A stretch of DNA of 33,235 nucleotides from Verrucomicrobiota bacterium (GTDB lineage: Bacteria; Verrucomicrobiota; Verrucomicrobiia; Opitutales; UBA953): assembly GCA_009917805.1 (NCBI GenBank), contig RGES01000001.1:1-33235 (forward strand), read 5' to 3'. The notes below the pieces were generated by a model. The model saw nothing but the letters and a program-made list of their open reading frames with translations, ran no database searches and was not told the origin of the DNA. How positions within the stretch are numbered: position 1 is the stretch's first letter; each line of letters starts with the position of its first letter. Made by a program: the position numbers and the translations under genes. Of the stretch, positions 1 through 33,235 are shown one piece after another.

Positions 1-1
1 A

Positions 2-1579
2 CCCTCAGGTCAAGGCGCCGCCTTGGTCAACGGCGCCCCCCTGCGCCAACGCCTCGACGTCACCGAAGCCACGACGATCCAGCTGCCCTCCGCCCTGCTG
101 GTCGCCGCCCCCGCGGACCAGCAGAACTTCGCCTTCGTCCGTACGGACCTCTGGGTCCTCTTCGACGCCCAGACCGGCGACCAGCTCGGCGAGTTTGCTC
201 CGCAACGCCTCCTCGACGTCGCCCAGGAACTCGGCCGCGCCACCGACACCCTCGCCTGCACGCCGCAAGGGCTCGAAGTCGGCTTCAGCCTTTCGCAGAT
301 CGCGCCATTGCTCTCGCCTCAGGAAGAGGCTCCCGTCCGCCCGAGCGGCAAGGCGATGCTCGCCGCCGAACAGAATCGCGGCGCCCACCTCTGCCCGGTC
401 TGCTGGACGCGCTTCGACGCCGGCGACGCGCTGAGCATCGCCGTGCATGAAGACCTGCGCGGCGACCCGATCCTCGGCTCCGACGCGCGCCTGCGCTTCC
501 AGCCGACGCGCTTCAACGACCAAGGCCTCGCCCTCGACCCGATGGGCCTCGCCTGCACCGACATCGCCTGCCCGCACTGCCGCCGCCAGCTCCCGCCCGG
601 CTACCTCGACCGCCCGCACCGCATCATCTCGCTCATCGGCGCGCCCAGCGCCGGCAAGTCCTACTACCTCGCGGTGCTCACCCGCACGCTGCAGGACCGC
701 CTGCCCGAGGACTTCAACCTGGCCTTCAAGGACGGCGACCCCAGCGGCAACATGCTGCTCAATCAGATGCGCAACACGCTCTTCTCCGCGGCGACGCCGG
801 AAGACGCTTTGCTCGGCAAGACGGCGCTCGAAGGCGCGACCTACGAGAAACTCCCGCGTCTCGGCCGCATGGTCTCCCTGCCCCGTCCGTTCATCTACTC
901 GCTCAGCCGCCCGGGCCAGCAGCGCAACGAGACCTCGGTCATCCTGTACGACAACGCCGGCGAACACTTCGAACCCGGCATCGACATCCATGACTCGCCC
1001 GGCGCGATGCACGTCGCGACCTCGAGCGGCCTGATCTTCCTCTTCGACCCCACCGCCAACGCCCGCTTCAAGGCCAAGCTCGTCGGCGTCGAAGACCCTC
1101 AGCTCTCGCTCAAAGGACGCATCGACCAGCAGGACAGCATCCTCGCCGAGATGGAGACCCGCATGAAGCGCGTCCTCGGCCTCGCGCAGGACGAGCGCAT
1201 CAAGACCCCCCTCGCCTTCGTCGTCGGCAAGTCCGACACCTGGGAGAAGCTCCTGAGCTCGCCGCTCGAACCGGTCGTCGCGGCCGGCGGCCTCGACCTC
1301 GCCGCCGTCGCCCGCAATTCCGCGCGCGTCCGCGAAGTCCTCATCGCGCTCTGCCCGGGACTCGTGGCCTCGGCCGAATCGCTGGCGGAACAGATCAGCT
1401 ACTTCGCGGCCACCTCGTTCGGCCATACGCCGGTGATGATCCAAGCCGGCCTGAACAAAGGCCGCATCGCTCCCGACCCGCAGCGCCTCGCGCCCGCGCA
1501 CGTCGAAGAGCCCCTCTACTGGCTGATGCACCTCGCCTCCCCGGCGATGTTCCCCGCCGCCGAAAACACCGCCCGCTGA
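2..1579 (+). CDS. Zinc-ribbon-containing TRAFAC-class P-loop GTPase, first gene of a 4-gene operon and probably 5'-truncated by the window edge
   Basis: The frame is open from base 2 with high GC3. The only in-window start before the Zn-ribbon is TTG at 23. Two CxxC pairs are present (CPVC from nt ~392, CPHC from nt ~569). G1/Walker A is GAPSAGKS (nt 638-661), G3 is DNAGE (nt ~950) and G4-like is GKSD (nt 1226-1237). The stop overlaps the next start (TGATG at 1577-1581). Confidence 0.85.
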   Translation, partial: PSGQGAALVNGAPLRQRLDVTEATTIQLPSALLVAAPADQQNFAFVRTDLWVLFDAQTGDQLGEFAPQRLLDVAQELGRATDTLACTPQGLEVGFSLSQIAPLLSPQEEAPVRPSGKAMLAAEQNRGAHLCPVCWTRFDAGDALSIAVHEDLRGDPILGSDARLRFQPTRFNDQGLALDPMGLACTDIACPHCRRQLPPGYLDRPHRIISLIGAPSAGKSYYLAVLTRTLQDRLPEDFNLAFKDGDPSGNMLLNQMRNTLFSAATPEDALLGKTALEGATYEKLPRLGRMVSLPRPFIYSLSRPGQQRNETSVILYDNAGEHFEPGIDIHDSPGAMHVATSSGLIFLFDPTANARFKAKLVGVEDPQLSLKGRIDQQDSILAEMETRMKRVLGLAQDERIKTPLAFVVGKSDTWEKLLSSPLEPVVAAGGLDLAAVARNSARVREVLIALCPGLVASAESLAEQISYFAATSFGHTPVMIQAGLNKGRIAPDPQRLAPAHVEEPLYWLMHLASPAMFPAAENTAR

Positions 1580-3711
1580 TGCCCCTCCAACTTATCTTCA
1601 CGTCGGCGCCCCAGGGACTCACCCCCGGCCGCAGCGGTTATTGCACCGTCGCCCGGCATCGCGCCATCCCCGACCGCCTCGCGCAGCTGCTCGAATCCGT
1701 CGGCACGCCGCATGAACGCGCGGAAGGCGAGACGTTCACGTTCCGCATGCTCGAAGCCGGCGGCAAGAACTGGTGCGTGCTCTCGCGCTTCGTCGCCCGC
1801 GGCCTGGACTACACCCAGCGCGACAACCGCCTGGCCCATCACCTCATCTTCTCCCACGAGGAAGCCGCCGTGCTGCCGCCGCCGGCCGCGATCGCCGGCC
1901 GCTGGAAAGGCTGGCGCAACGAATGGTCCGGCGCGCCCACCTGGCTCGAAGGCGAAGACCGCCCGTTGCAGCTGGAAGCCCAGACCCCGCTGACGCCCGC
2001 CGTGACGTGGCGCGAAGAAACCGGCACGGGCGCCAAGGCCGCCTGGCTCGTCAACGCCTCCGGCCCCGCGGCCGTCGGCCTGCTCAATCCGCCGGAGACC
2101 CTCCGCCTCCTCCGCCTGCTTGCCGAGGCCTCCGCGCTCCTGGGCAAATCCGCCTGGGCCGCCTCGTTCACGACCGACGCCACGACCACGGGCAGCGACG
2201 GCTTCCTCTGGGCGGTCCATGCGACCTCCGCGCCGGCGATCATCGACTTCGCCACCGCGAAAGCCCTGCCCGCTCCGTCAGGTGACATCGCCCGTCAGGC
2301 CGCCGCCGGCCTGACTTCGCCCAAAGCCGCCGCGGGCCAGCCGCAACGCCGCGCCGGCGCGCCGGCCCCGGCCGCCGCCGGCAACAACGCGACCGCCTGG
2401 ATCATCGGTGGCGTCATCATCCTGGCCGCCGTCGCGATCGTCCTCTTCACGCTGAACCGCCAAGCCGAACCGACGCCCCCGCCGGTGGTGGTCGAGGTGA
2501 AGCCGCAGCCGCCGGCCGCCGACACCGCCAAGACCGATGAGATCCTGAAGACCCACCGCGCCCTGACCGAGATCCAAGGCCTGATGGACGCCGATGACTT
2601 CATGGGCGCCGCCAAGCTCTGGGCCGAGACGAGCGCCCTTTCGCCGAACTTCGTCCGCAACTACCGCGAACAGGTCCTGCCGCGCATCCTGAGCAACTTC
2701 TCCGCGAGCGTCACGAAGCAGCTGCTCGGCCGCCTCGACCGACCGGGCGTGCTCAACGATCCGAAGTCCATCCAGGAGGCGATCGCCGAAGCCAAGGAAG
2801 CCCTTCGCCTCGGCGCCGAGATCAAGGTGCCGCAGGACGAGCCCTGGAAGCGCCTGGAGGCCTGCCTCGCGCGCGCCCAGTCCCTGACGAGCATCGAAGT
2901 CCGGCCGACGATGGTCATCCCCGGCGAATGGCGCACCGGCGAGTCCGGCCCGAACTCGCCGTCGCAAGCCGACTTCCCGCTCTCGCGTGCGGCCACCGAC
3001 GCCGTGGCCAGGTTCGTCGAGGCTTCCGGCGCGACGCAGCGCAATTCGGTGCAGATCCGCATCCGCCTGCTCCCCTTCACGTCGCCGCACCTTCGCGACG
3101 ATCGCACGAAGTACCTCAACGGCGAGATCCGTCGCACGCCGCAGTCGACCTGGATCGAGTCCTCCCCGGAACCGGGCAAGCTCCCGACGATCGGCATCAA
3201 CCTCAGCAACCGCCGCAACGAGGTGACGCTCAACTTCCCCGACGGCGAAGGCGCGCGCGCCGGCGCGAATCGCCTGATCGAGGTGGCCCTCCCCAACGGA
3301 GACCGCCAGTGCTTCGCCCTCATCGGGGACGTCAAGGGACTGCAGCCGCTCAACCTCGGACCGGACGCCCTGCTGCTCGACGCCGACACCGGCGTGATCC
3401 GTCCCGCGCCTTGGGCCGAAAGCGCGGTCAACGCGTTCATCTGGGTCAACGGCTCGATCGGGCTCTACCCCGAGGGACACGAGTTCCCCGACCGCGACCT
3501 GCCCTCGATCCGCGCGACCCGCTCGGTCCTCGAGACCGACATCATCCGCCTCGAGAACAAGCAAGGCCCCGGCACCCCTCCCTACGAGCTCATCGCCAAC
3601 CGCCGGAAGCTCTTCAAGGAAGGCAAGTACATGCAAGCCGGCGCCCCGTGGTCGATCCAGGCCATCGACGCCAACGGCGCCGCCGGCCCGCGCCTCCTGG
3701 AATTCCGCTGA
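1579..3711 (+). CDS. Bitopic membrane protein with a GAP1-N-like (GTPase-associated protein 1 N-terminal-like) cytoplasmic module, one TM helix and a ~415-aa C-terminal region of unknown family
   Basis: The N-terminus MPLQLIFTSAPQGLTPGRSGYCTVA...DYTQRDNRLAHHLIF matches my recollection of the GAP1-N consensus (hhYTS..GL..G..Gf.tvA...faH.L). A TM helix AWIIGGVIILAAVAIVLFTL lies at nt ~2395-2454, followed by a Pro-rich linker. The start overlaps the upstream stop by 1 nt. GC3 is high. Confidence 0.8.
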   Translation: MPLQLIFTSAPQGLTPGRSGYCTVARHRAIPDRLAQLLESVGTPHERAEGETFTFRMLEAGGKNWCVLSRFVARGLDYTQRDNRLAHHLIFSHEEAAVLPPPAAIAGRWKGWRNEWSGAPTWLEGEDRPLQLEAQTPLTPAVTWREETGTGAKAAWLVNASGPAAVGLLNPPETLRLLRLLAEASALLGKSAWAASFTTDATTTGSDGFLWAVHATSAPAIIDFATAKALPAPSGDIARQAAAGLTSPKAAAGQPQRRAGAPAPAAAGNNATAWIIGGVIILAAVAIVLFTLNRQAEPTPPPVVVEVKPQPPAADTAKTDEILKTHRALTEIQGLMDADDFMGAAKLWAETSALSPNFVRNYREQVLPRILSNFSASVTKQLLGRLDRPGVLNDPKSIQEAIAEAKEALRLGAEIKVPQDEPWKRLEACLARAQSLTSIEVRPTMVIPGEWRTGESGPNSPSQADFPLSRAATDAVARFVEASGATQRNSVQIRIRLLPFTSPHLRDDRTKYLNGEIRRTPQSTWIESSPEPGKLPTIGINLSNRRNEVTLNFPDGEGARAGANRLIEVALPNGDRQCFALIGDVKGLQPLNLGPDALLLDADTGVIRPAPWAESAVNAFIWVNGSIGLYPEGHEFPDRDLPSIRATRSVLETDIIRLENKQGPGTPPYELIANRRKLFKEGKYMQAGAPWSIQAIDANGAAGPRLLEFR

Positions 3712-3714
3712 TCC

Positions 3715-6663
3715 ATGCAGCTCGAACGCCTCATCGCCCGCATCCGCGGCCAGCTCGAGCTCGGCACCCCCGATCTGGAAGCGCGTTCCCTCGCCGGCGA
3801 ATACGCCGCGCTCTGCCAGCGCGCCCGCGAACGCCTCGAACAGTGCGCGACGCTCGTCCGGAGCGGCAACGAGCACGCCGCCTTCCAGTCCGCGGAATCC
3901 GACCCGGACCTCCTCGGCCTCTGCGCCCTGCTGAGCTTCGCGGAATCCGACCGCTGGCACGCCCTCTGCCGTGAACGCGGCCTGCCGGCCGGCTTCCCGC
4001 TCGACGGGCAGCACGTCCTCGCGGTCGAAGGCCTCTACGGCCGCGAGATCGGCGAAAGCCACCCGCTCTACCGAGATTACCGCGACGCCATCCGCCGCCG
4101 CGAAGAGGACCGCGCCCTCTCGGTCCTGCGCTCGATCGTCCGCATCAATCCGGAAGACCCCAACGCCCGCTCCGAACTGGCCCGCCTTTCCGCGAAGTTC
4201 CTCCGGGAATCGCTCGGCAAGGTCGCGACCTTCTTCGAACAAGGCCGCGAGGAAGAAGCCGTCGAGCTGATGAACCGGATGGAACGCTTCGGCGCGAACG
4301 ACCTCGCCGGAGAACCGCGCTGGGACGACGCCCTCGCCCGCCGCGTCGCCTGGCTCCGCTCCAAGGCCGCCCAACAGGTCGCCACGCTCGTGACCGAAGC
4401 CGCCGAAGCGCGCGCCGGCGGACACTGGGAAGCCTGCGCCGCTTCGCTGGGCCGCGTCCGCTCGCTCGAACGCGACCACCAGCTCACCCTTTCGGCCACG
4501 GTCTCCGCCGAGGTCGCCGAGCTCGAAGGCTGGGCCGGCGAGCTGGCCGCCATCGACGAAGCCGAAGCGACCCTACGCGCCACGATCGAAGGGCTGAACG
4601 ACGAATGGGCCACCCTGCAGCAGGAAGCCGCGCGCGCCTCATCCCCCGCGATCCTCATCGTCCGCCTCAGCTCCTGGCTCGAACGCGCGACCCCGCAGGC
4701 GGAACGCCTGCCGGAAGGCATCCTCCGCGAAGCCCGCGCGCTGCGCCAGAACACCCGCGCGCGCCTCAATCGCCGCTACATGGTGCTGACGACCTCCTGG
4801 GTCGGCGGGCTCCTCCTGCTCATCGCCGGCGTGGTCTACTGGAACATCCTCAAGACGCAGGAAGAAGAATCCCGCGACCGCTTCTCCGAGGCCTCGCGCC
4901 TGATCGAGCTCTACGACCATCCGGCCGCGCTCGTCGCGCTCGAGGAATTCGAACGCGGCGGCCTTTCCGCCGCCGACCAAGCCGCCCGCAAGGCGCAGAC
5001 GATCCCGCTGCGCCAACGTCTCGCGACCCAGAACGCCGACGAGCAACGCCTTCGCCTCGAGGCCCTCGCCCTCGCCGACCGGCGCAAGCAAGGACTGACC
5101 TTGGGCAACGTCGCCGAGACCGAAAGCCGCGCCGGCAAATACCTCCAGGAATTCAACCAGGTCGGCGGCACCCTCCAAGCCAAGCTCAAGGCCATCCTGC
5201 CCGAACCGGAAGGCCTGCTGTCCGCCTGCCGCCAGATGCTCGACCGGACGCGCAACGACGTCGCCGCCCAGATCGCCGCGCTCAACAAGGCGATGGGCGA
5301 CGAAAATATCGCCGACCTCACCAAGGCGGCCGAAGCCCTCGAACGCCTTCGCCTGCTGCTGAAGACCCTCGCCGACGCCAAGGACAAGGACCTTGATTCC
5401 GCGCTCGCCGCCGCCGATCGCGCCGAGCTGCGCCTCTCCGGGGAGCGCAAGACGATCGCGGCGCTCCGGAGCCTCGGCAAGGCCGCCGACCTCGCGGGCT
5501 ACCTCGCCGCGTTGTCCGACACCGCCGCGAACACGGCCGGCGAGAAGTCCGACCTGAGCTCGCGCGCCTCCTTCGTCTTCACCCGGGCGCCCACCCTGCA
5601 GGCCCTCCCGCGCTCGGCGCTCGCGCCGCGCGTCGGCGCGATGTGGGACGCGGCCGCCACCGCCGACCCTTCCGGCATCTTCAATCCGCCCACGCTCACC
5701 GACGTCGAACAACGCGGCCTGCGCAGCCTCTCCGACACCTCGCTGGCCGACTCGCTCCGCCGCTTCACGCTCAACGGCTATTCGGTCCGCGGCGTCGCGA
5801 CCGGGCGGACCGTCTACGTGATCGGCGAGATCGTCGAATCGAAACGCCCCATCACCGACGGCCTCGAGTTCACCCAGAAGGCCAAGGAACTCACCCGCGA
5901 AGGCGCCGTGGTCGAGAGCACCTGGAGCCGGCGCGAATTCAACAACGGCGTGCGCGCCGGCGAAGAGATCGTCAGCCCGGCCGCGATCGGCGAGCTCGAC
6001 TTCATCCGCCAGGTCAGCCGCTTCCAGGACGCGAAGACCGGCAAGCTGCTCGAGCCCCTCATCCGCACGATGGAACGCGTCCGCCGCAGCGAATCGCGCT
6101 ACCCGGAACTGCGCGCCTACCAGCTCCAGGAACTCTACAAGCTCGCGACCTCCCGCCCCGACGCCTGGGGCCTGCTCTTCTCGCCGTCCGCCCAGCGCGA
6201 CGCCGACCAGCTGCGCCGGATCACGCAGAATTCGCTGCGCCCCTACGACTTCCTGTTCAAGGACAAGTGGGCCGACATCCAGCCGGAACTGCGCGCCTTC
6301 CTCGCGCCGCCGGGCGGCGCCGGCTACGCCGAGGAAGCCCGCTTCTGGCGCGCGACGTTCGCGAACCTGCGCAACCGTAAGCTGATCTTCGCCGGCTGGG
6401 CCGGCCGCGACGGCAAACCCGAGCTGCGGGAAACCATCAAGGGCAGCGCCCTCTACGGCCTCGACAACGAAGGCAAGGCCACCGTGCTCTTCCGCATCGG
6501 CGAAGACGGCGAGGTCAAGCGCGTCGCCGAAGCCGCCCCGCTCACCCCGCTGCTCCGCTACCCCGGCACCGTCGCCGAGGCCGCGCAGGCCGCCGGCATC
6601 CCGAAAGGCCTGCTCGCCCCCGACGGCGGGTGGGAAACCCTCCTCCAAGGACGAGATCTCTGA
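3715..6663 (+). CDS. Large (982 aa) bitopic membrane protein with a helical N-terminal region, one TM helix, a long alpha-helical/coiled-coil-like stretch and a C-terminal globular region; no recognised family
   Basis: The ATG lies 3 nt after the upstream stop. An Arg-rich flank RQNTRARLNRRY precedes the TM helix MVLTTSWVGGLLLLIAGVVYWNIL (nt ~4777-4845), which suggests an N-in topology. Composition is consistent with coding and GC3 is high. Confidence 0.8.
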   Translation: MQLERLIARIRGQLELGTPDLEARSLAGEYAALCQRARERLEQCATLVRSGNEHAAFQSAESDPDLLGLCALLSFAESDRWHALCRERGLPAGFPLDGQHVLAVEGLYGREIGESHPLYRDYRDAIRRREEDRALSVLRSIVRINPEDPNARSELARLSAKFLRESLGKVATFFEQGREEEAVELMNRMERFGANDLAGEPRWDDALARRVAWLRSKAAQQVATLVTEAAEARAGGHWEACAASLGRVRSLERDHQLTLSATVSAEVAELEGWAGELAAIDEAEATLRATIEGLNDEWATLQQEAARASSPAILIVRLSSWLERATPQAERLPEGILREARALRQNTRARLNRRYMVLTTSWVGGLLLLIAGVVYWNILKTQEEESRDRFSEASRLIELYDHPAALVALEEFERGGLSAADQAARKAQTIPLRQRLATQNADEQRLRLEALALADRRKQGLTLGNVAETESRAGKYLQEFNQVGGTLQAKLKAILPEPEGLLSACRQMLDRTRNDVAAQIAALNKAMGDENIADLTKAAEALERLRLLLKTLADAKDKDLDSALAAADRAELRLSGERKTIAALRSLGKAADLAGYLAALSDTAANTAGEKSDLSSRASFVFTRAPTLQALPRSALAPRVGAMWDAAATADPSGIFNPPTLTDVEQRGLRSLSDTSLADSLRRFTLNGYSVRGVATGRTVYVIGEIVESKRPITDGLEFTQKAKELTREGAVVESTWSRREFNNGVRAGEEIVSPAAIGELDFIRQVSRFQDAKTGKLLEPLIRTMERVRRSESRYPELRAYQLQELYKLATSRPDAWGLLFSPSAQRDADQLRRITQNSLRPYDFLFKDKWADIQPELRAFLAPPGGAGYAEEARFWRATFANLRNRKLIFAGWAGRDGKPELRETIKGSALYGLDNEGKATVLFRIGEDGEVKRVAEAAPLTPLLRYPGTVAEAAQAAGIPKGLLAPDGGWETLLQGRDL

Positions 6664-6666
6664 CCG

Positions 6667-7299
6667 ATGTCACGCCCCACCCAATTCCGCCTCCGCTGGA
6701 AAGGCGCCGTCACCGGCCCCTTCCCGCTCCTGCGCGTCAGCGAGATGCTCCGCGCCGGCGAGATCAGCCTCCTGCATAACATCGAGGTCGACGGTTCCTG
6801 GATGACCGTGCGCGACTACTTCCGCGCGATCGGCCTCACCCGGGCGCCTTCGGCTTCGGCGGCGGAGAATTCCGGACTCGGCGGCGAAGCTCCGCCGCCG
6901 CCGCCCGGCGCCGAACATCCGCTCGGCGAGGCGCTCACGCCTGACGCCGCCCGCAACGCCGCCGGGGAATCGCTCGAACGCACGGTCCGCGAAGGCTACC
7001 TCTGGTGCGGCTCGACCTTCCTGCTTCCGCCGCTGTTCGCCTTGCTGGTCTACGTGATCTACATCCTGGACGGCGACCATCAGCTCTCGCGCACGATGTT
7101 CCTCATCATGCTCGGCTTCACGACCACGCCGGCGGCGCTCCTGCCGATCCTGTTCGTCCGCAAGCTGGGCCTGACCCTCGAGCAAGAAGGCTTGTCGGAC
7201 ATCCGCCAAACCCAGGGAAATCTGGTGATCGTCCTCGGTTTCCTGAGCCTGGCCCTCTGGATGCTCTGCTTCTTCGTGCTGCTCCCCAGCCGTCCGTGA
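6667..7299 (+). CDS. GYF_2 (DUF4339-type) domain protein with about three C-terminal TM helices
   Basis: The N-terminus RLRWKGAVTGPFPLLRVSEMLRAGEISLLHNIEVDGSWMTVRDYF fits the bacterial GYF_2 pattern. Hydrophobic helices are YLWCGSTFLLPPLFALLVYVIYIL, MFLIMLGFTTTPAALLPILFV and LVIVLGFLSLALWMLCFFVLL. The ATG lies 3 nt after the upstream stop. Confidence 0.8.
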   Translation: MSRPTQFRLRWKGAVTGPFPLLRVSEMLRAGEISLLHNIEVDGSWMTVRDYFRAIGLTRAPSASAAENSGLGGEAPPPPPGAEHPLGEALTPDAARNAAGESLERTVREGYLWCGSTFLLPPLFALLVYVIYILDGDHQLSRTMFLIMLGFTTTPAALLPILFVRKLGLTLEQEGLSDIRQTQGNLVIVLGFLSLALWMLCFFVLLPSRP

Positions 7300-7317
7300 G
7301 CCTCAATCGGCTTGACG

Positions 7318-7335
7318 AGCCAAGGGGGCTTGGCT
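7318..7335 (+). terminator. Possible weak terminator or processing hairpin between the operon and the tRNA
   Basis: A perfect 7-bp stem AGCCAAG/CTTGGCT with a GGGG loop lies 19 nt after the stop at 7299. There is no adjacent U-tract; the nearest TTTT is at ~7353. Confidence 0.25.
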
Positions 7336-7357
7336 GGACTGAGCGAACTCGGTTTTC

Positions 7358-7434
7358 GGTAGTGTAGCTCAGTTGGTTAGAGCGAGGGACTCATAAGCCC
7401 TAGGTCGGCAGTTCGATCCTGCCCACTACCACCA
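7358..7434 (+). tRNA. tRNA with a CAU anticodon (elongator tRNA-Met, or tRNA-Ile2 if C34 is lysidinylated), with encoded CCA
   Basis: Cloverleaf read by eye. The acceptor is GGTAGTG/CACTACC with discriminator A and CCA. The D-arm is GCTC-AGTTGGTTA-GAGC, the anticodon loop is CTCATAA and the T-arm is GGCAG-TTCGATC-CTGCC. G1:C72 is paired, so it is not an initiator. Confidence 0.9.
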
Positions 7435-7453
7435 CCGGGTGCTTGCTTTCCGC

Positions 7454-7996
7454 TCAGGCCTTCAGGATGGCCGAGACCGGGATGTCCAGTCCGTCCTTCC
7501 AAAGCGCTTCCAACGCGTAGCTCTTGCGGATGTCGTCGCGGAAGACGTGGAAAAGGACGTCGAAGGCGTCCACGACCGTCCAGCCGCTGTCGCGCTGGGA
7601 TTCGGAACGCGACGTCACGCCGACTTCGTCGAGCGCCTGCTCGAGGGCGATGCGCAAGGCGCGCAGGTGCGGCTCGGAGGTGCCGGTGGCGATCACGAGG
7701 AAATCGGCCACGGAGGAAATCTGCCCCATCTCGAGGACGCGGATCTCGACGGCCTTCTTCTCGTCCAGCGCGCGCACGGCGGCGACGAGGTGGGCCGGCA
7801 GCTTCGGGATGACCAGCATCGGCTTCGGGGCGGCCTTCTCGCCACGGCCCTTGGCCTTCAAGGCGGGGACGGCGGGGATGATGCGACGGGCCGGACGGAC
7901 CGAGCGCGCGGCCGGCTTGGCGGACTTGCCCGAGGGACGACCCTTGGCGGCCGGCTTGGCGGTGGACTTCTTGGTCTTCTTTTTAAGGGCGGACAT
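7454..7996 (-). CDS. rsfS: Ribosome silencing factor RsfS (iojap-like) with a ~70-aa Lys/Ala/Pro-rich N-terminal extension
   Basis: The C-terminal ~110 aa (AVEIRVLEMGQISSVADFLVIATGTSEPHLRAL...WTVVDAFDVLFHVF...YALEALW) match the RsfS/iojap pattern. It sits directly downstream of nadD with a 2-nt gap, which is the conserved gene order. Confidence 0.9.
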   Translation of the reverse strand: MSALKKKTKKSTAKPAAKGRPSGKSAKPAARSVRPARRIIPAVPALKAKGRGEKAAPKPMLVIPKLPAHLVAAVRALDEKKAVEIRVLEMGQISSVADFLVIATGTSEPHLRALRIALEQALDEVGVTSRSESQRDSGWTVVDAFDVLFHVFRDDIRKSYALEALWKDGLDIPVSAILKA

Positions 7997-7998
7997 GG

Positions 7999-8589
7999 TC
8001 AGGCTTGGTAAAGGGAGCGCTCATCGATGTGGCGGGCGACCGCTAGGGGCAAGCCGTTTCGGGGCGAATCACCGCGACGCAACGCCTCGCGCAAGGCGGT
8101 GGAAGAGACTTGTACCGCCGGGGCCTTGAGCACGGTGAGGCGGATGACGGATGCGACGGACGCGGGCGGCACGGTCGAGATACCGTCTCGTGACAACACG
8201 GCGAACTCGACCAGGCCGCACAGTTCGGCCACGTCCTTCCAACGGTCCAGCCTCGCCAGCTGGTCGGCGCCGAGGATCCACACGCGCAGGGCATGGGGAA
8301 ACTCCTTCGCCAGTTCCCGCGCGGTATCGATGGACCAGCTGGTGCCGGCCCGCCGGGTCTCGCGCTCGTCCACCACGGCCCAGGGATGCTCGGCGAAAGC
8401 CAGGCGGCACATCGTCGCGCGGTCCGCCGCGGAAGCCACGGGAGCACCTGAACGCAACGGAGCCTGCCCCGCCGGGATGATGCGCACCTCGTCCAAGCCG
8501 AGCTGCTTGTGCGCGGCCGCGGCCGCGGCCACATGACCCGCATGCGGAGGATCGAAGGTCCCACCTAGGATGCCGAGGGCAGCAGGCAT
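7999..8589 (-). CDS. nadD: Nicotinate-nucleotide adenylyltransferase
   Basis: The N-terminal GILGGTFDPPHAGH motif ((H/T)xGH nucleotidyltransferase), a length of 196 aa and synteny with rsfS. Confidence 0.9.
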   Translation of the reverse strand: MPAALGILGGTFDPPHAGHVAAAAAAHKQLGLDEVRIIPAGQAPLRSGAPVASAADRATMCRLAFAEHPWAVVDERETRRAGTSWSIDTARELAKEFPHALRVWILGADQLARLDRWKDVAELCGLVEFAVLSRDGISTVPPASVASVIRLTVLKAPAVQVSSTALREALRRGDSPRNGLPLAVARHIDERSLYQA

Positions 8590-8670
8590 GCCGCATTACG
8601 CTCCGCCCGGTCGCCGGTGGCAACCCAAAGCAGGCTTGAGCCCGAGCCCATCCGCCGAAACACTGCCCCC

Positions 8671-9525
8671 ATGGCGTCAGCCTCGCGATTCCTCCCCCCG
8701 GGCTTCGACCCTTCGCTGCCCGTGGCGGTCATCGCCGGCAAAGGACGCTACCCCGCCCTGCTCGCCGAATGCGCCCGCGCCCGCGGAGCCAAGGTGAAGC
8801 TGGTGTCCTTCGAAGAAGAGACCGACCCGGCCCTCATCGCCACCTTCGCCCCTTCCGACCATCGCGCGATTCCCGTCGGCAAGCTCGGCCAGATGCTCGA
8901 CGCGCTCAAGGAACTCGGCGCCGCCGGCGCCGTCATGGCCGGCCAGATCACGCCGCGCAAGCTGTTCACCGGCATGGTCCCCGACCTGAAGCTCATCGCG
9001 CTGATGGCTTCGCTCAAGGAACGGAACGCCGAGACGATCTTCGGCGCGATCTCGGTCGAGATCGAGAAGGTCGGCGTGCGCATGCTCGACGCGCGCATCT
9101 TCCTCGACGACCACCTGGCCTCGCCCGGCTGCATGACCGGCTGGGCCTGCGGCATCGGGGACGATCAGCTCGCCTTCGGGACGCGCATGGCGCGCGAGAT
9201 GGCCCGCCTCGACGTCGGCCAGTCCGTGGTGACCGCCAAGGGCACCGTCATCGCCGTCGAAGCCTTCGAAGGCACCGACAACATGCTGCGCCGCTGCGCG
9301 CAGACCGGGGGCAAGGAGATGCTCCTCACCAAGACCTCCAAGCACGCGCAAGACTGGCGCTTCGACGTCCCCTGCTTCGGCGTCAAGACGCTCGAGAGCA
9401 TGGCCGAAGGCGGCGTGACCAAGGCGGCGCTCGAAGCCGATGCGGTCATCCTCATCGATAAGCCGGCGGTCATCGCGCGCGCCAAGCAGCTCGGCATCGA
9501 CCTCTTCGGCTTCGGCCCCGCCTGA
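8671..9525 (+). CDS. lpxI: UDP-2,3-diacylglucosamine pyrophosphatase LpxI (DUF1009 family)
   Basis: VAVIAGKGRYPALLAECARARG near the N-terminus and the DVGQSVVTAKGTVIAVEAFEGTDNMLRR core are typical of LpxI. The ORF opens at GTG 8617, but I prefer ATG 8671. Confidence 0.85.
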   Translation: MASASRFLPPGFDPSLPVAVIAGKGRYPALLAECARARGAKVKLVSFEEETDPALIATFAPSDHRAIPVGKLGQMLDALKELGAAGAVMAGQITPRKLFTGMVPDLKLIALMASLKERNAETIFGAISVEIEKVGVRMLDARIFLDDHLASPGCMTGWACGIGDDQLAFGTRMAREMARLDVGQSVVTAKGTVIAVEAFEGTDNMLRRCAQTGGKEMLLTKTSKHAQDWRFDVPCFGVKTLESMAEGGVTKAALEADAVILIDKPAVIARAKQLGIDLFGFGPA

Positions 9526-9534
9526 ACCTGCCCC

Positions 9535-10443
9535 ATGGATCGCCGCCGCTTCCTCGGAACGAGCTTGCTGGCCGGCCTGGCCGCACGGTCCTTCGCCGCG
9601 ACGAAGGAGGATTCTTTCGACTTCGCCTACCTCACGGACATCCATGTCCAACCAGAACTAGGCGCGCCGGAAGGATTCCGCCAATGCCTGCGGGCCGTGA
9701 ACCGCCTCCCTACCCCGGCCGACTTCGTGCTCACCGGCGGCGACCTGATCTTCGACGCGCTCGACGTCGGCATGGACCGCATCCGCGAACAATGGAAGGT
9801 GTTCGACGAATGCAGCAAGGAACTCGCCCTTCCCGTCCACCATGCGATCGGGAACCATGACGTGGTGGGCTGGTCCGCGAAGTCGCCCGTGAAGCCGACC
9901 GACCAGGATTACGGCAAGAAACTCTTCGCCGAACGTTTCGGCCTCGCGCGCACCTACCGCAGCTTCGACCACAAAGGCTGGCACTTCATCATCCTCGATT
10001 CGATCGGCCAGAACCGGGAGACCCTCGAGTACGAAGGCTGGATCGACGACGCGCAGCTCGCCTGGCTGAAGCAGGACCTGGCCGCGACCGGCCGGGCGAC
10101 GCCGATCGTGATGGTCACGCACATCCCTTTCTACACCACCTGGCATCAGGTGCTGAAAGGACCCGATCATCATCTGGACGGCAAGGCGATCGTCCGGAAC
10201 CTGCACACGTTCCGGAAGCTGTTCGACGATTACAACGTGCAGCTCGTGCTCAGCGGCCACGGCCACGTCGTCGAACGCATCGAGATCGGCAAGGTCACCT
10301 ACGTGCAGGGCGGCGCGGTGTCCGGTATGTGGTGGAAAGGCCCGGTCTTCGGCAAGCCCGAGGGTTTCGGCACCGTCAACTGCCGGCGCGACGGGACCTG
10401 GTCGTGGAAATATCGCGACTACGGCTGGAAGGCGCGGAAGTAA
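9535..10443 (+). CDS. Tat-exported calcineurin-like metallophosphoesterase
   Basis: A twin-arginine signal MDRRRFLGTSLLAGLAA is present. Metallophosphoesterase blocks are DIH, GGD, GNHD, THIP and GHGH. Confidence 0.85.
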   Translation: MDRRRFLGTSLLAGLAARSFAATKEDSFDFAYLTDIHVQPELGAPEGFRQCLRAVNRLPTPADFVLTGGDLIFDALDVGMDRIREQWKVFDECSKELALPVHHAIGNHDVVGWSAKSPVKPTDQDYGKKLFAERFGLARTYRSFDHKGWHFIILDSIGQNRETLEYEGWIDDAQLAWLKQDLAATGRATPIVMVTHIPFYTTWHQVLKGPDHHLDGKAIVRNLHTFRKLFDDYNVQLVLSGHGHVVERIEIGKVTYVQGGAVSGMWWKGPVFGKPEGFGTVNCRRDGTWSWKYRDYGWKARK

Positions 10444-10447
10444 GCGC

Positions 10448-10711
10448 TCAGCCTTCGAAGAAATTCCAGGCGACGGCGCTCTCGGCCAGCACCCACGCGG
10501 CCGCCAAGGCGAGCACGAGCAGGATCCACTTGCGATGGCGGGCCCAGATCCCCGGGGTGTCGGCCGCATGATCCAATCCGCGGCGCGCGCTGAGGAGCAG
10601 CTTCAGGCGCGCATGCCAGGCGAGCTTGGTCTGGCTGGAGAGGTCCCGATGCGCGTACGCGTTCACCCGGTAATCGGGCTTGCGGAACAGGTGGAGGAGA
10701 CGGCGCAGCAC
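10448..10711 (-). CDS. Small (87 aa) hypothetical membrane protein
   Basis: Nearly every codon ends in G/C, matching the host codon pattern. A C-terminal TM helix WILLVLALAAAWVLAESAV is present. I recognise no family. Confidence 0.55.
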   Translation of the reverse strand: MLRRLLHLFRKPDYRVNAYAHRDLSSQTKLAWHARLKLLLSARRGLDHAADTPGIWARHRKWILLVLALAAAWVLAESAVAWNFFEG

Positions 10712-10775
10712 ATCTCCTGCCTACACCCTTTACCCACGCTTTACAAGCGGAGCGTCTCTGGGTAAGCCCAATGGC

Positions 10776-11543
10776 GTGAAGTCCACCACCCGGTCCCTCC
10801 GCGCCCTCAAAGGCGTCCGGCCTATCGTCTGCCTGACGGCCTACGATGTGAGCACGGCTCGCATCGCGGACGCCGGCGGGGCCGACCTCATCCTCGTCGG
10901 AGACTCGCTCGGCAACGCGGTCCTCGGCCTGCCCGACACGGTCGGCGTGACCTTGGACATGATGATCCACCACTCGGCCGCCGTCGCCCGGGCGAAGACC
11001 GAAGCCCTGGTGGTCGGCGACCTCCCCTTCGGCCTGGCTCACGACAGTTTCCCCAAGCTCCTCGGTTACTGCCGCCGCTTCCTCCAGGAAGGCGGCGTGA
11101 AGGCCGTGAAGATCGAAGGCGGCGCCTCCCTCGCCCCGGCCATCGCCCGGCTCGTCGACGCGGGCATCCCGGTCATGGGCCACGTCGGCATGCTCCCGCA
11201 GCGCGTGCACTCCGCCGGCTACCGCCGGCGCGGCCTGACGCCCGAAGACCAGCAGAAAGTCCTGATCGACGCCCAAGCCGTGGCCGCCGCCGGCGCCTTC
11301 GCGATGGTCGTCGAATGCGTCGATGAGAAATTCATGCCGAAGGTCACCGAGGCGGTGTCGGTTCCGACCATCGGCATCGGCTCCGGTCGAGGCTGCGACG
11401 GCCAGATCCTCGTGATCCACGATCTCCTCGGCCTCACGCCCGAGCCCCCGCCCTTCGCTCGCCCCGAAGCCAACCTGCACCGTGACGCGGTCGCGGCCGT
11501 CCGCCGCTGGGCCGCCAAGGTGCGCACCAAGAAATCCCAATGA
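10776..11543 (+). CDS. panB: 3-methyl-2-oxobutanoate hydroxymethyltransferase (ketopantoate hydroxymethyltransferase)
   Basis: LTAYD, LVGDSLGNAVLG and KIEGG motifs are present. A GTG at 10776 gives the typical N-terminus (M)KSTTRSLRALKG. The longer ORF from 10680 would overlap the opposite-strand gene. Confidence 0.9.
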   Translation: MKSTTRSLRALKGVRPIVCLTAYDVSTARIADAGGADLILVGDSLGNAVLGLPDTVGVTLDMMIHHSAAVARAKTEALVVGDLPFGLAHDSFPKLLGYCRRFLQEGGVKAVKIEGGASLAPAIARLVDAGIPVMGHVGMLPQRVHSAGYRRRGLTPEDQQKVLIDAQAVAAAGAFAMVVECVDEKFMPKVTEAVSVPTIGIGSGRGCDGQILVIHDLLGLTPEPPPFARPEANLHRDAVAAVRRWAAKVRTKKSQ

Positions 11544-12541
11544 ACTGCGTCATCTTCGGAGCCGGCGGCTGGGGTACGGCCATGGCCATCCACCTCGCCC
11601 GCCAAGGCCAGACCGTCACGCTCGTCCCGCGTCGCGCCGAACAGGCCCTCGCCCTCGCCACGACGCGCGAGAACCAGGATTACCTGCCGGGCCATCGCCT
11701 CGACGACTCGATCCAGATCGGCCTCGAGCCCTTGCCGGCGTTGATGGACGCCGATCTGGTCTTCCTCGCCTGCCCTTCCAAAGGCCTGCCCGAGCTGCTG
11801 AAGTCGATCGGACCCGCCGTCCGCGCCTCGGGCGCTAAGATGGCGATCTCCCTCTGCAAGGGACTCGACCTGAACACGCTCCGGCGCCCTTCCGAACTGA
11901 TGGCCGACGCCTTCGGGCCGATCCCGGTCGCCACCCTCAGCGGACCGAGCAACGCCGACGAAGTCGCGCGCGGACTCCCGACCGCCCTGGTGCTCGCGGC
12001 CGTCGCTGACGCCGAACTCCTCAAGGATGTCCAGTCCGCCGTCAGCGGACCGACGCTGCGTGCCTACACCTCGACCGACCTCATCGGCGTCGAGATCGGC
12101 GGCACGCTCAAGAATGTCTACGCCCTCGGCGCCGGACTCTGCGACGGCCTCGGCCTCGGCTCCAACGCCAAGGCCGCGATGCTCACGCGCTCGCTCCAGG
12201 AAATGTCGCGGCTCGGCGAAGCGCTCGGCGCCCGCCCCGAAACCTTCCTCGGACTGGGCGGCGTCGGCGACCTGATGGCCACCGCCCACGGTTCCTGGAG
12301 CCGCAACCGCTCACTCGGCGAACAACTGGCCAAGGACCCTCAAGGCACGCTCGCCGCGCTGGCTTCCCGCAAGGAAGCCGTCGAGGGCCACCGCGCCGCC
12401 GAAGCCCTCTCGAAACTGGCGACCAGCCGCGGCCTCGAAGCCCCGATCCTTTCCTGCCTGCACGCGATCCTCTACAAAGGGCTCGACCCGCGCGCGGGCG
12501 TCGTCGCGCTGATGACGCGCGACCTCCGTCCGGAGGCATGA
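11540..12541 (+). CDS. gpsA: NAD(P)H-dependent glycerol-3-phosphate dehydrogenase
   Basis: An N-terminal Rossmann motif IFGAGGWGTAMA, then TRENQDYLPG, and LKNVYALGAG in the C-terminal domain. The start overlaps the panB stop (ATGA). Confidence 0.9.
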   Translation: MNCVIFGAGGWGTAMAIHLARQGQTVTLVPRRAEQALALATTRENQDYLPGHRLDDSIQIGLEPLPALMDADLVFLACPSKGLPELLKSIGPAVRASGAKMAISLCKGLDLNTLRRPSELMADAFGPIPVATLSGPSNADEVARGLPTALVLAAVADAELLKDVQSAVSGPTLRAYTSTDLIGVEIGGTLKNVYALGAGLCDGLGLGSNAKAAMLTRSLQEMSRLGEALGARPETFLGLGGVGDLMATAHGSWSRNRSLGEQLAKDPQGTLAALASRKEAVEGHRAAEALSKLATSRGLEAPILSCLHAILYKGLDPRAGVVALMTRDLRPEA

Positions 12542-13002
12542 GCGAGCTAGGCGTCGCCTCCCGACCGTCGCCCATCGCCGGTCTCGGACTCTTCGCCACA
12601 CGCGCCTTCGTGGCCGGCGAACGCATCGCCCCCTACTCCGGCCGGACATCCGCCGAGCCTCCGTCGGCGGCGACTTCGGACGGCAAGGTCTACGCCCTGG
12701 AAATCACCCCGGGGCGCTGGCTGGATGGCTCCTCGGAGGAGAACCCCTCGCGGCACGCCAACCATGCCTGCCATCCGAACGCCGAAATGGTCTGGGATGA
12801 AGGCGAAGCGACCGCGTGGCTGACCGCCCTGAAGCCGATCGCCCCCGGCGATGAAATCACCTTCGACTATGGGTTTTCATTGGCCGAAAGCCTGTTTCAC
12901 CCATGCGCCTGCGGGGCCGCCGACTGCGTCGGTCGGATTATCGCCACCCCCCTGCGTCCGGCCTTGCGCCGCCACCTGCGTTTTTCACGTCCAAGGGATT
13001 GA
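12538..13002 (+). CDS. SET-domain protein (putative protein-lysine N-methyltransferase) with a post-SET-like Cys cluster
   Basis: GLGLFATRAF, RHANHACHPNAE and EITFDYGF are present, followed by CACGAADC (CxCxxxxC). The start overlaps the gpsA stop (ATGA at 12538-12541). Confidence 0.85.
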   Translation: MSELGVASRPSPIAGLGLFATRAFVAGERIAPYSGRTSAEPPSAATSDGKVYALEITPGRWLDGSSEENPSRHANHACHPNAEMVWDEGEATAWLTALKPIAPGDEITFDYGFSLAESLFHPCACGAADCVGRIIATPLRPALRRHLRFSRPRD

Positions 13003-13053
13003 CCACCCGCATCAGGAAGGTCAGTTTTCGCAGGTCAAACAGCCCATTTCCCC

Positions 13054-14457
13054 ATGAAAAAAGTCGCCCTTACCGAGCTCGATCCCCGGCTCCAGAAACA
13101 GATCACCGCCGCGGACCAGCAACTGAAGACAAACCCCCAGTACGCCGTCGAAGTCCTCACGGGCATCCTCGTCCGTAATCCGGGCTGCATCGAGGTGCGC
13201 CGCACCCTCCGTAAGGCTCAGAAGGCCCTCCATGGCACGAAGAAGGGCCTCTTTGACGGCCTCACGGGAGCCCTGACCTCCGGCAAGATCGCCAAGGCCG
13301 TGGAAGCCGACCCGGTCGCCGCGATCGCCGCCGCCGAGGAAGCCCTCGCCAAGAAACCGATCGACGCCAACGCCAACAAGACGATCGCCCTCGCCGCCAT
13401 CAAGCTGGGCTTCCATGAGCTCGCCGCCTTCGCCTACGAAGAACTCTCCACCAACGAGCCCACCCAGATCCAGCACTTCGTCGACCTCGCGAACGTCTGG
13501 ATCGCCGCCGGCGAGAACGACAACGCCCTCGCCGCGGCCGACAAAGGCCTGAAACTCTTCCCCGGTAACGGCGACCTCCAGGAAGCCGTCCGCAAGGCCT
13601 CGGTCAACAAGACCATGAAGAAGGGCAACTGGGAGGACAAAGGCGACTTCCAGTCCAAGCTCAAGGACAAGGACGAAGCCCTCCGCCTCGACCAGTCCTC
13701 CCGCGCGGTCACCGACTCGGCCACCGCGATCGCCCAGGCCGCCGAACTCGCCCAGAAGATCCAGGCGTCCCCGGACAGCCTCGACCTCTACCGCGAGATC
13801 GTCCGCATGTTCCTCATCGCCGAAGACCTCGACAGCGCCATCGCCTGGCTGCAGCGCGGCCGCATGACGACCCTCGGCAAGGCCGACACCTCCCTCGAGC
13901 GCCAGGAAAGCGACCTCATCATCCGCCGCTACGAGCGCATCTCCAAGCAGCTCCGCGAAGCCATCACGGCCAACCCGGCCGACTCCGCCAGCAAGGACGC
14001 CCTCGCCAAGAACGAGACCGAGCTCAACGACTTCCGCCTCAAGACCTCCATCTCGCTGGTCGAACGCTACCCGAACGACTTCGCCTACCGCTACGAACTC
14101 GGCACGCTCCTCCTCGCGGCCAACCGCCTCGAAGACGCCGTCCAGCAGCTCCAGTACGCCCAGCGTAACCCGAAGTTCCGCCAGCCGGCCCTCCTCGCCA
14201 TCGGTCGCGCCTTCACCCTGGGCGGCAAGTACGACCTCGCCGTCGAGCAGCTGACCTCCGCCAAGAGCGAGGTCCAGCTGATGAACGACCTGAAGAAGGA
14301 CATCATCTACTCCCTCGGCGAGACCTACGAGAAGATGGGCAAGGCCAAGGAAGCCGTCGACGAATACAAGATCATCTACATGGCCGACTCGGGCTACCGC
14401 GACGTCGCCAAGAAGATCAACGACTTCTACGAACGCCAGAAGGGCGCGTCGGCCTGA
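13054..14457 (+). CDS. TPR-repeat protein
   Basis: The protein is all-helical with repeated A/L/Y-spaced 34-aa-like units (e.g. AIAWLQRG..., EDAVQQLQYAQRNP, YDLAVEQLTSA, GKAKEAVDEYKIIY). GC3 is high. Confidence 0.75.
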   Translation: MKKVALTELDPRLQKQITAADQQLKTNPQYAVEVLTGILVRNPGCIEVRRTLRKAQKALHGTKKGLFDGLTGALTSGKIAKAVEADPVAAIAAAEEALAKKPIDANANKTIALAAIKLGFHELAAFAYEELSTNEPTQIQHFVDLANVWIAAGENDNALAAADKGLKLFPGNGDLQEAVRKASVNKTMKKGNWEDKGDFQSKLKDKDEALRLDQSSRAVTDSATAIAQAAELAQKIQASPDSLDLYREIVRMFLIAEDLDSAIAWLQRGRMTTLGKADTSLERQESDLIIRRYERISKQLREAITANPADSASKDALAKNETELNDFRLKTSISLVERYPNDFAYRYELGTLLLAANRLEDAVQQLQYAQRNPKFRQPALLAIGRAFTLGGKYDLAVEQLTSAKSEVQLMNDLKKDIIYSLGETYEKMGKAKEAVDEYKIIYMADSGYRDVAKKINDFYERQKGASA

Positions 14458-14520
14458 GCCCCGCCGCCGTCTGCACCCTCTTGCGGTCGGCCTCACCCGC
14501 CCGCCTCCTCCTTCCTGCCC

Positions 14521-15820
14521 ATGGCACTCACTTCCTTTAAGAGCAACCTCATCGCCGACGTCGGCATCAGCATGGGAGACGAAGGCAAAGGTCGCCTCAT
14601 CCCCGAGATCGTCCGCGAACTGCAGACCCTCACCGGCCGCCGCGACGTGGTCGGCACGGTGCTCAAGGTCAACGGCGGCGCCAACTCGGGCCATACGGTC
14701 GCCGGCCTGAAGCTCAACCTGCTGCCGGGCGGCGTGGCCGAACACGACGTCGCCTGCCTGGCCCTCGGCTCCGGCGTCGTCGCCGACCCGCGCAAGGCCC
14801 TCTGGGAAGCCCTCCCGCTCGAGAAGATCGGCATCCCGGTCCTCAACCGCCTGCTCATCGACGAGCGCTGCATGATCAGCGACGTCTCGCACCGCATCCT
14901 CGACCTGGCCTGGGAAGACTACCGCATCCACATCCTCGGCCATGAAGCCCGCGGCTCCACCGGACGCGGCATCACCCCGGCCTACGCCGACGAAGTCGGT
15001 CAGTTCCAGATCCACTATTCGGAATTCCTCGGTGCGAAATCCGACTACGCGACCCGCCTCTCGGCTCGCCTGAACCGCGCCGCCTCGATCGTGCGCGACG
15101 TCTGCAAGCTCTCGCCCGACAAGTGGTCCGGCCTCTTCGCCAAGCTCACCGAAGCCGAACTGCGCGCCAACAAGGGCGCCATCGAATCCGGCGTCTTCAC
15201 GGCCGCGGAATTCGACTTCACCCGCTTCGCCGGCAAGGATCCCTTCACCTTCGACCACGCCGCCGTGCTCGAGTGCTACTGGAAGGCCGGCGCCGCCCTC
15301 GCCCACGCCATCGGCGACGTCCGCGAACGCATCCTCGGCGACCTCGCCGCCGACCGCCGCATCATCGGCGAGTTCGGTCAGGCCTACTGGCTCGACAAGC
15401 GCGCCGGCTTCGCCCCGAACGTCACGGCCTCCCACACCTACACGCCGGAGTTCTTCCAGTCCGCCGGCATCCCGGTCCAGGCGATCCACACGGTCGGCTG
15501 CTGCAAGGGGCTACCGCGACGCGGCCGGCAAGGTGGTCTCGGGCGTCCCCCGCAACGACGCCGTCCGCCGCACCCTGCAGCCCATCTACGCCACCCTGCC
15601 CGGCTGGTCGGCTGACATCACCAAGGTCCGCTCCTACGCCCAGCTGCCCGCTGAGGCGCGTCGCTACGTCGCCTTCACGATGGCCGAGATCGTCCGACTG
15701 GCATCCCGCGGCGGCTCCCTGCCCTACCTCCCGAACCTTCGCTACATCGGCGTCGGTCCGGATCCTGACCAGATCATCTCCGACGTCCCCGCGACGGCCG
15801 AACTGATCAAGCAGGCCTGA
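14521..15820 (+). pseudogene. Adenylosuccinate synthetase-like gene, frameshifted and apparently missing the central IMP/aspartate-binding segment
   Basis: Frame 1 (14521 to ~15510) carries [28 protein letters not shown] and a TASHT...GCCKG(Y) region. Frame 2 (from ~15509) continues [13 protein letters not shown]...[12 protein letters not shown]...YIGVGPDPDQ, which is the PurA C-terminus. The frame switch is at the GGGG run 15507-15510. No KAY-TRVG-GPFPTE or TGRxRRxGW blocks are present. Confidence 0.6.
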
Positions 15821-15822
15821 GC

Positions 15823-17259
15823 TCAGAGCAGCGTCCCGCGCAAGACCAAGGCGGCGACGACGAAGTAGATCACGAGTCCGGTGACGTCCACGATGGTCGC
15901 CACGAACGGCGCGGCCGCCTTGGCCGGATCGAAGCCGAGCCGGCGGAGCAGGAACGGCAGCATGGCGCCCGAAAGGCTGCCCCAGAGCACGACGCCGACG
16001 AGGGAAAGGAAGATGACGAAACCGATGAGCATCCAATGCGGACCGTAACCGTACTCCTGCCCGCATAGGTTGGGGAAGAATTCGTGCCACACGGCGATGC
16101 GGGCGAAACCGATCACGCCGAGGATGACGCCGAGCGTGAGGCCGCTCATGACCTCGCGACGGAAGACCCGGAACCAATCCCGCAGGGTCACCTCCGACAA
16201 AGCCATCGCCCGGATCACCAGCGCCGAGGACTGGGAGCCTGAATTGCCGCCGGAAGAGATGATCAAGGGCAGGAACAGGGAGAGGACGACGGCCTTCTGG
16301 ATCTCGCCTTCGAAGAAGCCCATCGCGGTGGCGGTGAACATCTCCCCGACGAAGAGGATCACGAGCCAGCCGGCACGCTGGCGGACCAGCTGCATCAACG
16401 GCGTCTCCAGCAACGGCTCGTCGGGCACTTCGGCGCCGCCCAGCAAGGCGATGTCGCGCGCGGCCTCCTCGGTCGCGGTCTCGAGCACGTCGTCGACGGT
16501 GACGATGCCCAGCACCCTGAGCTCGGCGTTGACGACCGGGATGATGGTCCGGGCGTGACGGCGGAACATGGCCAAGGCGTCGGCCCGCGTGGCCGTGACC
16601 TTGAGGTAGAGCGGCGGAGCCGCCGGTAGTTCGGCGACCTTGATCGCGGGATCGGCGCGGAAGATATCGCGGATACGGTGCACTCCGACCAGGCGACCCT
16701 CGGCATCCACCGAGCAGACGACGTGGACGTAATAGACTTCCTTGGCGCGATCACGGACGTGATCCAACGCCTGCTGCACGGTCCAATCCCGGCTGAGCGT
16801 CACGAAGCTGGTGGTCATCATGCGACCCACGCTATCCTTCGGATAACCGAGCAGCTGTACCGCGATGCGCTGCTGGGCGGGGTCGAGCAGGCCGAGAAGC
16901 CGGACGGCATGCTCGGGGCATTCCTCAAGGAAGGCGGTACGATCGTCGTCCGACATCGCGTTCAGGATCTCCGCGGCCTCGTTGGCGCCCAAGGAACGGA
17001 TCAACGCCTCCTGGGCGTCGGAATCCATATAGCCGAAGATCTCCGAGGCGTCGGCCTTGGGCAGAAGACGGAAACTGACGGCCATCTGCACGGGGTCGAG
17101 TTCCCGGAGCAGGTCGGCGGCGTCGGCGTGCGGCAACTCCAGCACCAGCTTGCGCAAGGCCGCGAAATCACGCTTTTCGACAAGGACGCTGATGTCCTCG
17201 ATGTGCTTTGGATTTGCAGACATCGCCCCCATCCTCATCCCATGGGACGCCTTCGGCAA
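15823..17259 (-). CDS. mgtE: Magnesium transporter MgtE
   Basis: An MgtE N-domain (ADLLRELDPVQMAVSFRLLPKADASEIFGYMDSDAQEALI), a CBS pair, and a C-terminal TM domain with SSGGNSGSQS and IVDVTGLVIYF. Alternative in-frame starts lie at 17238, 17232 and 17223. Confidence 0.9.
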   Translation of the reverse strand: MPKASHGMRMGAMSANPKHIEDISVLVEKRDFAALRKLVLELPHADAADLLRELDPVQMAVSFRLLPKADASEIFGYMDSDAQEALIRSLGANEAAEILNAMSDDDRTAFLEECPEHAVRLLGLLDPAQQRIAVQLLGYPKDSVGRMMTTSFVTLSRDWTVQQALDHVRDRAKEVYYVHVVCSVDAEGRLVGVHRIRDIFRADPAIKVAELPAAPPLYLKVTATRADALAMFRRHARTIIPVVNAELRVLGIVTVDDVLETATEEAARDIALLGGAEVPDEPLLETPLMQLVRQRAGWLVILFVGEMFTATAMGFFEGEIQKAVVLSLFLPLIISSGGNSGSQSSALVIRAMALSEVTLRDWFRVFRREVMSGLTLGVILGVIGFARIAVWHEFFPNLCGQEYGYGPHWMLIGFVIFLSLVGVVLWGSLSGAMLPFLLRRLGFDPAKAAAPFVATIVDVTGLVIYFVVAALVLRGTLL

Positions 17260-17272
17260 ACCCTAATCCCCG

Positions 17273-17611
17273 ATGTCCTCCCTGGAACATAACTTCGCGA
17301 TTCCCCTCTGGGCCCTCGTCGACCAATCCAAGGTCGAGGCCGGCAAGTCGGACATGCGCGGCCTGGCCAAGGAACTCGGCAAGTGGCTGGCCCACAATTT
17401 CGACGTCGACCACAAGGGCGTGGCGATCGAGGAACCCTCCGGCACCGAACCCGGCGCGATGCCGATGTTCGTCGTCGCGGGCGTCCAGCAGGAACAGTGG
17501 CATGTGATGGTCGCCCTCGCCCAGACCCGCGCCTGTCAGCTGTTCGTGGTCCTGCCGACCGAAAGCGGCGCCTTCCGCCTCCAGGAACTGAACGTCCCGA
17601 AGCCGGAGTGA
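17273..17611 (+). CDS. Hypothetical protein (112 aa), no recognised family
   Basis: A clean ATG ORF with the host-like GC3 pattern. It is divergent from mgtE, and its stop abuts the stop of the convergent deacetylase gene. Confidence 0.6.
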   Translation: MSSLEHNFAIPLWALVDQSKVEAGKSDMRGLAKELGKWLAHNFDVDHKGVAIEEPSGTEPGAMPMFVVAGVQQEQWHVMVALAQTRACQLFVVLPTESGAFRLQELNVPKPE

Positions 17612-18481
17612 TCAGCCGGCGAAGGCCTTCACGGTCTCGAGATGCAGCTCGGCCACCTGCTCCAAGGTGAGCCCGCCCCACTTGTAGCCGCCGGCCAGGG
17701 CGAAGATGTGCGGGATCTTCCGCGCCCGCGCCCAATGGACGACGACCTTCTCGCGCTTGCGGATCATGTCCTTGGTGATGCCCTTCATGCCGCCGGCCTT
17801 CTCGTAGGTGTCCATGCCGGCGTTGTAGATCAGGAAGTCGACGCGCTCCAAGGAGTGGAGCGCGTCCTCGACATGACCCAGGTAACCACGGGGGTCGTCC
17901 ACCTCGACGTAGAAATGCCGCTCGGGATGCGTCGGCTCCCAGGAGTCGAAGCTGTTGACGGTGACGTCGGCCAGGTAAACCCGCTCATGGTCGCCGAGGA
18001 TGTCGAAGGTACCGCCACCGGCATGGGCATCCAGGTCCAGGATGCCGACGGCTTTCACCTTCTTGAGCGCCTCGAGCGCGGCGAGGGCGAGCCCGTTGAA
18101 CTGGCAGAAACCGTTCCCGGAGTTACGACGCGCATGGTGGAGACCGCTGGACAGACTGCCGGAGCGGCCGTGCTTCAAGGCCTCGCGGACCGCATCGCGC
18201 ATGCCGCCGGTCGAGGCCAGGATGCTGCCCAACAACGCCTGCGACCACGGCCCCACTTCCAGGAAACTGCCCTTGTCCTCGAAGGTGCTGCGCACGTGCT
18301 CCGGCGAATGGATCAGTTCGAGTTCCTTGCGCGTCGCGAGCTTGGGCGCCTCAAGCCACACCTCGCCCGCCTTCCCGGCTTCGATCAGCTCCGCGACCAG
18401 CCGGGATTTGGTGACCGTCTCGGACATGCCTTCGACGACGTAGGCGGGGCTGTAGTAGACGGTGAGCGGCGACTGCGGCAT
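17612..18481 (-). CDS. Histone deacetylase-family (arginase-fold) Zn-dependent deacetylase, short form (~290 aa)
   Basis: GLHHARRNSGNGFCQFNGLA (catalytic HH and GFC.FN) and ILDLDAHAGGGT (DxDxH metal site). I prefer the ATG at 18481 (MPQSPLTVYYSP). The 119 upstream codons of the track ORF look off-composition (R/G-rich). Confidence 0.8.
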   Translation of the reverse strand: MPQSPLTVYYSPAYVVEGMSETVTKSRLVAELIEAGKAGEVWLEAPKLATRKELELIHSPEHVRSTFEDKGSFLEVGPWSQALLGSILASTGGMRDAVREALKHGRSGSLSSGLHHARRNSGNGFCQFNGLALAALEALKKVKAVGILDLDAHAGGGTFDILGDHERVYLADVTVNSFDSWEPTHPERHFYVEVDDPRGYLGHVEDALHSLERVDFLIYNAGMDTYEKAGGMKGITKDMIRKREKVVVHWARARKIPHIFALAGGYKWGGLTLEQVAELHLETVKAFAG

Positions 18482-18586
18482 GACGGTGTTATGCCCGCCG
18501 GATAGACCTCCGTCAAATCGGCCCCCTGTCATAGGTTGCGGTTGGCTTCGGGCGGCCGAGCCCCCATCCTGAGGCCGTCCTTTCCG

Positions 18587-19432
18587 ATGCCCTTCGACCC
18601 CAAGATTCCACGAGAACTCGCTAAAAAACTCGGGCGGGAGGCGATGCAGGTCATCGAACTGGGCCTCTACGCCTCGCCGAGCAGCCGGCAGGTCGACATC
18701 GCCGCCGACATCGCCTCGGCCGTGGCCCGCACGACCCACCTGCCGCCCGACCATCGTCACACCTTTCCCCGGACCGGTCCGCACGCGACGACGATCGAAG
18801 TCACCGAGGAGACGTCGCTCTCCGCGGCCGCCCGGCATGATGCGGCAGGCCTGCGGACGGTCGTGCTGAACTTCGCCTCACCGACGGTGCCGGGCGGCGG
18901 CTTCCTGGCCGGCGAACGCGCCCAGGAGGAATACCATTGCCGGTCCTCCGCCCTCTTCGCCTGCCAGGTCAACGGACCGATGTACGCCTTCCACCTGCAG
19001 CAAGGCAATGCCCTGCGCACGGATGCGATGATCTACTCGCCCGACGTCCCGGTCTTCCGGGCCGACGACCATCGCATGCTCGAGACACCCTTCAAGGTGG
19101 CGTTCGTTTCCGCCGCCGCCTGCGACGCCCGGGACGTCGCCCCGCTCGATCAGCCGAAGATCTCCGGCGCGATGGGCGCCCGCATCGTCAAGGTGCTTGC
19201 GGTCGCCCAAGCCAACGGCCACGACGCCCTGGTCCTAGGGGCCTGGGGCTGCGGCAACTTCGCCAACGACCCCGGGCTCATCGCCGACCTCTTCCGACAG
19301 GCCCTCATGGGTCCCTTCAAGGGCGCGTTCCGACGCGTCACGTTCGCGATCGTCGACACCAGCGCCGACCAGCGATGCCTGAACCAGTTCCGGCTGGCGC
19401 TGACGCAGAAAGCCGCGCCGTCGCATAACTGA
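18587..19432 (+). CDS. TIGR02452/DUF2263-type macrodomain protein (bacterial PARG-like, putative ADP-ribose glycohydrolase)
   Basis: VVLNFASPTVPGGGFLAGERAQEEYHCRSSALF and LVLGAWGCGNFANDP are characteristic of this family. I prefer ATG 18587 over TTG 18536. Confidence 0.8.
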   Translation: MPFDPKIPRELAKKLGREAMQVIELGLYASPSSRQVDIAADIASAVARTTHLPPDHRHTFPRTGPHATTIEVTEETSLSAAARHDAAGLRTVVLNFASPTVPGGGFLAGERAQEEYHCRSSALFACQVNGPMYAFHLQQGNALRTDAMIYSPDVPVFRADDHRMLETPFKVAFVSAAACDARDVAPLDQPKISGAMGARIVKVLAVAQANGHDALVLGAWGCGNFANDPGLIADLFRQALMGPFKGAFRRVTFAIVDTSADQRCLNQFRLALTQKAAPSHN

Positions 19433-19435
19433 GGC

Positions 19436-20704
19436 TCAACCTTTGGCCTGCTTCACCAAGCGACGCAGGATGACCGCCGCTTCCGCCTGACCAGAGGGGA
19501 AGAAGAACACGACGTCGCCGCCCGTGTCCTTGTCGATCTCGATGGCGTTGTTGTAGACGGTGACGTCGAGCACCTTGGCGTACTTGAAGTTCAGGCTCTT
19601 GAGGCTGCCGGAGAAGATGACGCGCTTCGAGGTGAAGACCAGGATGCCGGAATCCACCTTCTCGAGCCGCTGCTCGGTCTGACGCTCGACCTCATAGGAA
19701 CCGGTTCGATAACGCAACGGCCCCCAGATCTTGATGCTGGTGCCGAACCCGCCGTAGCTGCGACGGGTGGTGACTCGCTTGTTGAGGCCAAGCTCCACAT
19801 GCTGCGTCCAGAAACAACCCTCGTTCCCCAGATCCAGCTCGCATGGCACCTCCTTCAGCGGCGAACGGCAGAGCGACCAAAGCCGCTGCGCGCTGTCGAT
19901 CCGGTCGACCAGCTTGTCATCCATGCTCAGATTGATGTCCATCTGCTTGATTTCGGAGGCGAAGGCGGCGTAGGCCGCGGGATCCATGACCTCGCCGCCG
20001 TCCTCTTGTCTCATCAACGCCTTGAGGCGCTGTTCGAAATACGACTGCATGGCGGCGCCGAAAGTCTCCTTGACCTTCTCCTCGGAGAGGGGGACTTCCT
20101 TGCCGAGCAGGTTGATCTGTTCCCTTTTCTGCTGAGGCGGGATATCGCGCAGCAGGACGGTGAGCATGCCGATCCGACAATAACTGGCGAAGGCTTCGCC
20201 GTGGATCGCCTCGGCCGCCGACGCGTCCAAACCGAAACTGCGGGCGAGGTTGCCGAGGTCGGTCTTCTCCTGCGGCGCAAAATAGCGGTCGGACAGATAG
20301 GCTTCGACGGCCTGGCGATACCATTTGAGGAGGTCTTCCCGACAACGCTTGCGGACGTCATAGCCCAGTTTTTCACCCAAGGAAGCCCACGCTTCTTCGG
20401 GGATCAGGCACTGCGTCGGTGCCTTCGAAAGCAGGTCCCAGACGGCCAGCAAGCCGGCCTGATAGCTCTCCCGCCCCAGCATGCCGTCCAACAGGTTGGC
20501 CCCCTTCTCGACCGGACGCGGAAAGGGCAGGACTCGGACCGTAGCCGGCAAGACGGCCAAAGTCAGCCATCCTGCCATGCCAGGCTTCCAGTAATGATCG
20601 GTCGGCTTTAATTCGCCCGAGGCCAGCTTGGAGCGGACCTCATCCGGAGCCCAGGCGCCGATTTCGACGCCGGCGCGGGCGATATGGACCGGTTCGGTTG
20701 ACAT
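19436..20704 (-). CDS. GYF_2-domain protein with a helical middle region and a C-terminal bacterial PH-like region
   Basis: The N-terminus VHIARAGVEIGAWAPDEVRSKLASGELKPTDHYWKPGMAGWLTLAVL fits the GYF_2 pattern. The C-terminus GILVFTSKRVIFSGS...FKYAKVLDVTVYNNAIEID...VVFFF resembles bPH/GRAM-like folds (inference). The ATG at 20704 lies 4 nt after the upstream gene's stop. Confidence 0.75.
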   Translation of the reverse strand: MSTEPVHIARAGVEIGAWAPDEVRSKLASGELKPTDHYWKPGMAGWLTLAVLPATVRVLPFPRPVEKGANLLDGMLGRESYQAGLLAVWDLLSKAPTQCLIPEEAWASLGEKLGYDVRKRCREDLLKWYRQAVEAYLSDRYFAPQEKTDLGNLARSFGLDASAAEAIHGEAFASYCRIGMLTVLLRDIPPQQKREQINLLGKEVPLSEEKVKETFGAAMQSYFEQRLKALMRQEDGGEVMDPAAYAAFASEIKQMDINLSMDDKLVDRIDSAQRLWSLCRSPLKEVPCELDLGNEGCFWTQHVELGLNKRVTTRRSYGGFGTSIKIWGPLRYRTGSYEVERQTEQRLEKVDSGILVFTSKRVIFSGSLKSLNFKYAKVLDVTVYNNAIEIDKDTGGDVVFFFPSGQAEAAVILRRLVKQAKG

Positions 20705-20708
20705 GATC

Positions 20709-21530
20709 TTACTTGAGGCGGAGGAGGATCGCCTCGCCGACCTGGGCGCCGAGGAAGTCGTAGCCTTCGCCGGTGAAGTGGACGTCGTTGGGATTCTGCA
20801 ACTTGGCGAGATGGGGCGTGATCGCGGCGAAGAGGTCGTCGGTCGGGATGCCATGCTTCTTCATGACCTCGGCGGCGAGCGCGTTCTTCTCGACGATCGA
20901 CGCGGCGGTCTGCTTCTGCGCCGGGTTATCCGGGACCGGGGTCGTGCTGGCCCAGATGAGCTTCGCCCCGGTCTTCTCGAGACGGGTTACGATCTCCTCG
21001 AGCCGCTTGACGTAGTCGGCCGCCGGCGTCGCCCGGTCATGGATACCGAAATTGAAATGGATGACGTCCCACTTTCCTTCGCCCAGCCAGACATCGAGGT
21101 TCTTGACGCCCGAGGCGGTCGGGCCGCAGTTCGCCGGCGCGCGATGGATGTTGGCCTTGCCCTCCAGCACCTTGCGGGTGGGCTGGGTATAACCACGCGA
21201 GACGGAATCCCCGATCAGCAGCACACGCGGGAGCTTGGGATCGTCCTTCACGAAGTCCCAGGCGTTGGATTTACCGGCGATCTTATCGCGTTTGTGAAGC
21301 GGCAGGTAGAAATTGCCGAGCTGTCCCTGGAGGACTTTCTCCCAGGCTTGCTCCTCGGGCGAGAGCTTCGCCAACCAGGCCTGATAACGCTCGTCGACGA
21401 CCTTTTCCTGCGCCGCTTTCTTGGCCGCCGCCTGCGCCGCCGCCTCCTTGGCGTTCGTCGGTTCACCTTTCGGGGGTTCGGCGGCGACAAGGGCAAAAGA
21501 AAGGCAGAGCAAAACGAGCAGGGGCTTCAT
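20709..21530 (-). CDS. Secreted SGNH/GDSL-family hydrolase (esterase)
   Basis: A signal peptide MKPLLVLLCLSFALVAA is present. The SGNH blocks are LLIGDSVSRGY (I), ANCGP (II), FNFGIHD (III) and NDVHFT (V). The track ORF extension beyond 21530 overlaps the next gene and is rejected. Confidence 0.85.
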   Translation of the reverse strand: MKPLLVLLCLSFALVAAEPPKGEPTNAKEAAAQAAAKKAAQEKVVDERYQAWLAKLSPEEQAWEKVLQGQLGNFYLPLHKRDKIAGKSNAWDFVKDDPKLPRVLLIGDSVSRGYTQPTRKVLEGKANIHRAPANCGPTASGVKNLDVWLGEGKWDVIHFNFGIHDRATPAADYVKRLEEIVTRLEKTGAKLIWASTTPVPDNPAQKQTAASIVEKNALAAEVMKKHGIPTDDLFAAITPHLAKLQNPNDVHFTGEGYDFLGAQVGEAILLRLK

Positions 21531-21568
21531 GGAGGGGTGGCTTGATGCAATCACCCCAGCCCGGCCCT

Positions 21569-22291
21569 TCAAGCCGTCACTGCCGACAGCGCCTGCGAAA
21601 GGAGCCGTCGGCGATGCGCATAGGTCCGCTGGGCCGCCTCCGGAGAAGCCGCCTGCAAACGCGCCACGCCCTCCGGGCCATTGGCCGCCTGGACAAACTC
21701 CGCATCTTCCTCCGCCCACAGGCAGGCCGTGGGTCCGTCGATCTCGGGATGGAACTGCATCCCGAACGACCGACCTAAGCGGAACATCTGCACCGGGCAG
21801 ACCGGCGTCGACGCCAGCAGCTCGGCCCCCTTCGGCAGTTCGCACCCGTCCCCATGCCAATGCAGCACCTCGATGCTGGCCGGCAGGCCGCGGGTGATGA
21901 TATCCGTACCGACGAAATCCAGCCGCCCCCAGCCGACCTCGCGTTGTCGACGACCTTCCGCATCGGTCATCGGAGCGACCTTCGCCCCGGCGGCATGCGC
22001 GATGAGTTGCATGCCGAGACAGACACCGACGTTCGGCCAGTCCTTGGCGAGGCGCGCACGCAAGAGTTCGACTACCGGAGCAAGCCACGGAGCCGACGGC
22101 TGACCGATATCGGCCACGCCCATCGGGCCGCCCATGACGATGAGCAGGTCATTCTCGCCGAGATCGGCAGGCAAGGCGACGCCGCGGAACGCCTCGACGA
22201 CCTCGATCTGATATCCTGCCTCGGTCAGCAATTCGCCCAACATGCCCGGCCCTTCATGGGCGACATTGGTCAGGCAAACGGCGCGCGGCAT
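21569..22291 (-). CDS. Class I glutamine amidotransferase (GMP synthase-like GATase1 domain protein)
   Basis: The nucleophile elbow GVCLGMQL, VLHWHGD and a terminal FGMQFHPE (His-Glu) are present. The length is 240 aa. Confidence 0.85.
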   Translation of the reverse strand: MPRAVCLTNVAHEGPGMLGELLTEAGYQIEVVEAFRGVALPADLGENDLLIVMGGPMGVADIGQPSAPWLAPVVELLRARLAKDWPNVGVCLGMQLIAHAAGAKVAPMTDAEGRRQREVGWGRLDFVGTDIITRGLPASIEVLHWHGDGCELPKGAELLASTPVCPVQMFRLGRSFGMQFHPEIDGPTACLWAEEDAEFVQAANGPEGVARLQAASPEAAQRTYAHRRRLLSQALSAVTA

Positions 22292-22383
22292 CTTGTCCGC
22301 TGATGTTCAAAGCAGACAGATGCCTGGCAAGTCCGCACGTAACGACCGAGAATTCTGACGAATTTCCGACACCCTGGCCGGCC

Positions 22384-23238
22384 TCAAGGCGTCACGCCGC
22401 TGAGCTTATGCCCGGTCACGACCTTCCAGGCGATCTCCTGCAACAGACGATTGAGCTTCTCGGCTTCGGGGAGCTTCGTCAGCTGGCTGACGACGGGCAA
22501 GCCGACCGGGCTGCGACGATAGATCACCGTGAAATGACAGTAGGCCGAAAGGACGCGGATCTGCGGGCCAGGATGGCCGAGGGCGTCGGTGAAGAGTTCG
22601 TTCTGCGTCCTGATGCCGGGCGCTTCGCCTCGGATGACCTTGTCGCGCAAGGCCAGCACCGCCTCGCCGCTGGGCACGACCGCGATCTTTGCCCCGGGAA
22701 TCCGTGCGTTCAGCTCACGCACGTGGTCTTCGATCAGCTTGAAATAGGGATCATGCTTCGCGCGGAGCTGGACCAGCGTCGCCGTGTCGCGGTCGATGGA
22801 CTTCGGCTTGCTCTTCGAAAGCCAGAGTTCCGGATCCTCGTAAGGCACCCAGTTCTGCTGCAGCGTCAGGCGGAGCCTGGGATTATGCTCAAGCCCCAGC
22901 TTCGTGAAATTCTCGATGCCCGGATCCGGCAGGAACGTCGGCGCCATGGTGAACAGGTCCGCCTTGCCCGCCTCGAGGATCGGCTTCGCCTTGTTCTTGT
23001 CCGGCGGCAGGTCCCAGTGCTGGATGACCTTCGAGCCGCCGATCGAGGAGATCGCCAGCTGCTCATGACCTTGGATCCCGGCGGCCTTCGCCATCTCGGC
23101 GACGAGCGGCGGCATCCACACATGGAAACTATGGCCGGCGGTCAGCACCTTGAGGCCGGCGGGCGCGGGCGCTTGCTCCGCCGCGCCGAGCGAGGTGAGC
23201 AAGGAAAGGATAAGCAACAGAAGCGACGGGATGCGCAT
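22384..23238 (-). CDS. Secreted hypothetical protein (function unknown, possibly a hydrolase-like fold)
   Basis: A signal peptide MRIPSLLLLILSLLTSLGAA and a host-like codon pattern. I cannot verify any catalytic motif with confidence. Confidence 0.65.
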   Translation of the reverse strand: MRIPSLLLLILSLLTSLGAAEQAPAPAGLKVLTAGHSFHVWMPPLVAEMAKAAGIQGHEQLAISSIGGSKVIQHWDLPPDKNKAKPILEAGKADLFTMAPTFLPDPGIENFTKLGLEHNPRLRLTLQQNWVPYEDPELWLSKSKPKSIDRDTATLVQLRAKHDPYFKLIEDHVRELNARIPGAKIAVVPSGEAVLALRDKVIRGEAPGIRTQNELFTDALGHPGPQIRVLSAYCHFTVIYRRSPVGLPVVSQLTKLPEAEKLNRLLQEIAWKVVTGHKLSGVTP

Positions 23239-23338
23239 GCGGCTATCCTTCCGGCCGCCCCCGAAGCGTCAATCCCGACCACGCCGGGAAGAGCGGCGGT
23301 GTCGGGATTGCGTCAGGCCCTGTATCGAAAATACCGGC

Positions 23339-24829
23339 TTACTTGCTCGAACGATAAGGACCGGCCGGGAGGCCGTCCTTGCCCGCGGAAAAGACGCTGA
23401 CTTCCGGGAAGTTGGCCCAGGCATAACGGACTTCCTTGGGCTCCTTCACGCCGGCGGCGGAGACGGTGACTTGGACACCTTCGGCCTTGGCCTGCGCGAA
23501 GACCCACTTGCCGTCGGCGGCGAGCAAGCCGAAGCCCTTGCCGTCGTTGTTCAGGATCACGGCGCGGTCATAGGTAAGGACCCAGGCATCGCCCTTGCGC
23601 TCGGCCTTCACGACGCGGGGGGCTTCGCCGTCGGTACGGGTCTTGTAGACGCGCTGCAAGGCGACGGCGGCGAGTCGCTCGCCGATCGGGAGCTTGTTCT
23701 TCGGGTGGATGTCCTTCTCGTCGCCGAGGTCGATGTTCACGGTCTGCATCGCGCCCGGGACGTTGTCGGCGATCCACTCCATGGATTCGCGGATCTTCGG
23801 CCAGCCGGCGTCTTCGACGGCGAGCTCCGGATGACGGGCCATGAAGCGAGGGAGCTGGACGATGATGAAGGGGAATTCCCTGCCCCAGGCCTTCTGCCAG
23901 GACTTGATCATGGAGCCGAGCACCCACTTGTAGGCCTCGGGCTGGCCGGCGTTGGATTCGCCCTGATACCAGAGGGCGCCGCGGAAGGAGTAACCGACGA
24001 ACGGAGCGACCATGCCGTTCCAGTTCATGTGCGGACCGTTGGACCAGACCGGGGCGAGCTTGCCGGCATCCTGCCTGAGCTTGGCCAAGGCGGCCTTGTC
24101 CTTTTCCGCGGCGATCTTCGCCGTGAGCTTCTCGAGCGCGGCGGCTCGCGCCTTGATGCCGGCGGCTTCCTTCGCGTCGAAGTCCTTGGCGTCAGGCACG
24201 TCGGCATACATGCCCTTCGGACCCCAGGCCTCGGCGCGCGTGCCACCGATGGAAGTATGGATCACGCCGACCGGCTGCTTGAGGTTGGCGCGCAGTTCAC
24301 GGGCGAAATAGAAACCGGCCGCGGTGAAAAATTCGACGGTGTCAGGGGCGGCGAGTTTCCAGGCCCCCTGGACGTCGTCGGCCGGCTCGGCCTTCGGCGT
24401 ACGGGCGACGGTGAAGACGCGCAGGCCGGCGTCGGCCGGACGGGACCTGGCCTCCTCGGCGGTGGTGGTGTTCTTGACGACCCACTCCATGTTGGACTGG
24501 CCGGAGCCGATCCAGACTTCGCCGACGATGACGTCATGCGCGGTGAAGACTTCCTCGCCTGAGCTGACCACGAGGTCCTTGCCTTGCTCGGTCGGCTTGA
24601 GGCCGCCGAGGGTGACGCTCCACTTGCCGTCGTTGCCGGCGGTGGCGGCAGCCTCGGCGGAGCCGAGCTTGACGCTGACCTTGGCGCCCGGGTGCGCCTT
24701 GCCGAAGACGGCGGCGTCACCGGCCTGCAGGACGGCATGATCGGAGAACAGGGCGACCAGCTTGAGCTCTCCGGCGGAGACGAGCGCGGAAGAGCAAAGC
24801 ACGACGAGGGCGGCGAGGCGGGGTAGCAT
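23339..24829 (-). CDS. Sialate O-acetylesterase-like (SASA/DUF303-type) carbohydrate esterase, secreted
   Basis: The hallmark GEVWIGSGQSNMEW, then GALWYQGESN and HPKNK motifs. A signal peptide MLPRLAALVVLCSSALVSA follows from ATG 24829. The track ORF opens at 24847. Confidence 0.85.
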   Translation of the reverse strand: MLPRLAALVVLCSSALVSAGELKLVALFSDHAVLQAGDAAVFGKAHPGAKVSVKLGSAEAAATAGNDGKWSVTLGGLKPTEQGKDLVVSSGEEVFTAHDVIVGEVWIGSGQSNMEWVVKNTTTAEEARSRPADAGLRVFTVARTPKAEPADDVQGAWKLAAPDTVEFFTAAGFYFARELRANLKQPVGVIHTSIGGTRAEAWGPKGMYADVPDAKDFDAKEAAGIKARAAALEKLTAKIAAEKDKAALAKLRQDAGKLAPVWSNGPHMNWNGMVAPFVGYSFRGALWYQGESNAGQPEAYKWVLGSMIKSWQKAWGREFPFIIVQLPRFMARHPELAVEDAGWPKIRESMEWIADNVPGAMQTVNIDLGDEKDIHPKNKLPIGERLAAVALQRVYKTRTDGEAPRVVKAERKGDAWVLTYDRAVILNNDGKGFGLLAADGKWVFAQAKAEGVQVTVSAAGVKEPKEVRYAWANFPEVSVFSAGKDGLPAGPYRSSK

Positions 24830-24920
24830 CCGGCCAGCACACCCCATTCTCGGAGGATGGCAAGTCCGACCCCGAAAGACGGTTGAAACTCCCGGGGCAA
24901 GGCGCTGTTATATCGTTACT

Positions 24921-25673
24921 ATGAAGCACCTCCCCCTGCTCCTCATCGCCGCCCTCGGCTTCGCGGCCGAAGAAGCCCCTCGTCCCAACATCCGTCCGGA
25001 GGGACCCGCCCCCGAAGGCCGAGCCCTCCCTCGCCTCCCCGTCCAGCTCTCTCCCGACGAACAGAAGCGCCTCCATGAGGCCATGGAGAAAGCCAACCAG
25101 GACCCCGCCGTCAAAGAAGCGCACGAGCAGGCCGCCAAGGCCCAGCAGGCCGCCGCGGAAGCCCAGAAGAAGGCCCGCGAGATCACCGACGACGCCGCCC
25201 GCAAGGCCGACCCGTCCGTCGCCCCCATCCTGGAAAAGGTCCGCAAGGCCATGGAGCAGCGCCAGCCCGGCCGCCAGCCCAACGCCGAACCCGGCCGCCA
25301 GCCGGAGTCCCAGCCCCGTGGCGAACCCCCCCGTCAGCGCGAAGGCGGCAACCGCCAGCCTAACGCCGAACCGAACCGTCAGCGCGAAGGCAACCGCGAG
25401 CAACCCGCCAACCGCGGCGCCCAGTTTCCCGGCCTGACCCCTGACGAACAGCAGCGCGTCCGCGAAGCGATGACCAAGGCCAACGCCGAACCGGCCGTCC
25501 GCGAAGCCCGCGAGGCCGCGGCCGCCGCCCAGCGCAAGGCGATGGAGATCGCCGAAGACGCCGCCCGCAAGGCCGACCCTTCCATCGCTCCTCTCCTCGA
25601 GAAGATGCATAAGGCCTTCGAAGCCCGCCGACCCGAGGGCGAAAGCCAACGCGGCCGCAAGCAGCCCGAATAA
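24921..25673 (+). CDS. Secreted helical protein with two LTXXQ-type (Spy/CpxP-like) repeats separated by a Q/P/R/E/N-rich spacer
   Basis: A signal peptide MKHLPLLLIAALGFAA. Repeat 1 is at nt 25047-25262 (LSPDEQKRLHEAMEKAN...ARKADPSVAPILEKVRKAME). Repeat 2 is at nt 25434-25628 (LTPDEQQRVREAMTKAN...ARKADPSIAPLLEKMHKAFE). I prefer ATG 24921 over the longer track ORF. Confidence 0.75.
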   Translation: MKHLPLLLIAALGFAAEEAPRPNIRPEGPAPEGRALPRLPVQLSPDEQKRLHEAMEKANQDPAVKEAHEQAAKAQQAAAEAQKKAREITDDAARKADPSVAPILEKVRKAMEQRQPGRQPNAEPGRQPESQPRGEPPRQREGGNRQPNAEPNRQREGNREQPANRGAQFPGLTPDEQQRVREAMTKANAEPAVREAREAAAAAQRKAMEIAEDAARKADPSIAPLLEKMHKAFEARRPEGESQRGRKQPE

Positions 25674-25694
25674 GCACGGGTCCGTGCGTATCGA

Positions 25695-25724
25695 AGGCCG
25701 ACCGAATGGTCGGCCTTTTTATTT
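25695..25724 (+). terminator. Rho-independent terminator
   Basis: A perfect 9-bp stem AGGCCGACC / GGTCGGCCT with a GAAT loop, followed by TTTTTATTT, lies 22 nt after the stop at 25673. Confidence 0.85.
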
Positions 25725-25762
25725 CCCATTCCGCCGGACAGGTTCATATTCCGGCCATCCCC

Positions 25763-27859
25763 ATGCGCCTCCCCACGCTCGCCCTCGTCGCCTTCGGACT
25801 GCTGAACATCGCCTCCGCGGAAGACGCCCGACTCGGCCCGCTCAAAGACCTCAACGGATACTTCCCCTTCCCCGCCCCGAAGTCCGTGCAGGAATGGGAA
25901 CCGCGCCGCGACTTCTTCCGCCGCCAGCTGCTGGTGTCCCAGGGCCTCTGGCCGATGCCGACCAAGACGCCGCTCAACGCGGTCATCCACGGCAAGATCG
26001 ACCAAGGAGACTACACCATCGAGAAGGTGTACTTCGAAAGCGCCCCGGGCTTCTTCGTCACCGGCAACCTCTACCGACCGAAGAACGTCTCAGGCAAGGT
26101 CCCCGCGGTCGTGTTCCCGCACGGCCATTGGACCGACGCCCGTTTCCTCATCCAGCCGGACAAATACGTCCGCGAGGAGATCGCGACCGGTCAGGAACGC
26201 TTCGAGCAAGGCGGCCAATCCCGCTTCCAGTCGATGTGCGTGCAGCTCGCGCGCATGGGCTGCGTCGCCTGGCAGATCGACGCCCTCAGCGATTCGGATT
26301 CGAAGCAGTTCACGCCCGAGGTCATCCACAAGTTCGCCAAACAGCGTCCGGAGATGAACCGCACGGAAGGCTGGGGCCTCTACAGCCCCCAGGCCGAAGC
26401 CAACCTGCAGAGCGTGATGGGCCTCCAGACCCTCAACTCGATCCGCAGCGTCGACTTCCTCCTCACGCTCCCTGAAGTCGACCCGACGCGCCTCGCGGTC
26501 ACGGGCTCCAGCGGCGGCGGCACCCAGACGATGCTCCTGGCCGCCTCCGACCCCCGCCTGGCGCTTTCGTATCCGGTGGTGATGGTCAGCACTGCCATGC
26601 AGGGCGGCTGCTCCTGCGAAAACGCCACGCTCCTCCGCGTGAACTCAGGCAATGTCGAGATCGCCGCCCTCTTCGCGCCGAAACCGCAGGGCATGAACAC
26701 CGCGAACGACTGGACCAAGGAGATGGCGACCAAAGGCTTCCCCGACCTGCAGGCCCTGTACAAGCTCTACGGCAAGAAGGACTACGTGACGCTGCAACGC
26801 GGCGAACACTTCCCGCACAACTATAACGCGGTCACGCGCATGGGCTTCTACGAGGTGCTGAACCGCCACTTCAAGCTGGGTCAGGCTTCGCCGATCGTCG
26901 AAAAGGATTACGCCCCCTTGCCCAAGGAGAAGCTGACGGTCTGGGACGACGCTCACCCGGCCCCGAAGTCCGGCGATCCCGACTTCGAACGCGGTCTGCT
27001 CAAATGGTTGAAGTCAGACGCGCAGCAACAGCTGCTCGCCGCGGCCAAGACCGCCGAAGGCCGCGAACACGTCCTCCGACCGGCCATCGAGGCCATCATC
27101 GGCCGCCCCTATGCCCAGGCGGGCAAGATCAGCTTCCCCGACGCCAGCACGCAGTGGCGCGACTCGCACTTCCGCACCCAAGGCAGATTGCTCAACGCCA
27201 CCTACGGCGAAGAGGTCGCGATCGACTGGCTGCAGCCGATCAACCCCACCGGCGAAGTGGTCGTCTGGCTCGATGACTCGGGCAAAGGCGCCGCCCGGCT
27301 CGCCGACGGCAGCATCCGCCCCGAACTGCAGGCGCTCATCGACCGCGGCGTCGGCGTTCTGACCGCCGACCTCTTCCTGCAGGACGACAAGGGACTGAAG
27401 CAGACGCGCGTCGTCGCCGGACCCCGCGAAGTCCCGGCTTACACCTTCGGATACAACCATGCCCTGTTCGCCCAACGGGTGCATGACGTGATGACCATCA
27501 CGAGCTACCTGCTGACGCCCCGCGACAGCTCGCAGCCCGCGGTGAAGAAGGTCTCGCTCGCCGGCTTCGGCAAGATGGGCGCCGTCGCCGCCGCCGCGCG
27601 GGCCGCCACCGGCAACGCCATCGCCAAGGCCGCCGTCGATACGGGCACCTTCCGCTTCGGCCAGCTCCTGGATTACCGCGACCCGATGTTCCTGCCCGGC
27701 GGCTCGAAGTATCTCGACGTCCCCGGCCTGCTCTGCGTCGCCTCAGCCCAGCCCCTCTGGGTCGCCGGCGAACCCGACGCCGCGCTCTTCCCCGCCGCCG
27801 TCCTCCACCAAGCCGGCGCGGACGCCAAGACCGCCGCCGCCGATTGGCTCCTCAAATGA
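25763..27859 (+). CDS. Secreted alpha/beta-hydrolase-fold esterase (acetyl-esterase/dienelactone-hydrolase-like) with a long C-terminal extension
   Basis: A signal peptide MRLPTLALVAFGLLNIASA. PAVVFPHGHW, the nucleophile elbow VTGSSGGGT (GxSxG) and a second hydrolase-like half are present. I prefer ATG 25763 over the track start 25706, which lies inside the terminator. Confidence 0.75.
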   Translation: MRLPTLALVAFGLLNIASAEDARLGPLKDLNGYFPFPAPKSVQEWEPRRDFFRRQLLVSQGLWPMPTKTPLNAVIHGKIDQGDYTIEKVYFESAPGFFVTGNLYRPKNVSGKVPAVVFPHGHWTDARFLIQPDKYVREEIATGQERFEQGGQSRFQSMCVQLARMGCVAWQIDALSDSDSKQFTPEVIHKFAKQRPEMNRTEGWGLYSPQAEANLQSVMGLQTLNSIRSVDFLLTLPEVDPTRLAVTGSSGGGTQTMLLAASDPRLALSYPVVMVSTAMQGGCSCENATLLRVNSGNVEIAALFAPKPQGMNTANDWTKEMATKGFPDLQALYKLYGKKDYVTLQRGEHFPHNYNAVTRMGFYEVLNRHFKLGQASPIVEKDYAPLPKEKLTVWDDAHPAPKSGDPDFERGLLKWLKSDAQQQLLAAAKTAEGREHVLRPAIEAIIGRPYAQAGKISFPDASTQWRDSHFRTQGRLLNATYGEEVAIDWLQPINPTGEVVVWLDDSGKGAARLADGSIRPELQALIDRGVGVLTADLFLQDDKGLKQTRVVAGPREVPAYTFGYNHALFAQRVHDVMTITSYLLTPRDSSQPAVKKVSLAGFGKMGAVAAAARAATGNAIAKAAVDTGTFRFGQLLDYRDPMFLPGGSKYLDVPGLLCVASAQPLWVAGEPDAALFPAAVLHQAGADAKTAAADWLLK

Positions 27860-28546
27860 TGCACCGTCGCACCTTGCTGGCCGGCCTCGCCGTGGCTCCC
27901 TTCGCGGGCCTGCTCGCGGCCGAACCGCCCGCCCGCATCCGCATCGCGCAGATCGGCACCTCCCACGCCCACGCGTCGGGCAAGATGGATGCGCTACGGT
28001 CCCTGTCCGACCTTTATGAGGTCGTCGCATTCGCCGAACCGATCGCCTCCCGCCAAGCCGCCGCCCAGAAGGCGAAATCCTTCGCCGGATTGAAGTATCT
28101 CACCGAGGAAGAAATCCTCGCCGACAAGTCCATCCAGGCAGTGGTCATCGCAGCTCGCCGTCCTGACCTACCCCAAGGCCACCGTGACGATCCGCTGCAA
28201 CCATGCCGATCCCTTCGGCGGCCCGAACCGCCACCTCACCGTCCGCGGCACCAAGGGCGACATGGAGATCTCGCCCCTCGAGTCCGGCACCGGCCTCCTG
28301 CGCCTGGACCAGCATCGCGACACGATCAAGGTCTGCCGGAAGGTCGGCGACACGAGCGTCATGGTCGCCGAACCTCGCTTCCGGAAGGGCGAAAGCGCCT
28401 TCGAGCTCGAAGTCCCCAAGGGCCGTTACGACGAAGAATTCCGCGACCTCGCCCGCGTGCTGCGCGGACAGGCCTTCGGCTGGTCGGCCGAGCACGACAT
28501 CGCCGTGCATGCGACGGCCCTGCGCGCCGCCGGACTGACGCCTTGA
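27856..28546 (+). pseudogene. Gfo/Idh/MocA-family oxidoreductase remnant with a Tat signal and Rossmann N-terminus joined out of frame to the C-terminal domain; the middle is missing
   Basis: Frame 1 reads MMHRRTLLAGLAVAPFAGLLAA...IRIAQIGTSHAHASGK...SIQAVVIA and then degenerates into R/P-rich sequence. From ~28152, frame 2 reads LAVLTYPKATVTIRCNHADPFGG...LTVRGTKGDMEI...AEHDIAVHATALRAAG. No EKP motif segment is present. Together these give ~230 aa against the usual 330-450. Confidence 0.6.
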
Positions 28547-28550
28547 TCGC

Positions 28551-29291
28551 TTATTTGAGCACCTTGGCGGCGTAGCCCTGCATCAGCTTGGCCTGGGCTT
28601 CGTCGAGCTTGCCCGCCCCCTTCGGCGCCGGGTCCTTCACGCCGTAGATCTTCCCGAAGAAAATGAGGGCGTTGAGATAGGTGCCGACGAACTCGGGGTG
28701 CGAGTTGTCCTTCTGATGGAGCCGCACGGGCGAAGAGGACGCGTAGTTGAGTTCCCAGGCGTCGCCGCATGGCACCAGCTGCGCCTTGTTATCCTTCGCG
28801 GCGACTCCGTACCATTTGCGCAGCCTCGCCTGCATCTCCTTCGGGTCCTTGCCCATCGCGGAGGCCTTCTTGCTCTCGGTCCAGTAGTCGGCATGACGCG
28901 CCCACGTCTCGTAGAAATAGATCTTCGCCTGCGGGCTCTTGGCCCGGACGCGCTGGCAGAGCTCGGCCGCGCTCGCCAGGAACTCCTTACGCGTGGCCTC
29001 GTCCGTCTCGGCGAGCGCCGGCTCCTGGCTTTGACCTTGGAGCACGACGACATCCCAGCCTCCCTCGTCGATGAGCAGCTGCTGCTTCAGGGTGCGGCCG
29101 CCGGGCGTGGAGGATTTCACCACCGGTTCCTTGCGACCGGAGCCCTTCACGACGTCGAGGAAGACGTCCGGGAGTTTGTTGACGCCGGTGTAGCTGTTCC
29201 CGATGAAAAGGACACGCTGCGGATCTTCCGCGAAGGCGACCGTGGCGAGCATCAGGAAGGCGGCCAACCATGACATCGGGGCGAATCTCAT
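28551..29291 (-). CDS. Secreted SGNH/GDSL-like hydrolase
   Basis: A signal peptide MRFAPMSWLAAFLMLATVAFA. The blocks are LFIGNSYT (block I, GNS variant), STPGG (II), VVLQGQSQEP (III-like) and KDNSHP (V, DxxH). An alternative start lies at 29276. Confidence 0.8.
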   Translation of the reverse strand: MRFAPMSWLAAFLMLATVAFAEDPQRVLFIGNSYTGVNKLPDVFLDVVKGSGRKEPVVKSSTPGGRTLKQQLLIDEGGWDVVVLQGQSQEPALAETDEATRKEFLASAAELCQRVRAKSPQAKIYFYETWARHADYWTESKKASAMGKDPKEMQARLRKWYGVAAKDNKAQLVPCGDAWELNYASSSPVRLHQKDNSHPEFVGTYLNALIFFGKIYGVKDPAPKGAGKLDEAQAKLMQGYAAKVLK

Positions 29292-29332
29292 GGCGCCAGC
29301 ATTCCGCAGAATCGAAGGATGACAACCCCGAC

Positions 29333-32300
29333 TTACCAAAGGACCGGCTGGGTCACCCCGATATTACGCTGCACTTCGGGGTCGGTCGGGTCGGACGGCA
29401 GCTTCTTCCAGAGGTCGAGATAGGCCGTCTCCCCGAACTGGCGACCGGCGAAGAGCAGGCCAGGCTGACGGGCCGGCCAGCCTTCCCAAGCCTGCACGTC
29501 GGGCTTCAGGGTCCACTTGGACTTATCGGCGAGGAACGGATAAAGGAACGCCACGGCCTTCCGGATGCCGCGGCCGTCGGGCAACGTGAACTCCCAGAGG
29601 TTGTCCTCCTTGGTGGAGAGCACCTGACAAAGGAGCACCATGTTATCCAGCTGGAAGATCGAGTAGCCGTAGGGCTTGGTGCGGGCCAGCTCCAGCGGGA
29701 ACCCGCCGTCGACGCCCATCTGCTTGCCGACGAAGACCTCCTTGTACTGGTTGCGACAGGCTGCGAGCTTCTCCTGGTCGCCGATGAAGTCCGCGTAGAC
29801 GGCAAGCTGCAGGTAGAACGCCACGGCGTGGTTGTTCTTCGCGGCGGCCTCCTCCTTGCCGTTCTTGCTGGTGACCATCCACTCGGCGAGCTCGCGGAAC
29901 CAGGCGCGGAGGTCCTTGGCCATGCCGGCGGGAAAAGCGGGGGAACGCTCCATGGCCTTCACGGCGGCGGGGACTTCGATCAGGTGCAATGCGTCGATGA
30001 CTCCGATGCCTCGGCCGGGCGAGACGCCGGGGACGGCCTGCGCGAAATTGAGGTTCGGGTTCATGCGGAGCTTGGCATCCAGGAAGAATACCCGGAGGAG
30101 CTCGGCGGCCTTGACGACATACTTGTCGTCGCCCGTGATCTTATAGGCGGCGGCGAGCGCCGACACGGAATCGCGCAAGGTCTTCACTACCAGGCGATGC
30201 TGGCTGAAGTTCTCCGGATTCGTCTCACCGTCGCGACGGATGTACGGCAGACCGTTCGGCTTCGTGGGATCCGGCCACCAGTAGTCGCCGTTCGAGTAGA
30301 AGTCGTTGGCCCCGCCCTCGCTGAGCTTGGCCGGGAACGCGGTGATGCTGACCGGGGCCTGCGCAAGGGCCTTGTCGGCGGCCTTGAGGATCCGCTCGCG
30401 GTCGATGGCGGCGACGTCGACCACGACCTTGGGCGAGACGGGCGTGCCGGCGACGGCGGAAGCCGCCGCGGCGGCCGGCGCGACCTCCGCCTTGGCCTTG
30501 CCCTTCGTCTTGGACTTGGAGGCGGGCTTGTCGGCCTTGGGCTTGGCGCCATCGGCCTTCGGCGTGGCTTCGGCCACCGACTTGTTCTCGACGTTGAGGA
30601 ACTGGGTCCGGCGGCCTTCGGAAGAAGCGCTGAACACGGCCTTATGTCCGGTGACCTTGGCGCTGATCTGCGCCCGGCCGTTGTACATCTGGACGACGCG
30701 GGAGCCGGTGGAGGTACCGAGGTTATCCAGCAGCTGGCCTTCGCCGACCATGCCGAAGCGGACGATGTTGGCGCAATCGAGGCACGGCACGCCTTCGGCG
30801 TCGGCCATCCGCGCCTCGAGGGTGACGACGCCATCCTTCTGCGCCAGCTCGGTCAACGTGAGTTTGGCCGGCTTGCCCCAAGGCTTCGACTGATAGCCGA
30901 CCGTAAGCTCGTCGGCGAGCTCGCCGGACGCGGACTTGGCGACGGCGCGCAGCTTGTTCGGGCCATCCTTCAGGACGACGTTCCAGCGGAGGCCGGCCGC
31001 CGGGAAGTCCTGGCTGTCGCGCTTCTTGGCTCCGAGGCTCTTGCCGTCGGCGAAGAGCTCGACTTCGGCGCAGTTGGAATAGACCCGGATCTCCTTGGCT
31101 TCGCCGGGCTTGCCCCAGCGCACGGGCCATTCATGGCCGAGCAGGCGCACCATGGGCTTGTCGGACCAATAGCTCTGGAAGACGTAGTAACCTTCCTTCG
31201 GCGTTCCGTCGCGTTCGACGACGCCCTTCTGGTTGACGCGCGGCACGGGGTTCTCCGGGCGCAGCGGCGTGGCGAAATCCTTGAAGATCCACTGGGCGCT
31301 GCCGGTCAGCCAAGGCATCTTCTCCTGCTCCTTGAGATGCCAGTCGAAGAGATTGACCATGTAGCTCTCGGACCAGTCGCCGTCCTTGGACATGCGCACT
31401 TTCCCGCCGGTCTTCTTGTAGGCCTTGCCCTTCTCGGCCGTGCCCTCGCCCACGGCGATCTTCTCGATCATCTTCTCGGGCTCTTCGGCGAAACGACGGG
31501 CGTGGCTGTCGCCACCCCACTCGGCATGGAAGAAATGCCGGGTATCCTTCAAGGCCTTCTCGGCGGAGGCGGCGTATTCGGTGTAGCGGCCCGAGTACCA
31601 GCCGGCCCAGATGCTCGGCGAATAGACGTCGACGATGTCTTTGCAGAAATCGCAACGGCGGATGGTCGTCGGACGCGAGGCGTCCAGCTTGTGCGCCAGG
31701 TCGTTCAATTCCGACATGAACGCGCGGATGGCGTCCTTGTCCTGCTTCTCGAAATCGCCCGGCCAGTCGTTCTCGTTGCCGAGGCCCCACAGGATCACGG
31801 AAGGATGGTTACCATGCTGCTCGATGAGGGACTTGAGCATGTCGCGACACTGCTGCTTGTAGCGGTCGCCGCCGATGCCGCCGCGGCACCACGGGATTTC
31901 CTCCCAGACCAGCAAGCCGAGCTCATCGCAGAGCTTCAGCACGAGCGGGGCCTGCTGATAATGACCGAGACGCACGAAGTTGGCGCCCATGTCCTTGATC
32001 GCGACGAGCGTCTGACGGACGACCTCGTCCGGCACGGCCGCGGCCACGCCGGCATGGTCTTCGTGGTAATGCGTGCCCTTGAGGAGCAGACGCTCGCCGT
32101 TGAGCTTGAAAGGCCCGTGTTCGACCCACTCGAAGCTGCGGAAACCGAAGGACTCGGCGACGACCTGTTCACCATGCTTGGACCGAAGGGTCACCGTCGC
32201 CCGATAGAGCTGCGGGGATTTCGGGGACCAAAGCGACGGGTTCGCCAAGGAGAACTTGGCGGTGACGATGCCTTGCGAAGCCGAGACCGCCGCGCCCTCC

Positions 32301-33016
32301 GAGCGAGCGGCGACCTTGCCGGCCGGATCGGTGACCACCACCTCGCAGGTGACGTCGTCAGCCAGCGCCTGCGGATTGGCCAAGCGGACTTCGACGGAAA
32401 CCTCGCCCTTGGCATCCTTGACGGAGGCGGCGACGCCGACACGGGCGACCGAGATGGCCGGCACGTAGACCAGGCTGACATGACGATAGAGGCCGCCGTA
32501 ACGGTTGAAGTCGCTGAGGTCGGAAGGGATGCTCTCGGCGTCGCGCGAGTTATCGCAGAGGACCGCGACCGGCACCTCGCCCTTGAATTCCGGACGGGAG
32601 GACGCCTTGGCCGCCGCTTCGGTGATATCGACGGTCCACTCGTCGTAACCGCCGACGTGGGCGCCGACCTTCTGGGTATAGACGAAGACTTCCGATTTCT
32701 GGCCGGCACCGTCGAACTTCAGGAGCGTACGACCGTTCGGATACGGATTGGCGACCTTGAGCTTGGTACGGTACCAGCCCTGCCCTTGATAATAACGGAC
32801 GTCGGGATCGACGGAGTCGCGGCCGTTGAAGCAATGCGGCAAGGCGACGGGCGACCAGGTGACGTTGTCGCTGGCGGCATCGCCGCGCCAGACCTCCCAG
32901 GTGCTCCCCAAGGTGCCTTGGTAATATTCCCAGCCGGCGGACAGCCGCTGGACGTTCTCCGCCGCAGGGGACGCGAGGGCGAGCAGGACGAAGAAAAGAC
33001 GCGCAAACGTATTCAT
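29333..33016 (-). CDS. Secreted fusion protein with an N-terminal glycoside hydrolase family 2 module and a C-terminal alginate-lyase-like (alpha/alpha barrel polysaccharide lyase) module
   Basis: A signal peptide MNTFARLFFVLLALASPAA. The GH2 sugar-binding region is ALPHCFN...YYQGQGWYRTKL...LKFDGAGQKSEVFVYTQKVGAHVGGYDEWTVDIT. TIM-barrel motifs are NFVRLGHYQ, WGLGNEN and HAEWGG. A K/A/P-rich linker follows. The lyase part has FYSNGDYWWPDP, PYIRRDGETNP and NNHAVAFYLQ, as in alginate-lyase-domain proteins. Confidence 0.85.
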   Translation of the reverse strand: MNTFARLFFVLLALASPAAENVQRLSAGWEYYQGTLGSTWEVWRGDAASDNVTWSPVALPHCFNGRDSVDPDVRYYQGQGWYRTKLKVANPYPNGRTLLKFDGAGQKSEVFVYTQKVGAHVGGYDEWTVDITEAAAKASSRPEFKGEVPVAVLCDNSRDAESIPSDLSDFNRYGGLYRHVSLVYVPAISVARVGVAASVKDAKGEVSVEVRLANPQALADDVTCEVVVTDPAGKVAARSEGAAVSASQGIVTAKFSLANPSLWSPKSPQLYRATVTLRSKHGEQVVAESFGFRSFEWVEHGPFKLNGERLLLKGTHYHEDHAGVAAAVPDEVVRQTLVAIKDMGANFVRLGHYQQAPLVLKLCDELGLLVWEEIPWCRGGIGGDRYKQQCRDMLKSLIEQHGNHPSVILWGLGNENDWPGDFEKQDKDAIRAFMSELNDLAHKLDASRPTTIRRCDFCKDIVDVYSPSIWAGWYSGRYTEYAASAEKALKDTRHFFHAEWGGDSHARRFAEEPEKMIEKIAVGEGTAEKGKAYKKTGGKVRMSKDGDWSESYMVNLFDWHLKEQEKMPWLTGSAQWIFKDFATPLRPENPVPRVNQKGVVERDGTPKEGYYVFQSYWSDKPMVRLLGHEWPVRWGKPGEAKEIRVYSNCAEVELFADGKSLGAKKRDSQDFPAAGLRWNVVLKDGPNKLRAVAKSASGELADELTVGYQSKPWGKPAKLTLTELAQKDGVVTLEARMADAEGVPCLDCANIVRFGMVGEGQLLDNLGTSTGSRVVQMYNGRAQISAKVTGHKAVFSASSEGRRTQFLNVENKSVAEATPKADGAKPKADKPASKSKTKGKAKAEVAPAAAAASAVAGTPVSPKVVVDVAAIDRERILKAADKALAQAPVSITAFPAKLSEGGANDFYSNGDYWWPDPTKPNGLPYIRRDGETNPENFSQHRLVVKTLRDSVSALAAAYKITGDDKYVVKAAELLRVFFLDAKLRMNPNLNFAQAVPGVSPGRGIGVIDALHLIEVPAAVKAMERSPAFPAGMAKDLRAWFRELAEWMVTSKNGKEEAAAKNNHAVAFYLQLAVYADFIGDQEKLAACRNQYKEVFVGKQMGVDGGFPLELARTKPYGYSIFQLDNMVLLCQVLSTKEDNLWEFTLPDGRGIRKAVAFLYPFLADKSKWTLKPDVQAWEGWPARQPGLLFAGRQFGETAYLDLWKKLPSDPTDPEVQRNIGVTQPVLW

Positions 33017-33102
33017 GGCTAATTCCTTCGATTAGCCAGCATCCGCCATAGGCTTTCAATTACAGATTACTTAATCTGACCTTAAGAAACGGAGCCGACA
33101 TC

Positions 33103-33235
33103 TCACTTTTCAGCAATACCCCAGACTTTCTCGACCACTTTGAGCATGCCGAGGTCCTTCGCACGCAGCTCGGCGCGGTCGAACGGCTCCATGTCGTTGC
33201 GATCGAAATAGGACTCGGTGCTCTCCGCGAAATAC
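33103..33235 (-). CDS. 3' end of an unidentified gene continuing beyond the right edge (last 43 codons plus stop)
   Basis: The minus-strand frame reads ...YFAESTESYFDRNDMEPFDRAELRAKDLGMLKVVEKVWGIAEK* with a host-like codon pattern and a stop (TCA on the + strand) at 33103-33105. It is too short to assign a family. Confidence 0.5.
   Translation of the reverse strand, partial: YFAESTESYFDRNDMEPFDRAELRAKDLGMLKVVEKVWGIAEK

Follow-up and report, generated by a model that had tools for sequence, protein, structure and literature searches.

A conserved four-gene membrane GTPase operon of Opitutia, assigned by sequence to the GAP1-N2 DO-GTPase systems

The 33,235-nt stretch of Verrucomicrobiota DNA analysed here (contig RGES01000001.1, referred to as the window) opens with four consecutive genes, A to D, all on the + strand, as are all features located below unless stated otherwise. 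Their reading frames span 23 (open from 2)..1579 for A, 1579..3711 for B, 3715..6663 for C and 6667..7299 for D. Direct reading of the sequence places the A stop codon TGA across the B start codon ATG with a 1-nt overlap (TGATG, 1577-1581), and 3-nt gaps, TCC and CCG, at the B/C and C/D junctions, respectively. Close B/C and C/D spacing is kept in distant relatives: both gaps are 3 nt in L003, and in L088 the genes overlap by 4 nt. The genes and junctions given in the initial annotation match these exactly, and its proposal of a co-translated four-gene membrane GTPase module is supported: ABCD is a genuine, tightly coupled operon for a membrane-anchored GTPase switch. The window start truncates A, with 52 codons lying upstream; an identical contig, L001, provides the complete 577-residue protein and carries a divergent ECF sigma gene upstream of A. 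On the other side, a tRNA-Met (CAT) at 7358..7434, found by ARAGORN, forms the downstream boundary of the operon and lies outside the system; beyond it lie rsfS and nadD, on the - strand. A mobile island at the tRNA was considered and rejected, given the absence of an integrase, the conserved synteny and the uniform G+C content. The window sequence is 70% G+C and contains many long spurious open reading frames on both strands.

Within the window, A (2..1579) comprises residues 53-577 of a cytoplasmic TRAFAC GTPase of the DO-GTPase2 type. The window protein scores 25.6 bits against Pfam DO-GTPase2, just below the cut-off of 27, and the same model is matched by 19/19 homologues (best E 1.6e-8). 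The Walker A motif, or P-loop, GAPSAGKS (638..661) follows an invariant G-A-P-x-x-G-K-S pattern, and the Walker B motif ILYDNAGE (941..964) holds the family-defining glutamate within an invariant YDNAGE. Further downstream is a G4-like guanine-specificity motif, VGKSD (1223..1237), with invariant lysine and aspartate residues; in L088 it reads NKMD. Besides the P-loop, YDNAGE and GKSD, the homologue alignment contains a conserved KT. A four-Cys module (392..580) is made up of CPVC (392-403) and CPHC (569-580), and all four cysteines are invariant in the 19 homologues, down to 36% identity; A probably binds zinc at this one site. An FHA domain was detected by the Pfam scan of the alignment in one of the 19 homologues. 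The Arg, Ser and His positions that bind phosphothreonine are not conserved in the window's A, and for this reason we term its N-terminus FHA-like only. A PDB sequence search with A returned no match.

B (1579..3711) is a 710-residue GAP1-type protein with N-in, C-out topology. Its residues 4-123 (1588..1947) match the Pfam GAP1-N2 domain (PF20013, E 3.6e-16), a match shared by 20/20 B homologues. A second conserved cytoplasmic region, residues 124-245 (1948..2313), occupies the expected place of GAP1-M, with residues W144, K153-A155, E183, F197-T199 and W211 invariant (alignment A3); neither GAP1-M nor GAP1-C was matched by Pfam in the 20 homologues. The single TM helix, residues 274-292 (2398..2454, hydropathy 2.75), coincides with a modelled helix at 273-292. 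The initial annotation had described B as a GAP1-N-like domain with one TM helix, and A and B as a TRAFAC GTPase with a GAP1-like partner; both descriptions agree with these matches. Following the TM helix, a periplasmic domain (2515..3708) is modelled by AlphaFold with pLDDT 80-93 as a helical bundle, residues 313-436, and a β-sandwich region, residues 444-710. Confidence is low in the N-terminal half of the model, where many stretches have pLDDT below 50, because the final alignment was shallow. Foldseek with B gave weak STAT-core-like and Ig-like matches only, and no enzyme. Among the best 120 of 277 matches, the periplasmic domain occurs only in GAP1-N2 proteins or their fragments.

C (3715..6663) encodes a bitopic protein of 982 residues from a family without a Pfam model; at E≤1e-3 the family has 762 cluster representatives, almost all of them about 1000 residues long. 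We found no Pfam or PDB relative of C, and no Pfam domain in 43 C homologues. Residues 1-355 (3715..4779) are modelled with a pLDDT of about 90 as a cytoplasmic TPR-like helical domain, which contains the most conserved block of the protein, HPLYRDYRDA (4060-4089). The TM helix, residues 356-379 (4780..4851), was identified by hydropathy and has low pLDDT in the model; it is preceded by a five-Arg cluster, RQNTRARLNRR, which supports an N-in orientation. On the periplasmic side, the structure model places a long-helix region at residues 387-650 (4873..5664) and a C-terminal α/β domain with long β-hairpins at residues 680-982 (5752..6660, pLDDT 86-96). An RPxxWG motif (6154-6171) is conserved in this last domain, where R814, W818, G819, G894 and P945 are conserved columns. 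C had been annotated as bitopic and helical; the first holds, but the α/β domain means that the protein is not purely helical. When the whole C model was compared with PDB and viral structures by Foldseek, the matches were all generic TPR or helical ones, with TM-scores of at most 0.25, and a C profile found only coiled-coil compositional matches among PDB sequences.

The last gene, D (6667..7299), encodes a 210-residue protein whose cytoplasmic GYF-like domain is anchored by three TM helices. The GYF_2-like domain, residues 7-56 (6685..6834), is conserved in all D-equivalents (tblastn E about 1e-6), and a hydropathy scan places three TM helices at residues 116-134, 146-164 and 186-204 (7012..7278). 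The three TM helices are thus as initially annotated, but the GYF_2 assignment comes by way of orthologues: Pfam gives no match, to GYF_2 or any other domain, in the window's own D, while the same N-terminal block matches in L093 (E 1.7e-4, residues 9-46) and L086 (E 0.044), and the L095 orthologue has a weak precomputed GYF_2 match in this block. The linker carries a PPPPPG motif (6892..6909), present as PPPP(P)G in 45/66 distinct D orthologues; we speculate that it could serve as a GYF ligand. In D-equivalents of relatives the small membrane module differs, being RDD, TM2, DUF4190 or plain TM.

To describe the distribution of the operon, genomes were scanned with a single peptide, HPLYRDYRxA, giving a sample biased towards Opitutia. 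A-B-C-D is complete in 56/80 Opitutia loci; in the remaining 24/80, most of them on short contigs truncated at one end, the full set of four could not be scored. The same order occurs with different flanks in 9 further distant lineages (loci L084, L086/87, L088/89, L090, L091, L092, L093, L094, L095 and L096), where C is 19-33% identical. This recurrence shows that the gene order is not due to chance, and it excludes the case, raised with the initial annotation, that the genes co-occur only in this genome. A-B-C-D is the fixed core of every related locus sampled, with one GTPase gene per locus. Across the deep lineages, the sole variables are the membrane anchor of D and the presence of a MotA block. 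In five independent distant lineages (L086, L088, L092, L093 and L094), a MotA_ExbB gene directly follows D, and the encoded proteins share 53-59% mutual identity. Two bitopic coiled-coil proteins come next; conserved FAFQDIIT and LLLDTMCN motifs mark the start of their TM helices. Pfam ExbD matches neither protein, and from the short motif we assign them as putative Asp-in-TM partners. No MotA/ExbB gene occurs in the 33-kb window or within 10 kb of the operon in the 80 Opitutia loci, and any motor analogy therefore rests on the relatives.

Within Opitutia the operon holds a nearly invariant position between the ECF sigma gene (57/58 evaluable loci) and tRNA-Met/rsfS/nadD (rsfS in 50/55). Identities of A to D track those of nadD and rsfS, with Spearman coefficients of 0.85-0.90. 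The dN/dS ratios of A (0.05-0.11), B (0.08-0.26) and C (0.09-0.23) resemble those of rsfS and nadD (0.08-0.17) at similar dS; D evolves fastest of the four, with dN/dS up to 0.36, and the ECF sigma factor is under extreme constraint, at about 0.01. The Opitutia operon is thus vertically inherited under purifying selection, like a housekeeping set and unlike an arms-race system. For A-D, PADLOC-DB v2 gave no match better than E 0.09 and NCBIfam none. As the initial annotation had noted, no effector is recognisable: Pfam, NCBIfam, PADLOC and Foldseek revealed no nuclease, protease, TIR or pore-toxin signature in A-D. Its suggestion of defence signalling finds no support at this locus, which lies outside a defence island and has the dN/dS of its housekeeping neighbours.

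By the sequence of its A-B pair, the operon is a member of the GAP1-N2-type DO-GTPase systems, a class known by computational prediction only (Kaur, Burroughs, Iyer and Aravind, eLife 2020; PMC7159879). The initial annotation had presented the operon as a candidate undescribed system and such systems as soluble, and neither is supported; the same paper already covers membrane association, Verrucomicrobia and GYF-TM partners, and reports TM components in 67% of DO-GTPase systems (PMC7159879). It places GAP1-N2 systems in verrucomicrobiae and planctomycetes, describes GAP1 as frequently fused to C-terminal TM segments, notes GYF domains fused to a TM-rich region in some planctomycete systems, and names the Walker-B glutamate as the DO-GTPase hallmark (PMC7159879). 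In the class description, GAP1 has three globular domains, N, M and C, the GTPase bears one or two N-terminal zinc ribbons, an accompanying protein has rapidly evolving FNIII repeats, a constant core is joined by variable effectors, and two paralogous GTPases ('double') occur in 38% of systems (PMC7159879). The operon shares with these systems a TRAFAC GTPase that carries the Walker-B glutamate and a putative zinc module towards its N-terminus, directly followed by a GAP1-N2 gene. Other shared features are a C-terminal TM segment on GAP1 that leads into an extracytoplasmic domain, a TM-rich protein with a GYF domain, and an occurrence in Verrucomicrobia/Planctomycetes. Unlike these systems, the operon has a single GTPase gene, no detected GAP1-M or GAP1-C, and no variable effectors or tubulin, HSP70 or kinase themes. 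It also lacks a separate FNIII-repeat protein (no Pfam FNIII match in A-D); the sole β-sandwich in A-D, the C-terminal region of B, is weakly Ig-like and, at the whole-gene dN/dS given above, not rapidly evolving. Further differences are the conserved C of about 1000 residues as a third constant component, the addition of MotA/ExbB and partner proteins in the long forms, and the character of the Opitutia operon as a syntenic core-genome operon under purifying selection. Neither the conserved C family nor ABCD as a fixed core turned up in that paper, nor did the addition of MotA/ExbB in relatives or the housekeeping behaviour in Opitutia; its text does not mention MotA, ExbB, TolQ or RDD, and its supplement has no searchable entries for Opitutus, GYF or Verrucomicrobia (PMC7159879). 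The literature searched holds no characterised DO-GTPase/GAP1 member.

Our preferred reading, tentative at a probability of roughly 45%, is that a four-component membrane GTPase module found across Verrucomicrobiota occurs here in its short form, which lacks a motor, and that the four products would form a GTP-gated trans-envelope complex. In this scheme A, a cytoplasmic GTPase with a four-Cys zinc module and a degenerate FHA-like N-terminus encoded just upstream of the window, would probably act as a homodimer that alternates between a GTP and a GDP state. B would dock on A through its GAP1-N2 domain, and the nucleotide state of A would thereby be coupled to the TM helix and the periplasmic helical-bundle/β-sandwich domain of B. 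C would supply a TPR-like platform in the cytoplasm and, in the periplasm, a long helical arm ending in a globular α/β domain, a layout resembling TonB, TolA or GltG, and D would tether a GYF-type adaptor to the membrane. Together the four proteins could assemble in fixed stoichiometry and transmit force or a signal across the periplasm, with envelope integrity, surface coupling or sensing as candidate cellular roles. In sister lineages the same core would be wired to a MotA/ExbB channel and two Asp-in-TM partners acting as a proton-driven stator, and in Opitutia the module would be a constitutively retained envelope device passed on vertically, not a mobile immunity cassette. A bolder proposal, possible but doubtful, is that ABCD, joined in the long form by MotA/ExbB and the two Asp-in-TM partners, constitutes a previously unrecognised GTPase-gated trans-envelope machine of Verrucomicrobiota, powered by proton-motive force and not an immunity system. 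Were this so, the machine would be a housekeeping counterpart of Tol-Pal/Agl-Glt with a task in outer-membrane tethering, uptake or surface coupling, the conflict label would be wrong for at least this branch of the GAP1-N2 systems, and the reduced Opitutia form would borrow a motor encoded elsewhere or act as a GTP-controlled scaffold.

The founding paper reads the whole class as conflict systems (PMC7159879), and membership in it is the starting point for viewing the operon as an anti-invader system of the abortive-infection type. The periplasmic domains of B and C would then sense phage or an envelope breach, A-B would set the threshold, and the effector would be the membrane protein D or a general perturbation of the membrane. 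The interchangeable membrane modules of D-equivalents show the variability typical of effector or anchor slots, and D has the highest dN/dS; in addition, the long-form locus L092 adjoins E1/E2/JAB ubiquitin-like conjugation genes, Dynamin_N and an integrase, and L088/89 is flanked by many small ORFs, DNA_pol_B_thumb and DUF6011. However, L093, L094 and L090 lie in housekeeping contexts, as do the Opitutia loci with enough flank, where the position between housekeeping genes is near-invariant. Constant gene content with no variable effector, purifying selection at the level of nadD and rsfS with co-divergence with both, the absence of the FNIII-repeat sensor protein of the class, and the lack of any PADLOC model match or toxin, nuclease, protease or TIR fold all weigh further against a conflict role, which we regard as rather unlikely. 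If it were true, this would be a defence system without a recognisable effector, fixed at a core-genome position.

The constancy of the divergent sigma gene beside the operon in Opitutia raises another explanation, that ABCD is an envelope-signal module tied to the ECF sigma/anti-sigma pair, either sensing a periplasmic cue and feeding the ECF regulon or being the main output under ECF control. The adjacency returns in L095, where C is 28% identical and the sigma factor 59% identical, the intergenic region holds a conserved TGACA...AATTCAAC block, and the sigma factor is the constrained gene noted above. Yet no ECF gene is adjacent in L084, L086, L088, L090-L094 or L096, L003 and L095 differ in the gene that follows the sigma factor, and the adjacency could be inherited synteny; we judge this explanation distinctly unlikely. 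High G+C content yields many long spurious ORFs, which could make some of the four genes artefacts, or they could be mere neighbours with unrelated functions, but full-length homologues of each number in the hundreds, the order and close junctions persist down to 19-29% identity in other genomic contexts, and dN/dS is well below 1. These conservation data refute the artefact or chance explanation.

DO-GTPase/GAP1 systems form a large class known from comparative genomics alone, and this locus offers a clean, minimal version: four proteins, constant content and no variable parts, widespread in abundant freshwater Opitutia. Through the MotA/ExbB stator link of sister lineages, a mechanism can be stated in concrete and testable terms. 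Should the housekeeping reading be true, the operon would represent a new type of envelope machine under GTPase control in PVC bacteria, a group with a poorly understood envelope biology, and part of a published 'conflict system' class would need a different functional label.

Among known systems, the Streptomyces conservons CvnA-D (membrane sensor, Roadblock, DUF742 and Ras-like GTPase) are likewise conserved four-gene operons that combine a membrane protein with a small-GTPase switch and have no obvious output domain. Their families are unrelated to those of the operon, in which Pfam detects no Roadblock/LC7, DUF742, HATPase or MglA-like GTPase. Tol-Pal and TonB-ExbBD resemble the operon in two respects: like TolA or TonB, C and also B run from a TM helix through an extended periplasmic stretch to a globular domain at the C-terminus, and the long-form relatives encode a MotA/ExbB-family channel directly downstream. 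Tol and Ton, in contrast, have no large cytoplasmic domains or dedicated GTPase. Pfam gave no matches to TonB_C, TolA or ExbD, the window holds no motor, and whole models of B and C did not match TonB or TolA structures by Foldseek.

A further parallel, and a precedent for the preferred reading, is the Myxococcus xanthus Agl-Glt focal-adhesion gliding machinery (MglA, GltJ, GltG, GltI and AglRQS), in which a GTPase switches an envelope-spanning complex through ZnR, GYF and FHA modules on bitopic inner-membrane proteins and a TPR scaffold, with a TolQ5-R-type motor that has two different plug subunits (PMC11761067). The likeness is an analogy. MglA is Ras-like and A is not, the operon has its ZnR and FHA-like modules on the GTPase itself and not on membrane proteins, no TonB-C-like domain, outer-membrane component or adhesin was identified, and the window operon has no motor genes. 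The operon as proposed would also place a GTPase switch on an envelope-spanning complex. It shares ZnR, GYF and FHA-type modules at the cytoplasmic face, a TPR scaffold, and bitopic inner-membrane proteins with long periplasmic arms and globular ends, and its long-form relatives, like AglR5QS, combine a single MotA/TolQ-type channel with two different putative Asp-in-TM partners.

The four plus-strand ORFs drawn at the 5′ end of the window by the initial annotation are real genes, despite an abundance of spurious ORFs, many of them long owing to a G+C content of roughly 65–70%. Gene A, encoding the GTPase, spans 23–1579 (open from position 2, its 5′ end lying beyond the window edge); gene B, encoding a GAP1-N2 membrane protein, 1579–3711; gene C, encoding a large bitopic protein, 3715–6663; and gene D, encoding a GYF-like membrane protein, 6667–7299. 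The junctions reported for them were also read in the sequence: A and B overlap in TGATG at 1577–1581, and gaps of 3 nt separate B from C (TCC, 3712–3714) and C from D (CCG, 6664–6666). Two public contigs with an identical B place 52 codons of A upstream of the window, giving a full length of 577 residues, and show a divergent ECF sigma factor gene preceding A; the operon therefore comprises exactly four genes. On its 3′ side lie a tRNA-Met gene (7358–7434), then rsfS and nadD, both encoded on the minus strand, and beyond these lpxI, again on the plus strand. Genes A–D are translationally coupled and conserved as a unit, without any enzymatic output domain.

Protein A scores 25.6 bits against Pfam DO-GTPase2, slightly below the cut-off of 27, and this family is matched by all 19 aligned homologues of A (best E = 1.6e-8). 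The P-loop GAPSAGKS is invariant in the alignment, with KT conserved between Walker A and Walker B. The Walker B motif, YDNAGE, includes the glutamate, and GKSD is present, as NKMD in one relative. Four invariant cysteines, in CPVC and CPHC, would form one zinc-type module. The first 100 or so residues align with the Pfam FHA region of a distant homologue (locus L092, E = 4e-7); since the phosphothreonine-binding residues of FHA are not conserved in the window lineage, we term this N-terminus FHA-like only.

In B, GAP1-N2 occupies residues 4–123 (Pfam, E = 3.6e-16; 20 of 20 homologues match) and is followed by a second conserved cytoplasmic region (124–245), a linker of low complexity and a single TM helix (274–292). 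The structure model is poor in the N-terminal half; the C-terminal domain of about 400 residues (pLDDT 80–93) is predicted to form a helical bundle and then a β-sandwich structure. Foldseek gave weak STAT-core-like and Ig-like similarity only, and no enzyme fold was among the matches. A profile of the C-terminal domain retrieved 277 proteins, the best 120 of which are all GAP1-N2 proteins or fragments thereof.

Protein C has no relatives in Pfam, NCBIfam or the PDB. HMMER, run exhaustively, retrieved 762 cluster representatives with E ≤ 1e-3, of which 155 reach E ≤ 1e-30; almost all representatives have 950–1050 residues and align end to end. In the AlphaFold model (mean pLDDT 86.5), residues 1–355 of the 982 form a predicted TPR-like cytoplasmic superhelix, which holds the best-conserved block of the family, HPLYRDYRxA (116–125). 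Hydropathy places a TM segment at 356–379, just after a five-arginine cluster. Beyond it, the model predicts long helices in the periplasm, spanning some 260 residues, and an α/β domain at the C-terminus (680–982).

The 210-residue D begins with a conserved domain of about 50 residues, with the pattern R-L-R-W-K-G...G-P-F...W. Pfam makes no domain call on this block in the window's own D; in orthologues the same block is GYF_2 (locus L093, E = 1.7e-4; L086, E = 0.044; L095, a weak precomputed match). A variable linker and three TM helices follow, and among relatives the membrane anchor is interchangeable: RDD, TM2, DUF4190 or plain TM helices. The motif PPPPPG (6892–6909) lies in the linker, after the GYF-like domain and ahead of the first TM helix, and PPPP(P)G was found in 45 of 66 distinct D orthologues; we speculate that the GYF domain could bind it, within one D or in trans.

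The window encodes another protein with a GYF_2 domain (Pfam, E = 1.8e-6), otherwise unannotated, on the minus strand at 19436–20854, 12 kb from the operon; it appears soluble, and its start is likely an internal methionine at about residue 51. At 17612–19432, a histone-deacetylase-family gene (minus strand) adjoins a microbial-type poly(ADP-ribose) glycohydrolase gene (plus strand), their 5′ ends overlapping. An adenylosuccinate synthetase-like ORF of 364 residues (14521–15615, plus strand), with mgtE (15823–17259) convergent on its 3′ side, matches only the first 180 or so of 416 profile positions; its orthologues in the related loci L003 and L005 have 515 residues, and it may be a truncated gene or mark a synteny or assembly break near 15.6 kb. 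Lastly, a 1250-residue ORF at 29270–33022 (plus strand), without a match in Pfam, is mirrored over nearly its full length by an ORF of the other strand (29333–33016).

Scanning genomes with a C-family motif gave 135 hits, of which 80 loci were retrieved, a sample biased by the use of a single search peptide. All 80 appear to come from Opitutia/Verrucomicrobiota; most are so titled, and the names of a few are unrelated. A–D are all present in 56, the other 24, mostly short or end-cut contigs, being unscorable for all four genes. The divergent ECF sigma gene adjoins the operon in 57 of 58 evaluable loci and rsfS in 50 of 55; the five exceptions to the latter are four loci with an insertion of about 2.5 kb and one, L084, with different flanks. 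The insertion separates D from rsfS in L064 (13560–15864), L065, L067 and L080, and in L064 encodes a large exported protein with a PEP-CTERM-like sorting signal at its end. Outer flanks of the Opitutia loci carry citrate synthase, hisHBC, ptsI, lpxI, panB and gpsA. Across 50 loci, identity of A–D to the window correlates with that of nadD and rsfS (Spearman 0.85–0.90). Against six close relatives, dN/dS is 0.05–0.11 for A, 0.08–0.26 for B, 0.09–0.23 for C and 0.13–0.36 for D, with 0.08–0.17 for rsfS and nadD and similar dS for all genes. In Opitutia, the operon's evolution bears a core-genome signature rather than that of a mobile arms-race cassette.

Nine lineages with distant C homologues (19–33% identical) keep the order GTPase, GAP1-N2 protein, C and small GYF/TM protein in unrelated flanking contexts, and L084, from the genome scan, is a tenth lineage with this order. 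In five of the nine (L086/87, L088/89, L092, L094 and L093, which comes from a named genome of Verrucomicrobiales, GCA_029213265.1), a MotA_ExbB-family protein is encoded directly 3′ of D; these proteins are 53–59% identical pairwise. Two bitopic coiled-coil proteins follow, whose TM helices start with conserved FAFQDIIT and LLLDTMCN. An acidic residue in the TM helix is the pattern of ExbD, TolR and MotB; Pfam ExbD matched neither protein. Two forms of the family can thus be told apart: a long form, in which ABCD is joined by a stator-like trio, at 14156–16797 in L093, and sometimes by further genes, and a short form of ABCD only, found in Opitutia, L090 and L095; the window operon carries no motor genes. 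The further genes in L086 (16605–18997) encode a 398-residue protein whose DxSGS motif resembles a vWA MIDAS site and a 386-residue protein with a TM helix and an FHA-like N-terminus; Pfam detects neither. In L092 (1–4727, 17451–22997), the long form lies beside a ubiquitin-like conjugation cluster (ThiF E1, JAB, UQ_con E2 fused to FHA), with a Prok-RING+GYF_2+CD225 protein, Dynamin_N and a phage integrase also nearby, a defence-island-like context unlike that of the window. Around the long form in L088/L089 (254–4946, 21254–23048) are numerous small ORFs without annotation, DNA_pol_B_thumb and DUF6011, surroundings that may be mobile or derived from a phage.

In the literature searched, Kaur, Burroughs, Iyer and Aravind (2020; PMC7159879) alone make substantive use of the DO-GTPase and GAP1 family names, and no experimental work on any member of the class was found. 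They describe DO-GTPases as TRAFAC GTPases with a Walker B glutamate and often one or two N-terminal zinc ribbons, define GAP1 as the product of the gene downstream, and report TM components in 67% of DO-GTPase systems, C-terminal TM segments frequently fused to GAP1 and, in some planctomycete systems, GYF domains joined to a TM-rich region. On these statements, the view of the initial annotation that such systems are soluble is wrong, and the A-B-D logic, with membrane GAP1 and GYF-TM partners, had already been described. The words MotA, ExbB, TolQ and RDD are absent from their text. With the GAP1-N2 DO-GTPase class the operon shares its GTPase type, zinc module, adjacent GAP1-N2 gene and membrane association, whereas the FNIII-repeat protein and the variable effectors are missing, there is one GTPase only, and GAP1-M and GAP1-C were undetected. 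Because it has some of the defining features and lacks others, the operon is a variant of this known, computationally defined class, to which it adds a constant C family, a long form linked to MotA and, in Opitutia, evolution like that of housekeeping genes. The finding is genuine; the literature anticipated it in part, and what it adds is specific, testable and somewhat surprising.

Of the four products, A is a cytoplasmic GTPase carrying modules for protein interaction, B and C are bitopic, each with large domains on the cytoplasmic and periplasmic sides, and D is an adaptor of GYF type tethered to the membrane. Through its GAP1-N2 domain, B would bind A and read or set the nucleotide state of A; C, by its TPR-like platform, and D, by its GYF domain, may assemble with A and B at the inner face of the membrane, and the periplasmic domains of B and C could be the output or input end. 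In its layout of TM helix, extended helical arm and globular end, C resembles TonB, TolA or GltG. This layout and the MotA linkage in relatives suggest that ABCD is a GTP-gated trans-envelope transducer, a tentative reading to which we give a probability of about 45%. For Kaur et al. (2020, PMC7159879), the class consists of NTP-dependent conflict systems whose effectors vary and whose sensor protein, made of FNIII repeats, evolves rapidly; for an operon without variable effectors or an FNIII-repeat protein, evolving like its core-genome neighbours and with no match for A, B, C or D among PADLOC models, a conflict role seems somewhat unlikely. ECF-linked envelope signalling, which we hold to be unlikely, is favoured by two observations: the divergent sigma gene recurs as far away as L095, whose sigma factor is 59% identical and whose C is 28% identical, and a block between the sigma gene and A is conserved. 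In L001, an identical contig extending upstream of the window, this intergenic region (775–891) contains TGACA, about 14 nt and AATTCAAC, a block kept across 15 loci; the sigma factor (184–774, minus strand) and its orthologues show 75–100% identity and a dN/dS of about 0.01.

Among systems studied by experiment, the best analogue of the proposed transducer is the Agl-Glt gliding machinery of Myxococcus. The likeness is one of function, for which we claim no homology, and motor genes are missing from the window operon. There, MglA-GTP switches assembly through the ZnR and GYF modules of GltJ, FHA domains are carried by GltG, the TPR scaffold is GltI, and in the motor, AglR5QS, two distinct plug subunits go with a single TolQ-type channel (PMC11761067).

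What the first reader, a model, noticed from the sequence alone, without database searches (positions are those of the whole stretch)
1579..3711. GAP1-N-like module fused to a transmembrane helix and a novel C-terminal domain
The first ~95 aa (MPLQLIFTSAPQGLTPGRSGYCTVARH...FTFRMLEAGGKNWCVLSRFVARGLDYTQRDNRLAHHLIF) follow the pattern I associate with the N-terminal domain of GTPase-associated protein 1: a conserved hh(Y/F)TS..GL..G..G(F/Y)..vA start and a later DY.GR.N.hAH.L element. The rest does not follow the GAP1 middle and C-domains. Instead there is a low-complexity Ala/Pro segment, one TM helix (nt 2395-2454), a Pro-rich linker and a mixed helical/beta region. This looks like domain shuffling that tethers a GTPase partner to the membrane.
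Basis: partly seen in the sequence, partly recalled or inferred. Interest (0 to 1): 0.65.

Follow-up and report, generated by a model that had tools for sequence, protein, structure and literature searches.

The report
Membrane-spanning GAP1-N2 partner of a GTPase
The gene encodes a membrane-spanning partner of a bacterial switch GTPase, a kind of system already predicted by computer in 2020. This version has an outer domain with no detected match, and it sits as a fixed, slowly evolving four-gene block in freshwater Opitutales (Verrucomicrobiota), which points to signalling across the cell envelope rather than a fast-changing defence gene.

Summary
ORF 1579-3711 (710 aa) starts with a significant Pfam GAP1-N2 domain (E 3.6e-16). 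It has one strong TM helix (residues 274-292) and a 415-aa C-terminal region with no Pfam, PDB-sequence or Foldseek match.

The interpretation needs three corrections.
- Residues ~126-230 are probably a divergent GAP1-M domain: sub-threshold PF20014 hits in 5 of 20 orthologues.
- GAP1-N2 proteins fused to TM segments were already described in general terms by Kaur et al. 2020.
- The protein is more than a tether. The confidently modelled ectodomain (helical bundle plus an Ig-like beta-rich domain) is under purifying selection.

The gene is the second of four tightly packed genes:
- a Zn-ribbon DO-GTPase2-like GTPase (cut by the window start);
- this protein;
- a 982-aa bitopic helical-repeat protein;
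- a GYF-like protein with three TM helices.

The block lies between a divergent ECF sigma gene and rsfS/nadD in all 24 species genomes found. It adjoins the sigma gene in 72 of 72 informative metagenomic loci. dN/dS is 0.05-0.36.

My best reading is a vertically inherited trans-envelope signalling module built on the DO-GTPase/GAP1 core. It is a new variant of a known, experimentally uncharacterised kind, of moderate interest.

The parts
2..1579 (+). Gene A, 5'-truncated by the window start. It is a Zn-ribbon plus DO-GTPase2-like P-loop GTPase. The full-length orthologue is 577 aa, so about 59 codons are missing here.
   Evidence: The frame is open from nt 2. The full-length orthologue is L002:8268-10001. 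Pfam DO-GTPase2 scores 25.6 bits, E 1.1e-5, against a cut-off of 27; four orthologues score 23.7-26.7 bits. Many of the 120 listed homologues carry precomputed PF19993. Motifs: CPVC nt 392-403, CPHC nt 569-580, Walker A GAPSAGKS nt 638-661, Walker B DNAGE nt 950-964, GKSD nt 1226-1237.
1579..3711 (+). Gene B, the finding: a 710-aa bitopic GAP1-N2 protein. Its ATG overlaps the TGA stop of gene A (TGATG).
1588..1947 (+). GAP1-N2 domain (residues 4-123), inferred to be cytoplasmic
   Evidence: Pfam PF20013, E 3.6e-16, 59.9 bits. dN/dS 0.04-0.12.
1954..2268 (+). Conserved middle region (residues 126-230), probably a divergent GAP1-M domain. The weak profile match covers about residues 160-202 (nt 2056-2184).
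   Evidence: PF20014 GAP1-M is sub-threshold in 5 of 20 orthologues, best E 0.0017. Invariant W144, R145, G149, G151, K153 and an AAWL...AEASALLG...FTTD motif.
2269..2397 (+). Ala/Pro/Gly low-complexity linker (residues 231-273), the fastest-evolving part of the protein
   Evidence: Alignment. dN/dS 0.18-0.68 for residues 231-295.
2398..2454 (+). Single transmembrane helix (residues 274-292)
   Evidence: Kyte-Doolittle mean 2.75. It is the only TM peak in 123 of 123 homologues.
2455..2514 (+). Pro-rich linker (residues 293-312), inferred to be periplasmic
   Evidence: Sequence. Low pLDDT for residues 293-308.
2515..2886 (+). Five-helix bundle (residues 313-436) of the ectodomain
   Evidence: AF2 helices 313-337, 341-354, 356-386, 395-414 and 421-436 at pLDDT 85-97
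2908..3708 (+). Beta-rich ectodomain (residues 444-710). It contains an Ig-like (Big_1-type) sandwich at about residues 512-582 (nt 3112-3324), the invariant GLYPxGHxFPDR motif (nt 3460-3495) and an invariant C-terminal EFR (nt 3700-3708).
   Evidence: AF2 model. An 11-fold match to the Big_1/MG repeats of P0133. A weak BACON hit in one orthologue. Invariant columns.
3715..6663 (+). Gene C, a 982-aa bitopic protein. It has a cytoplasmic helical-repeat (TPR-like) N-half (residues 1-355), a TM helix (residues 356-376, nt 4780-4842), and a periplasmic long-helix plus alpha/beta C-half.
   Evidence: AF2 pLDDT 76.7. Only generic helical-repeat fold matches. The family has 220 members of 979-987 aa with no Pfam domain. 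K+R flank counts of 5.8 against 2.7 indicate N-in.
6667..7299 (+). Gene D, 210 aa: a GYF-like N-domain (residues 7-50, nt 6685-6816), a PPPPPG linker (nt 6892-6909) and three TM helices (nt 7012-7068, 7102-7158, 7222-7278).
   Evidence: The GYF assignment is inconclusive: Pfam GYF_2 E 0.22 in 1 of 11 orthologues, and hhalign is in register with a real GYF_2 domain but at E 0.14.

Best explanation
Gene B encodes the GAP1-type ('GTPase-associated protein 1') adaptor of a four-gene, inner-membrane-embedded DO-GTPase module.

Shown:
- The N-terminus is a GAP1-N2 domain followed by a probable degenerate GAP1-M domain.
- The gene is packed against an upstream Zn-ribbon DO-GTPase2-like gene: the stop and start codons overlap.
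- One TM helix separates this half from a 415-aa region that folds confidently into a helical bundle plus an Ig-like beta-rich domain with no detected relative.
- Two further membrane proteins follow with 3-nt gaps.
- The whole block is syntenic, apparently single-copy and under purifying selection across a freshwater Opitutales lineage.

Inferred:
- The N-half is cytoplasmic and binds or regulates the GTPase.
- The C-half is periplasmic. Alone or together with the periplasmic half of gene C, it binds an envelope or extracellular ligand.
- Ligand-dependent conformational change is passed through the TM helices to the GAP1-N2/M module, which sets the nucleotide state of the GTPase switch, or the signal runs in the opposite direction.
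- Gene C's cytoplasmic helical repeats act as a scaffold.
- Gene D's GYF-like domain docks on a proline-rich motif: its own PPPPPG, or the conserved LPPPA of B.

The block is fixed in a housekeeping neighbourhood, does not vary in content and has no recognisable toxin or effector domain. I therefore think it works as a lineage-specific trans-envelope signalling or organising machine rather than as a rapidly diversifying anti-invader system.
For: - Domains: GAP1-N2 at E 3.6e-16. GAP1-M is the top, sub-threshold family for residues 120-240 in 5 of 20 orthologues.
- GTPase: DO-GTPase2 at 23.7-26.7 bits in five copies, with precomputed PF19993 in many of the listed orthologues. The Walker B motif DNAGE carries the glutamate that Kaur et al. 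describe, and there is a Zn ribbon.
- Operon: A and B overlap at TGATG; B-C and C-D are separated by 3 nt.
- Membrane parts: one TM helix in B in 123 of 123 homologues; gene C is clearly N-in.
- Ectodomain: pLDDT 85-97. Similarity to Ig-like Big_1 repeats fits an extracytoplasmic location.
- Synteny: the A-B-C-D order and the flanks (ptsI, putative anti-sigma and ECF sigma on one side; rsfS, nadD and lpxI on the other) are kept in every one of the 24 species loci long enough to show them. They are also kept in relatives where B is only 40-41% identical. In the metagenome scan, 72 of 72 informative loci carrying the sigma gene also carry gene A.
- Selection: dN/dS is 0.05-0.13 for A, 0.10-0.25 for B, 0.08-0.31 for C and 0.13-0.36 for D. 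The cytoplasmic parts are the most constrained.
- Negative searches: no PADLOC or PHROGs hit.
Against: - No physical A-B or B-C interaction was tested; no multimer prediction was available.
- Topology is inferred. B's TM flanks carry slightly more K+R on the C-terminal side (1.2 against 0.65), so the positive-inside rule does not support N-in.
- The GAP1-N2/M half was modelled poorly (pLDDT below 50).
- The family as a whole was proposed to be a biological-conflict system. Conservation alone does not exclude an immune function.
- The ligand, the output and the direction of signalling are all unknown.
- The metagenome sample was selected by similarity to the ECF sigma (93-100% identity). It therefore cannot reveal relatives that have lost both the sigma gene and the module.
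Confidence: 0.6

Rival explanations
1. It is a biological-conflict (abortive-infection-like) system, as Kaur et al. proposed for DO-GTPase/GAP1 systems. In this reading the ectodomains of B and C sense a phage or another invader at the envelope. The GTPase sets an activation threshold. The TM-rich protein D, or C, is the membrane-damaging effector.
For: The family-level proposal, and the explicit mention of GAP1-N2 systems coupled to GYF-plus-TM-rich proteins, are in PMC7159879. The non-enzymatic Ig-like ectodomain fits their 'sensor' idea. D evolves fastest, with dN/dS up to 0.36-0.40 in its TM part.
Against: - There is no presence/absence or content variation: all 24 species loci long enough to show it, and 72 of 72 informative metagenomic loci, have the same genes in the same place.
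- All parts are under purifying selection, at rates similar to the neighbouring rsfS and nadD.
- No recognisable effector domain was found, and there is no PADLOC or PHROGs match.
- The FNIII 'sensor' protein typical of N2 systems is absent.
- The neighbourhood is housekeeping, not a defence island.
Confidence: 0.25
2. The block is an input or output arm of the adjacent ECF sigma / putative anti-sigma pair. In this reading B and C act as accessory trans-membrane sensors that modulate, or are transcribed by, that sigma factor.
For: The ECF sigma gene lies about 118 bp away and is transcribed divergently in every locus examined. The sigma is 93-100% identical across the lineage. Pfam confirms Sigma70_r2, Sigma70_r4_2 and Sigma70_ECF. 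Gene C has a weak fold match to the trans-membrane anti-sigma factor DdvA (E 0.018).
Against: - The sigma already has its own small downstream partner gene.
- The DdvA match has a TM-score of 0.07 and looks like generic helical-repeat similarity.
- I did not recognise an ECF-type promoter in the aligned intergenic region.
- Kaur et al. describe no sigma linkage for the family in the passages read.
- Adjacency may be only inherited synteny.
Confidence: 0.1
3. The TM helix is only a membrane anchor that concentrates the GAP1-GTPase complex at the membrane. The C-terminal region would then be a structural spacer with no sensing role, which is the first reader's 'tether' reading.
For: One TM helix follows the GAP1 half. 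Kaur et al. infer that many of these systems function close to the membrane.
Against: A 415-aa region with dN/dS 0.08-0.3, about 40 invariant positions (including GLYPxGHxFPDR and the terminal EFR) and a confident fold is far more than an anchor needs.
Confidence: 0.05

Closest known systems
GAP1-N2-type DO-GTPase ('GTPase-centric') systems of Kaur, Iyer, Burroughs and Aravind, eLife 2020 (PMC7159879). These are computationally defined; my literature search found no experimental work.
   Same: - A GAP1-N2 domain protein is encoded directly downstream of a Zn-ribbon DO-GTPase with a Walker-B glutamate.
- A TM segment lies C-terminal to the GAP1 part, with an extracytoplasmic beta-sandwich domain.
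- Other TM-containing components are in the operon.
- Verrucomicrobia are among the listed host phyla.
   Different: - No GAP1-C was detected, and GAP1-M is only sub-threshold.
- There is no FNIII-repeat protein, tubulin, HSP70, kinase, SLATT or other listed effector theme.
- There is a single GTPase gene.
- The ectodomain and the 982-aa partner are lineage-restricted orphan families.
- The locus is invariant, syntenic and under purifying selection, rather than variable between close relatives.
[quoted passage not shown]
   Same: The last gene (D) has an N-terminal GYF-like module followed by a proline-rich linker and three TM helices.
   Different: There is one GYF-like module, not two, and the assignment is not statistically supported. 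There is no trypsin domain. The host is Opitutales, not Planctomycetes.
Bitopic trans-envelope signalling proteins, with a cytoplasmic regulatory domain, one TM helix and a periplasmic sensor. Examples are large trans-membrane anti-sigma factors such as DdvA.
   Same: The overall layout of B and C matches: an N-in cytoplasmic domain, a single TM helix, a Pro-rich linker and a large periplasmic domain. An ECF sigma gene is adjacent.
   Different: There is no sequence homology and no convincing fold homology (E 0.018, TM-score 0.07). The cytoplasmic partner here is a P-loop GTPase, not a sigma factor.

Membership tests
GAP1 (GTPase-associated protein 1), N2 subtype | N-terminal GAP1-N2 domain | tested here: met
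   PF20013 at E 3.6e-16 and 59.9 bits against a cut-off of 24, residues 4-123. Also found in distant orthologues P0122 and P0124 and precomputed for all 120 listed homologues.
GAP1 (GTPase-associated protein 1), N2 subtype | Encoded immediately downstream of (or fused to) a DO-GTPase gene | tested here: met
   The gene A stop overlaps the gene B start. Gene A is DO-GTPase2-like. The order is conserved in all loci.
GAP1 (GTPase-associated protein 1), N2 subtype | GAP1-M middle domain | tested here: inconclusive
   The window copy gives no hit at E<=1. PF20014 is the top family for residues 120-240 in 5 of 20 orthologues, best E 0.0017 and 19 bits against a cut-off of 24.
GAP1 (GTPase-associated protein 1), N2 subtype | GAP1-C C-terminal domain | tested here: not met
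   No Pfam family at E<=10 in the 415 aa after the TM helix in 10 diverse orthologues, apart from one BACON hit at E 0.063 and one COG4_N hit at E 0.2. None was found in the full protein either. Caveat: I saw no positive control showing that a GAP1-C model is in the library.
GAP1-N2-type GTPase-centric system (operon level) | Operon-encoded protein with rapidly evolving FNIII repeats | tested here: not met
   No FN3 hit in A-D. Gene C is helical repeats plus small beta units. B has one Ig-like (Big_1-type) sandwich, which may be a functional stand-in.
GAP1-N2-type GTPase-centric system (operon level) | Constant core combined with effector or sensor components that vary even between close relatives | tested here: not met
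   The gene content and order are identical in every one of the 24 species loci long enough to show them, in the metagenomic loci of comparable length, and in distant relatives. dN/dS is 0.05-0.36. The only variation seen is an extra PATR gene after D in a distant clade.
DO-GTPase2 (gene A) | Match to the DO-GTPase2 profile | tested here: inconclusive
   The window copy scores 25.6 bits, E 1.1e-5, just under the cut-off of 27. Four orthologues score 23.7-26.7 bits. Many of the 120 listed homologues carry precomputed PF19993.
DO-GTPase2 (gene A) | TRAFAC-type P-loop with a conserved glutamate in Walker B, plus N-terminal Zn ribbon(s) | tested here: met
   GAPSAGKS, DNAGE and CPVC...CPHC are read directly from the sequence. 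The feature definition comes from PMC7159879.
GYF domain protein (gene D) | Match to a GYF profile | tested here: inconclusive
   Pfam GYF_2 appears in only 1 of 11 orthologues, at E 0.22. hhalign against the window's own bona fide GYF_2 protein aligns in register (residues 7-50 against 56-101) but at E 0.14.
Known anti-phage defence systems (PADLOC-DB 2.0) | Any component matching a defence-system model | tested here: not met
   No relevant hit at E<=0.1 for A-D. No PHROGs hit.

The most novel reading that the evidence does not exclude
In this Opitutales lineage the DO-GTPase/GAP1-N2 core has been domesticated into an essential or near-essential trans-envelope machine. It would be made of two bitopic proteins with previously unseen periplasmic folds, a cytoplasmic Zn-ribbon GTPase and a GYF-like membrane protein. 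It would report on or organise the cell envelope, possibly in concert with the neighbouring ultra-conserved ECF sigma factor. This would be the first indication that the GAP1 systems, so far interpreted only as conflict systems, include housekeeping signalling modules.
Probability: 0.4. Interest if true: 0.6.

Novelty: new variant of a known kind. Interest (0 to 1): 0.42.

Why it matters
DO-GTPase/GAP1 systems are known only from one comparative-genomics study, and my literature search found no member that has been studied experimentally.

This variant is a clean, minimal four-gene version in a fixed chromosomal position, with a large set of orthologues for covariation analysis. Its ectodomain already models with high confidence. 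That makes it a tractable entry point for asking what GAP1-N2 does to its GTPase.

It also allows a test of whether these systems are always immune devices. Here the pattern of evolution (invariant content, purifying selection, housekeeping neighbours) argues for a cellular signalling role.

The orphan ectodomain of B and the 982-aa protein C also define two protein families without a Pfam model. One of them was tested, and is restricted, at the level of 1.84 billion representative proteins.

Tried and rejected
- PADLOC and PHROGs scans of A-D gave nothing. NCBIfam gave nothing useful.
- PDB sequence searches found no relatives, using A and C as single sequences and B as a profile.
- Foldseek of the B model against the PDB and BFVD gave no hit at E<=0.001. 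The top hits (STAT coiled-coil plus Ig, Ig V-domains, EBV gp350) have TM-scores of 0.1-0.39 and only say 'helical bundle plus beta-sandwich'.
- Foldseek of the C model gave only generic TPR/helical-repeat hits.
- tblastn of B residues 1-235 against plasmids found no match, so I could not obtain canonical GAP1-N2/M/C proteins for a profile-profile test.
- The positive-inside rule is uninformative for the topology of B.
- hhalign of D against a real GYF_2 domain was not significant.
- An alignment of the ECF-sigma/gene A intergenic region showed conserved blocks, but no promoter I could assign.
- The one supplementary file of Kaur et al. that is held as text contains no Opitutae, GAP1-N2 or GYF entries.
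- Literature searches found no paper on these systems other than Kaur et al. 2020.
- I rejected a chance hit (E 3.6e-16, reproduced in distant orthologues), a mobile or defence-island context (housekeeping flanks) and a phage origin.

Full report
**1. What is there**

The window is about 68% G+C. On the + strand it carries four tightly packed genes:

| Gene | Coordinates | Size | Junction with the next gene |
|---|---|---|---|
| A | open from nt 2 to 1579 | 5'-truncated | stop overlaps the start of B (TGATG) |
| B (the finding) | 1579-3711 | 710 aa | 3-nt gap |
| C | 3715-6663 | 982 aa | 3-nt gap |
| D | 6667-7299 | 210 aa | - |

The window cuts off about the first 59 codons of A. The full-length orthologue in locus L002 is 577 aa.

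**2. Check of the observation**

B's N-terminus matches Pfam GAP1-N2 (PF20013) over residues 4-123 with E = 3.6e-16 and 59.9 bits, against a cut-off of 24. The same family is precomputed for all 120 listed homologues and is found in orthologues only 33-34% identical in the C-terminal half.

- There is one strong hydrophobic helix at residues 274-292 (nt 2398-2454). It is the sole TM peak in 123 of 123 full-length homologues.
- An Ala/Pro-rich linker precedes it and a Pro-rich linker follows it.

**3. The rest of protein B**

*Middle region.* Residues 126-230 are strongly conserved: W144, R145, G149, G151, K153, AAWL, AEASALLG and FTTD. The window copy gives no Pfam hit there. When this segment from 20 diverse orthologues is scanned alone, GAP1-M (PF20014) is the top family, hit by 5 of 20. 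The best hit has E 0.0017 and 19 bits against a cut-off of 24, and covers about residues 160-202. The 'missing' middle domain is therefore probably present in divergent form.

*Region after the TM helix.* The 415 residues after the TM helix have no Pfam match at E<=10 in 10 diverse orthologues, apart from one BACON hit at E 0.063 and one COG4_N hit at E 0.2. They also have no PDB sequence relative.

An exhaustive phmmer search of 1.84 billion representative proteins finds only 19 hits. The three full-length ones (P0121, P0122, P0124) have the same GAP1-N2 + TM + C-terminal layout. The single exception is a 2681-aa protein with VWA and Big_1/MG domains, whose Ig-like repeats match B residues ~512-573 eleven times.

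*Structure.* AlphaFold2, run with a 24-sequence alignment, models residues ~310-710 at pLDDT 85-97. It gives five helices (313-436) and then a beta-rich domain (444-710) with a few helices. The GAP1-N2/M half is modelled poorly (pLDDT below 50). Foldseek finds nothing at E<=0.001 in the PDB or BFVD. The best hits (STAT coiled-coil plus Ig, Ig V-domains) have TM-scores of 0.1-0.39. No relative was detected for the C-terminal domain beyond a generic Ig-like element. The AlphaFold DB could not be searched.

*Conserved positions.* Invariant positions include GLYPxGHxFPDR (residues 628-639) and the terminal EFR.

**4. The neighbours**

*Gene A.* A has a four-Cys Zn ribbon (CPVC...CPHC), Walker A GAPSAGKS, Walker B DNAGE and GKSD. 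It hits Pfam DO-GTPase2 just under threshold: 25.6 bits here and 23.7-26.7 bits in four orthologues, against a cut-off of 27. Many of the 120 listed homologues carry the precomputed PF19993 annotation. The Walker-B glutamate and the N-terminal Zn ribbon are the features Kaur et al. give for DO-GTPases.

*Gene C.* C has one TM helix (residues 356-376) with a clear positive-inside bias, K+R 5.8 against 2.7, which indicates N-in. The AlphaFold2 model (pLDDT 76.7) shows the following:
- helical repeats in the cytoplasmic 355 residues;
- long helices in the periplasmic part;
- two small beta units.

The only fold matches are generic TPR/helical-repeat proteins. The family has 220 members of nearly constant length (979-987 aa) with no Pfam domain.

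*Gene D.* D has an N-terminal module with the GYF_2-like pattern, a PPPPPG linker and three TM helices. The GYF assignment is not statistically supported.

None of the four proteins matches PADLOC, PHROGs or NCBIfam usefully.

**5. Distribution and evolution**

*Species genomes.* A scan of GTDB species genomes found the B gene in 24 assemblies. All are freshwater Opitutae/Opitutales (Verrucomicrobiota) MAGs or isolates, with B at 55-96% identity, one locus per assembly. In every locus long enough, the order is A-B-C-D and the flanks are the same:
- upstream: ptsI, a small putative anti-sigma gene and an ECF sigma gene transcribed divergently;
- downstream: rsfS, nadD and lpxI.

*More distant relatives.* The arrangement persists in relatives where B is about 40-41% identical.

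*Metagenome test.* Probing metagenomes with the ECF sigma returned 80 loci. Of these, 72 had at least 600 bp on the relevant side, and all 72 carry gene A. All loci that were long enough carry A-B-C-D followed by rsfS.

*Selection.* Nei-Gojobori dN/dS values against seven orthologous loci were as follows:

| Gene or part | dN/dS |
|---|---|
| A | 0.05-0.13 |
| B, whole | 0.10-0.25 |
| B, GAP1-N2 domain | 0.04-0.12 |
| B, linker/TM region | 0.18-0.68 |
| B, ectodomain | 0.08-0.37 |
| C | 0.08-0.31 |
| D | 0.13-0.36 |

At the greatest divergence sampled among the GTDB loci (L024), B (55%) and C (57%) have diverged about as much as rsfS (58%) and nadD (65%). The block is therefore vertically inherited, apparently single-copy, invariant in content and under purifying selection. 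That is not the behaviour of a variable defence island.

**6. Mechanism**

*Shown:* domain identities, TM helices, operon packing, a confident ectodomain fold, conservation and synteny.

*Inferred:*
- Neither A nor B has a signal peptide, and GAP1-N2 must meet a cytoplasmic GTPase. The N-half of B is therefore cytoplasmic and, with one TM helix, the C-half is periplasmic. An Ig-like element and a Pro-rich post-TM linker fit that placement. The positive-inside rule does not help for B.
- B and C would place large conserved domains on both sides of the inner membrane, next to a cytoplasmic GTPase switch and a small polytopic protein.
- The most economical reading is a trans-envelope signalling or organising complex. 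The ectodomains bind an envelope or external ligand. The GAP1-N2/M module couples this to the nucleotide state of the GTPase, or the signal runs the other way.
- C's helical repeats act as a scaffold. D's GYF-like module binds a proline-rich motif, either B's conserved LPPPA or its own PPPPPG.

I put about 0.6 on this composite. Within it, I put about 0.9 on 'B is the GAP1-type partner of the adjacent DO-GTPase and spans the membrane'.

**7. Rivals**

- **Conflict-system model of Kaur et al. (0.25).** Sensor ectodomains, a GTPase threshold and a membrane effector remain possible. The model is disfavoured by the lack of variability, the absence of any recognisable effector and the housekeeping context.
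- **Functional tie to the adjacent ECF sigma (0.1).** The invariant linkage suggests this. It rests on adjacency and a very weak DdvA fold hit.
- **Pure membrane anchor (0.05).** This is inconsistent with a constrained 415-aa ectodomain.

**8. Comparison with what is known**

The closest known kind is the GAP1-N2-type DO-GTPase system (PMC7159879). That paper already notes three things:
- GAP1 fused to C-terminal TM segments, with extracellular domains;
- verrucomicrobial hosts;
- GYF-plus-TM-rich partners, in planctomycetes.

Membership tests gave these results:

| Feature | Result |
|---|---|
| GAP1-N2 domain | met |
| Adjacency to a DO-GTPase gene | met |
| GAP1-M domain | inconclusive |
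| GAP1-C domain | not met |
| FNIII partner protein | not met |
| Variable effector components | not met |
| DO-GTPase2 profile match for gene A | borderline |

I found no experimental work on any such system. I therefore file the finding as a new variant of a known, computationally defined kind.

**9. Verdict**

The added value is threefold:
- a probable hidden GAP1-M domain;
- two orphan periplasmic families (B's ectodomain and protein C), one of which models at high confidence;
- clear evidence that this version behaves as a fixed, lineage-core module.

Interest is moderate (0.42).

Noticed in passing
L002:7057-8150 (just upstream of the window; not in the window): An ECF sigma factor (Sigma70_r2, Sigma70_r4_2 and Sigma70_ECF) and a small downstream gene (a putative anti-sigma, with no Pfam hit) are transcribed divergently from gene A, about 118 bp away. 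The sigma is 93-100% identical across loci in which B is only 51-90% identical and the putative anti-sigma is 42-97% identical. Linkage to gene A holds in 72 of 72 informative loci.
   Followed up: partly
window 1-25: The window starts inside gene A. The frame is open from nt 2, and the TTG at nt 23 that the ORF tool reports is not the real start. Orthologues begin about 59 codons upstream with MFTSSKKNP. The ~190 aa of A before the P-loop, apart from the Zn ribbon, have no assigned domain.
   Followed up: yes
window 19436-20854 (- strand): A 472-aa protein with a bona fide Pfam GYF_2 domain (28.1 bits, residues 57-101) is encoded 12 kb from the operon. It is a second GYF-type protein in the same neighbourhood.
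   Followed up: partly
window 3700-3708 and 6625-6660: The extreme C-termini of both bitopic proteins are invariant across all aligned orthologues: B ends in EFR, and C ends in GGWExLLQGRDL. This suggests recognition of the free C-termini, or tight packing. It is unexplained.
   Followed up: no
window 1873-1890 and 6892-6909: There are two conserved proline motifs that could be ligands for a GYF-type module. One is LPPPAA, inside the Pfam GAP1-N2 match of B, with L99, P100, P101 and A103 nearly invariant. The other is PPPPPG, in D's own linker, and it is lost in the L018/L019 clade.
   Followed up: no
L107:17311-19581 and L109:17398-19704: In the more distant clade (A about 62-63% identical) an extra 756-768-aa gene with PATR (autotransporter-associated) repeats sits between D and the rsfS-side flank (in L109 the gene at that position has no Pfam hit). 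This is the only content variation seen at the locus.
   Followed up: no
L018 (CALQLO010000020.1): A MAG labelled 'Akkermansia muciniphila' carries this Opitutae-type locus with the same flanks. The taxonomic label or the binning of that record looks wrong.
   Followed up: no
window 29333-33016 (- strand): A 1227-aa protein combines glycoside hydrolase family 2 domains with a C-terminal alginate lyase domain (E 5e-76). An equally long spurious ORF lies on the opposite strand. The rest of the window is housekeeping: rsfS, nadD, lpxI, panB, gpsA, purA-like, mgtE and a deacetylase.
   Followed up: partly
window 1579-2500 (protein B residues 1-310): AlphaFold2 gave pLDDT below 50 for the well-conserved GAP1-N2/M half, but 85-97 for the orphan ectodomain, using the same alignment.
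   Followed up: no
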